Of a stretch of 64,000 bases of DNA, positions 1 to 64,000 are shown piece after piece. This DNA comes from Marsupella aquatica (lineage: Eukaryota; Plantae; Marchantiophyta). The stretch spans positions 8,187,241 through 8,251,240 of the forward strand of contig OZ316899.1 of the NCBI GenBank assembly GCA_973895155.1. The letters run 5' to 3'. The translations under genes and the position numbers were made by a program. Each line of letters opens with the position of its first letter. Positions within the stretch are counted from its first letter, which is position 1. The notes beneath the pieces were generated by a model that worked only from the letters and a program-made list of their open reading frames with translations, had not been told where the DNA came from and did not search any database.

Positions 1-3000
1 GTGGAGTTGTTTGTCATTATTGCCAACAGCTCCCTTTTTGTGTAGAGGCATGCTCTGCAAGACTGTTTTATATGTATCCTCAAGTTCTGCTTGACTCAGA
101 TACCTGTAGTCACATGTCTCGCCTTGCGATTCATGTGGGCATCCACAACCATCCTTGTCGTAAGGTATTTTCCCGAAGTGCGGAAAAGGTAGTTGAAGAT
201 GTCATTAAAAAGAAATTGGAAGGCAATCCTACTTGGACGCCTGCCGGGATTAAAAATGTAGCGACAAGATCTTTTGTACAGTCTTTGTGTGAGAGCCTGG
301 GTGAGATTGAAGATATCGAAGAGACAGAGATTTTCCAGTCTCTAATGGTAGTTTCTACTCCACAGAAGTTTGCATCTCTTTTCAGGAGTGTGAGGCAGGA
401 CCAGAAAGGCCGTGGAGAGTTGGATTTTCTTGTTCGGTATCAAAAGAATATCAACATGCCTTTTCTACAGAGGTACATCCTTCCAGGTCAAGGATCTCAA
501 GAAGACAGACCTCACATATTTAAGATGACTTCCAAAGGCCATGGGTCTGGGGTGGATCTTTTGCGGCAAATGCAACCTGGAGGGATGCTTGAAGGTGCCT
601 GGGTAAGCTTCGATGTCATGAAACGAATGACCAAGGATTGGGTGACTTTCAGCGCACACGTTTACGATCATAATTACCGCGCATTGTGTACAATATTTAC
701 TTGCGAGCTAAAAGCTGAGGACACGACGTCGTTCGAGAAGGCTTGGAGATTGATGATTGAGGTTTCCAAAGAGAATGGGTTAGATAATCCAACCATTCAT
801 GGCTTCATGGCAGACAATGCCCAAGCCGGATGGTTAGCAGTCCGAAATGTTTTTTTTGGAGGGCATCCAAACCCTGAACGGGAGAGGACTGACGCTTTTC
901 ATTTTTACCAAGCTTTTCATCACCATTCTGTTGAAGGAGTGTTGGAAGAGAAGCAGGCGGAACATCGAATGCTATGGGATAAATTACGGAACGCACCGAC
1001 ATTTGTAGAGGCTTACCGACTTTCAAGAGAGATTGACCTATGGTGGCAGTCGGGTAATTGCTTACCTGGGAAGCTCCGAATGCTTCAGAGTTGGATATCG
1101 TGGTGGGTCGTGCGTTGGAGGCAGTGGGGAAATTTTATTCGCTTGGTAGGTAATAGCGCCTGGCGCTAGTAATATGCAAGTCAGATTCCTTTGTGGAAGT
1201 ACATTTTTGAGATGACATTCCTCAACATTCCATCCAAAGAATCCAAATAATGTCATTGATTCTCAAATATTGACCTGTTTATTTTCATAACATGTGATTA
1301 CACAATAATATTGATGGTTTTGTCAAAATGTTCTGCCTAGCGCTAGTATGTTTTGCGGATTCTCACTAGTGTTTATGCTTTGCCGTTCCAGGACAAAAGT
1401 GCTGAAGAAGGCGCTAGGATTCCTAACTGTACCGGATCAGAGTCTGTTCACGCAGGAATGAAAGCATGGGTAATGAAAAAAAAAGTGGGGCTCTTCGAGG
1501 CATGTGAAATGGATCAGAATCGAGCTATATCTCAGGTTGCAGCCTATACCGCATATCGGAAAGGATTGAGTAGAGGAAGAGGTCCTACAATATGGGAACT
1601 GGCTTTCCGTTCAGCTGACCAGGCAGGTTCCCCAAAGTTGTTCGAGGATGCAATGAACATGCTCCTCTCCAATGCAGCTGAGTTTGACTTGGAGAGAAGC
1701 GTTCCTCTCAACGGAGATGTTCTAACAAAGTCTGTCAAGAGGAAAGGACCTGCAACTGGGATTGTCTCGCCACAAGACTCCCACCGGCATGATAAAGTCC
1801 TTATCACATCGCCGAATACGAGATCACTCAAGCGTAAAAATCTGCACCACACAATGTTTGCTTCCGTATCAAAAGAAAAAACTGATGATATTTCCGTTGT
1901 CAATCTCTCAGGAAGTGATGATTCGAGGGATGCAGAACGTGATGATTTCAGTACACCGCAGGGTCGACATCAATCACGTTCAACACAATACCCACAAAGC
2001 GCTCCCACTATACTCAGCAGACATCACTCCAATCTCCAGTTCTTGAAATAGAAGTCATGCAAGGTTCATGGCATCTGCGTCGGACATCAAGATTTGGGGC
2101 CGGTCCACAGTGCAACGCGTCATTTGGCGGTAGTTCCGAGAGAGATGAGTGTCGAAATAGAGTGAAGAAAGTTGGGTTCCCCTCATCAAACGGTGTCATC
2201 GGCATTGTTGTCAAAGGACAACGCATGTTTAGGGGGGAACCCATAGCTGAAATGATTTGGTTCTGCCCAAACAACACATGTTATCGGAGCCGTCTCCGCC
2301 GTGGTGTAGTGAACTTGCCCTCCTTTCCCGATGTTCTTCCTGTTATAAAAGGAACAAATGTTTTAGAAGCTGAGATGAAGTATCTTGTTGACCAGGGAAT
2401 ACCTATAGCCCGAGGAAGAGACGGTCCTCTACCTCCACCATCACTTTTCGAGCTTCGAATCAATGTAAACTTATTTCCAGAGAGAGTCAATCTTCTGGAA
2501 CCCACTGTTCGTCTCCGGAGTCAGAATGGAAAGAACATGGTTCCTCGATCGACCTTGACCCATGGTCACATGAAGAGGATTGAATCTGCAAGAAAAGAGA
2601 CCATGTCCGTCCAGGGACAGTGGGATGTTTCTATTGGGAACTCATGGGGGAAGCAATTCAAAGTACAAACACATGAGAATCTAAGGACGCCGAATAGTTA
2701 CTTTGTGCAGATTTGTATTTTCCCGACTTGTTCTTGTGAGGATTTCTATCGTCGACATTCTCGCAGACATCCATATATGCCTTGCAAACATTTGTACTGG
2801 GTTTTCCAGAACGTTTTCAAACTAGACGTTGAGGAATCTACTTTGACCAGCCAACCAATTCTCATAGTTGGAGAAGTCCGAATGATCTTGGAAAGGGAGA
2901 ATGCTCATGGTTTATAGAGAAGGATATATTTGTCCTATACTTGAAACGGTTATATTAGTTTTTGTCGTATTACAACGGTATAGTTTTGTGTTAGCGCCTG

Positions 3001-3556
3001 GCGCTGGGATGGAAGTCTTCCTGATTACCATTTATCTCATTGTAATCCTATCACTACAAATGATATTTTAAATTTTTGTTTCCCACATTTTGCATTCATC
3101 CAATGTCATTTTCTAAATGTGTTGGTTGTTTCCATTTTAGCTAGCGCCAGGCGCTAGCCCATCATTGGTGGTGTTTCAAATTGTCTGGAGTTTTCATTTG
3201 TGGTTTTCTGCCTTATTGTTGGCCTATAATATTATGTTACTTATGGTGGGACCTACCATGTCAATGTTTTTTCCCGTGACATTCACTGGTTAATGGTTGT
3301 GTGTCTGTGGTGATTCCGGACTCACTTATCTTCAGACAACAATTGTTGTCGTGTTAGTTGGTTCTAAGCTCTAGAATGTAAATGAAGCCCAATGCATATT
3401 GCTTTTTTTCAGATGTATCGGGCTTGAAGTAATGAAGTATTATCCTGTTCCAATGACTAACTTTTCCTGGTAACAGCAGCATATTCCTGATAACAGCAAA
3501 AAAAACTGCTACCAGAATTCCTGTTTTCCTGTTTCCTGTCTCGGTGGCTATACCCC
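1..3556 (+). mobile_element. Right part of a MULE-like DNA transposon, apparently inserted into the copia-1 integrase region
   Basis: The transposase is followed by AT-rich sequence and a terminal block ending ...GCTATACCCC. This abuts copia integrase coding sequence (minus strand GYKLWHPIDCKAVV|) that stops abruptly at about 3557. Confidence 0.65.
3..2917 (+). CDS. MULE/Mutator-like DDE transposase with C-terminal SWIM zinc finger (5' end off-window; at least one intron; frameshift or second intron near 1945-2056)
   Basis: The frame is open from base 3. Candidate catalytic residues are FDVMKR (D), GFMADNA (D) and NCTGSESVHAGMK (E), with DAFH at the C/DxxH position. A phase-0 GT..AG intron at 1146-1391 joins ORF 72..1169 to ORF 1353..2051 in frame. 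ORF 2057..2917 has the SWIM motif CSCEDF-x12-CKH. Confidence 0.75.
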
Positions 3557-3558
3557 TC
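3460..3558 (-). repeat. Probable terminal inverted repeat of the MULE-like element
   Basis: The reverse complement GAGGGGTATAGCCACCGAGACAGGAAACAGGAAAACAGG...CTGTTACCAGGAAAA aligns by eye with 14238-14337 (GGGTGTATATGGCACCCGTGACAGAAAACAGGAAACAGG...CTGTTACCAGGAAAA). Confidence 0.6.
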
Positions 3559-5738
3559 ACAACTGCCTTGCAATCGATAGGATGCCATAATTTATAGCCC
3601 TTCTGCCCGGACTAAAACCTAGAAAAATACATTTCTTAGACTTGGGATCCAATGTAGACCTGTGTGTTTGCTCAATGTGAACATAGGCAGCACACCCAAA
3701 AACTCAGAGTCTAGAGTAATCAACAGGTCTCTTATACCACAACTCAAATGGAGTCTGCATCAACTTACTATTGTGTGGTGACAGGTTGTAGACGTATGCA
3801 ACTTGGTTGACAGCTTCAGCCCAAAAGTTGTTGGGTAACTTGGACTTTCATAGCATGCTGCGTGCTTTCTCCAGTAATGTCCGGTTCAACCGTTCTTCAA
3901 CGCCATTTTGTTGCGGGGTCTCTGGTACAGTGTAATGACGCCTGAGGCCAAGGTCCCAACCAAATTTGTCAAACTCGTTGGACTTATACTCACCACCGTT
4001 ATCTGACCAAACACACTTCAACTCCTTCCCAGTTTGTAGCTCCACCGTGGCTTTCCACTCCTTGAAGATCTCAAATACTTGAGACTTCTCCTTCATGTAG
4101 TACAGCCAACACATTTGAGAGTAATCATCAACAAACATCACACAATATTTGGCTCCACCCAACGACGGCTCCGGCGCTGGACCCCAAACATCCAAATGTA
4201 CATACTCAAGAATCTCATGAGAATGGTATGAACTAGAACTGAAACTCACTCTCCTCTGCTTGCCATAGATGCAATCTTCACAGAAAGAGAGTTTACCAGA
4301 TTGAGTGCCTTGTAAGAAATATTTGTTTGCCAAGGCTGCCAATCCTTTACCACTCAAGTGCCCCAACCGTGCATGTCACAAATCTATGGCTTGTGTGCGA
4401 CCAGATGTTGAGGGTGCTTTAATTGAAGCAACCAAAGATGACTCTACGACAGATGTTGCCGCTGCATCCAAACGTTCCACCACAGAATCCACATGCCCCA
4501 CTCGAGAAGCAATGACATCTCCTTGCAAGATGTACAAATTATTTTGTCGTAGCGTCTTAATCAAAGGTACATCACCTTTGACAACAAAAAGCACATCATC
4601 ACGTGCAGTGAAATGAGATCCACCAGCTTCCAAAGCACCCAAGGAGACCAAATTCTTAGAGATGTCTGGTATGTGCTTGACTTCTGTCAGTGCTCGCACA
4701 ACACCATCAAACATCCAGAATTTGATAGTCCCGATGCCAACGATCGCACATGGGACACCATTTCCGATTTCCACAGTACCAGAACAAGGTTGGTAATTGG
4801 AGAAATACGATCGCGTTGGACACACGTGATAAGAGGAACCCAAATCCAACATCCATTTATTGTCATACATAGAATTCATAGCACCAATACATAGCACTTC
4901 ACCAACATCCCTCATTATCAGCAATCACAATGCTAGCTAATGAGGAGGACGCACCATTGGAAGCAGGATACTTCTGCTTTGACAGAGAAGGACAATTCCA
5001 TTTGGTGTGGCCCTTCTTATGGCAATGCCAACACTTAACTTTCTTATTACGGGACTTAGATTTAGATCTACTTTGAGATTTAGATCTAGACAGATCCATA
5101 GTACGCTCCGTCAATCTGCCTCTAACCATTAAGGCAACAGATTCATCTTCACGGTCAGAAAGATGTTGCTTGCTCCATTATGCAAGAACAGTAGCCTTCA
5201 TCGCATCCAGCTTCAACGTAGTCTTGTCATGTGTGATGACCGTTACCAACGTTGAAAAACTCTTCGGAAGCGACATCAACAAATGGATCGCAAGGTACTC
5301 ATCGGTCAACTTATCTCCCGCCGTGGTCTCCTCGTGCACAATCTCATCAAAGAGACTCAGGTGATCACACATGTTTCCACCATCCTTCAACTTCAACCTG
5401 AATAGCCGCTCCAACTGGTAAATACGAGTAGTCAATGAAGTACTCTGGTATAGCTGAGTAAGCGTCTCCCAGATCTTCTTGGCGTTTTGATCCATCCCCA
5501 ACATGTTCTTGAGAATGTTGTTGGCCAAGCATAACTTGATTGTACTACACGCCTGCACCGACATGTCTTCCCACTCCTCATCTGTTAGAGTCGAGGGCTT
5601 CACTCCAATGATGGCCTTTTCAAGACCCTGCTGGATCAACACGTTGGTCACCTTCCGAGTCCATAGGCTAAAGCTTACCTTCCCATCAAACTTCTCCACC
5701 TCAAACTTTGGCGCTACAAGCTTTCATGAAGCCATGGA
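3557..5738 (-). pseudogene. copia-1 gag-protease-integrase polyprotein, interrupted by stops and frameshifts
   Basis: EKFDGKVSFSLW (gag), CWHCHKKGHTKWNC (zinc knuckle), WMLDLGSSYH (protease), GHLS..CEDC plus VHLDVWGP / SDNGGEY / QQNGVEER (integrase), split over four ORFs. Confidence 0.9.
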
Positions 5739-5894
5739 TCCTTCCACAAACACACAGGAAACACAAGTACTTAACTACCTCCACTCAAAAATTTACCAAA
5801 TTGGAAGTTGGAAAATTTGAATTTTGAATGCACCAGCGTAAACAATTTCTTCAAACTGTCTTCAATAAGAAAGTTATTGGCAAAACTATTTTCC

Positions 5895-6110
5895 GGGTCG
5901 GCCTTGGAGCGAGGCTCCCTTTGGTCACTCCGAGTCGCCCTTGGAGCGAGGCTCCCTCTAGTCACTCTAGGTCGCCCTTGGAGCGAGGCTCCCTCGGGTC
6001 GCCCTTGGTTCAACCCTACTTAGGGTTGCCCTTGAGGCGAGGTTCCTTTGGGTCGCCCTTTGTTTGACCCTACTTAGGGTCGCCCTTGGGACGAGGCTCC
6101 TTTGGGTCAC
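5895..6110. repeat. Degenerate tandem repeat (~35-40 bp, ~6 units) in the copia-1 leader
   Basis: The core GTCGCCCTTGGAGCGAGGCTCCCT recurs through the interval. Confidence 0.8.
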
Positions 6111-6917
6111 TCTCTAAAACCCTGACCTCAGATTACTGTTCACTTGTGAGGGGCCCACCTATTGGCCTTATCACAATATAACACGTGCCGCTATGAGCAC
6201 AGTTGAGGTAGATTCTCAATCCCCAATCTTATCACTCGGAAATCCGTGCTCAGTTCTTCCTCGGAAATCCGTGCTCAGTTCTTCTCCAGCCAAAAGCAAA
6301 TTGATCTATACGATCGATTGCCAGGATCCAACAATTCCCAATTGACTCAAAAACCACAACATTCAAATGCAAAGATACACGAGAATTGTGGCACCGGTCG
6401 AAGCAAAACCTGTCACAAACTGAGCTATCTGCAAATAAGTTTGGTCGAAACAACACCAGCACCCTTGCGACAAGGTGCTCAACTGTGTAGTTCAACCACA
6501 AGCTCTAACAAGAACCCCAAAATCATGCAGAAATTCAGGTTGTGATGCTGCGCCCAACTCTCCGTCGCGGAACTACAAACGGTCAGAAAAAACTGCAATC
6601 TTAAAGTAGCGATAACTCCGCAAAATAGCTCCATAGAAGCCAATATTTGGCTCAAAATGTCTAGAACTCCGCAGGCTATCTGTTAATCAACTTCTTCCCC
6701 AGATTCAGTAGTTGATTCAAAATGTCACATTGTAAACAAGCTTCCGGCCGCCATAACCGAGCAACCACGACAGAGAAAATTGTCACCTCTTTCGAACAGG
6801 AAAACTCCAGCGCCCAGTGAAACAATCATGCAATCATTGATAATGATTCAATCTTTCACCAAATCCAACACACCGTACATTCTCCCACTGCCCAATCAAC
6901 CAAACGTCAAACACGAA

Positions 6918-6929
6918 GCTCTGATACCA
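6918..6929 (-). promoter_or_regulatory. Primer binding site (tRNA-iMet) of copia-1
   Basis: GCTCTGATACCA is the reverse complement of TGGTATCAGAGC and lies 2 bp from the LTR edge at 6932. Confidence 0.9.
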
Positions 6930-7138
6930 CTTGTAGGAAACCGTCAGCTCCGACTAGGCAGCAATGCAGAAACATGAGAATGCACACAATCTCAAACTAC
7001 ACCTACAAGACACCAATGATGGAGAAACTCTTGAAGGATCCATAGCTCATGAGAAAGAACATGTGAAGAATGAGGGAGAGAATGCTCTCCCTCCAACTAT
7101 ACCCCCCAAGGGGGACTAAGATGTGGGGGCCTAAATAA

Positions 7139-7480
7139 TGTTGAGCATAGATGACACTTGTAACGGTAAGCACATGACACATCCAACGTGCAAGTAGTCG
7201 ACACAAGAGATACGTGTTCACCTCCTCGAGGCTACGTCCACGGGAACACACAAGAGAGCTTTATTGAACTCTAAACCCGTCGGCTATACCAAGTCTCTAC
7301 AGTGTAAGCTCTCCTCATCTCTCAAGTGGCTCCATAATAATGAGCCTAAGTTCCACTTATCCAAGCAAACATCGCTTGACATATAGTGTGTATCCTAGTT
7401 AACCTAACCATGTCTCCGACTACGGTTAGTCTAACTACGGTTACATGTCGTAACCCTAGACCTTGAGTAAATACCTAACA
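7139..7480 (-). repeat. copia-2 3' LTR
   Basis: TGTTGAGCATAG...ATACCTAACA; about 94% identical by eye to 13791-14133. Confidence 0.95.
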
Positions 7481-7673
7481 ATCTCCCCCTTGACTGTGGT
7501 CTAGGGGAGGGTAATACTGCTAACCTATATGATTCCTCAGCGGGAAGTTCTGGACAAAAATGAACATGATTTCCCCTCTGTAACTAGAGCAAACCAAAAC
7601 TAAGCCGTAGCCTATTACTAGGAGTGAAGAAGAGCATATATCGGTAATTACAACGAATGTTAAGAAAAAACCC

Positions 7674-10600
7674 TTACTTGTGACGCAATTGCAAAACCTG
7701 TAGCACGTCACGATGTCTAGAGAAACTTTTTGAAGGATTGGTAAATGCGTCAGCTGGGTTGAGTTTATCATCTATTTTGACTAGCTCAAACAAATTATCA
7801 GACACAGTCTGCCTGATAAAATGGTACCTGACGTCTATATGATTCACTCTACTGTCCATCACCTGGTTCACAGCAAGATGAAGCACACTTTGACTATCAC
7901 AATGGAGCTTCACATTCCCCTATGGCAATCCCATTTCAGTGATAAATCTATCCAACCAAATTGCTTCCTTTGCTGCTTCTGCTACTGCAACATACTCTGC
8001 TTCTGTAGTAGACTGAGCAATACACTTATGCAAAGTAGACCTCCAACTTATGCATCCACCACCAAATGTGAACACGTATCCAGTTGTTGATCTCCTTCAG
8101 TCTAGATCTTGTCCATAGTCAGAATCTACATAGCCAATCAATGATCTAGAATTCTTTGCATTTGCATCAAATAAAAGATCATGATCCATGGTACCCTTCA
8201 AGTACCTGATAATCCACATCACTGCTTCCCAGTATATCTTCCCTGGATTTGACATGTACTTGCTCACCTTGCCCATAGCCATGGCAAGATCAGGTCTACT
8301 GCAAGTCATCAAATACATGAGACTTCCCACTGCCTTATCATAAGGAACCTTTGACATCAGCCCCTTCTCTGTCGCATCTGTGGAACAAAAAATTGATGAC
8401 AATTTGAAGTGTGCAGCCAAAGGGGTACTTACTGGCTTACTATCTCCCATGTTGAACCTAGCAATTACCTTCCTCGCATAACTGCTCTACGTCAACCATA
8501 GCTTACCAGCCTCCAAGTCCCTAGTGATCTCCATACCCAAAATTCTCTTAGCTGGCCCTAGGTCTTTCATCTTAAACTGTACACTGAGCAGTGCCTTAAG
8601 CTTAACAATCTCCGACCTATCCTTGGACGCAATAAGCATGTCATCCACATAAAGTACTAAAATAATGAACCCAAAGATAACATTTTTCACCGGTTTCAAA
8701 TATACACAAGGGTCAAACACACTCCTGTGAAAACCTTGTGACCGAATCCAATCATCAAACCGCTTGTTCCACTGTCTTGGTGACTGCTTCAACCCATACA
8801 AGGATTTCAACAATCTGCAAACTAGTTCCTCCTGTCCTCTCTTCACAAAACCTAGCAGCTGTCTCATGAAGATCACCTCTTCCAAGGTGCCATAGAGGAA
8901 AGCTGTGACAACATCCATCTGATCTAGCAGTAGACCAAACATTACAACAAGCACACACAATAGCTGTATTGTTGAGTACTTAACAATTGGTGAGAAGACC
9001 TCATTGTAATCCACACCTTTTTCTTGTGTAAATCCCTTGGCTACCAACCTAGCCTTGTAAACCTTCAATCCACCTCCCATAGACTGATCCTTCAGCTTGT
9101 ATATTCACTTGTTGTCCACCACTTGCTGACCCTTAGGCAGCTTAATAAGCTTCCAAGTTTTGTTGTCCTTTAGTGATTGCATCTTCGTTTGCATTGTTGC
9201 AATCCACTTTTGCTTCTCCTTTGAAGCACTTGCCTCATGAAATGAAGGTTACCCTTCTTCCAAAGTTAACGCATCACCCTCATCATCAGCTACAAAATCG
9301 TCCTCTTGCAGTTGAGATGAATCAACCCACTGTCCATACCTAGGAGGAGCGCGTACAGTGCAACCAGATGTTCTTCTAGCCGATGACTCGAGTTGAATTG
9401 CGTCTACTGGTACAATTTGAAGCTCAACAACATCCACTTGCTGCTCACCAGCATCAACAAACTCCTCTTGTTCCTCTAACATAGGAACCAGTTCCATGCT
9501 TGGAGCACCTCCTTCTCTCCAATCATGCACTTTATGATCAATCTCCCCCTCAACGAGATCCGTGACAGAAGATTTTCCTTTGTCAGTACGGGAGACCTGA
9601 GTATTCTCCCCCTCCTTCAATAATCTGGATTCATTGAAGGAAACATCCCTACTGAGAACGAGCTTACAGGCAATAGGATCCCATAGCCTGTAGGCCTTCA
9701 CACCACTATGATATCCAAGAAAAATACATTTCTTGGACGTAGGATCCAACTTGGTCCTATTCTGCTTTGGTGTGAGAGCATATGCATCACTTCCAAAAAC
9801 TACCAAGCCACGATAGTCTGCTTGCCACTTATAACGCATTTCAAATGGCGTTTTGAAATTGATTGCACTAGAAGGAAAAATATTTACCAAATAAGCTGTA
9901 GTATTGACAGTTTCTGTCCAAAATTCCTGTAGTAAACCTGATTGGCTCAGCATACTCCGTGACCGCTCCAATAGTGTTCGATTGAGCCTCTCAACGACAC
10001 CATTCTGCTACGGAGTATAAACTGTGGTGAGATGGCGAGTTATCCCCTGTTCTGCACAGTACTCTTCAAATTCCATTGAAGTGTACTCCCCGTTGTTGAC
10101 CTCAGACTCTTCACCCTAGTATCCAAACACTTAATCGTGTTTCCCGTCTGATTCTCCACTTGGGCCTTCCACTTTTAAAAAATGGACAAGACATCAGACT
10201 TATGTGTCATGAAATAAATCCATACAAATCTCGAGTAATCTTCAATAAAGGATCATAGTATAATTTTCCAAAATGTGAGGGAGTTGGGGATGGTCCCCAC
10301 ACGTCACTATGTATGTACTCAAGAACCGCTTTGGAACGATGAGTTCCAACACCAAAAGCACGACGATGCTGCTTTCCAAAAATGCAATGCCTACAAAAAT
10401 CTAATTTACAAGTTTGCAAATAAAAAATGAGCTCATTCTTCCGCAAGATAGCCAAACCCTTCTCACTCATGTGGCCTAGCCGTAAATGCCACAATTGAGT
10501 CATTTTCTTGTGAGACTTGGTTACATTGGCCTCTTCACATACTGTATTGCCCTGCAGCACATACAAATTCTTCTGTCTGCTTCCCTTCAAAATCAATGTC

Positions 10601-11976
10601 TCTCCCGACATGACTTGAAGTTCACCATCAATTACTTGCCATTGATGACCATTTGTATCCAACACACCGAGTGAAATCAAATTCTTACGCATGCCAGGTA
10701 CAACCTGACTCCAGACATTGTGCACACAATGCCATCAAATATTTGAATCTTTACAGACCCAATATCCTCAACTCGACAGGAGTAATCATTTCCCATCAAA
10801 ACTAAACCGTTTGACACAAAATAAAAATTGAAATACTTGCGAATGTAACAAATGTGAAAGGAGCAAGCACAATCAAAAATCCACACATCGTTTGCTCTCC
10901 TAGATGATGGCACAGGGCATACTCCTGACTTCATAAAACATACTCATCATTGAGTAAATCAACTTCTCCATTAGCACTAGCCACATTGGCTGATGAAGAT
11001 TCAGCTGCCTTACCCTTACAATCCCTCTTAACGTGACCAACCTTGTGACACTTCTAGCAGACTACTGGCCTTCTCTCCTGGGACTTCCCCCTTGAAGCAA
11101 ATTTTGTCCTAGATTTACTTTGTCCCTTGCCATTCGTGCGCTGCTCAGGACGCCGCTGTGACCTCCCACAATTTACATTCAAGGTAGCACCAGATGACGA
11201 TGTTGTATGGGCTTGACCTAGTTTCTTCTGTGCATCATCTAATTAATAGCAAAGAGCTTATCACCTCATCATATGAAATAGAGGTCAGGTCTCTCTATAC
11301 AAGAGAACCTGCTTCAAACCCTGATAAGATGGGGGTAATGAGTTGAGAAGAAGCAAGGCCTTGTCCTCTTCTTCAACGCCCTTACCGAGATTAGACAAAT
11401 CAACAGCTAGGCTGTCAAATTCATCCAAGTGATCTTGAAGCTTGTTCCCCTCTTTGACCCTAAGGCTCATTAAGAGAGACTTCTTGTACAATCGGTCTGA
11501 TGTATCCTCTTGATAGTACTTCTCCCTTAGGTTTTGAACAAAGATGCACAATCTGCGGAGTCATCCAACTTCTTGATGATATGCAGCTTCAGATAAAGCA
11601 TCACCGCATTCACTGCAATTACTTGTTCTTGCCTCCACCTCTTGAGTGGAATCTCCTCCTCATCATCGTACATCTCTCGTGTAGAGAGAGGATGATCTAG
11701 GCCCATAGCACGAAGAATTCCTTTCACTTGCTTCTCCCAGAGCAAGTAGTCCTTACGCCCATCATACTTTTCCACCTCAAACTTGACACCTCCGAACCTA
11801 GATGCCATTTGTTTTTCCTTCACAATCCCTTCTACTTGCTGCACCGGTGATTGTACCGGTGTCACATGCGCTTCCTCTTGCTCCTCTCTCTCCACCTCAA
11901 AATGCCGTGGTGATCCTTGTGTTTCAAGCTCCACATCTTTGAAAATCTCCTTTGAATCACTCATGTGAGAATGCAA
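7674..11976 (-). pseudogene. copia-2 gag-PR-INT-RT-RNase H polyprotein, fragmented
   Basis: VEKYDGRKDYLLW (gag), WIFDCACSFH (PR), LWHLRLGHMSEKG and HSDVWGP (INT), KARLVAKGFTQ, QMDVVTAFL, SLYGLKQ and LYVDDML (RT), CDSQS..HIDVRYH..ADAFT (RNase H). Many stops and frameshifts. Confidence 0.95.
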
Positions 11977-13790
11977 GAAAAAATGTCGTTTTTCTCAACT
12001 TCTCCAAAAACTCAAAACTTATCACCGCCATGTAGCCCACAAGCCTAGCTTTCCAATGCTGACAACCAGAATCAAAACCAAACTCCGACGTAAAAGTTAT
12101 TCACTTTTTGGCTGGGGTGGGTAAAACTTGGAATTCTCCCCTGTTTTGACCACCTCGGGGAATAACCAAAATGTGAACTAGTACCCAACGTCAGAAATGC
12201 AATTCAATTTTTGCACCCCGTTGCCAACTCTGATGGCTAGCAACTTGCCGAAGACAAACAAAAAAAGTTACCTTTCGGCAGACAGAATCTTCGACGGACG
12301 GCCAAAAACATGCTCTCTATTTTTCAAGAATATCCCTCACAGAGCAGCAGGGCTCACAGCGGGCCGTTCCCCATGTCGAAAAGGTTAAAGTGGAGGGCGA
12401 CAGGTCTCGGGATGTGGCAGCCAATAGGGAGGGAGGAAAAAAAATAAAAATTAAGGCCTAAAGGGGGTTTAAAGCCCCTTTACAAAAAATAGGCGTATAG
12501 CCGGGGTGTATGGCGGGGCCAGGCGCATGATATGCGCAAGGAGGGCATATGGGGCGGCAGCAGCCACAAAGTGGCAAGGCCGGGCCGTGAGCTGGGAGGC
12601 CGTGGCCGTGAAATCGGGACCGGACAGAAGCCAAGTCCGAAGGGGGGTGCGAGGGCGTAGCGCGGGGCAACCTGCGGGCTACAGGAGGCAGCCGGCTGTG
12701 GGGGGGTTTAGGCGCGCGCGGGAGGGCGCTGCATGGCTGGGCAGGCTGCAGGGTCACGACGGTGATGGGGGGGACGATGTACGTAGGGAGGGTGGGGGTG
12801 TGTGTCGATAGAGGGGAGGGCAGGGGGGTCAAACGTGTGTATACACACACGTTTGTGTGTGCACACACCCAAATGTGTGTGTATACACAAAAGTGGGTGG
12901 ACTCCCCCAAAAAACACAAAGCAAATCGCCACCAATGTTCCCAAATTCACCTCGTCATTGGCAAGGGCCCTAAAGAAAAATTTCCTTCCAAGCTGAGAGA
13001 GAGAGAGAGAGTGGAGTATTTTTTGAACAAAAAATTGGCTTGTAAGAAATCCCAAAATGCTTGTGGAAATCAAACGAGAAGAGCTTGCACCTTGTAACAT
13101 TCGGATTACGGTGAGGAGTCAGAAACCGATGTCGGTGGGTTGGAAAGATTTGCTTACCCGCATCGTTTTCTGGTCAATCAGTGGCAAAAACTCAGAAGTC
13201 TTTCCTCTTGTGGGCAAAACCGTCAATCTTGGACTCAAAATGATCACCACTTTGTGATCTCTCCATTCAGCCCAAGTGCTTCACGTCTCTCCCTTCAAGT
13301 CAAGTGCAACAACAAGAAACCCCGCTCAGGCAAAAGAAGACTCCATAGCCGATCAAAAAATCAGAACGCTTCTTTTTCTCGTCCCGTTGCACATGGTACT
13401 CACTTGGTAACAAATCAGCTACCAAAACGACCAGCTCGTCCCGATCTACAAGCAGAGCTAAAGTATGCAATGTCTCCTTTGCCATAGAGCTCACACCGTC
13501 GTGAAAACAAACTTTGGTCCCTCCATAAAAACCGTCAAACACGAATGTTGCCAACTTTCTTCACAAATTCCAGAACAACGAAAACTTAGATCTCTCCGCA
13601 CCACGATCTCCATTCAGCAATTTCTTTGTACTGTTAGAAAGCCCTCGCCCCGATCTATACGCTGAGCCTATAAACTCCAAGTTCCACGCGACGCAACTCC
13701 AGAAAATCCACCGACACTCAACGTTGGAAAAAACCGTCACAAAATCCCGTCACGAACAATGTCACCTCCCAGGCATGCTATAATACCAAT

Positions 13791-14133
13791 TGTTGAGCAT
13801 AGACGACACTTGTAACGGTAAGCACATGACACATCCAACGCGCAAGTAGTTGACACAAGAGATACGTGGTTCACCTCCTTGAGGCTACATCCACGGGAAC
13901 ACACAAGAGAGCTTTACTGAACTCTAAGCCCGTCGGCTATACCAAGTCTCTACAGTGTAAGCTCTTCTCATCTCTCAAGTGGCTCCATAACAATGAGTCT
14001 AAGTTCCACTTATCCAAGCAAACACCGCTTGGCATATAGTGTGCATCCTAGTTAACCTAACCACGTCTCTGACTATGGTTAGTCTAACTACGGTTACACA
14101 TCGTAACCCTAGACCTTGAGTAAATACCTAACA
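13791..14133 (-). repeat. copia-2 5' LTR
   Basis: Direct repeat of 7139-7480, adjacent to the PBS. Confidence 0.95.
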
Positions 14134-14237
14134 AATAAGTGGATCTTATCCTAAACTAACCAAGGCTCAACTAACCCTAGTAAGGCCAAACTAACTAAAG
14201 CCGACAACTCAAGTCAATTCCTAACAAATCTACGCTC

Positions 14238-14566
14238 GGGTGTATATGGCACCCGTGACAGAAAACAGGAAACAGGTTTCCTGGTACCAGTAAAAATTCC
14301 CTGTTACCAGCAAAAAGTTACTGTTACCAGGAAAAATGACAATCAAAAAATATTTTCAAAAAAGTCACATTTTCAAAAAAAACATTTAAAAAAACATTTT
14401 TTGGCTAGCTTTGGGCGCTAGCGTTACCAGCGCCGGGCGCTGGCTAAAAAAATAAATATTCAGAAAAAAAAATTCAAATTTTTTTTAATTACCACTCCTT
14501 TTCCTATTAGCAGTTTATGTTTGCTGTTACCGTTTGCTGTTTGCTGTCGTTTGTAAATACCTCCTC
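14238..14566. mobile_element. Short MITE-like non-autonomous element related to the MULE-like terminus
   Basis: The left end GGGTGTATAT..GACAGAAAACAGG and the right end (reverse complement GAGGAGGTATTTAC..GACAGCAAACAGC) both resemble the 3460-3558 terminus. It contains the same AGCGCCNGGCGCT palindrome (14427-14443). TSD is not clear. Confidence 0.5.
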
Positions 14567-14823
14567 GGGGGGGGTTGCATCTCCTATTTCCAAGCCCTGT
14601 ACTTAAATCTGACTACGAGAAATGTATTCCTCATATTCTTATAGTTCCATATCAGTGTCCCCGTGAAAGGAGTATTGATTTTCCACTTCAGCCAGTTTGC
14701 TTGGAGGTCTGGGGATACCAGTGATCGCCCTTAATCTCCCATTTCCATAGACCACCTTGCTGATACACCTGCAGCCCTTTCCATGCTCACATTTGGTTGT
14801 CTCCTGGATCCCTTTCAATTCCC

Positions 14824-15724
14824 CTACACAGTCTCCATAGGTACTGACAATGCCAACAATGGTTCTTCCATTCCCTCTCCCGTCGGGAGCTGAGTCCCAT
14901 CTTCCTTATTTCCCTTGATTTCCCCATCCGTCCCTTCCATACCTGCTGTTTCTCTAGCATTCACATCAGTGGCCAGGAGAATTCTATCTTCCACCAACAT
15001 AATAGCCTCTTCCACTCCAATGTGTAGCGAGTCCCTACTCTTGCCAGGGACACCAGCTGATTCCAGGGCCTTCTCCACGCCGGTCCCATCCTGATTCTCA
15101 CCGTTTTGCTCCTTCTCTTGAGTACCATATTGTTTGTGATCAGCTGCTCCAGCTACTTTCACCCTTGCTTCATGGTATCCACTCCTACAATCTTTGGCCC
15201 GATATCCTTTCATGTTGCATTTAAAACAGTGATAGGGATAATTCCTGAAGGTGACTGGCTGCCAAATGATAATGTCATCTCTCAACCTGATCCTTGCACT
15301 TGCAGGTACCCCCTGTTCCGTGTCCCATAGTATGCAAGCTCTATCATGCAAATAGGAGCTGGATTGGTCGCCCTGAATATAGTACAATAGAGTACCAAAT
15401 GACTTTGCTACCTTTCTCCTACAACCTTCCAACACCAATGCCCCAAAAGGGATCTCTATCCACACCGGGAGCTTCATAAAATGCTTGTTCTTGACATCAA
15501 AAAGAGCGGTCCCATGCAAAGGTATACACAAATTTTCTCTCCATGAACCATGGGGCCAATTCGAGCGCCGCATCCTTGTGATGTGGGTGTTCAAAGACCA
15601 CCATATAGAAGCTCTTCCCCATGTACTTCACTTGAACAATAGGCCAGCCCATCTCACTGACCATTACTTCCTATTGCGAGGTACACAACTTCATCAATTA
15701 TCAGTGACTTTCATCAGTCACTGA
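14824..15724 (-). pseudogene. L1-type LINE ORF1 fragment (DUF4283-like region plus zinc knuckle)
   Basis: KLPVWIEIPF...KVAKSFG and CFKCNMKGYRAKDC (degenerate CCHC), typical of plant L1 ORF1. No ORF2 nearby. Confidence 0.7.
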
Positions 15725-16115
15725 TATCAGTCTATGCCCAAAACTCAGTGACGCTGCCGACATGCATTTAATTCACACCCACAATCAAACCCTATGTCGG
15801 CGTCCACTCTGACATTGTTTTGGTTCGGACAATTAGTAATGTCGACTGCCTCTCTGACCATCTTGGTGCCCTTTCTAACCATCTTGGCGTCCAATCTGAG
15901 ATATCCTTGGAGTGTTGTTCCATCTCGGCTGAGCTCGCCAAGATGAAAACATACCCAACAACGTGTACAACATAGCATATCAAATAGGAGCCACATTAAG
16001 AACATTTGGATGACATACTTTTTATTAAGCTTTGTACCGAACTTTACAACAATGTTGTCTATCTCAATTTTATGAACTAAATTCCACTAGGCTGCATCTC
16101 CATCTTCCATCCTCT

Positions 16116-16918
16116 CTATAGGCTAATTGTCTGGCAGACAAGGTCCACAACAATCTTTTGCCGCATGATGTCTATAAGTGCAGGGTCAAAGTTCAGTACG
16201 CCGCCTCCAGAAATATGCTCCATGTAGATAATGATATATACACCACAATTGTAATCATCCCCTTGACCTGTAATGTTATCTCGGTAAATGCGTGGCCATT
16301 GTAATGGACATAACAAGGTACGACCCCGCAAGATGGAGAGGTCCAAAAGAAACTGAGCTACTTTCAACACTTCTGTGCCATCCTGTGCTTCGGGCACAAG
16401 CGGATCAAGTAAATGCAGTTGCTGCAAGGTAGTATCAACCACAACTAGTACCCAGTGTTTTGGCCGGTAGACGGGGATTAAAACGTACTCGTGGTCCCAC
16501 ATTTAATGCCCCACCAATATGCCAACGTTGCATTGAAGTTATATTCCGGAGTTGCCATCACTTGGTAAAAATGTGTTGGCAATAACATGGCCTTGGGTTT
16601 ATGAAGGGTTTGTGCTCTTCGTTCCAGTAAAGCAATGTAAGCATTGATGACGTCGCAAGTGATCCATTTTTTTGGCCTCAAGCATTTTAAATGTGCCCTT
16701 GTCAAGTGCACGTCCTCGATTGTCACTATGACCTCTTTTTGGTCCGCCTTGGGGTCCAATGCCTTCTTCACTATTGCCAAAAATTTGGATGGTTGTTGTT
16801 GTGCGGGCACTCCTTTGTTTGCAAGCCCCACCTCTTTCACTCCTGCCCAGGGAGTCAGCCCCTCATTCACTGGTTGCTCAGGTCTCTCCTGAGCTGCAAT
16901 GAAGGTAAATTCATTCAA
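16116..16918 (-). pseudogene. Ulp1/SENP-family (peptidase C48) protease domain, frameshifted near 16490
   Basis: LKCLRPKKWITCDVINAY..LLPTHFY, then LIPVYRPKHWVLVVVD (His), LLDPL (Asp) and QGDDYNCGVY (Gln/Cys). Confidence 0.85.
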
Positions 16919-17324
16919 ACATTACTCTTTGGAATTGGAGCTTGATAATCTTATACTTACATGGTGAGTTTGGAGACTGTCACTTCCTACCGAGCTACTC
17001 TCATCCGATTGAGCTTCTTTTGCCCTATCATCGACAAATTTGAGAGTTTTCCTTTTTCTCTCTTTTACACAACGAGGTACTATTTCTTCATGATACGTAT
17101 CAGCAGCGTAGCACGGAAGGGTTAACTTCTCCGACGATAAATATGTTGAAGCTTCCTCCCACGCAAGCTTGACAAGCCATCTGTCCTGGCTGTCCCATTC
17201 CGCTGTAGCTGACTCGGTAGTCCTGTAGGGAACTGCTACTTAGTTATACTTAAATCCAATCAAATAATGTATTGCACCCAAAATAGACGTAAACAAGGAG
17301 GCATCTGTCGGGGAAGGTAGTCGA

Positions 17325-17890
17325 CATGGATCGGCGGATCTTGAAGAGGCCAGCCGAGATCACTCTTCCTCAGACGGATCTTGGAGAGGCCAGCCAAGAT
17401 GACTATTCCTGAGACAGATCTCGGAGACGCCAGCCAAGATGACTTCCTGAGACGGATCTTGGAGAGGCCAGCCGAGATGACTTCCTGAGACGGATCTCGG
17501 AGAGGCCAGCCGAGATGACTATTCCTGAGACGGATCTCAGAGAGGCCAGCCAAGATTGACTCAACCTAAGACAGATCTCGGAGAGGCCAGTCGAGATGAC
17601 TGTTCCTGAGAAGGATCTCAGAGAGGCAAGCCAAGATTGACTCTTCCTCAGACGGATCTCAAAGAGGTCAGCCAAGATGACTTTTCTTGAGATGGATCTC
17701 AGAGAGGCCAACCGAGATTGACTCTTCCTGAGACGGATCTCGGAGAGGCCAGCCAAGATGACCATTCCTGAGACGGATCTCAGAGAGGCCAACCAAGATT
17801 AACTCTTCTTGAGACGGATCTTGGAGAGGCCAGCCGAGATCACTCTTCCTCAGACGGATCTCGGAGAGGCCCGCCAAGATGACTCTTCCT
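17325..17890. repeat. Minisatellite, ~37-42-bp unit, about 14 copies
   Basis: Repeating CTTCCTGAGACGGATCTCGGAGAGGCCAGCCAAGATGA with small indels. Confidence 0.9.
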
Positions 17891-20124
17891 AAGTTGCATG
17901 TAGAGGAATGAATCTTGGCGAGGTCCACCAACATGCATCTCAAGTTAGGACTTGCCCTTGCTTGTAGAGGAGGCCAGACGCTATGAATGTCAGCAAGGTC
18001 AGCCGACATGCATACATATTGGCAAGGCCGCTAACTTGTATCCCTCTATTGTCAACCATTGCAATGAGCAAGCAAATATGAAATGAAGAACGTCAAACGC
18101 CAGAAAACTTACATGTTGTTGGGAGTACTGCCGGATTTTTCTTCTTGCGCTTTTCTAGATTGGCTTTTGAACGGACCACCTCTTCCTCCTTTGGGGAGAT
18201 CACTCCAACCAGTTCTGCCAGTTGGTCTTGCACACAAGTTCCAAAGTGAGGATAGGATTCAGTCCCAAACACCATCCGCCTGCAATTTTCACCGGCTTGA
18301 ATATTACCCCAAACTGTGGGTTGAAAGTGAGGATAGTTGCCCCAGGGTGTGTTGTATATTCGATGATACGTTGGAGCGTTGCTCACGACATGTGCCCGCA
18401 AAAGGGTCGTTAACCTGATTCTTCTTGGATGTATAGTTCGTTAGCCCATTCCTACTCTTCATATCAAGCTCTGCACTAATTGGTGCCACATCATCCTTTG
18501 GGCATATCTCCACAGTAGATTGAACCCCCACAGGTCTAGCTTGAGATATTCGCTCTGGATTGGCCAAACATATTCAGAGGTCAGACTTCCTCAGTTTAGG
18601 ATAGTAAGTCATTGGAATAAAAAATAAATGAAGAAGTAGGTAATTGATGGGACTTACTCGCTTCCCGGTCCTACCATCGTAGGTGGGTGTGTCGTTCCAG
18701 ATAAAGAAGCTTTCTTTCAACCCCCAGTTGGTATTCTCGTAAACTAATGCATCATAAATGCAAGTTGAGTGCCAAAGCAAACCATTGTGCACGATGGCAA
18801 ACAGTCCTTCGGAATCAAGGACATCTCAAGCAAACTCCTGAACCCGGTTCAAGTCGTCCTTTCGGAACAAATTCCACAACGGGGTGGACTTACCCTCGAC
18901 CATACGCGTGTCTGTTCCCATATGTATCAGAATTAAATCTGCACCAGTCTTCACTCCCTTCCCCCCTTTTCTCCAGGCATTTTGACACAAACCTTCTCGC
19001 AATAGCTTTCTGCACCATGAGATCAATTTACTAACTATAGGGGGTTCGGTACCTTCTTTAGCCGCATCAAAAAAAGTTGTAAGTAGATTTGGAGACCACC
19101 TAAAATACATATGTCTGCTCTGGGAAGACATGGTATTGGCGTAAGAACGCCTTACTCCTTCCACCTCAGTATTATCCTCTTCTCCCAGGGCCTCTTCATC
19201 CTCCTCAATTTCCAATTTGGGGTCAGGTTGGATGGTTGTGGGTGGAACCTCTCCAGTGCCGGGCGTGGGAGGCAACTCAGTGGGGGAAGAAAGAGGAGGA
19301 AATTCCTCGTCACGTTGTCGTGCCAAAAGATTTTGGCTCAGGAATGGCTTTTATAGGGGATGATGGGCCAGGCCTCCCGGTTGGGTTGCGTGCATGCTGA
19401 CTCGGAGGGGCTGCTTGGTTGGATGGATTGAGGTTTGGTGATTGGGTGACTTATCGTCACCAGGTTTGGTGTTTGGGTGAGCCACCAGGCTTGGAGTTTG
19501 GATGGGCCTCACTGATGGCAGCTGGCTCAGGCTGGATGGTTGGGTTTCCGATGCTACTTAAGACTTGAGCCTCGACTCATTGAGGTTGGCGGTTGTCTAT
19601 TGAGATTTGTTGAGTTGCGTTCTGTGAGTTCCGCTCTGTTCTGCGGAACTCGACTGTTGTGCGGCGGTTTTGGAGTTCTGGGCAAGTGTTGGATCCAGGT
19701 GTGGAGTTTTTGATCCAGGCAAGGATTTCTTGAGTTTGGAGCCTCGTTGGTCCAGGCCCGAGTTGCGTGTGAGCTGTTTTAGACTAGTGGAATAGCTAGT
19801 CGAGTTTTGGTTTTGTGAGCTAAGGAGGATAGTTTTTCCGTCAGATTTTGAGTAGTTAGTCACTCGAGGAGTTCTACTCGACAAGTTAGAGGTAGCGGCC
19901 CGCCGTAGGGCCAGCTACCAGACTCTTGTGGGCAAGCTTACTCGAGGGCACCTATTGTAACCTTTGTGAGAAAAGTAAAAAATATAAAGGAGTATGAGTT
20001 CGCTCCAAAAAGTGCCTATCGCCTGTCCCAATTGCAGCCATAAACGCGCAGTTTGCCCAAGGAGCCCCTTATTTTAAGTCCTTGCAACATTGGCGACCAT
20101 ACTAGGGATTCGCGATTGGATGAG

Positions 20125-23100
20125 ATGGGTGACTATGACAAAGTTGATCGGATCTCGAGCATCGTCATGTCGATGATGAGAACCATAAGGAAGGAAGAGC
20201 TTGAGGCGGAAAGGGCAAACATGGAAGCGAATAGAGCTACTCGGTGTCTCCAAGAGGTTTTGAAGGAGAATGGGCAGTTTGATGGGAGAAATGTGACAAG
20301 CTACCTTAAGTCTTACTTGACAGAAGCAGCTGTCTATAAGTTGGACGAAGGGACGGCGGTGAAAGAGTTCATTGTGCTGGTTGAGAAGGAGTTGAGTTTG
20401 ACGGTGCGGACCATCATTGAGTCAGCTGAGGGCTGGGATGACTTTGACCAAAAGATGAAAGAGGAGTTCCAAGCGGAGGATGCTGATTGGGTCACGCAGG
20501 CTACCTTCTTGGATTGGGTGAATGACAAGAACAAGAAGCTGAAGGGGCCGCAAGAGCTCCTAAGGGAGTTCAAGAGAAGGGTGTCTCAGTTACCAAAGTG
20601 GGATGTGGGAATCATCGAGTTGCAGCGCTCGACGCTCTTCTTGAGGGCAGCCAATGAGGACCTTTGAGAGGAGCTTGAGAATGCGATGGAGCTGCTGGAA
20701 CCTTCAAGAGTTACCTTGTCTAACAACTAGAACCAAGTTGAGAAAGTGGTGTCAAAAGTGAGCAATCGACACCGGCGGTGAGAGCTAGCCAAGGAGGCTA
20801 CCACTCTCGACCTAAGGCCGCCGGAACCGATATTGAGGAAAGGGAAGCGAGAACCAGCGAAGGATGAGATCAAACCATCAGTGGATGATCTCACAGAAAT
20901 GATGCAAAACCTGAAGATCTTGGCCGCACATGCGGTCAAGAATCCAAAACCGAGGGTTGCGAGTGCTCCCCAGAGGAAGCGAGAGATGCAGAGTTGGCCA
21001 TGCATGTCGTGCAACAGCAAAGAGCATGACAAACGGGAGTGCCTGGACCTGAGGGAAGCTACGGATAAAGGGCTGATCAAGTTCATCGGTGAAGTTGGTT
21101 AGAAAAAGATATCGTTTGCCGATACTGAAGAGCCGATTCCATTCAACTCCAACAAGGGAGGCATGAAGGCTTTGGCTAAGAAGCGAGCTGGGAAGCGATT
21201 CGAAGAGGCGTCCTCTTTGCACCTGGAAGTGAATGTTTACAATGTGGAGTTGGATGGCAATGTGACGGAAACGGACAAGTTTTACAAGCGCTTGGGGGAT
21301 CTGGTGCGAGAGAGATCCGGATGGAGTGACCCGGTGCTGATCAATGCGATAACGGTTGAGGTTGGGGCTAGTTGGGATGCCTCGGTCGAGTCAAAAAGGA
21401 AGAAAATTGACAAGGATGACACTTCGTCTCAATCAGGGGAACGAGAGAGGCGGGATACTCGAGACAAGGAAAGAAGGGTTAGGTTCAAAGAAGAGGAAAT
21501 GAGCGAGAAAGAGCCAGAGAAAGGGAAATCGATCAGGAAGGACCCGGGCTGGGTGCTTGGCAGGGATGTGGACCAGGCCATGTACCCGGAGGTTGTAGCT
21601 GAGAAGTTCTGGAGCCAATAGGCTCAAGGGTTTAACCAATGCCGAGTTCTTTGGTAGTATGAGGCGGGAGATCCAGGAAGCGATCTTGGAGAGATCCAAG
21701 AGGAAACGGATTTACAAAGAGGGCCCTCACACCTTGATGGGGGAGGCTGGCGAGACGGAAATTGGGAGTTTCCAAACTTACACTGCTGGGGTGTCCATGG
21801 GTTCAGGTAGTAAGCCTGTCGGCCCCGAAGAGTCAGACTTGGGGAAACCGAAGAGGGTCAAGTCCCTTGAAGAGGAGCTCATGGACTTGGACGAGGAGTT
21901 CTTCGATGCGGAAGAGGAGCTCATGGGAACCGGAAGCAAAGCTGAGTCTATGGCAAACAGGGACCCGACTGAAGGGAAAGAGCGAGAAGGCATTACTACG
22001 CAATCAAGGACCATTCATGTCATGGGCTCAATGAAAGGAAACGGTTATGCTTACTGAGATGGATACTGGGCTTGAGCAAGTCCCGAGAGCAAGTGCCAGT
22101 TGGAAGGAATGGAAGGCAAGGTACGGGCGCTCATTGATACTGGCTCGGAGATCAACTTGATGGATCCAAAGGTGTTTCAAAAGGGGAATTGGCCGGTGGA
22201 TAATGAGTTGCTTTGGAGTGTGAACTCGGTGATTTCAATGAAGGACTAGCTTTGGGGCGGATGTCTGAATGTGATGGTGAAGTTCAGGAATGTCAAGCAG
22301 GCTTGTAACATTTTTGTTCATGAGCACTTGTTGTTTCCGGTGATACTGGGCATGCCGTTCATCACTGAATGGAGGATGGAGACAAAGGTTCTGGATGATA
22401 CTACCTTCATGGTGAAGGTTCGAGGCAAAGATGATAAGGAGGTGGTTCAGTTTCCGGCGGTTCTACCTGGAAATGAGAGGAACCAAAAGCAACTGCAAGA
22501 TCCAACAACGGCAGAAGTTGGCATTGCTATGGGGGAGAACCGAGATGCTAAGATGGATCTAAGTGCAGAGTTCAAAGGGGAGCCAATTTTGGACAAAAGA
22601 TGGGGAGTCTAGTGTTCAAGGAAGAGTGTTACTCAGGAGAGCTACTGGACATTGGGAAGTATCTGAGTGACTTTGGGAAGCGGCTGAAACAGGATGGTGA
22701 AGAGTTCGAAGACATTTGAGTGAATTCTGATAAGTTAGAGAGGGCTACCTTTGGCGGAAACCTAAGGGCCCCATGCTAGTGTTAGATATTGCTCTAGTCT
22801 TGTGACTCATGAGCTAACCACAGTTAGTCTAACTCGGGTTAGGACTTAGCTAATGTTAGCGGTAGTGCTATTGTGCATATAGCCAGGGCTGATGCCAAAC
22901 CCTGGTGGAACTTAGGCTCATTGTTACGGAGCTAGTTGAGAGATAGGGAGAGCTTGTGCTGTGGATGCTTGGTATGGCTGGTCGGTCTAGAGTGCAATAA
23001 AGCTGTTGTGTGTTCCCGTGGACGTAGCCTCATGTGGAGGTGAACCACGTATCTCTCTGTGTCGACTATTGTGCGTTGGATGGTTCATGGGCTTGCTGTT

Positions 23101-23651
23101 ACAAATGTCGTCTATGCTCAACAGCTAGTACCGAGGAGAGTTGTCGATTCTAAGGATGAGCAAAGCAGATTTTGGAGGAAGTCTATGATGCTGAGGTCAA
23201 AGGTGGTTTGAAAGGAATAAGGGCGAAGGTCTATGAGCAGATCCGAAAGGAGTATTGGCGGCCAGATTTGTATTGGGATGTTCAGGAGTATGCTGACAAT
23301 CGAGGGATCCATCACAACTTGAAGAGGCAGATTCAAGAGCTTGATCGGATTGACTATCGAGTCGTTGACATACGGGAGAGAGTGAAGGTTTGCAAGGTGC
23401 AAACTAGAGATGAAATGGACTCAAGTTCCGACTTGAGTGAGTTTGAAGTCAAGGCGCTGGTCAAGGCGCATCCGTTGGACTTGAGTTTTGAAAGTGGCTT
23501 GACTGGTTCTGATTTAGATGAGTTGGACTTCGAGTTTCTGGAAAGTGGAGTGCCTACGGCCAAGTCTGAAGGCTTTGGGTTTGAGTTTCTTGAGGAGGAA
23601 GTGGTCCAGGCGCATGGCTCGAGTTTGGACTCAGACTTAGAGGAAATCTGA
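20125..23651 (+). pseudogene. gag (CMSCNSKEHDKREC knuckle), aspartic protease (ALIDTGSEINL) and a relic of the integrase zinc-binding region
   Basis: FDGRNVTSYL gag start; protease motif at about 22128-22160; GGLKGIRAKVYEQIRKEYWRPDLYWDVQEY resembles the INT N-terminal G-H-G..YWWP segment. Many in-frame stops. Confidence 0.75.
22780..23123 (+). mobile_element. Solo LTR related to the copia-2 LTR
   Basis: TGTTAG..GTCGTCTATGCTCAACA (344 bp), TSD GCTAG on both sides. Its 3' part matches the reverse complement of 7139-7260. Confidence 0.9.
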
Positions 23652-25019
23652 TGGATTGGAGCAGACCAGAGACTGCTTAGGTTTACTGGGGGAGGATGTC
23701 GTGCCAAAAGAATTCGGCTCAGAAATGGCTTTTATAGGGGATGATGGGCGAGGCCTCCCGGTTGGGTTGCGTGCATGCTGACTCGGAGGGGCTGCTTGGT
23801 TGGATGGATTGAGGTTTGGTGATTGGGTGACTTGTCGTCACCAAGTTTGGTGTTTGGGTGAGTCACCAAGCTTGGAGTTTGGATGAGCCTCACTGATGGC
23901 AGTTGGCTCAGGCTGGATGGTTGGGTTTCCGATGCTACTTAAGACTTAAGCCTCGACTCATTGAGGTTGGCGGTTGTCTATTGAGATTTGTTGAGTGCGT
24001 TCTGTGAGTTCCGCTCCGTTCTGCGGAACTCGACTGTTGTGCGGCGGTTTTGGAGTTCTGGGCAAGTGTTGGATCCAGGTGTGGAGTTTTTGATCCAGGC
24101 GGGGATTTATCGAGTTTGGAGCCTTGTTGGTCCAGGCCCGAGTTCCGTGTGAGCTATTTTAGACTAGTGGAGTAGCTAGTCAAGTTTTGGTTTTGTGAGC
24201 TAAGGAGGATAGTTTTTCCGTCAGATTTTGAGTAGTTAGTCACTCGAGGAGTTCTACTCGACAAGTTAGAGGTAGCGGCCCGCCGTAGGGCCAGCTACTA
24301 GACTCTTGTGGGCAAGCTTACTTGAGGGCACCTATTGTAACCTTTGTGAGAAAAGTAAAAAATATAATGGAGTGAGAGTTTGCTCCAAAAAGTGCTTGTC
24401 GCCTGTCCCAATCGCAACCAGAAACGCGTAGTTTGCCCGAGGAGCCCCTAACTTTAAGTCTTAGCGACAACGTGCTTTGCTTGGGCTCCCTTTGGGAGCT
24501 CTAGGTCGCCTAGTTTTCTTTCTTTTTAAGCCCTTTTCATTTTGCCGTGACAGTAATGGTGGCCGGTAAGGCATAGGAGAGATATCAGACAAGCGCCCTT
24601 CATCTCCGGACTGTCCTTTGTCCTCTTCCTCTCGCTCCTCTTCCTCTCGCTCCTCTTCCTCTCGCTCACCCACATCATCCTCACCTTGCTGCTTGGGAGC
24701 CAATTCATCTTGTACTTCAGGAGCCTCATGCGGAGGCAAGTCAAATTCTTGCAGCGGAGCCTCGTCTAGACCCAACTCAACTATTGGTTGTTTATCCTTG
24801 TGCCCTGGACCCTGCAAAACCCTTGGACCATCCTCAACTGCTGCCTTTGTAGCCGGCTCTACACCCTTGCTCTTGACAGAACCAAGTTCCGTTTGGATCT
24901 CTGCATGACCTGCATAGGATGCAAATTGATGAGCTTCATGATGGCAACTGCATCTCGGCGAGCCTCGCCAAGATTGGGTTCATTATATGCAAGTAACTTA
25001 TTACTCAACTAATACTTCA

Positions 25020-25175
25020 TCTTGGCAAGCCTCACCAACATCTGGATTGGACCAGACACTTAATCTCGGAGAGCCTTGCCGACATCTGGACTGGACCAGA
25101 CACTTAATCTCAGAGAGCCTTGCCGACATCTGGACTGGACCGGACACTTAATCTCGGCGAACCTTGCCAACATGA
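25020..25175. repeat. Tandem repeat, 44-bp unit, about 3.5 copies (intronic)
   Basis: GACATCTGGACTGGACCAGACACTTAATCTCGGAGAGCCTTGCC repeated. Confidence 0.85.
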
Positions 25176-25208
25176 GGGGTCTGGATTTCAAAGACCCTCT
25201 AAGTCATC

Positions 25209-28200
25209 TGTGATGCCTAGCCAGGAATCACTCGGCCAGTTAAGTGGGTAAAGCAGGAGTGCACCCTAGAAACACCTTAGTATAGGGACTAAACAAGGAA
25301 AATATAAACAATTAGGGGCGACTATGGAACCCGGGCCGAGGCCGGAGGTAAGGACGCTGGGGGTGAAAACTCGATTAGGGTTAGGGCGCGTTAAGCGTCG
25401 GCGGCTAGGAAGGATCAACGGGAGGAAGGACCGGAAGAGGAGAGGGGTAAGGAGCGCTTGCAGGAGATGGTGGCTCATTTGCGAGCACGAACTAGGCAGA
25501 CGACTACGGGAGGCCAACTACTGTCAGCTGCTTACGCAAGCACTCGGGGAGAGAGTAGATACCGACGATCGACCTAAGGAGGGTATGAGCAACGTCAATC
25601 AAGCGGCACATTTTTGGGGATGCCTGTTCGAATGGGCAACTGAGTACATCAAGACTTATGAGGACGAAGAATCAGAAAGGGCAGCTCGAGAACGGCAGGA
25701 GCTCGCTCGATTGTGGGAGCTGCAGAAGACGGCTTTCTTAGGAGGCGAACTCATCAAGGCCGAGTTCTTGTGGACTCCTACTTCCAATCAGCTTGACGAT
25801 CTTCTGTTTTGCGAAGACAGAATCATCGGCATTCGAGAGGCCATCAAGAACTGCAACGACATACACTGGGAATTGAAGGGTAGCACAGAAAGGTGGACCC
25901 CGGCAACGGTGCTAGGAGAAACCTCCACGGCAGCCGAGATGAAGAGGAAGGGAGCCGTCAACGATGAAGCCACCCCGACAAAAAGAACAAGGTCGGCGGC
26001 ACCAAAGAAGCCAACCGAGCAGCAGAGCAGGAGGTAGGGAGAAGCCGAAGAGGAGGAGGTTGATCCCATTAATGCCATTCCAACCAGGGATGACACCTGG
26101 AAAGGCTGGGCGGCAACCCTACCAGCGGAGGTGCAACTACATTTTGCACGGGAGGAGGATGCATGCTTTACGGCCATGCAGACCAAGAAGTACCAAGGCT
26201 TCATGGCCGGATCCGGCTTAGAGGCCTTTGTAAGATTACCATGGCTGAAGCCGGAGGTACCGGATTCAGACCTATTAGAATTCGTGGGGTCATGGGAACC
26301 CGAGACCAATTGCACGAGGATATATGGGAAGGATTTCTATCTTACTCCCAAGGTGATTGCCGAAGTGTTTGGCTTGCCAATAGGCAATAAGACCAAAGTT
26401 GATACCAGGAAGACCTTGCCTGACAAGGAGTTCCGGTTGTTCCCCGGGCCATCAACGAAGAATGGCTTCTTCCGGAACACCTGCACCAACCCGCACATAG
26501 GAGAGATGATCGACTTCTTGCGGGTGACCATGCATTGTAACTTGCCGAGGGCAGAGATCGGCAAGGCACAGGTCTATCTGGCAGAGAGGCCAGACCCAAG
26601 CCGGGACTACAACGGGTACCTCCTCAACCAATTGAAGAAGATCTTAAAGGAGGAGCAACAGGTAATCGGCATGGGGAGCGTGTCGCGACTTGGCTATCAC
26701 ATGCCGCTGTTGTGCCGGTATGCCAGAGGTCAGACCTTTGCCCCAGTACTTCCCCTGCAGGTAAGGGCACCCGAGGAAGCTCCAGCACCGAGGCCGGTAG
26801 CAGAGAAGCCTCAACCACTTGATAGCCCTACGATTGAGCAGGTGTTCAGGCCAAGGAAGGAAGACTTGCCGATGCAGCAACCAAGCATGCAGAATCTGCT
26901 GGAAATGCTGGAGAAGGAAAAGACGGCACTGGCACCAGCTTCGGCAGCGGCACCAATACAGGACACTGCCCCAGAGGTCAACCTAAGCAGACTTAGAAGG
27001 GAAAACCCCTTTACCAGAAATAAGGAGAGAATCAGGCCAGAATCCAAGCCGGGTGTTCGAATATACGTGGGAGTCTCAAGCTCTGAATCTAAGGCAGAAT
27101 TGCCTGAAGCTCCTACCGGCGAAGACGAGAGGGAGAAGCCGGAAGTCCAAGGGTTGGAGGAGGCAGTGGAGGACTGCAGCCATGATAACTCCGGCTATGG
27201 GTCGGACCATCACGTTCCAGGAGTAAGGACCTGTGGCCGGTTTATCCCCACACTTCCAAGGGTAGTACGAGGGGACCCCAACCAGCAGAGTAGCCCTGAG
27301 TCTCCCCCACCAGATGTTGCTCCCCCGAGCTTTGACGGCATAAAACAGACGGCGCAAGAATTTCAGGAGCAAATCAGGCAGGAAGAGGAGGCAGCCCTGG
27401 CTAGGGAAAAGGATTTGCCAGGAGGAGATTGGCCGGAGGACATCAGGCGGCTAGCCGAAAAAGGAAGCAAACCTCTAGCCACGATTGAAGAGATCCGCAA
27501 GACGGCTTGGGAGCAGAGGCCGCGATGGGCAATGCCGATCTTCTACTTACTCCACCTACGCTAAGAATAGAGCCATGGAGTATGGTGAGATGTGTGGGGA
27601 ACTTGCGCTCGGCATCTTTGCGGAGGAGTTGGAGGTAGGACCCTTTTTCCATAGGGAGCAGTTGGAGAAGCACCAATTAGAAGAAGCGGTGGCTTTAGAG
27701 AGAACCAAGAAGGACGAGGTCATCCGACGGCTTAGGAGGATGGAAGCCGAAATTGAAGATCTAAGGGCGGCCAAGAAAGCCCAAGATGAACTGCGGATTA
27801 AGCGGCATGAGCTGAACATCATGCAGGGGCAGTTGGACACAGCGCAAGCTGATAGTCAGATTATCAAGGATAAACTGACTCACACCCAGGGAGAATTGGC
27901 CGACGCAATCAAGGACAGGGATAAATGGAAGAAGGAGGTGAGAGACGCAGAGGAGACCCATATAGCAATCAACAACCGGGTCACGGCGGAGACTCAGAGA
28001 AGGGAGAGGGCGCTGAAGGGAGAGCTCGAGGTCATCCGCAGAGCCCTTGAGCAGAAGGAGGCCGAGTTAGGGAAATCCTATCAAGGGATTATTGCGCTAC
28101 AGCAGGAGCTTGCGTCCCTAACGGCCAGCTTCAAGGCCGACCTTCGGGAGAAGGATGCCCAGCTCGACCAGACTTATGCCAAGATGAATAACATGGAGTC

Positions 28201-29885
28201 TGAGGTCATAGCGGAGCTCGACAAGGAGCTAAGAGCAACCCAGGAGGAGAGGGCTACCACCAAGAAGGAATTGGAGGAAGCCCACAGGGAATTGGAGGAA
28301 GCCAAAAATGAGCTGGAGGAGGCACGTAAGGACCTGGATGAGACCCAGGAGGAGTTGGAGGAAAACACGAGGAAGATGGAGAACCTACAACGGCGGGCCG
28401 ACAACCAAACTGAGCGGCTGAAGAAACAAGCCGCAGTATTTAAATGCTTAGCTGCATCAGGTCCATCTCCCGTTGGGGCAAACCAGTTACCAGGGGTGGT
28501 AATTGCCGAAGGACCAGCCGTGACACACGGCCCGGTGCCGGACGTTGGCGGCAAAGGGAAGGAACCGGCTGTGGAGATAGTGAAGAAGAAGAAGCGGAAA
28601 CCTTCGGGGTCCGGAGGTTATTCGACCCCTCAAGCCGTACTCAAACCGGCACCAACCTCCGGCATGAACACGGCAATAGATTCCGCTATCACCAAAGGTG
28701 GGGATGATGCGGCCCAAGCCGAACTACTCAGTAATGAGGCCGGTATCTCAGATCCACCTCTTGAGCAGGCCAGGGAGACAGTGGCCGAAGCTGAGGCCGT
28801 AGCCGAGAATGATTCCCGAGCCGATGCCGAAGCCGAGGGTGGGCCCAGTCAGGCCGATGAAAAGTTGACTCGGTCAGAGGCAGGTAATCTGTTAGAGGAT
28901 GAACCTACGGCAGTGGCTGAGGAGGAAGCGTTGGGGGCGTCCATTGAGGATCCACCACCGGTGTCGTGACGGTGCAAGGGCGCCGTTCCTTTTAGGAAGG
29001 GCGGACGTGGAGGTAGGAGGCGTGAGTGGGCAGGGCGGGCGCTGATCTCCAAGTTTAGGATTAGGATCAGGACCAGGAGGCGGCCCTGACACTTAGCTTA
29101 GTGGAATTGCGGTTCCACGAGCAGGAGCAACACTTGTGCTCCTGCCTTGCTGTACATAGGTAGATTCGGGCAGGTAGATTACTGTTAGGTAGGTTAGGCT
29201 TACGCTGCAAAGAATTAGGCGGATCCACTACCAGGATAAGTACCTGGGCAGCGGGGAGCTCAGGGCCTCTTCTTTAGCAAGTTTTTAGTTTGCACCAGCC
29301 GGGCTGGGATCAAGTAGTAAGAGAAGCTCTCGGTTAGTCATACCGCGACCTTGTGTATATTCATGTTTCCTCATGCCTAAGAGCTGAATAGAGTTGGCCT
29401 CACGGCTTAGTTCGCAGAACTTGTGTATGAGATGTACTGTTTGTATGGCAAGTGCATGGTATGACTCAGTCAGAAGGAGTCATTTTGCTATTTGTGTGTC
29501 GCATTAACTTGTGTGAAGAGTGCCCACATCAACCAGAAGGAAGAAAGTAAGCAAGGGAGTGAGAGTTGGATGTGTCGAGCTGAGAGAGGTCTTAGCGGCT
29601 TAACCAAGCCTATTGGGGATCATTCCGACGGCGGAATCCAAACATACCTAACCAGAAGGAGAGGAAGACAAGGGAAGGCCTAGATTAGGCCGGCTACGTA
29701 TCTCATGACCCGATGAAGGATCTGTCCCGTATATGTGTGTAAAAGGCTAATAGTAATAGTAGAAGGAGGTTAGCAGCGTCCCATGCCGCTAAGCCGCGGA
29801 AACGGCCTCGCCAAGCGTGAAACCTGCGGGAATCGGCTTGAGCTGGGGGGTTTCTTGGGTTTAGGGAGCCATGGGACGCACCACA
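25209..29885 (+). mobile_element. 4.68-kb protein-coding solo LTR (copy A) of the long-LTR gypsy family
   Basis: Starts TGTGATGCCTAGCC and ends GGACGCACCACA. TSD TCATC at 25204-25208 and 29886-29890. Colinear along its whole length with LTR 59165-63845. No gag or pol inside. Confidence 0.92.
25324..28969 (+). pseudogene. LTR-encoded accessory protein (~1,200 aa reconstructed): conserved LPW..EF..FGLP domain plus long coiled coil
   Basis: ORFs 25324..26037 and 26131..27564 are in the same frame, separated by one TAG that is CAG/Gln in copy D. A single frameshift near 27540 leads to ORF 27485..28969, which is rich in E/K/L heptads. Confidence 0.8.
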
Positions 29886-31069
29886 TCATCCACCCTCACC
29901 AAGATGAGACCCTCATTCCTTCCGTGTTATGTCACCAACCCCAGCCAAGGTTATTTCCAATGCAAGCCACCACCTGATTTGAAAGGAATTGAGTAATACC
30001 TAATGGGGTCTTTGTTGGAGTGCTTATAGAATCTGACTGACTAGCCTCGGCGGATTGTTCTTTGTCAACCTTCTTCTTGCCTCCTTCCTTTCGGGCCTTT
30101 TTCCCATCATAGGCTTGGTCCATTGGGATTATGGCCTCCAACGCTATTGCTTGGGGCATAGAGTCCATCAATTGTCGTAGCTTGGATATATCGTAGTAAT
30201 TTGTAGGCTCCTGTTGGTCCTTCAGCTTCATTGCACACTCCTTCTCAGCGTCTGTGACGCCGCCGGTACGGTGGGTAATGAGTGATTTGGCCTAACGACG
30301 CTTAGCACACGCGTTAGGGGTATCTTAGGCCGTAATTATTAGCATAACGACAATATTTAGGTAGCCATTATGAGTAGGAAATCATTAGTCAATAAGGGGC
30401 ATTCGTATTCGGGCTGGCGGTGGATCGCCATTTGCACGCCCGGATTGCAAGCGTGTAATGGGCCCTCCACTCTTTCCCCTTGAGTCCGTATAACAAATTT
30501 TGGGAGGCGGCCACTGACATGCGCTGACCCGGACTGGCGGAGTGGCCGGTACACTGCAAGCATGAAAGGCTCGGCCTATAAGCAACGAGGAGGCGACAAG
30601 CGATTGACGAGCTCTTAGGGTATAAAAAGGGGGCCGATCCTTTGCAGTGCACCAGTTCTTCAGCCCATGCGCCAGCTTCAACCCCAGTTCTCTTGCTTAT
30701 CCTTAGTCGCCTTCCATCTCCTTTGAATGTCGCACACGATCCTTTCCAGTTTGGCCATACGATTTTGGACGCAATTCTTGTCTATTGGAGGGCACTTGGC
30801 CGACTCGTTGAAACACACCAACCCGTGACGATACAAGATTGAACACGAGTACAAGAGAGCCACCTGCCTAGCAGGCCGCCATCACTATCTCCTTAACTTT
30901 GATTACTCGTCCCAGAGCAAGCTTTACCGACCCAAAGAAATATCAGGGTACTTCTTTGACGGAGGCAAATATATCGGCTTTGGGGAGGCATTGCTTTGGC
31001 TCCCGGACAAGGTCTTCAATACCCGGGCACGATCAACCTACAACAGCACCATTTTGACCACATCCCCGC

Positions 31070-32859
31070 TTGGGTCCAGGACATCATCAACAGCTAGTCC
31101 AGCGCTACCCTGATACAAGGGCGTCTAAACTTGCGTCAGAAAACCTCTACCTGCACCTACAGAATTTCATGGCAACCACACCATCGACCACCGATGCCAG
31201 CCCAGCCGTGCCCGCACCAGCACCAGCTCAGGCTCAGGCTCCGCCTCAACTTAGCCAACCCCCGCCACCAGTCGCCCCACCCCTACAGGTGAGATCCGTC
31301 ATCAACGTTGTGGACCTCAGCGACGACAAAGAGGCTACCTTACCCCTGCTCAGGCGGCCTAGAGGAGCAAGTACCCAGGGAGCCGACACTACATCGGCCC
31401 TTCCCCAGGCCCAGACCAGAGTAGCGGCTCCAGCGGACAACACGGTGACCATAGCCGCCCCGGCCCCAATACTAACGGTGGTGGCACTACCTACACCCGA
31501 TCAAGAGGATGGGGAGGTGTCACCCTCCCCGAGCCAGTCTCGGGGAAAGAAGAGGAAGGAACCCGCAGCTATATCCGGACTACCCATGGCCACGGTAGCC
31601 GCGGCCAAGGTAACAATGCACCGCATGGGGGAAAACGTGCATAAGAACATCCTCCACCCCAAACATGCGATGTACTTGAAGACTCAGGGGTTTGAGCACC
31701 TCGCCTCCCTCCCCTGGAACACCTGCAGATACTACGGGGAGGACATGACGGAGTTCGTCAAGAATTAGGACGACATCCGTCAGCATAATCGGCCGCGGGG
31801 GAGGAATATGTCCCTCACAGAGGAGCGGCTCAGGATGATCTTTGGGCTACCCGAGGGCGATCACCGAGTCGAATCACGGGCTCCCGAGGGCAAGGGAGCC
31901 AAGTTTCAATCCTCAAGTTTTCCCTCCGAGGGGTCAGTGGACAACGGGTTTGTGATGAGGACATGCCTCATCCCCGAGATAGCTGAGCAGTTGGAGTTCC
32001 AGAGGTACGCCCTCCACATGATGGAACCCCGGGGTGAGATCTCCGCTGCCTAGGTTATCCAGGTTGAGAACTATCGACCTAGGAAGTGGGCTTTGTACTT
32101 CGCTAAGAAGTTCCATGAAGAGATGGAGCGGCAAAGGAAGTTGCTATACATCGGCTGGAAGGCGTCTTTTGTGAGCCACATCAAGATCATTCTCGAGTGG
32201 TACGCCCGGTTTGATCAACAAACCCTTCCCCGGGTCAACGTAACTAAGTTGGTCCCAACTAAATGGATCTTCCCGACCTTGAGAGACAGCCTCAACCCGA
32301 GGCCTGAAGTCTGGCGGCGACGCAGGCCTCACCCATCCAACCTCCACAGGTAGCGGTAGCCGTGGCCGAAGAAGTACCGGAAGAGGCAGTGATCGCAACC
32401 TTAGACATGATCAACCAGGTTGGGCCTGGTGCAGAAGTTGGGGCGGTGGAGGCCTTGTCCGAGCCCGAGGGTCCAGAAGACCCACTAGTGGCTATTCCAG
32501 AGGACAGCCCGATGGTGGAGGAGGACACTCCAGCCCCTTCCAACACTACATCCCCAGGGCTGGATGTCACTACCCCGGCTCCCACGCGAGTTAACGTCTG
32601 CCCGTGCCCAACTCCAGACGGGCATAACCTGGACCACCCGGAACTCTTCATATCAGGTATATTTCTGAGTGTGCTTTTGGGAGATTTCTCCCAACAGATA
32701 GCCCAAGATACCGGGGAGTTCATGGCTCGGAAGGTAGCCTACTTCTTCAATCAGGAGTTGGTTACCGCAGTAAAAGCAGGTCGGGCTCAGTCAGAGGCCC
32801 TTCAGCGGATAGAGCGGTACCGGGTTGAGTCCGTGTACCTAAAGGATGAAGTTGCAGCT
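31070..32859 (+). pseudogene. Homolog of the LTR-encoded accessory protein (family 2), continuing in frame at 63851-64000
   Basis: GFEHLASLPW..MTEFVKN..LTEERLRMIFGLPEG..DNGFVMRTCLIPEIAEQLEF. Removing the insertion gives KDEVAA|QEVELLQLRPKV..KIAHLQTQVDSL (coiled-coil-like). Confidence 0.75.
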
Positions 32860-33103
32860 TGTGGTGCGTCCCATGGCTCCCTAAACCCAAGAAACCCCTC
32901 TGCACAAGCCGATTCCCATAGGTTTTGCTCTTGGCTAGGCCAATTTTGCGGCTATGAGACATGGGACGCTACTAACTTCCTTCTACTACTATTTAACATT
33001 TTACTCACATATACTGGACAGATCCTTCATCGGGTCATGAGATACGTAGCCGGCCTATTCTAGGCCTTCCCTTGTCCTCCTCTCTCGGTTTCCCTTTAGA
33101 TAT

Positions 33104-34493
33104 TGTGGTATGGGTGTCCCTGCAATTTTTTCTGGAAACTTGTTTATTTTTAGCATATCACAAGATTTACTTACACTTTAGACACCTTCCGGCCAACATT
33201 TACTTGTTCTGGACACTTATAGAAATATTTGACATCTCCGGCTTTCCTGACGATTCCTAGTGTACTTTGCCCGACGCTGTGACCAGCGCCCGTTTCTTTT
33301 ACTCAAGACGCTGCGGAAGCGTCCAACCTCCTCATGACGCTTTTGGCAGTGCCCGACCGCCACCAAGACTCTATGAGGATTTCGACCGACGCTGTGGAAA
33401 GCGTCAGCTTCAACACACGACGCTGTGAGCAGCGTCCACCCTAGTATTGACGCTGTGAGCAGTGTGAGCAGCGTCCGTTGGTTTTACTTAAGACGCTTCT
33501 AGCAGCGTCCAGATTCTCCCGACGCTTCTAGCAGCGTCCGCTCAACACTTAGTTTTTGAAGTAGATTACTAGTAAAGTAGTATTCTACCACCCTTGTTGA
33601 AGTACTTATGCTGTGCTTCTCCCTTGTTTAGTTTTAAGCTTGGAAAGGCACGACTGTTCTTACCTCCTCCATTTTAGGATTCCAGCACTTATAAGACAGA
33701 GTAGAATGCTCATTTGAAGTAGAGAGAAATAGAGTTAATACTGTATTCAGAATTGAGTCTTCTGAATAGTTTTCTCCTCCTTCCATTATAACAAGGCATG
33801 CTGTGAGTGTTTTGTATGGAAGTAAAGCTATATTGATTGAAGTTAAGATTGAATTTAAGAGATTCCTGTGGTGATTGAATTCAGTTGCAGATTTCTGAAA
33901 CTCGTATTGAATTCACTGCTAGGCTTGCTTGCAGAGTCGGGATTCGCTAGCCAATTCAAGAATAGTTAATGATAAATGAGAAGTAAATTCTGATTCTCAG
34001 AGTAGTTAGTACTGTTGCTTTGATTCTGGAATATGGTTTAGAGTTTGACTGAATTGCGTATCGCTGATGTCAAACCATGTTGACGGCATTTTAAATCATA
34101 TCATTCATTTGCAATCAGAAAGCTTCTGCTTCATCAGATTGAGAATTCCATTATCATTAACCTTTGTGTTTTGAAGAGTGAGATGGATGAATTATGAGAT
34201 AGATTTCATGTCTATACTGAGCCCAAATCCTTTCTGAAGGAGTGGCAGTAGCAGTTTGTAGTCTCTAAATCCTTACTCATTTCTTCTCTAATTCATAAAT
34301 CAGAAGTTCAGTTACTTTGTTGTTTGTTTATTCGATTTTTTTATTGAGAAGTGAAGTCAACATAGAGCTCAAGACTCTAAATCACTCGGAGTGATAAAAG
34401 TTATACAATTCATTCTGAAATCTGTTCTTAAAGGGATCGAAACCCTGGTTTTAGGTGAGGAGAGTCACTTTTGATACTTAGCACTATACGACA
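33104..34493 (+). repeat. 5' LTR of the Athila-like element
   Basis: TGTGGTATGG..CTATACGACA, followed by the PBS. Confidence 0.95.
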
Positions 34494-35711
34494 TCTTTTT
34501 GGCGCCGCTGCCGGGGAACGAATTTAAGATTGAATTGACGTACAGGCAGTGTATGCCAGAAGGAGCTAGACGGGAGAGGAATTCACGTTCTACTATAATT
34601 GTGAAGATGCGTCATCACTCCAGTTAAAAAGATGAAGAGCTTCCATTTCGAGGTGATGCCGTACTCTATCCAAAGCGCCCCGGAAGCTCTCTTAAGAGTA
34701 TTGGAAAAATTTGTGGTGCCAAACTTAAGAGAAGAAACCGCCCTCCCACCAGAAAAGGCCTCACAGAGAGGAGCTGTTGCTCGTCAAGTTGCTTTGGAGA
34801 TAGTCGAAGACACCAAAGACACTTTGAGTGACAAGTGAAGTTATTCTAACGTTGCTCGGGACGTATGATTTGTAAAATTGTCCAACCATCCTGGTTCGTG
34901 TGACCGATGCCACCTATCCGATCTTTGGGAACATTAAGAATTAGGAATTTGAGGAATCGTTATGTTAATTCTTGGGTTCTGAGCCTGAGAGGGAGGAATG
35001 GCATACATTGGTTAACTATCACCTGGTGGGAAGATGAAAGTTTGCATTTAGTAATATTAAGGCTGAATGGTAGGATCACACAGGAGTGATATTTAGTCAT
35101 TTCCATTCGGGAGTTAGCGGAAAGAATCATGCACCAGGAATTGCGTAGAAGATTAGGAAGGAGTTAGACGTCTGATTAGTAGGATGGCCTAGTGTAGCGT
35201 ACCATGTGGTAAAGAAATTTCAGGGTGAAGGAAGTCGGAGATTATGGGGAACGCCCGGTTCCAGTAATCGCCACCGTAAAGGAGATAAGGAAGGACGCCG
35301 CGAAGAGCGTCCAATGCGATTCGTCCCAGAAGATTCCGCAAGTCAGAACGCTTCGAGTAGCGTCCGATCCCAGTGGACGCTGTGAGCAGCGTCCGGTGGA
35401 ATCTGTGACGAACCAACGTGCGCGACGCTTCTGGTGTGCCTTTCCGCGTCTCAACCTGAAGGACGCACCAGAGAAAACGAGGTTTTAGAATCTCGGCTGG
35501 TCACTGAAGGGAAGTATTAGCTACGGGATAGCAAGGGGGAGGAATCATGCAAGGGATGTTGAACGACGCTACGGGAAGTCACTTTGAGGAAGCAGGTTCA
35601 TATCTCCCGGAGTGGGGTGATAACGTCGCACCTAAATGGTGACTCCTTGCATAAAGACTCCTGAGGAGCGGGTCTGGTGTCTCAAAATCACCCGTGCTTG
35701 GAGAATGAGGG

Positions 35712-38700
35712 ATGTCTGAGGGAGATCCACCGAATAAAAGAAAACCTACCAAGACCTCCAGTAATTCGGATGCTGCAAAATTAGTAGTGACCCCTCGCAC
35801 ATTGTTACCCGAATTCCAGTCACCAGGAGCACCTGCACCGGGTAGTGTGTGGAAACAAGTGGGATCTATTCAAGAGGCAAGTGGCTCTTTGGAAAGGCCC
35901 ACGTCGACCCGACCCCTGTTTGTAAATCTTCGTTCAGGTCCAAAACTTATTGGTTCTCAAAAGACCAAGCTCCGCCAGCAGACAGTACGTTCGGTGAACC
36001 AAATTGACTCTGGTGTGGATAGTACCACTGAGAGGGCCTTATCTCATACCGAAGGAAGAAATTTGGGTTTGCCCGAGAATACAGTTGCAGAATCGCTGGC
36101 CCAGGATAATTCTGTCGATCTTTCACAATTGGATAATCCAGAACCACTGAGTGAAGCCGGTGGTTCGTCTTCTAGTGAGACAAGCAGCAGTTCAGGCTTG
36201 GGCAGCCCAAACCCATTTGCTACCCGATCAGCTCTTCCTTTCGTTACCCTCCTAGCTCCAACCACGATGGCTCGAAATAATGTGAGGTACGACCGGTTCT
36301 TCGGTACTTCCAAGGAGGATGCAGAGGTGTATTTGAAAGAATTTGAAGCTGCAGCTGCATCCAATGGACAGAGTCAAGACGCTGAAAAAGCCAATCTGTT
36401 TGGTGGTCTAATGAAAAAGGGTGCTCAGAAATGGTATGACCGTTTTCCGGACAAGCAGGATTGGGGGAAATTGAAGGCTGCTTTCTTGGCCAAATATAAA
36501 GAAGAAGGAGCAGCTGCGCGTGCCTTTGCCCGAATCTCACATCTGCACATGAAGAAACATGGGTCTGTGAGGAAATATGCCGACAAATTATTGGATTTGG
36601 TAGATCAATATAATCCAGCTACCTCGAAATCTACTATCAAGGACTGGTTTATTAACGGTTTACCCTCCAGGATTGCTCGTTACGTGAGACGAGAAGGTGG
36701 CACCACTTTGGAAGAAGTACAAGAGGCAGCCCAGAAGTACGTAGACTCGGAGATTTCAGAGAGAAAACGAGTTAAGAAGGACCTGAAGAAAGACAAAAGA
36801 AAGAAGAAGAAAACGTCCAGGTCTAAATCTGACTCGGAGACGGAATCAAGTGAAAGTAGCACTAGTGAGGAGGACGAGAGTACAAATTCGAGCACTAGTG
36901 ATAGTTCAAGCTCAAGTTCCGACTCAGAATCCGTTGCTCCTAAAAAGAAGAAATCCTCTGTAAAAGGGAATAATAAAGTTCCCAACCAGAAGAAGATGGA
37001 TCGCATGATGGAAGAACTCTCTGGCCAATTGTCCAAGTTGAATGTCAATATCGCCGCGGTAAAACCAGTACGAAGGTTGCCTGCTCCCATGAGAATGAAC
37101 GTATGGTGCACCCGATGCAGTCAGCAGGGCCATTACCCGAACGAGTGCCCCACATTACGAACCCCGGTGAATTATGTAGATGGTCAAGAAGAGGCTGAGG
37201 AGTATGAGTACGATCCCACGTATACCGTCCAAACAGCACCCCCTGGACAGTATTTCCCACCACCTCCTGCTTCCAGACCGACTTGGGGACCACCTAAGCC
37301 CACTTTCAATAAACCAACGTCAAGACCACCCATGGGACCCCCGGGAGGATACCCACCACGAGGAATGCCGCGTCAAAAAGGGGCTTGTTGGAATTGTGGC
37401 CAACCTGATCATTATTCACCCCAGTGCCCTTATCCCAAACAGGAGGTGGGGTATACACCTGTCTGTGGGAACTGTGGAAAAGAAGGACACTTACCGGTGG
37501 AATGCCCGAATCCGGCTAAGCCTAGGCTGATGGTTCGATTTGCTCAAGAGCCAGTTAAAGAAGCAAGTCGACCTGAAGCCAAGATTCGGATGATTTATTC
37601 TGAAGAGATGGAGCAATGCAGCTTCATTCAACATATGGATGTAAATCGGGTGGAATTAAAGCCAGATTCACTTTTTCATCAACCAGTATCCGGGGTGGTG
37701 CCTGATGTCTTGGTAAGTCATTTAGTGAAACCTGAAGTAGTTGGTATGCCGAATGATCGAGTTCAGAATCGGGATAAAGTTCTGACTAATATTTACGCAA
37801 CTACTCGTTCGAAGAAAAAGGAGACCAAGAAGCACGAGCATCAGAAGGTCGCGAAAGCTCCCAAGGATGAAGGGCGCAAGCCATGTAAGGAAGGCCTCGA
37901 CAAAGAAGACGACCCTGCTTATGACCGATATGACCCAAAATACTTCTTGCCCGACATCTCTTTGGAAGTGAAAGACCATCTGGAAGAGCTAGTTAAGGAG
38001 CAAGTGCAATCTCCTAACCCACCAGTAGTAGTCAAAGCTAAAGAGCCACTGAAAAATCCAGGTTATGATATTGTTGAAGATGTCAAGAATCATCCTGCAC
38101 ATATCACCATTGGGGAATTATTACAGGACAATCCGGTTTATAGGCGACAGCTGAGGAGCCTCCTTGCAGGAAAACGGAGGAAGAAGAAGTTACCTTCTGT
38201 GGATGTGCTACGAACAGAGTGGGAGGACAAAGGACCGATGGAAATTGAGGTTCAAATCCAGGGGTGTGTCATTCGGAGAGTTCCTGTGGATGGAGGAGCC
38301 AGCGTTAATCTGATTACACAGTCAGCAGCATTTAATTTGGGTTTCACTAAGTTTGAGCCCACTCCCAAGATTTTGCGCATGGCGGATCAGTCTCGTGTGG
38401 TACCCATAGGGAAGCTGACCAAAGTAGAAACTTTGATTGCTGGTGTCCCTTTTCTGTTGGATTATGTGGTTATTAATCCGGAAATACCATCCAGCTTTCC
38501 TGTTTTGTTAGGCCGACCATGGTTGTATAAGGCTCAAGTTCAGGTTAATTGGCAATCTCAAGAGCTTTCATTTGGGAAGCCTAAGGTGACTGTTAGTTGG
38601 GTTCCGGAACCACATTTTGGAGAAACACAAACAGATGATGGGTACACCTCGGATTTTTCGACCTCTTCGCTAGTCCTGCAGCCATTGGAATTTGAACTGG

Positions 38701-38765
38701 AGGAAGTTCGTTACTTGGAAGTTTATCTGTCTGATGCTCCCATAAAACCAACTAGGCCCTCCTGA
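35712..38765 (+). CDS. gag: Gag plus aspartic protease (three CCHC zinc knuckles)
   Basis: 1,017-aa open ORF. Capsid-like RYDRFFG..DWFINGL; knuckles CTRCSQQGHYPNEC, CWNCGQPDHYSPQC and CGNCGKEGHLPVEC; protease VPVDGGASVNL..LLGRPW. Confidence 0.95.
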   Translation: MSEGDPPNKRKPTKTSSNSDAAKLVVTPRTLLPEFQSPGAPAPGSVWKQVGSIQEASGSLERPTSTRPLFVNLRSGPKLIGSQKTKLRQQTVRSVNQIDSGVDSTTERALSHTEGRNLGLPENTVAESLAQDNSVDLSQLDNPEPLSEAGGSSSSETSSSSGLGSPNPFATRSALPFVTLLAPTTMARNNVRYDRFFGTSKEDAEVYLKEFEAAAASNGQSQDAEKANLFGGLMKKGAQKWYDRFPDKQDWGKLKAAFLAKYKEEGAAARAFARISHLHMKKHGSVRKYADKLLDLVDQYNPATSKSTIKDWFINGLPSRIARYVRREGGTTLEEVQEAAQKYVDSEISERKRVKKDLKKDKRKKKKTSRSKSDSETESSESSTSEEDESTNSSTSDSSSSSSDSESVAPKKKKSSVKGNNKVPNQKKMDRMMEELSGQLSKLNVNIAAVKPVRRLPAPMRMNVWCTRCSQQGHYPNECPTLRTPVNYVDGQEEAEEYEYDPTYTVQTAPPGQYFPPPPASRPTWGPPKPTFNKPTSRPPMGPPGGYPPRGMPRQKGACWNCGQPDHYSPQCPYPKQEVGYTPVCGNCGKEGHLPVECPNPAKPRLMVRFAQEPVKEASRPEAKIRMIYSEEMEQCSFIQHMDVNRVELKPDSLFHQPVSGVVPDVLVSHLVKPEVVGMPNDRVQNRDKVLTNIYATTRSKKKETKKHEHQKVAKAPKDEGRKPCKEGLDKEDDPAYDRYDPKYFLPDISLEVKDHLEELVKEQVQSPNPPVVVKAKEPLKNPGYDIVEDVKNHPAHITIGELLQDNPVYRRQLRSLLAGKRRKKKLPSVDVLRTEWEDKGPMEIEVQIQGCVIRRVPVDGGASVNLITQSAAFNLGFTKFEPTPKILRMADQSRVVPIGKLTKVETLIAGVPFLLDYVVINPEIPSSFPVLLGRPWLYKAQVQVNWQSQELSFGKPKVTVSWVPEPHFGETQTDDGYTSDFSTSSLVLQPLEFELEEVRYLEVYLSDAPIKPTRPS

Positions 38766-41738
38766 CAATTAACTTCATCATCGGAAGTGGGCCCAGCAGC
38801 AGACGAACCTCCTAATACTGAGGCTAATAGGGATTTACACCATGATATGGGAGTGTCAGCTACCCTTGAGCCATTTGCACCAGAAGTATCCAAACTTGGA
38901 CTTCAGCCGGCAAACCTCACGGATGGAATTGTGGATCCAAAAGCTTGTCAGAAAATCGAAATTGAGCCAGGCAAGTTTTTGAATATTGGTAAGCATATCG
39001 AAGGAGAGCTACGGGAACAGTATATCAGTTTATTAACCCAGTATAAAGATGTCTTTGCCTGGAGTCATTCTGATTTAAAAGGTATCCATCCACATTTGGG
39101 CGAACATCGTATTGACCTTATGGAAGGAGCAGTACCTGTCCGACAGAGACAGTACCGTTTGAATCCCAAATATTCCATCCTGGTTAAAGACGAGTTGGAC
39201 AAGCTCACGACTGCTGGATTTATCTACCCGGTCTTGAGTAGTGAATGGGTCTCACCAATTGTCATTGTCCCCAAAAAGCCGGGACCCGATGGTAAAACGA
39301 AAATTCGCGTTTGTCAAGACTTCCGGAAGTTGAATGCTGCCACTCGGAAAGATCATTATCCTTTGCCATTTATTGATCTGGTACTTGATTCAGTGGCCTT
39401 GCATGAGTTATACAGTTTTTTAGATGGGTACTCTGGTTATAACCAGGTGTCCATTCGGAAGGAGGATCGCGACAAGACTACGTTCACCACCGACTGGGGT
39501 ACATATGCATTTACCATGATGCCTTTTGGGCTGTGTAATGCCCCGGGTACTTTTCAGCGCATTATGATGATTATTTTTCAAGAATATTTGCGGCATTTCA
39601 TGGAGATTTTTATTGACGACTTTTGTGTTTACGGCTCAGCGGCTGAACACCTCGTCCATTTGGAGAAGACATTTCAGAAGTGTAGAGAGGCTCAGTTGTG
39701 TCTTCATCTAGAAAAGTGCTTTATTGGTATGAAGGAGGGAATTTTGTTAGGCCATGTTATTTCACAACGCGGCATTGAGGTTGATACAGAGAAGGTTAGA
39801 GTAATTATGGAGTTGCAACCACCGACCGATTTAAAGCAGCTTCGTGCTTTTCTGGGACATGTGGGGTATTATCGTCGGTTCATTTATAAACATGCTAATA
39901 TTGCCTTACCCTTAACCCAACTGTTAAAAAGTGATGTGGAATATACATGGAATGAGGAGCGGCAGCAAGCATTCCAGTTGCTCAAGGATCGGTTAATCTC
40001 TGCACCTATTTTGTCACCCCCAGATTGGACTAAGAAGTTTCATGTCTTCATTGACTCTTCTGCGTTCTGCATTGGAGCTAATCTCAGTCAGAAGGATGTG
40101 GAAAACCGTGACCATCCAATTTACTATGCCAGCCGCCAAATGAGTGCAGCCGAGAAAAACTACTCCGTCACTGAACGGGAAGCTTTGGCCATCGTCTTTG
40201 CGTGTAAGAAATTTCGTCACTATTTGTTGGGGTATCAGGTTACTTTTCACACTGATCATAATTCCTTAAAATATTTGGTTAACCAAGTGGATCTCTCAGG
40301 ACGAGTAGCCCGCTGGGTTTTACTACTCCAAGAATTTGATTATGAAGTTCATGTCCGACCTGGCAAACATCATGAGAATGCAGACTTCCTATCTCGGTTA
40401 CCTGGTCCGGAGAATCAGCATAATCTCTCCGATGAATTTCCTGACGAGCATTTGTGGCACATTGAAGGGGAGTCTTCTCGATATTTTAATATTGTGCACA
40501 TGCTGCTTCATGGAACGTTCCCTGAAGGCTTTAATGCGGAAGAACGAGCTGTCTTTGCTCATAAGGTGGGTCCCTATACCATTATTCGGGGCACTTTGTT
40601 TAAACAAGGTCCTGATCAACAATTGCGACGTTGTCTAGAGGATAGGGAACTTCCCCAAGTAATTGAAGCTTTACATTCAGGAGAAACCGGTGGGCATTAT
40701 GCTGTGAATACCACAGTTAAGAAAATTTTGGATGCTGGATACTGGTGGCCTACTATGCATCGAGATACTTACAATTTTATTAAGACCTGTGATCCCTGTC
40801 AAAGGATCGGGAAGCCCACTGCTAGTTCCAAATGGCCTCTTACGCCTATCCTTCCGTTGGCACCATTTGAGAAATGGGGGATTGATTTTATTGGCCCAAT
40901 TTCTCCAGCAGCTCGGAAAAGCCGAAGCAAATATATTATTCTGGCCACTGATTATGCCACCAAATGGGTAGAGGCGAAAGCTACTCGCAAGAATGATGCT
41001 ATAACCGCAGCTGCATTTCTCTTTGAGCACATTATCACCCGGTTTGGTTGTCCTTTGGAGTTGGTAAGCGATAGGGGTTTGCATTTTCTTAACTCAACTA
41101 TTGAGTTAATCACTGACCTTTATCTTATCAAGCATCGCAAAACTACTCCTTACAACCCCCGAGCTAATGGCTTAACCGAGAGAGCTAATGGCATTATGGG
41201 CAAGATTCTGAATAAAATGGTAGAATCTCACAAGACAGATTGGGATGTGAAGCTCCATTCTGCATTATGGGCTTACCGCACCGCTGAGAAGATTACAACT
41301 CTTCACACCCCCTTCTATCTGACCTATGGCCTGAATAGTATTATTCCAATAGAATTTTCGTTACCAACGGAACGTATCTTGGTACCACACCGACTCTCTC
41401 CTTCAGATAGTCTCTCACATCGGTTTTCCAATATTGTTAAATTAGAAGAAGTTAGACTTTTAGCATTAGACCATACAGTCACCATTCAGAACCAGCGTAA
41501 ACTTGCTTATGATAAGAAGCTGCGCGTAGTGCAGTTAGATGTTGGTGATTTAGCATTAGTCTTTGATTCTCGTTATATGCTATTTCCTGGGAAACTTCAT
41601 ACTCATTGGATTGGTCCTTACCGAGTTACACACATCTGGGATAATGGTTCAGTTTCATTGACTACCTTAGATGGTCACCCACTTAACACTAGAATCAATG
41701 GGTTTAGGATTAAACGGTACTATGAGTCTTCCATTTAG
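38766..41738 (+). CDS. pol: Pol (RT-RNase H-integrase), in frame with gag behind one TGA
   Basis: RVCQDFRKLN, LDGYSGYNQ, MPFGLCNAP and FIDDF (RT); RNase H NYSVTERE..TDH; integrase H..H..CDPC, WGIDFIGP, SDRG, NGLTER. No disruptions. Confidence 0.95.
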   Translation, partial: QLTSSSEVGPAADEPPNTEANRDLHHDMGVSATLEPFAPEVSKLGLQPANLTDGIVDPKACQKIEIEPGKFLNIGKHIEGELREQYISLLTQYKDVFAWSHSDLKGIHPHLGEHRIDLMEGAVPVRQRQYRLNPKYSILVKDELDKLTTAGFIYPVLSSEWVSPIVIVPKKPGPDGKTKIRVCQDFRKLNAATRKDHYPLPFIDLVLDSVALHELYSFLDGYSGYNQVSIRKEDRDKTTFTTDWGTYAFTMMPFGLCNAPGTFQRIMMIIFQEYLRHFMEIFIDDFCVYGSAAEHLVHLEKTFQKCREAQLCLHLEKCFIGMKEGILLGHVISQRGIEVDTEKVRVIMELQPPTDLKQLRAFLGHVGYYRRFIYKHANIALPLTQLLKSDVEYTWNEERQQAFQLLKDRLISAPILSPPDWTKKFHVFIDSSAFCIGANLSQKDVENRDHPIYYASRQMSAAEKNYSVTEREALAIVFACKKFRHYLLGYQVTFHTDHNSLKYLVNQVDLSGRVARWVLLLQEFDYEVHVRPGKHHENADFLSRLPGPENQHNLSDEFPDEHLWHIEGESSRYFNIVHMLLHGTFPEGFNAEERAVFAHKVGPYTIIRGTLFKQGPDQQLRRCLEDRELPQVIEALHSGETGGHYAVNTTVKKILDAGYWWPTMHRDTYNFIKTCDPCQRIGKPTASSKWPLTPILPLAPFEKWGIDFIGPISPAARKSRSKYIILATDYATKWVEAKATRKNDAITAAAFLFEHIITRFGCPLELVSDRGLHFLNSTIELITDLYLIKHRKTTPYNPRANGLTERANGIMGKILNKMVESHKTDWDVKLHSALWAYRTAEKITTLHTPFYLTYGLNSIIPIEFSLPTERILVPHRLSPSDSLSHRFSNIVKLEEVRLLALDHTVTIQNQRKLAYDKKLRVVQLDVGDLALVFDSRYMLFPGKLHTHWIGPYRVTHIWDNGSVSLTTLDGHPLNTRINGFRIKRYYESSI

Positions 41739-42121
41739 AATTCCACCTGGGACAGGTTGCAATTTAAGTGGAGGGCGGTAGTTATACTTAGTTAGAATTA
41801 GTGACCCTCCCTAGTAAGTATTCGGCATATTTTTTTAATTTTTTTTAGTTACTTTCAGTTTTTACATTGGACGCTGTGAAAAGCGTCCATTGTAACTCGA
41901 CGCTGGGGAAGCGTCCACTTAGTTTACAAAGGACGTTGTGCAGAGGTCCGCTTTTGTATTAGTTCAGTTGCATGAGACGCTGTGAGCCGATGACTAGGCA
42001 TCTTGTACAATGGCGGATTGCGACAGCTCAACGGGACGCTGAGGAGTAAGCAGTCGCGCTTCGCCCTAGTTCACTATGGAACACGATTCTCACTGAGCTT
42101 ACGGAGCTAACAAGTCACGCG

Positions 42122-44695
42122 ATGGCGGAGACTGAGCTGACGACGCGACCAATACTCGCAGACATTCCATCGAATGCAGTGCATAGGCGGCAGTTGAAGA
42201 CGGCTCTGGCAAAAATGGGCTTGAAGAAGCTGCTTCAACTTCCTTGGAAGATTTGCGAATTCAGCCTTATCGATCAAGGTGTCTGGGACGCTGAAGAAAG
42301 GATTGGTGTGCGCTCGCGTCCCAGTGTTTGGACTGAAGCGCTCATAGCGAAGGTCTATTCGACGCCGATGGAGGGCGAGGATTTACAGAGGGTTGATTGT
42401 GAGCCTCGGGTTTATGTAGAATCCTTCTTCGCTCCAGGATCTTTCAAGAGGCGGAATGGATGGCTAGCGGCGAACTGCTTAGATAATTCTCTGCAGCGTC
42501 TATTTCGATTTCTGGCACCAATTTTCTACCCAGAAAGCCAGACGCGCATCACTCTTTCGTTCGCTGCAACGGTGATCTGTTCATTAGAACAGACGCAGTC
42601 TATCAATTGGACGAAGGTTTTGCACCGAGTAATTCATACTCAGGTCAAAAATTTTCGTAGCAGGCTGAAAACGGGGAAAATAAGGTGTACCTACTTGGCC
42701 CCTTATTTAGCTCACATTTACCATAAGTATGACTGTCTGCTTGTCTTGGAAAAAGATTTTTATCGCAACAATCAGAGAGCATCTACCGGTGAAGCAAATT
42801 ATATGCCTGAAGTACGAGAAGTCCGAGCCAATTCCACAGTGGTAGAGCTATGTGCAATACTCGACTGTGAGGAACCTGAACTGGTGGGTGAAGTTCGGAA
42901 ATTGAAAGAGACAAGAGCATCAGCTGAAGGGAGTGACGATCCGATTCTTCACCAACCAAGAGAGGCTCAAGTTGCCGAAGATGTTCCTTCAGCAATGCCA
43001 ACAGGGTTGGAGCATTCTATGTCACCTCGACTCTCGTGTTCACCTTGTGCTGCCGAGCCTATTTATGATGTTGATCAGGATAATTCTGCTTCTCGGATGA
43101 ATGTTGAAGATGAGGTGAGGGTGGATGAAGAAGGTTTTTCAGGGGAACCTCTTCAACATTCTACTGCTGAGGACGAGTATGATGGATTTACTTCTACCCC
43201 TGTTTTGGTTCCCATAGAGGCAAATAGTGATGCTTTGCAGGCTTTACAGGAGTATGATTCGTCCGACTCTCTTAGTTCTAGCCCAAATATAGGTGAAATC
43301 CCTCTGGTCCAGGAGTCAGAAATATTAAGCTCAGAAATTGTGAAGCTGGTTAAAGTTGATTCGGAGGATGCAATTGTGGATATAGACGAAGTAGGTGAAC
43401 CAGTGACTTCTCCCCAATCTGTCGCAAGATACCCTGCCTGGTCTACACCTGGTTCACTCATATCGATTCCTTTGGATATAACTAAGGAATTAGATGAGGC
43501 AATAGCCGCGATAGGAGCTCCTTCATTTCCGCCTGTAAAATGGGTTTCTCCTGAAGATGAGTTGATTGAAGGAGGCTCTGCTGGTTTTCCGAGTCGCAAT
43601 CAGGTATCTGGTAATATGGGTATATCTGTACCCATATTGGTACCCGAGACACCCGCTTCGACAACCAGCTCAGCACCAGTTTCATTGGCTACAAACGAGG
43701 ATAAAAACATTCGGGAGGAGTTTTCAGTGACGTATACTCGAAAATCTTGGAAACGGTTGCGCCATGCTATCAGTCGACAGATCTTTCCTGAAGCATCTTC
43801 CCAGGATTTTGAACAGGGAGAAGCACCTATCGGAACAGACGAGCTACCCCTTCCTGTACTTTTGACAGATCGAACTAACCAGGAAGTCTCTTTACCTAGC
43901 GATAATTTTAAAGAAGAACTTCCTGTTTTAGTACCAATGCATTCCATTGCAGATCAACCAGCTACGGTTGCAAGAGAAGAATTTGAACCACTGGAGCCCG
44001 AACCTTCTGCTCCTTCGTCTCCTGTTACATTGCCAATTCGACCAGTTAAGGAGTCAGTGATTCCTTCCGCTATGCCAGATGTAATTTTCCGTTGGATAGG
44101 AGCACCAAGTGATGGAGAAGAAGACGAAGACCCTCGCATTATCAGAGTACCTCCTCGACTTCGGCATACAGTGGATTTGCCACCCCGAAATCCTATCCCT
44201 AATTTGGCTTCAATTCACAGGTGGGAGAAGAAACATTTTCGAGTAGCTTTTCGACATCTGGAGATGGAGAGCATTTTGCAGCAGCAGCAGATTTTGCCAA
44301 TGACATCCCATCCGAGGATTCGTAGTTTGATTCGCACATATGAACCTGGGAAGGCGGTTCCTCCCATTGATAAGGACAGACGACATAAGTTTTCGGAGTT
44401 CGAAATTTGGTGTTGGGTGTATATGCTTCGACGAGCTCAAGCTCCATTTCCGCCCCTTGTGCCGGAAATTCCATGGCCCTATCCATACTTTGTTTGGGTT
44501 TGTCCTGGTGGGTTTGCTATTCCAATTAAATATGAGAAGAAGCTTGTTAAGCTAAGGGAGCAGTTGATTACAAAACAATGTATGCTACCGGCTTCCCAAG
44601 GGTTCAAGTCGCTTAGGTGTTTAGCGTTCCTACCTATTATTCCTTCTTATCCGGATGTGATTATTCAAGGTGTTTTATCTAGGACACAGATTTGA
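42122..44695 (+). CDS. Accessory ORF (857 aa) in the 'env-like' position downstream of pol
   Basis: Intact ATG-initiated ORF. The N-terminal domain GLKKLLQLPW..WTEALIAKVY..RNGWLAANC..INW..YLAPYLAHIY is followed by an acidic, Pro-rich tail. Confidence 0.85.
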   Translation: MAETELTTRPILADIPSNAVHRRQLKTALAKMGLKKLLQLPWKICEFSLIDQGVWDAEERIGVRSRPSVWTEALIAKVYSTPMEGEDLQRVDCEPRVYVESFFAPGSFKRRNGWLAANCLDNSLQRLFRFLAPIFYPESQTRITLSFAATVICSLEQTQSINWTKVLHRVIHTQVKNFRSRLKTGKIRCTYLAPYLAHIYHKYDCLLVLEKDFYRNNQRASTGEANYMPEVREVRANSTVVELCAILDCEEPELVGEVRKLKETRASAEGSDDPILHQPREAQVAEDVPSAMPTGLEHSMSPRLSCSPCAAEPIYDVDQDNSASRMNVEDEVRVDEEGFSGEPLQHSTAEDEYDGFTSTPVLVPIEANSDALQALQEYDSSDSLSSSPNIGEIPLVQESEILSSEIVKLVKVDSEDAIVDIDEVGEPVTSPQSVARYPAWSTPGSLISIPLDITKELDEAIAAIGAPSFPPVKWVSPEDELIEGGSAGFPSRNQVSGNMGISVPILVPETPASTTSSAPVSLATNEDKNIREEFSVTYTRKSWKRLRHAISRQIFPEASSQDFEQGEAPIGTDELPLPVLLTDRTNQEVSLPSDNFKEELPVLVPMHSIADQPATVAREEFEPLEPEPSAPSSPVTLPIRPVKESVIPSAMPDVIFRWIGAPSDGEEDEDPRIIRVPPRLRHTVDLPPRNPIPNLASIHRWEKKHFRVAFRHLEMESILQQQQILPMTSHPRIRSLIRTYEPGKAVPPIDKDRRHKFSEFEIWCWVYMLRRAQAPFPPLVPEIPWPYPYFVWVCPGGFAIPIKYEKKLVKLREQLITKQCMLPASQGFKSLRCLAFLPIIPSYPDVIIQGVLSRTQI

Positions 44696-44707
44696 AGGAC
44701 ACCATTT

Positions 44708-45184
44708 ATGAGAGATATCAAACGGTGTTGTCATTTATATGTATATAAGCCGTTACTTTTGCAGCATCCTGCAATTGTTTCCTTCTTTCTCCTTCGAATT
44801 GATATTTATCTGCTCATGTGGGACATCAAAGCTACTATGGATTGTTGGAATTCTTTACCCCGTGCTTTCCAACATTCCTTTGAAGGCAAGATCAAACTGG
44901 GAGGACATGCTATTCAACACTTTGTTATTGATCCAGGCTCTCGAATTAATTTCCTCTCCCACAGACTGTGCCAGCAATTTGTTCATCAAGAAGTACAACC
45001 GATATCTGCTCAGATATCAATCGATGGACGAATCATTAATCTTTGGGGAAGAGTTAAAGGAGTCCCAATACAGATCGGAGAAGAATTCCATGACCTCGAT
45101 TTTTATATTCTGGATTCGGATATCTCCCAACTCCCGTCAATGATTTTGAGCACTACTTGGATTATTAAGCCAGAATATTATTAA
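44708..45184 (+). CDS. Second retropepsin-like aspartic protease ORF
   Basis: FVIDPGSRINFLS..GRVKGVPIQIG..LDFYILD..MILSTTW follows the retropepsin pattern. The true start may be a later Met. Confidence 0.65.
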   Translation: MRDIKRCCHLYVYKPLLLQHPAIVSFFLLRIDIYLLMWDIKATMDCWNSLPRAFQHSFEGKIKLGGHAIQHFVIDPGSRINFLSHRLCQQFVHQEVQPISAQISIDGRIINLWGRVKGVPIQIGEEFHDLDFYILDSDISQLPSMILSTTWIIKPEYY

Positions 45185-45261
45185 TGAAGAACATGTCACT
45201 CGCTTCTGATTCAATTCGGTCATGTCTTGTGGGGACACGGCGAAATTTAAGTGGAGGGCTA

Positions 45262-46651
45262 TGTGGTATGGGTGTCCCTGCAATTTTTTCTGGAAACTTG
45301 TTTATTTTTAGCATATCACAAGATTTACTTACACTTTAGACACCTTCCGGCCAACATTTACTTGTTCTGGACACTTATAGAAATATTTGACATCTCCGGC
45401 TTTCCTGACGATTCCTAGTGTACTTTGCCCGACGCTGTGACCAGCGCCCGTTTCTTTTACTCAAGACGCTGCGGAAGCGTCCAACCTCCTCATGACGCTT
45501 TTGGCAGTGCCCGACCGCCACCAAGACTCTATGAGGATTTCGACCGACGCTGTGGAAAGCGTCAGCTTCAACACACGACGCTGTGAGCAGCGTCCACCCT
45601 AGTATTGACGCTGTGAGCAGTGTGAGCAGCGTCCGTTGGTTTTACTTAAGACGCTTCTAGCAGCGTCCAGATTCTCCCGACGCTTCTAGCAGCGTCCGCT
45701 CAACACTTAGTTTTTGAAGTAGATTACTAGTAAAGTAGTATTCTACCACCCTTGTTGAAGTACTTATGCTGTGCTTCTCCCTTGTTTAGTTTTAAGCTTG
45801 GAAAGGCACGACTGTTCTTACCTCCTCCATTTTAGGATTCCAGCACTTATAAGACAGAGTAGAATGCTCATTTGAAGTAGAGAGAAATAGAGTTAATACT
45901 GTATTCAGAATTGAGTCTTCTGAATAGTTTTCTCCTCCTTCCATTATAACAAGGCATGCTGTGAGTGTTTTGTATGGAAGTAAAGCTATATTGATTGAAG
46001 TTAAGATTGAATTTAAGAGATTCCTGTGGTGATTGAATTCAGTTGCAGATTTCTGAAACTCGTATTGAATTCACTGCTAGGCTTGCTTGCAGAGTCGGGA
46101 TTCGCTAGCCAATTCAAGAATAGTTAATGATAAATGAGAAGTAAATTCTGATTCTCAGAGTAGTTAGTACTGTTGCTTTGATTCTGGAATATGGTTTAGA
46201 GTTTGACTGAATTGCGTATCGCTGATGTCAAACCATGTTGACGGCATTTTAAATCATATCATTCATTTGCAATCAGAAAGCTTCTGCTTCATCAGATTGA
46301 GAATTCCATTATCATTAACCTTTGTGTTTTGAAGAGTGAGATGGATGAATTATGAGATAGATTTCATGTCTATACTGAGCCCAAATCCTTTCTGAAGGAG
46401 TGGCAGTAGCAGTTTGTAGTCTCTAAATCCTTACTCATTTCTTCTCTAATTCATAAATCAGAAGTTCAGTTACTTTGTTGTTTGTTTATTCGATTTTTTT
46501 ATTGAGAAGTGAAGTCAACATAGAGCTCAAGACTCTAAATCACTCGGAGTGATAAAAGTTATACAATTCATTCTGAAATCTGTTCTTAAAGGGATCGAAA
46601 CCCTGGTTTTAGGTGAGGAGAGTCACTTTTGATACTTAGCACTATACGACA
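45262..46651 (+). repeat. 3' LTR of the Athila-like element
   Basis: Direct repeat of 33104-34493, preceded by the PPT. Confidence 0.95.
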
Positions 46652-49600
46652 GGTATGTTTGGATTCCGCCGCCGGAATGATCCCCAACTGGCTTGGGTAA
46701 GCCGCTAAGACCTCTCTCAGCTCGACACATCCAACTCTTACTACCTTGCTTACTCCCTTCTTGGTTGATGTGGACAATCTTCAAACAAGTTAATGCGACA
46801 CACGAATAGCAAAATGACTCCTTCTGACTGAGTTATACCATGCACTTGCCATACAAACAGTACTTCTCATATACAAGATCTGCGAACTAAGCCGTGAGGC
46901 CAACTCTATTCATCTCTTAGGTATGAGGAAACATGAATATACACAAGGGTCACAGTATAACTAACCAAGAGCTTCGTTAACTACTTGATCCCAGCCCTGC
47001 TGGTGCACTAAAAACTTGCTAAGGAAGAAGGCCCTCAACTCCCCGCTGCCCAGGTACTTATCCTGGTAGTGGATCCGCCTAATTCCTTGCAGCATAAGCC
47101 TAATCTACCCTACTATAATCTACCTAACTGTAATCTACCTATGTACAGCGAGGCAGGAGCACAAGTGTTGCTCTTACCAGTGGATCCGCAATCCCACTAA
47201 GCTAAGTGTCAGGGTTGCCTCTTGGTCCTGATCCTAATTCTAAACTTGGAGATCTGAGCCCGCCCTGCCCACTCACGCCTCCTCCCTCCACGTCCGCCCT
47301 CCTTAAAAGGAGCGGCCCTCCACCACCATCATGGCAGCGGTGTCTGGTCCTCAATGGACGCCCCCAACACTTCCTCCGTAGCCACTACCGTAGGTCCGTC
47401 CTCTGACAGATTACCTGCTCCGGACCGAGTCAACTCTCCATCGGCCTGACTGGGTCCATCCTCGGCTTCGGTCTCAGCATCGGCCACGGCCTCCCTGACA
47501 TGGTCATCACCGAGTATCCTGGCCTCGGCTTTGCCATCCCTGCCTTCTAGGGCAGTTGGATCCTCTGCCGTGATCCTGCCTGAGGTTGGTGCTGGGTTTA
47601 CCTCCTTGGTCACGATGGCTTGAGGAGCTGTATTACTCCCTGACCTAGAAGGTTTCCGCTTCTTCTTCTTCTTTGGTTCGGCAGCTGGCCCCTTCCCCTT
47701 GCCACTTACCTCCGGCACCGGTGCAAGTGTCTCGGCTTGTCCTTCGGCCAGTACTACTCCTGGTAACTTGGTTGCCCCAATTGGAGTTGGACCTGAGGAA
47801 GCCAAGCACTTAAATACTGCGGCCTGTTTCTTCAGCCGCTCCGTTTGGTTGTCGGCTCGCCGCTGTAAGTTCTCCATCTTCTGCGTGCTTTCCTCCAACT
47901 CCTCTTGCAATTCATCCAGGTCCTTGCGCGCCTCCTCCCGCTCCTTCTGGGCTTCCTCCAATTCCTCCTTTAAGGTAGCCCTCTCCTCCTGGGTTGCTCT
48001 CAACTCCTTGTCGAGCTCTGTAACGACCTCAGACTCCATTTTATTCATCTTGGCATAAGTCTGGTCGAGCTGGTTGTCTTTCTCGCGGAGGTCGGCCTTG
48101 AAGTTGGCCGTCATGGATGCGAGCTCCTGCCACAGCATGATAATCACCTAATAGGATTTCCCTAACTCGGCCTCCTTCTGCTCAAGGGCTCCGTGGATAT
48201 CCTTGAGTTCCCCCTTCAGCACCCTTTCCCTTCTCTGAGTTTCCGCCATGGCCCGATTGTTGGCTGCTATGTGGGCCTCCTCTGCATCTCTCAGCTCTCG
48301 CTTCCACTTCTCCATTTCTTTGATCGAATCGGCCAGCTCACCTTGGGTCCGAGTCAGTTTATACTTGATAATTTGATTATCAGATTGCGCGGTATCCAAT
48401 TGTCCCTGCATGATGTTGAGCTCATGCCGCTTAATCCGCAGCTCATCTTGGGCTTTCTTGGCCGCCTTCAGGTCTTCTACCTTGGCTTCCCTTGCCCTAA
48501 GCCGATGGATGACCTCGTCCTTCTTGCTTCTCTCCAAAGCCACCGCTTCTTCTAATCGACGCTTCTCCAACATTTCCCTCTGGAAAAAATGTCCCTGCTC
48601 CAACTCCTCCCCAAAGATGCCCAGCGCAAGTTCCCCACACATCTCCCCGTACTCCATGACTCGTTCTTTAGCATAGGCGGAGTGAGTAGAAGTCATCGGC
48701 ATCATCCACCGCGGCCTTTGTTCCCAAGCCGCCTTGCAAATTTCTTCTATCGTGGCTGGCGGGCTGCTTCGTTTTTCTGCAAGCCGTCTGATGTCCTCTG
48801 GCCATTCTCCTCCTGGTAAATCCTTCTCCTTAGCCAGGGCTGCCTCTTCTTCCTCCCTGAGTCGTTCCTGAAACTCCTGTGCCATCTATTTTATGCCGTC
48901 AAAGCTCGGGGGAGCCACATCTGGTGGGGGAGACTCGGGGCTGCTCTGCTGGGTTGGGTCCCCTCAAACTACTCTTGGAAGAGTGGGGATGAACCTGCCT
49001 CAGGTCCTTATTCCTGGAACATGATGGTCCGACCCGTAGCCGGAGTCATCATTGTCGTAGCCTTCTACCGCCTCCTCCTCGGCTTGGACTACCGGCTCCC
49101 CCCGCTGTTGTCCTGGCCTTGCCGTGAACACGGCCTCACAGTTCACGGGTCCTGGTTCCTCCGGCTTCCACGTTGATCTCATCTTCTCCCTGTCGCGACT
49201 AGGAGCTTCGGGCTGCTTTTCCTCGGCTTTGGGACTTGAAGCTCCTACATACATTTGGACTCCCAGCTCGTGTTCCGGCCTCCTTCTCTCCTTGACCCCG
49301 ATAAAGGGGTTTTCCTTGGTAAGTTGGCTAAGGCCGACTTCGGGAGCAGTATTCTGTACCTGTTGCCGTTGCCGTTCTCCTTTCCTTCTCCAGCAATTTC
49401 AGCAGATTCTGCATGCCTGGTTGCTGCATCGATAAGTCCTCCTTCCTTGGCCTAAACACCTGCTCGATTGTAGGACTATCGGGCTGGGTCAGTTTCTCTA
49501 TTGCCGGCCTTGGTTCCGGAACCTCCTCTGGTGCTCTTGCCTGCCGGGGCAGTACCGGGGCAAATATCTGACTTTGGGCATACCGGCACAACAGCGGCAT

Positions 49601-51036
49601 ATGATAATCAAGTCGGGACACGCTTCCCATGCCGATCACCAGCTGTTCCTCCTTCAAGATCTTCTTTAGTTGGGTGAGGAGGTACCCGTTGTAGTCTCGG
49701 CTTGGGTCTGGGCTCTCCGCCAGATAGACCTGTGCCTTGCCGATCTCTGCCCTCGGCAAGTTACAATGCATGGTTACCCGCAAGAAATCAATCATTTCTC
49801 CTATGTGCGGGTTGGTGCAGGTGTTTTGGAAGAAGCCATTCTTTGTTGATGGCCCTGGAAATGACCAGAACTCCCTGTCTGGCAAGGTCTTCCTGGTATC
49901 TACTTCGGCAATCACCCGGGGAGTGAGATAGAAATCCTTGCCATACACCTTTGTGGAATTGGTCTCGGGCTCCCATGATCCCACAAATTCTAGTAAGTCT
50001 GAATCCGGCACCTCCGGCTTTAGCCATGGTAACTTTACGAAGGCTTCCAAGCCGGATCCGGCCATGAAACCTTGGTATTTTCGAGTCTGCATAGCCGTAA
50101 AGCATGCATCCTCCTCCCGTGCAAAGTGTAATTGCACCTCCTCGGGGAGGGTTGTCGCCCAGCCTTTGCAGGTGTCATCTCTTGTTGGAACAGCATTGAC
50201 GGGGTCAACCTCCTCCTCTTTGGCTTCCGCCTGACTCCTACTTCCCTGCTTAGCTGGTTTCCTGGGTGCCGCCAACCTTGTTTGCAGGGGTGGCTTCTTC
50301 GTTGTTGTTCCCTTCCTCTTCATAGCGGCTGCCATGGATGTTTCTCCTAGCACGGTTGCCTTTGTCCACCCCTCCGTGCTACCCTTCAACTCCCAGTGTA
50401 TGTCGTTGTAGTGGTTGATGGCCTCCCGGATGCCGACTATTCTATTCGTCAAGTTCGTCGGCAGTAGGCGTCCACAAGAATTCAGCCGTAATGAGTTCTC
50501 CTCCTAAGAAAGCAGACTTTTGCAGCTCCCATAGCCGAGCGAGCTCCTGCCGTTCTCAAGCCGCTCTCTCTGATTCTTTGTCCTCATAGGTCCCAATGTA
50601 CTCAGTTGCCCGTTCTAACAGGCATCCCCAAAAATGAGCAGCTTGATTGACGTTGCTCATACCCTTCTTGAGTTGATTGTCGGTATCTGCTTCCACCCCG
50701 AGTGCTTGCCTGAGCAGCGGACAGTAGTTGGCCTCCCGTAGTCATCCGCTTGGCTCGTGTTTGCAAATAAGCCGCCATTCCTTGCGCTCGGTCCTTACCC
50801 CCCCCTTGGCTGGTCTTCCTTCCTGTTGGTTACCCATAGCAGCCAGTACTTAGTGCACCCTAACCCTAATCGTGTTCCCTCCCCGGCGTCCTTACTTTCA
50901 GCCTCGGCTCGGGTTCCATAGTCACCCTTAATTGTTTATATTTCCCTATTTTTGCTACTATACTAAGGTGTTTCCTAGGGTACACTCCTAATTTAACTAT
51001 TTAAACTGGCCTAATGATTCTTGGCTAGGCATCATA
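46652..51036 (-). repeat. Main part of the 3' LTR (copy B) of the long-LTR element, containing the decayed accessory ORF (~47329-50920)
   Basis: Colinear with 59403-63845. ORFs 49328..50452, 48148..48885 and 47329..48147 match the copy A and D proteins. Confidence 0.92.
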
Positions 51037-54000
51037 TAGCTCCCCACTTAATTGGGAAGCGTCCTCGCAAACAACTTCATCGTCGTCCATATAGTATTTC
51101 TTGAGGCGGTCGTAATGAACGCGAACTAGGTATATTTCTCCAGTAATGTTGGCCAATTGCACGGAGCCATTGGAGAACTTCATGTTTACCCTAAAGGGTC
51201 CTAACCAGCGAGTGTAAAGTTTACCTGGGAACCTACTATACCTACTATCATAAAGTAATACAAGATCTCCTGTGTGGATACTAACTGGTTTCAATCTTTT
51301 ATCATACTGCTGCTTCATGGTATTCTGTCTATATTCTACTCTCTCAGCTGAAATCATTCTTGCTTCTTCTAAAGCTTCTAATCTATATTCTCGCTCCTTT
51401 AGGCTTTCCTCCTCAGAGACTCTTTCCTCAATTGTAATTTGAGATGTAGGTATCTCAAGTTGCATGGGTACCAGAGCTTCCTGCCCAAAGGTTAAGAAAA
51501 AGGGTGTATGACCGGTAGTGGATTTATAGGCTAAATTGTAAGCAAAAACAACAACAAACAATTTATCATCCCAATCGAGTTTGTTCTGAGCAACAGTCTT
51601 GTTTAATATTTTTCCTATAATCCCATTGGCTTGTTCTGTCAACCCATTTGCCTTTGGGTGGTAAGGAGTAGTAGGTCTATGTCTAACTAAATACTGCTCA
51701 TTTAAACGACTAATTATATCATTCAGAAAATGGGTTCCTCTATCACTAACTAATTCTAGGGGTGCTCCATACCTGGTGAAGATCTGCTCATACATGAATC
51801 GAGCCGTAGTAATTGCATCATCCTTTGTCGTCGGCCTGGCCTCCACCCACTTAGTTGCATAATCCGTGGCCAGGATTATGTACTTGTTTCTTCGAGGATG
51901 GGTCAATGGTTTCAAAGGTCCCATGAAATCAATACCCCACTTCTCGAATGGTACCAGAGGTAGAATAGGGTGCAGAGGATGTCTTGTGGATGCCCTTGGT
52001 CCTCCCGCTCGTTGACAAGGATCGCATTGTTTGATAAACTGATAGACATCTTTGTGCAAGGTGGGCCACCAGTAACCGGCATTTAATATCTTTTTAGACG
52101 TGGTTACTGGAGCAAAATATCCGCCGGCCTCCTCCCCATGCATAGCTCGTAAGACTTGTTTTACCTCTCCCTTCTCCAAACACCTTTGAATTGTGCCGTT
52201 GATTCCATACCTGTGTAGCACACCCTTAATGTACTGATATTGTCTGACCTTCCGCAGAAAGACTACGGCTTGTTCTCGGGTTAGCCCTGGCTGTAATCTG
52301 GACGTGCTGAGAAATTGCAAAATCTCAGGGTACCATGTATTAGCTATTTCCACAACGAATAGCTCTTCGTCGAGAAATTGGTCATCGATGCAATCTGTGG
52401 CAGGTTCACCTGTCATCCTTGAAAAGAAGTCAGCATTGGCGTGTAGCTTTCCCGGCTTGATTTTTAGCTCGTAGTCAAATTCCTATAATAACAAAATCCA
52501 TCTTGCTACCCTGCCTGTAAGGTCCGGCTTATTTACTAGGTACTTCAAACTTTCATGATCGGTATGAAAGATTACTTTGTACCCTAGCAAATAATGTCAA
52601 AACTTTTTACATGAATAAATGACTCCTAAACCTTCTCTTTCTGTGGTGGAGTAGTTCCGTTTGGCATCGGCAAGCTGGCGGCTTGCAAAGTATATGGGAT
52701 GGTCATTTCCTTTCTCATCTAACTGACTTAGTACTGAGCCGATACAGAAACCTGAGACATCTACGAAGACATGAAAATCCTTGTTCCAGTCTGGTGCTAT
52801 CATGACTGGGGCCTCTACTAACTTTTGCTTTAATTCCACCACAGCTGTTACTCTTTCTGCTGTGGGTTCAAAGTCTGCGCCTGCCTTGAGCATGTTGGTT
52901 AATGGTAAAGCTAGCTTGGCAAAATCCTTGATGAACCGGCGATAATACCCAATGCACCCCAAGAAGGATCTCACATCTTTTATGTTTTTAGGTTGCATGA
53001 TATCAAGCCATACTGCTAGCTTACCCTTGTCAATCTCAATGCCCTTCTTCGATACTTTGTGCCCTAGCAGCACACCCTCTATTACTCCAAAGAAACATTT
53101 ATCTGGGTGTAACTTGAGACCTACCTCTCTGCATCTCATGAAGGTCTTCCTTAGGTATTTAGCATGTCTCGATGCTTTCCCAAATACTGCAAAGTCATCA
53201 ATGAAGATTTCCATGAACTTTCTCAAGTAGTCATGGAAAATGTTCACCATTAATCGTTGGAACATAGCTGGTGCGTTGCAGAGTCCAAACGGCATACAAT
53301 TGAAGACATAGATCCCCCATTCCGTGATGAAGGCCGTCTTGATTTGGTCCTCCTGCCTAATCCTGATTTGGTTATAACCAGAGTACCCATCCATGAATGA
53401 GTATAATTCATGACTGGCTACCATGTCTAGTACCATATCAGTAAAGGGTAAAGGAAAATGGTCCTTTAACGTAGCCTCATTCAACTTCCTATAATCCTGA
53501 CAAACCCGGATCTTGGGTTTACCATCGGGTCCAGCTTTCTTGGGAACTATCACAATTGGAGACACCCAGTTTGAATGCAGGACTGGAGTGATGAATCCGG
53601 CTTCCACTAGTTTGTTGATTTCAGTTTTGACCATCAGGGAATACTTAGGGTTCATCCTTCAAATTGGTTGTCAAAATGATTTGGCCCCTAACATGAGATC
53701 AATTTGATGTTCTCCTAATTTTGGGTCTACTCCCTTCAGGTCTTGGTGACTCCATGCGAAGACATCCTGAAATTCAATCAGTAATTCACTGATTTCTTTC
53801 TCAAGCTCAGGTGCTAGGTCCCGTCCCAAGTTCAGTTCCCTTCCTTCTCCTAAGTCGAGCTTTCGGTATTGCCGTGCTTGGATCATATTAATCTGCTTCT
53901 TCAAGTTTGGGTCCAATTCGGCTTCCAGCCTCTCCAGTCTCATACCTCCATAAACTGGAATCTTGGCCGTACTAGCCGAGTCGGTTTCTCCCTGGTTATC

Positions 54001-57000
54001 CGTAGAGTGTCCCCTTGCCGGACTATTTGGTTTTAAATTTGTGGTCGGCTTTCCTTTCGGCCTCGGCTCTGGCTTGTTTTTGTGTATCTCATCCATTCCT
54101 ACCTCTCGAGGGTCAGGTCGCTATGCTCTTTCGGCTTCTAATAGGGCCTCAATTTGTTCTGCCCTTGTAATCGGCTTGTATGCCAATTCCTTGGTATTTA
54201 ATTTATTGCCGATGATAGACGGTGTTGTGGATCCTGCCGGCTTTGCCACAACGCATGAGGAAAATCCACTGGCTTGGGTGCAGCTCCCCACTTAGCCGTT
54301 TCATCCAACTGGTCCACTTTTTGTGCTTCCTCTGGAATTGAAGCTAAAAAGGTGGACTCTATGGCAAAGCAGTCCTCGGTTTTGTCTTCACATTCCTCCA
54401 AGTCACTCTCCATAGGTTCTTGCCATAGTCCGTTGGGGGATACTTCTGGTCCAAAGATACTTTCTTTGGTCAGGTTAGTGAGGCATTCTAGTCAATGTAC
54501 CTCATCTGCTGACTCCAATCCACTGTCATACCCATCTACCTCCCTGATGCTTCTCCTACGATCATCCTTGGTGTCCCAAGATACCGTGATAGCGGGGGTT
54601 CCAAAAGTGAACTCCTTCTTCCCCCAATCTTCTATTACCTTGGCAAGATACAGCCATGGCCTGCCAATCAATAGCCAAAATGACATAGGGTTTACCGGCT
54701 TCATTACTACATAGTTAATGCTAAAAACGATCCCTCCTATCTCAGTCTTGATGCCAGTTAACACTCCCGTGGGAATGACCTGATACCCATTGGCCATGTT
54801 CAACACTCTTCCAGTCATCTCCGGCGTTAGTCCCCGTCCTTTTGCTGTTGAATCAATCATAATACATACCCCTGATCCTCCATCGATGGGTACCCTTAGT
54901 AATATTTCTCCTTGAATCATTAATGGTAGTGCTGGGGCTCCTTGATCTTCTTCTATCATTAGCACGTCGGATCTGGTTGCTACCTTGGGTAATCTCGGCT
55001 TGCCGAGAATGGCCTTCCTTAACTGCTTCCGAAAGTACGGGCTATTTTTCAATAGTTGACCTACTGTTGCCGAGACTCTAGATTCTAGTACATCTTTAGC
55101 CAAGTCATAGGGGACTATCGACTTCTCTTCTGCCGGTGTCTTTATATTGGCTTCGGCCTGTTTTTTCACGCTAGTTTCCACAGCCCTTGGATCCTCCAAA
55201 GCAAACAACGCTTTTGCTCGTTTCACATCCTTGGCTATGGCTTCGATATTCTCCAGGGTTTCCAATTCTCGCAGTTGTTCCTTAACATTAGCCGTAATAG
55301 AGGGGTAAAACAACTTAGGGTGGTCTCGATTGAAGTCGCTCTCCTGTGAAGGATTGGGCTCACTAGTGGGCTCATGGCTTACCTGTGTTGCCGGCACCCT
55401 TCCTTCTCCTTCTGTTGATGTTGACGAAGAGTCGATATTTTCTTCTTTAACCTTCCCCTTATTTTTGGCCAGCCCATCCCCCCTTTCCTTCCTTCTGGTG
55501 GATCGAGTAGAGCCCGGTAGCAATCATGATCCAAATCCTCTTTTGAAAATGTTGATAGGGCCTCGGCCTCATCATCAGATGGTCCAAACTCTGCCTCGAC
55601 ATCCACTTGCCATCCGAGTTTGATGTGGTTGATTTGAACTCCTCCTGGGGTAGTACCCGGAGGCAAAACCTTGACCGGCAAGAGCTTATGATTTCCGGCA
55701 AGTCCTGCCAACCAAGTAGGACATTGTCCTAGCATGTGACCCTCTTGTCGGCATCCCATACATAGCTGAGCTGGTTGTCCATCACCTTGTTTGCGTGCAT
55801 TCGGGCATCTCTAGCAAAATGGCCAGGTTGACCACAATTATAGCATGCCGCAAATCTTTGCACATTCGGCCTAGGAGGTACTGACGGATTCTGAATAATC
55901 CGAGGATACATTTCTCCCGGATTGTTTCTTAATCCTGACCAGAGAGATGCAGGTCGGTTGGATAGGTCTCGTGCTCTTGTCTCACTAATGCCGAAAACAC
56001 TATCAGCGGCATCCCCTAAAAAGTACTCTACTTCTCCCTGACATGGTCTGACCTCAGCCACATGCCGAACATGACTAGTATTAAGTTTAGGACATGCGTC
56101 TTTATGGTGTCCGATTTTATAACATAAGGCACACCATACAGAGCTATCCTTGAGTACTACCTTCTTCTTTGGCTTTACCTCTGCTATTATAGCTTTAAGT
56201 TGCTCAGTAAGAGCTACGATGTTATCTGGCGTTTTAGCTTCTAGCTTGACTTTCAACTTCCCCCTCCTTCTACCCTTCTTTTTCCGAGATTTTTCTTCTT
56301 TAGAACTAGAAGATGACTCACTCTTGCTACTTCCACTATCCGAGCTTGAGTTATCACTTCTTGACTTCTTAGAATGTTTCTTTTTCTTATCTTTTTTCTT
56401 ATGGGGTGATCCTTTCTCTGATGAGGAACTCTCAGACTTAAGCTGTTTCTTCCGGCTTGTGATATCTGCATTAATGTATAATTGAATATCCTTAATTGCC
56501 TCGACTAAAGTCTCTGGGTTCTCCTTCCTAATTGCAAAACTCATCTTCTATGGCAAAGCATTCACTAACCATTGAAGTTGCATACCTTCAGATGCATTGG
56601 TCTTTGTACGTCTTACCAGCTTTTGGAAACGTTGCAAGAACTTTCTGAAGGATTTGTTCTCCTTGAACCAAAGTCATCCCAACTTCAGCACTGCTAGCTC
56701 TGAGGTTCCAATGGGTCAAAAATCCTTTACAAATAGTGATTTGAAGGTATGCCAGATGGCTTGATCTTCCACATCCAATGCTCTGTACCAGGGCCTAGCC
56801 TCACCCTTGAACAGGCCGGGAAGAATCTGCATCTTGATGGCTGATTCTCCATTTGCTGCAGCGGTTCTGTGATGCCTAGCCAGGAATCACTAGGCCGGTT
56901 TACATGGTAAAAGCAGGAATGTACCCTGGAAACACCTTAGTATAGTAACAAGATAAGGAAAATATAAACAATTAAGGGTGACTATGGAACCCGGGCCGAG

Positions 57001-58903
57001 GCCGGAAGTAAGGACGCCAGGGGAGAGAACACGATTAGGGTTAGGGCGCGCTAAGCATCGGTGGCTAGGGTAACCAACGGGAGGGAAGACCAGAGGAGGA
57101 GAGGGATAAGGACCACTCGCGAGGAATGGTGGCTCATTTGCAAGCACGAACTGGGCAGACGACTATTGGAGGCCAAATACTGTCAGCTGCTTAGGCAAGC
57201 ACTCTGGGTGGGAACAGATACCAACAATCGAGTCAAAGAGGGTATGAGCAACGTCAATCAAGCGGCACATTTTTGGGGATGCCTGTTCGAACGGGCAATT
57301 GAGTACATTGGGACTTACGAGGACGAAGAATCGGAGAGAGCAGCTTGAGAACGGCAGGAGCTCGCTCGACTGTGGGAGCTGCATAAGTCTGCCTTCTTAG
57401 GAGGAGAACTCATCAAGGCCGAGTTCTTGTGGACTCCTACTGCCAATCAGCTCGATGACCTTCTGTTTTGCGAAGATAGAATTGTCGGCATTCGGGAAGC
57501 CATCAATTGCTGCAACGACGTGCACTAGGAGTTGAAGGGTAGCACGGAGGGGTGGACAAAGGCAACTGTGCTAGGAGAAACATCCACGGCAGCCGAGATG
57601 AAGAGGAAAGGAAACAACAACGAAGAGGCCACCCCGGAAAAAAGGCCGAGGTCGAGACAACCAGTAATGAAGCCGAGGTACAAGATCCTCCACTAGAACA
57701 TGCCGGGGAGGCCGAAGCCGAGGGTGGACCCAATCAGGCCGATGAAGAGTTGACTCGGTCCGGGGCAGGTAATCTGTCAGAGGACGAACCAACGGCAGTG
57801 GCTGCGGAGGAAGCGTTGGGGGCGTCCATTGAGGACCAGCCACCGGGGTGGTGACGGTGTAAGGGAGCTGTCCCTTTTAGGGAGGGCGGACAAGGAGGTA
57901 GGAGGCGTGAGTGGGCAGGGCAGGCGCTGATCTCCAAGTTTAGACTAAGGATCAGGACCAGGAGACGGCCCTGACACTTAGATTAGTGGGATTGCGGATC
58001 CACAAGTAAGGGCGACACTTGTGCTCCTGCCTCGCTGTACATAGGTAGATTACAGTTAGGTAGATTACAGATAAGTAGATTAGGCTTACGCTGCAAGAAA
58101 TCAGGCGGATCCACAACCAGGATAAGTACCTGGGCTGCGGGGAGTTCAAGGCCTCTTCTTTAGCAAGTTTTTAGTTGCACCAGCAGGGTTGGGATCAAGT
58201 AGTAAGAGAAGCTCTCGGTTAGTTATACAGTGACCCTTGTGTATATTCATGTTTCCTCATGCCTAAGAACTTAATAGAGTTGGCCTCGCGGCTTAGTTTG
58301 TAGAGCTTATGTATGAGATGTACTGTTTGTATGGCAAGTGCATGGTATAACTCAATCAGAAGGAGTCATTTTGCTATTTGTGTGTCGCATTAACTTGTGT
58401 GAAGAGTGCCCACATCAATGAAGGGAAGTAGCAAGGGAGTGAGAGTTGGATGTGTCGAGCTGAGAGAGGTCTTAGCGGCTTAACCAAGCCAATTGGGGAT
58501 CATTCCGGCGGCGGAATCCAAACATACCTAATGGAAGACCAGGAGAGGAATACAAGGGAGGGCCTAGAATAGGCCGGCTAAGTATCTCATGACCCGATGA
58601 AGGATCTGTCCAGTATATGTGTGTAAAATGTTAATAGTAGTAGTAGAGGTGATTAGCAGCATCCCATGCCACTAAGCCACGGAAACGGCCTCGTCAAGGA
58701 TGAAACCTGCGGGAATCGGCTTGTGCGGGGGGGTTTCTTGGGTTTGGGGAGCCATGGGACGCACCACAGGTTCCTTCAAAGTCATCCAACCATTCATCCG
58801 GATCCTCATCTCCTCTTCCATGAAATGCCTTGTAATGAATGCGCGACCGTTGGCTCAGTCTGGTCCTAGGCCTCTCTTCTGGCCGTGCCTCTGGTTCCCC
58901 CAT
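51025..58903 (-). pseudogene. gag-PR-RT-RNase H-INT of the long-LTR element, decayed and interrupted in gag by copy C
   Basis: YKAFHGRGDEDPDEWLDDFEGT|AAANGE (gag, across the insertion), CALCYKIGHHKDAC, VPIDGGSGV (PR), RVCQDYRKLN and FIDDF (RT), WGIDFMGP and SDRGTHF (INT). Confidence 0.92.
56868..58768 (+). mobile_element. Internally deleted solo LTR (copy C, 1.9 kb) of the long-LTR family
   Basis: TGTGATGCCTAGCC..GGACGCACCACA with TSD GGTTC (56863-56867, 58769-58773). Lacks the equivalent of about 26000-28720 of copy A. Confidence 0.9.
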
Positions 58904-59164
58904 GTCGATTGGGGACTCACTTCTCCCTACCGACTCCTCTTCTGGTATGTCTTCTTCGATGCCACTTTCAGTTACGGAGTGACTAGCTCTTTATGCCCCT
59001 CTCAGTCGCTGTGTATCCTGCCTCCTGACGAGCTGCTGCAGACGAGCTCTCTCCCGTTGAGTCGCTCTTTCCTCCCTCAGCATAGTTTCAGTCATTACCT
59101 ACGTTTCCTCCCTAACTTCATATCTCACGGCTTAAGAAATGCCCCCTCCATCTAGCGCCAAAAA

Positions 59165-62100
59165 TGTGGTGCGTCCCATGGCTCCCTAAACCCAAAAAAC
59201 CCCTTTGCACAAGCCGATTCCCGTAGGTTTCGCTCTTGGCAAGGCCAATTTCGCGGCTATGCGGCATGGGACGCTGCTAACTTCCTTCTACTACTATTTA
59301 ACATTTTACTCACATATACTGGACAGATCCTTCATCGGGTCATGAGATACGTAGCTGGCCTATTCTAGTCCTTCCCTTGTCCTCATCTCTCGGTTTCCCT
59401 TTAGGTATGTTTGGATTCCGCCATCGGAATGATCCCCAACTGGCTTGGGTAAGCCGCTAAGATCTCTCTCAGCTCGACACATCCAACTCTTACTACCTTG
59501 CTACCCTTCTTGGTTGATGTGGGCAATCTTCAAACAAGTTAATGCGACACACGAATAGCAAAATGACTCCTTCTGACTGAGTTATACCATGCACTTGCCA
59601 TACAAATAGTACTTCTCATATACAAGTTTTGCGAACTAAGCCGTGATGCCAACTCTATTCATCTCTTAGGTATGAGGAAACATGAATATACACAAGGGTC
59701 ACAGTATAACTAACCGAGAGCTTCTTTAACTACTTGATCCCAGCCCTGCTGGTGCACTAAAAACTTGCTAAGGAAGAAGGCCCTCAACTCCCCGCTGCCC
59801 AGGTACTTATCCTGGTAGTGGATCCGCCTAATTCCTTGCAATGTAAGCCTAATCTACCCTACTGTAATCTACCTAACTGTAATCTACCTATGTACAGCGA
59901 GGCAGGAGCACAAGTGTTGCTCTTACCAGTGGATCCGCAATCCCACTAAGCTAAGTGTCAGGGTTGCCTCTTGGTCCTGATCCTAATTCTAAACTTGGAG
60001 ATCTGAGCCCGCCCTGCCCACTCACGCCTCCTCCCTCCACGTCCGCCCTCCTTAAAAGGAGCGGCCCTCCACCACCGTCATGGCAACGATGTCTGGTCCT
60101 CAATGGACGCCCCCAACACTTCCTCCGCAGCCACTACCATAGGTCCGTCCTCTGATAGATTACCTGCTCCGGACCGAGTCAACTCTCCATCGGCCTGATT
60201 GGGTCCACCCTCGGCTTTGGTCTCAGCATCGGCCACGGCCTCCCCGACATGTTCATCACCGAGTATCCTAGCCTCGGCTTTGCCATACCCGCCTTCTAGG
60301 GCAGTTGGATCCTTTGCCGTGACCCTACCTGAGGTTGGTGCTGGTTTACCTCCTTGGTCACGACGGCTTGAGGAGCCGTATTACTCCCTGACCCAAAAGG
60401 TTTCCGCTTCTTCTTCTTCTTTGGTTTGGCAACTGGCCCCTTCCCCTTGCCACTTACCTCCGACACCGGTGCGAGTGTCTCGGCTTGTCCTTCGACCAGT
60501 ACTACTCCTGGTAACTTGGTTGCCCCAATTGGAGTTGGACCTGAGGAAGCCAAGCACTTAAATACTGCGGCTTGTTTCTTCAACCGCTCCATTTGGTTGT
60601 CGGCCCGCTGCTGTAAGTTCTCCATCTTCCGCGTGCTTTCCTCCAACTCCTCCTGCAATTCATCCAGGTCCTTGCGCGCCTCCTCCCGCTCCTTCTGGGC
60701 TTCCTCCAATTCCTCCTTTAAGGTAGCCCTCTCCTCCTGGGTTGCTCTTAGCTCCTTGTTGAGCTCCGTAACAACCTCAGACTCCATTTTATTCATCTTG
60801 GCATAAGTCTGGTCGAGCTGGTTGTCTTTCTTGCGGAGGTCGGCCTTGAAGCTGGCCGTCATGGATGCGAGCTCCTGCCACAGCACGATAATCGCCTAAT
60901 AGGATTTCCCTAACTCGGCCTCCTTCTGCTCAAGGGCTCCGCGGATATCCTCGAGTTCCCCCTTCAGTGCCCTTTCCCTTCTCTGAGTTTCCGCCATGGC
61001 CCGATTGTTGGCTGCTATGTGGGCCTCCTCTGCGTCTCTCAGCTCTTGCTTCCACTTCTCCTTTTCCTTGATCAAATCGGCCAGCTCACCTTGGGTCCAA
61101 GTTAGTTTATCCTTGATAATTTGATTATCAGACTGTGCGGTATCCAATTGCCCCTGCATGATGTTGAGCTCATGCCGCTTAATCCGCAGCTCATCTTGGG
61201 CTTTCTTGGCTGCCTTCAAGTCTTCTACCTTGGCTTCCCTTGCCCTAAGCCGATGGATGACCTCGTCCTTCTTGCTTCTCTCCAAAGCCACCGCTTCTTC
61301 TAATCGGCGCTTCTCCAACATTTCCCTCTGGAAAAAAGGTCCCTGCTCCAACTCCTCCCCAAAGATGCCCAGTGCAAGTTCCCCACACATCTCCCCGTAC
61401 TCCATGGCTCATTCTTTAGCATAGCCGGAGTGAGTAGAAGTCATCGGCATCATCCACCGTGGCCTTTGTTCCCAAGCCGCCTTGCGAATTTCTTCTATCG
61501 TGGCTGGCGGGCTGCTTCGTTTTTCTGCAAGCCGCCTGATGTCCTCTGGCCATTCTCCTCCTGGTAAATCCTTCTCCCTAGCCAGGGCTGCCTCTTCTTC
61601 CCCCCTGAGTCGTTCCTGAAACTCCTGTGCCGTCTGTTTTATGTCGTCGAAGCTCGGGGGAGCCACATCTGGTGGGGGAGACTCGGGGCTGCTCTGTTGG
61701 GTTGGGTCCCCTTGAACTACTCTTGGAAGAGTGGGGATGAACCTGCCACAGGTCCTTATTCCTGGAACATGATGGTCCGACCCGTAGCCGGAGTCATCAT
61801 TGTCGTAGCCTTCTACCGCCTCCTCCTCGGCTTGGACTACCGGCTCCCCCCGCTATTGTCCTGGTCTTGCCGTGAACACGGCCTCACAGATCACGGGTCC
61901 TGGTTCCTCCGGCTTCCACGTTGATCTCATCTTCTCCCTGTCGCGACTAGGAGCTTTGGGCTGCTTTTCCTCGGCTTTGGGATTTGAAGCTCCTACATAC
62001 ATTTGGACTCCCGGCTCGTGTTCCGGTCTCCTTCTCTCCTTGACCCCGGTAAAGGGGTTTTCCCTAGTAAGTTGGCTAAGGCCGACTTTGGGAGCAGTAT

Positions 62101-63845
62101 TCTGTACCGGTCCCGTTGCCGTTGTCGTTCTCCTTTCCTTCTCCAGCAATTTCAGTAGATTCTGCATGCCTGGTTGCTGCATCGGCAAGTCCTCCTTCCT
62201 CGGCCTAAACACCTTCTCGATTGTAGGACTGTCAGGCTGGGTTGGTTTCTCTGTTGCCGGCCTCGGTTCCGAAACCTCCTCTGGTGCTCTTGCCTGCAAG
62301 GGCAATACCGGGGCAAATATCTGACTTTGGGCATACCGGCACAACAGCGGCATATGATAACCAAGCTGGGACACGCTTCCCATGCCGATCACCAGCTGTT
62401 CCTCCTTCAAGATCTTCTTTAGTTGGGTGAGGAGGTACCCGTTGTAGTCTCGGCTTGGGTTTGGCCTCTCCGCCAGATAGACCTGTGCCTTGCCGATCTC
62501 TACCCTCGGCAACTTACAATGCATGGTTACCCGCAATAAATCGATCATTTCTCCTATGTGCGGGTTGCTGCAGGTGTTTTGGAAGAAGCCATTCTTTGTT
62601 GATGGCCCTGGAAACAACCGGAACTCCCTGTCTGGCAAGGTCTTCCTGGTATCTACTTTGGTCTTATTGCCCATCGGCAAGCCAAATACTTTGGCAATCA
62701 CCCGGGGAGTGAGATAGAAATCCTTCCCATACACCCTTGTGGAATTGGTCTTGGGCTCCCATGATCCCACGAATTCTAGTAAGTCTGAATCCGGCACCTC
62801 TTGCTTTAGCCATGGTAACTTAACGAAGGCTTCCAAGCCGGATCCGGCCATGAAACCTTGGTATTTCTGAGTCTGCATAGCCGTAAAGCATGCATCCTCC
62901 TCCCGTGCAAAGTGTAATTGCACCTCCTCAGGGAGGGTCGTGGCCCAGCCTTTCTAGGTGTCATCTCTTGTTGGAATGGCATTGATGGGGTCAACCTCCT
63001 CCTCTTCGGCTTCCGCCTGCCTCCTGCTTCCCTGCTCTACTGGTTTCCTGGGTGCCGCCGACCTCGTTCTTTTTGCAGGGGTGGCTTCTTTGTTGTTGTT
63101 CCCTTTCCTCTTCATAGCGGTTACCGTGGATGTTTCTCCTAACACGGTTGCCTTTGTCCACCCCTCCGTGCTACCCTTCAACTGCCAGTGCATGTCGTTG
63201 CAGCGGTTGATGGCCTCCCGGATGCCGACTATTCTATTCTCACAAAACAGAAGATTGTCAGGTTTGTCGGCAGTAGGCGTCCACAAGAATTCAGCCGTAA
63301 TGAGTTCTCCTCCTAAGAAAGTAAACTTCTACAGCTCCCACAGCCGAGCGAGTTCCTGTCATTCTCAAGCCGCTCTCTCCGATTCTTTGTCCTCGTAGGT
63401 CCCAATGTACTCAGTTGCCCATTCTAACAGGCATCCCCCAAAATGAGTAGCTTGATTGACGTTGCTCATACCCTTCTTGAGTTTATTGTCGGTATCTGCT
63501 TCCACCCCGAGTGCTTGCCTGAGCAGCGGACAGTAGTTGGCCTCCCGTAGTTGTCCGCTTGGCTCGTGTTTGCAAATGAGCCGCCATTCCTTGCGCTCGG
63601 TCCTTACCCCCCCTTGGCTGGTCTTCCTTCCCGTTGGTTACCCACAGCCGCCGGTACTTAGCACACCCTAACCCTAATCGTGTTCCCTCCCCCGACGTCC
63701 TTACTTTTGGCCTCGGCTCGGGTTCCATAGTCACCCTTAATTGTTTATATTTCCCTATTTTTGTTACTATACTAAGGTGTTTCCTAGGGTACACTCCTGA
63801 TTTTACTATTTAAACTGGCCTAATGATTCCTGGCTAGGCATCACA
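59165..63845 (-). repeat. 5' LTR (copy D, 4.68 kb) of the long-LTR element, containing the decayed accessory ORF (~60079-63728)
   Basis: The minus strand reads TGTGATGCC..GCACCACA, then TTTT, then the PBS. ORFs 62954..63286, 61853..62923, 61409..61666, 60896..61405 and 60296..60886 are pieces of one protein. Confidence 0.93.
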
Positions 63846-64000
63846 CAGCTCAAGAGGTTGAGCTTCTGCAACTACGACCCAAGGTTGCAACCGCCGATGA
63901 GTTGTTAGCAAATGCGCATGCCCTTACCGCCTTAGCCGAACAGGCCAAAGCCGGGAAGGAGGACAAGATTGCACACCTCCAAACCCAGGTTGACAGTTTG

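Follow-up and report, generated by a model that had tools for sequence, protein, structure and literature searches.

We asked what occupies positions 25209..29885 (plus strand) of the window, the whole 64,000-nucleotide stretch analyzed here, where a protein-coding segment of 4677 bp lies between short direct repeats with neither gag nor pol. The reading that we favor, at a probability of roughly 0.68, is that this segment (copy A) represents a solo LTR from a family of Ty3 retrotransposons with a conserved accessory gene in its LTR, that the gene is broken in this copy, and that its product, with a predicted VANC/PMD-fold domain and a coiled coil, likely resists silencing. The presence of the ORF in the LTRs, selection between subfamilies, the origin of A by recombination, and the decay of its gene are together very probable. 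The protein fold and the route by which the gene entered the LTR are new relative to the preliminary description of this locus.

Copy A has TG...CA ends and is flanked by the target-site duplication (TSD) TCATC, exact at 25204..25208 and 29886..29890 (plus strand), as originally described. The empty site is present in three of the four public runs (X1, X2, and X3), in which contigs join 25203 to 29886 with five letters fitting either side. The termini of A (TGTGATGCCTAGCCAGGAAT ... GAGCCATGGGACGCACCACA) had been equated with those of the long LTRs, and they are indeed the same as those of LTRs D and C (B starts with TATG). A and D are 83.7% alike in an end-to-end alignment of 4577 columns, and A and the main piece of LTR B are 83.5% alike. 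No gag, pol, primer-binding site (PBS), or polypurine tract (PPT) was found beside A by Pfam and a PPT scan of the flanks, in agreement with the initial observation that the 4.7-kb unit lacks gag and pol, and no internal repeats were found inside it. A thus combines a TSD within the 4–6 bp expected of solo LTRs, collinearity with paired LTRs, and the lack of an adjoining internal region, and is confirmed as a solo LTR of a Ty3 family.

The paired LTRs belong to a full Ty3 element at 32860-63845 (minus strand), in which PBS, gag-pol, and PPT lie between LTRs D and B. LTR D (59165..63845), the 5′ LTR, bears the outer TSD AGCTG and is followed by the PBS TTTTTGGCGCTAGATGGAGGGG (59143..59164), a sequence that is also the loose end after 29886 in runs X2 and X5. 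The gag-pol region (51025..56547) is decayed, with Pfam matches to zf-CCHC, RT, RNase H, and integrase; the order RT, RNase H, integrase (matches on 52600-53658 and 51028-52482) is that of Ty3/gypsy. The PPT (51039..51054) lies at the end of pol before LTR B, and the integrase frame reads through it to stop 12 nt inside that LTR. The main piece of LTR B, the 3′ LTR, is at 46653..51036, and its last 244 bp are at 32860-33103, beyond a nested element. A second solo LTR, C (56868..58768, plus strand; TSD GGTTC), represents a third subfamily and has an internal deletion of ∼2.7 kb that removed most of the ORF. No additional RNase H or chromodomain was detected by Pfam in the full element, whose pol is decayed; the liverwort Tat lineages Z1 and Z2 are likewise described, in the available text of PMC10508981, as lacking the additional RNase H. 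The RT is 61% identical to that of the nested element, 67–68% to three Calypogeia fissa proteins, and 42–48% to the angiosperm matches checked. The host plant is probably a liverwort. An integrase-based locus search returned none in viral contigs and four short, distant loci in metagenomes.

The accessory ORF (25585..28969, plus strand, ∼1130 codons) lies within each LTR of the full element as well as in the solo copies. Counted from the ATG at 25585, A has one stop (26035-26037) and one frameshifting 2-nt gap (27539), compared with six stops and one frameshift in D and five stops and four frameshifts in B, so the earlier count of fewer lesions in A than in B and D holds. A start at the ATG at 25324 was rejected: the segment 25324-25584 has a dN/dS of 0.89–1.16, its frame is broken by indels in copies B, C, and D, and since it carries no coding signal, 25585 is the better start.

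Direct comparison involved the four copies A, B, C, and D only. Across the core domain (26122..26745, plus strand), the proteins of A and D are 89% identical over 215 codons, with 83.7% identity for the DNA of the LTR as a whole, in line with the statement that the core protein is nearly unchanged despite DNA divergence. The dN/dS between A and D is 0.27 (1170 codons, bootstrap 0.22–0.32), whereas neutral permutations gave a mean of 0.70 and a minimum of 0.545 (300 permutations); it falls to 0.12 in the core (0.115 over its 215 codons) and is 0.21 in the coiled-coil region. In the codon alignment, substitutions are not spread evenly over codon positions but show a third-position excess (168/151/309), and the synonymous fraction (0.489 vs. 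0.318) was reached by none of 400 context-matched permutations. The internal control, B against D, which were identical at insertion, was near neutral (7 and 35 of 400), but its dN/dS is 0.44 (NG86) and, in one direction, it is borderline above neutral, a result that lacks a full explanation. On these codon comparisons, purifying selection on the ORF between subfamilies is shown, as had been proposed. It likely acted in active elements; because the active lineages explain the signal, it is uninformative on solo copy A. The 3′ noncoding part of the LTR (28970..29885, plus strand) has an A-D divergence of 0.11 against a dS of 0.50, which makes it the likely cis-acting LTR core.

A structure model of the globular core (pLDDT 86.5, pTM 0.85) matched VANC21 (9lnk_A) in VIA with Z = 7.5 (rmsd 4.1, 199 of 208 residues, 8% identity); only 3 of 48,161 chains had a Z of at least 2, with the runner-up at 2.2. 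VANC21 was also the top Foldseek row (TM 0.45, E = 0.78; others TM ≤ 0.19). An earlier, poorer model (pLDDT 65) retrieved VANC21 only at Z = 3.6; that model had no Foldseek match at E ≤ 0.001 against PDB or BFVD, and none in pdb_via. We therefore predict a VANC/DUF1985/PMD fold for the core from a moderate match (Z < 8), and a shared fold with VANC21 does not establish function. Pfam on the core and 18 homologues gave chance-level rows only, and neither the core nor the homologues reached the gathering cut-off of Transposase_32 (PF20167) or ATHILA ORF-1 (PF03078), protein P0150 scoring E = 0.014 and 15.7 bits vs. 45 needed. PDB sequence searches yielded nothing at E ≤ 1 and two chance rows at E ≤ 10. 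A word-based search found no longer relatives of the core among 419 candidates, and an alignment search retrieved only two proteins among 7995 candidates. C-terminal of the core, a long coiled coil is predicted (27660..28440, plus strand), where matches to ATG16 and Filament were weak and below cut-off. No transmembrane segment was found in the three pieces of the protein of A (top 19-residue hydropathy 0.94), so the protein is not env-like.

We hypothesize that, in active elements, this protein would oligomerize, bind the family's own DNA, and counteract silencing by methylation or Polycomb, in the manner of VANC21 and MAIL1/MAIN; we rate a role as a DNA-binding anti-silencing factor at about even odds. 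VANC21 of VANDAL21 (PDB 9LNK/9LNJ; DUF1985) and the PMD proteins MAIL1/MAIN, as far as their published descriptions were available (PMC5735166, PMC13547354, 10.1101/2024.09.27.615353), share with it the predicted fold (199 of 208 residues), the combination of a globular domain and a coiled coil, and a transposon-encoded origin. In contrast, VANC proteins are described from dicot Mutator-like DNA transposons with tandem target motifs, whereas the present gene lies in a Ty3 LTR, the core has 8–12% sequence identity to VANC21, no motif array was found, and binding is predicted. The alternative that survives best, and that we consider a serious if somewhat weaker prospect, is that the protein is not anti-silencing and that its fold is used for integration targeting, particle assembly, or RNA export. 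It is favored by the 8% identity to VANC21, by the lack of a target-like motif array in the LTR of A, and by the unproven functions of plant extra ORFs (as stated in the available part of PMC7264820); however, the sole solved match is reported to bind and demethylate the DNA of its own element (PMC5735166), similarly structured PMD proteins reportedly counter Polycomb silencing (10.1101/2024.09.27.615353), and the lack of a transmembrane segment excludes an env-like protein. Each solo LTR of the family carries a gene that, if intact and expressed, would likely help the family to escape silencing. It is rather improbable that bryophyte Ty3 elements brought an anti-silencing gene of the VANC type into their LTRs, in perhaps two families (A-D and element E, below), that intact solos would be dispersed trans-acting anti-silencing genes, and that the "env-like" ORFs of Athila and Transposase_32 would be VANC counterparts.

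How the gene may have entered the LTR can be read from the neighboring Athila-like element (33104-46652), which is nested in LTR B. A distant paralogue of the accessory gene (42122..44695, plus strand) occupies the usual slot between pol and the 3′ LTR, and a second PPT copy (41762..41777, plus strand; 1/16 mismatch to the true PPT at 45245) lies 23 nt past the pol stop and 345 nt ahead of the ORF ATG. The nested element also contains GACGCT palindromes. In the A-D family, the PPT and the end of pol overlap, and 376 nt of LTR precede the ORF ATG; a scan of A that allowed up to four mismatches revealed no relic of a downstream PPT. Because the only PPT of the family is at the upstream, post-pol position, a shift of the LTR boundary probably brought the accessory gene into the LTR, and an ORF lying past the PPT is duplicated in both LTRs. 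An extra PPT is described from the Athila4/Calypso linker (PMC2829016, available part). An Athila-like ancestor arranged as pol-PPT-ORF-PPT-LTR would have fixed the upstream PPT as plus-strand primer, fusing spacer, ORF, and old LTR into a single long LTR in which U3 would most likely hold the ORF, and we regard such a PPT switch as the probable route.

The relationship between the two genes is suggested by independent profiles of the core group and the paralogue group (152 columns aligned, E = 9e-5; hhalign probability only 59%). In ESM Atlas, the paralogue is linked to Transposase_32/ATHILA clusters at 0.93 with 176 shared features, and the core to two clusters at 0.84–0.85 that agree in length, size, and families, which is a lead only. 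The family resembles Athila elements (Transposase_32 PF20167/ATHILA ORF-1 PF03078; PMC6317226, PMC11728184, PMC7264820) in its sense-strand accessory ORF past pol and in its usual-slot paralogue 13 kb away; the Atlas features point toward these families, and no additional RNase H was detected in the decayed pol. It differs in that the ORF lies beyond the PPT, in both LTRs, whereas the extra ORFs in the published descriptions available are internal, and in that Pfam cut-offs were not reached. A closer paralogue of the core (31637..32116, plus strand) belongs to element E, which starts with TGTGACG at 30253, a boundary backed by mixed loose ends among those listed and by a contig with the empty site; ahead of its ORF there is no evident PBS-like site, and its other end is beyond the window.

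The ORF might instead lie in R/U5, downstream of a transcription start near 25335, and so be the leading cistron of the genomic RNA, comparable to a 5′ extra ORF. The best-conserved TATA-like word (25300..25314, plus strand; invariant in A, B, C, and D; a candidate promoter of the LTR gene) is 92 bp into the LTR, and the post-ORF segment is TGTA-rich and resembles a 3′ UTR. We find this placement doubtful, since it requires a strong-stop cDNA of >4 kb, the order of pol, PPT, ∼350–380 bp spacer, and ORF parallels that of the 3′ ORF of the neighboring element, and the most conserved part of the LTR is its 3′ 916 bp.

Given the TSD and the empty site, we infer that a full element inserted at the A locus and that LTR–LTR recombination then deleted gag-pol. 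It had been suggested that this event left a working gene cassette behind; a solo LTR with a real protein gene is what is found, but a working cassette is not supported. A sense codon occupies the position of the stop in 98–100% of depth in all four runs, so the stop is private to A, and 8 of 11 private changes, among those listed, are nonsynonymous or nonsense; such changes look neutral. Because these private lesions are disabling, the leftover ORF in A is a pseudogene. A domesticated host gene would be expected to have an intact ORF, and the one at this locus is interrupted by that stop and the 2-nt gap.

That solos in general are working genes, with the ORF driven by a promoter within the initial 376 bp, intact solos acting in trans, and A recently broken, is unlikely. 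The TATA-like word and a telobox-like TTAGGGTTAGGG (25372..25386, plus strand; putative role), both upstream of the ATG and invariant in the alignment of A, B, C, and D, are consistent with it, as are the few lesions of A, the open codon in nearly all depth at its stop, and the location of the MMTV sag promoter in U3 (reported in PMC4667437). Both solos in the window are, however, disabled (A by stop and frameshift, C by its 2.7-kb deletion), the listed private changes in A are mostly protein-altering, and B and D, which are 95.3% alike, differ in the coding part at C or G in 96% of cases, most at sites of the CG and CHG type, as would fit a methylated family. A self-mobile, nonautonomous 4.7-kb unit is highly improbable: the presence of two lone TSD-flanked copies but a single paired element within 64 kb would suit it, but A has no internal repeats, PBS, or PPT, the same ends run into a PBS in other copies, and an excess of solos is ordinary (e.g., 429 solos vs. 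162 complete copies of Retrosat2; PMC3485330, available part).

A close parallel to this recombination remnant is MMTV sag, a protein gene located in the U3 part of a retroviral LTR and still present in solo LTRs (of 527 sag contigs, 490 lack other retroviral genes, according to the available part of PMC4667437); here the element is a plant Ty3, the protein is unrelated, and the much longer ORF (∼1130 codons) is wholly inside the LTR. Retrosat2/RIRE3 and other long-LTR plant elements likewise have LTRs >3 kb, an extra ORF, and many solo LTRs, but belong to another lineage, and their ORF0 is upstream of gag-pol and not described as part of the LTR in the available text (PMC3485330). No report of a plant ORF inside an LTR was found among the literature titles and abstract openings listed, and the phrase "ORF in the LTR" does not occur in the 20 papers listed of 62, a scope that could have passed over a published example. 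Plant LTRs are usually taken as noncoding and solo LTRs as inert scars, and here a selected gene lies within the LTR. The PPT switch would be a simple route for it, and the fold match suggests a testable function, DNA-binding anti-silencing, for a class of retrotransposon extra ORFs. On the rather improbable reading of dispersed anti-silencing solos given above, LTR–LTR recombination, the usual means by which hosts disarm elements, would spare a promoter and a counter-defense gene. For annotation, solo copies resemble orphan genes, and two homologues are unnamed C. fissa gene models; A itself is a pseudogene.

As for short motifs like those targeted by VANC, no 6- or 8-mer is enriched over shuffles in the noncoding ends of A, C, and D, and a 15-bp repeat (∼2.8 copies) is present in B, C, and D. 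Copy A was also said to sit antisense in an intron of a decayed Ulp1 gene. An in-phase GT-AG pair (29999/24910, minus strand) brackets A, which makes its insertion in a predicted intron plausible; the unit, with its Ulp1 (Peptidase_C48, Pfam) domain at 16119..16502 (minus strand), is multi-copy in contigs, whose depths are a rough hint only, and therefore probably belongs to a transposon and not to the host.

The segment at 25209–29885, here called copy A, is a solo LTR. It belongs to a Ty3 family in which the 4.7-kb LTR encloses a long ORF shaped by selection. It starts with TGTGATG (25209) and ends with CACCACA (29885), no internal repeat was found within it, and TCATC lies on either side as a target-site duplication (TSD). 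Contigs from three of the four public sequencing runs compared (X1, X2, and X3) fuse 25203 to 29886, the two sides sharing 5 letters at the join, which shows that an unoccupied site exists. Copy A aligns end to end (83.7% over 4577 columns) with D (59165–63845, minus strand), the 5′ LTR of a related full element. The duplication, the empty site, and this alignment uphold the preliminary description of A as a solo LTR. The 3′ LTR of the related element, B, is split into two pieces by a nested element (46653–51036 and 32860–33103); its main piece, the only one aligned, matches A at 83.5%, and B and D are alike at 95.3%. D and B are true LTRs, since their outer ends are flanked by AGCTG, a PBS follows D, a PPT precedes B, and gag-pol domains (zf-CCHC, RT, RNase H, and integrase) are located between them. 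The PBS of D is also the loose end past the last base of A in 18 X2 contigs (agreement 0.66) and one X5 contig. Another solo LTR, C (56868–58768, plus strand; TSD GGTTC; 2.7-kb deletion), represents a third subfamily and interrupts, in antisense orientation, the gag region of a family member. Among named sequences, those nearest to the RT come from Calypogeia fissa (67–68%), a liverwort of which two unnamed gene models are homologues of the LTR protein; both results point to a probable liverwort host. The A–D element is likely a member of Athila.

The ORF frame in A runs from an ATG at 25585 to 28969 with one stop (26035) and one 2-nt gap (27539), fewer lesions, as first described, than in D (six stops, one frameshift) or B (five stops, four frameshifts). 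Excluding codons with a gap or stop, substitutions between A and D by codon position were 168/151/309 (1170 codons), with dS = 0.50, dN = 0.13, and a ratio of 0.27 (bootstrap 0.22–0.32), which bears out the purifying selection proposed between subfamilies. By block, dN/dS was 0.115 in the core (the conserved globular domain), 0.16 in the N-terminal block, 0.21 in the coil, and 0.60 in the tail; same-spectrum permutations (n = 300) gave a mean of 0.70 and a minimum of 0.545. The synonymous fraction was 0.489 vs. 0.318 under matched sequence context (0 of 400 permutations reached 0.489), and no coding signal was found in 25324–25584. B and D, identical at insertion, served as a control; they came close to neutrality (the observed value was reached in 7 and 35 of 400 permutations) despite an NG86 ratio of 0.44, and their differences peak at CG and CHG sites. 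The signal between A and D, together with near neutrality between B and D, indicates that selection acted on the gene in active lineages. In the columns of A 25687 and 28082, a stop at one CG-context codon is common to B, C, and D, and a further stop is common to B and D; these reflect either parallel deamination or a D–B element already broken when it moved.

The gene cassette first proposed is not supported as a working gene in A, which is a pseudogene: its stop position is a sense codon in 98–100% of contig depth in all four runs, and its private changes look like neutral decay. Eleven ORF sites at which nearly all contig depth differs from A were classed (7 nonsynonymous, 3 synonymous, 1 stop), a small, nonrandom sample picked from 40 listed rows out of about 615; B and D side with the majority at 10 of them. 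A had also been placed antisense in an intron of a Ulp1 gene. An in-phase GT–AG pair on the minus strand (29999 and 24910) encloses A, so the predicted intron is plausible. The flanking unit (14827–30252, minus strand) is multi-copy in the contigs and likely a transposon. It carries a Ulp1 protease domain and a downstream frame weakly matching DUF4283, with tandem repeats (17335–17890 and 25038–25173) inside predicted introns; its summed contig depth runs to thousands in both X1 and X2, which is no more than a rough guide to copy number.

The core has no match in Pfam, and an exhaustive search of 1.84 billion sequences returned 21 relatives (E ≤ 0.001). A profile built from 16 stretches of these relatives recovers A, B, D, and element E (31637–32116, E = 4e-31), the host of the D–B element. 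It also weakly matches an extra ORF carried by the nested element, with E = 0.001 and 15 bits (at most 2 in 200 shuffles). Separate profiles of the core group and the nested-ORF group can be aligned across 152 columns (E = 9e-5, probability 59%). In the Atlas, the nested ORF is grouped with Transposase_32 and ATHILA clusters at 0.93, and the core of A with clusters of this type at 0.84–0.85, a lead only; the LTR protein falls below the Pfam cut-offs for both families. A first model of the core was poor (pLDDT 65) and ranked VANC21, the anti-silencing protein of the VANDAL21 DNA transposon, second (Z = 3.6). The improved model (trimmed alignment of 23 rows; pLDDT 86.5, pTM 0.85), compared with 48,161 chains, matched VANC21 with Z = 7.5 (rmsd 4.1, 199 of 208 residues, 8% identity), although, according to the search tool, a Z below 8 may reflect a common arrangement. 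Only two other chains reached Z ≥ 2 (2.2 and 2.1), and Foldseek also ranked VANC21 first (TM 0.45, E = 0.78). The core is thus predicted to have the fold of VANC21, and the gap in Z to the next match together with the full coverage argues for homology. A coiled coil is predicted in A at about 27660–28440, and no transmembrane segment was found in its protein. Judged by fold, the LTR protein may act like VANC, but it is not a VANC.

VANC21 is reported to remove methylation and to bind a short motif of its own element (PMC5735166); its DUF1985 domain is described as resembled by PMD domains, and retrotransposons as encoding PMD-A proteins (10.1101/2024.09.27.615353). Coiled-coil oligomerization has been predicted for VANC and the Athila domain (PMC13547354). 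In the nested element, GACGCT clusters (33273–33538, 35306–35570, 41870–42040, and 45431–45696) occur in the LTRs, in the leader, and in the spacer between pol and the ORF, where they often form spaced palindromes (GACGCT-N5/6-AGCGTC). Each LTR holds 14 GACGCT, compared with a median of 6 and a maximum of 12 for the most frequent 6-mer of 100 shuffles, and the clusters are candidate binding sites for the element's own putative VANC-fold protein.

MMTV sag, described as a U3 ORF surviving in solo LTRs (PMC4667437), resembles the A–D ORF in lying within the LTR and being kept in solo copies. In contrast, the accounts cited here place plant extra ORFs in the internal region (PMC7264820, PMC6317226, PMC11728184, PMC11963269), and our searches of the open literature turned up no plant ORF inside an LTR among the titles and abstract openings listed. 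The nested element (33104–46652, plus strand; 1391-bp LTRs with one difference) has the order pol, PPT copy (41762), 345-nt spacer, paralogous ORF, true PPT (45245), LTR; Athila4 and Calypso are reported to have an extra PPT in the pol-to-ORF linker (PMC2829016). This Athila-like element is very young, with open long frames for gag, pol, and an 881-aa extra frame, and its 5-bp flanks are identical except for one base (GATAT/GGTAT). In the A–D family, the sole PPT overlaps the last integrase codons, the integrase frame stops 12 nt into the LTR, and the ORF ATG lies 376 nt into it. This layout would arise if an upstream PPT became fixed for plus-strand priming, a proposed route of the gene into the LTR. 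Such a switch would put the ORF in U3 and make the conserved last 916 bp of the LTR (divergence 0.11 vs. dS of 0.50) the former 3′ end plus LTR; no relic of a downstream PPT was found in A. Given such an origin, expression of the ORF in a solo copy would depend solely on a promoter within the 376 bp ahead of the ATG; the TATA-like and telobox-like words of this stretch do not vary among four copies.

Element E (30253–32859 and 63846–64000, plus strand), into which the D–B element was inserted, starts with TGTGACG and has a core-domain paralogue roughly 0.9 kb from that start. No PBS is evident upstream of the paralogue, and E is possibly a second family with an ORF inside its LTR. A 5.1-kb LTR element at 19316–24469 (plus strand; 774-bp LTRs 5% diverged, TSD in the CACGT/ACGTG region) has no recognized RT and contains a reversed 218-bp piece (22905–23123) resembling LTRs at 7139–7481 and 13791–14134. 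Decayed Ty1/copia elements with Retrotran_gag_2, rve, and RVT_2 domains occupy 3848–14134 (minus strand).
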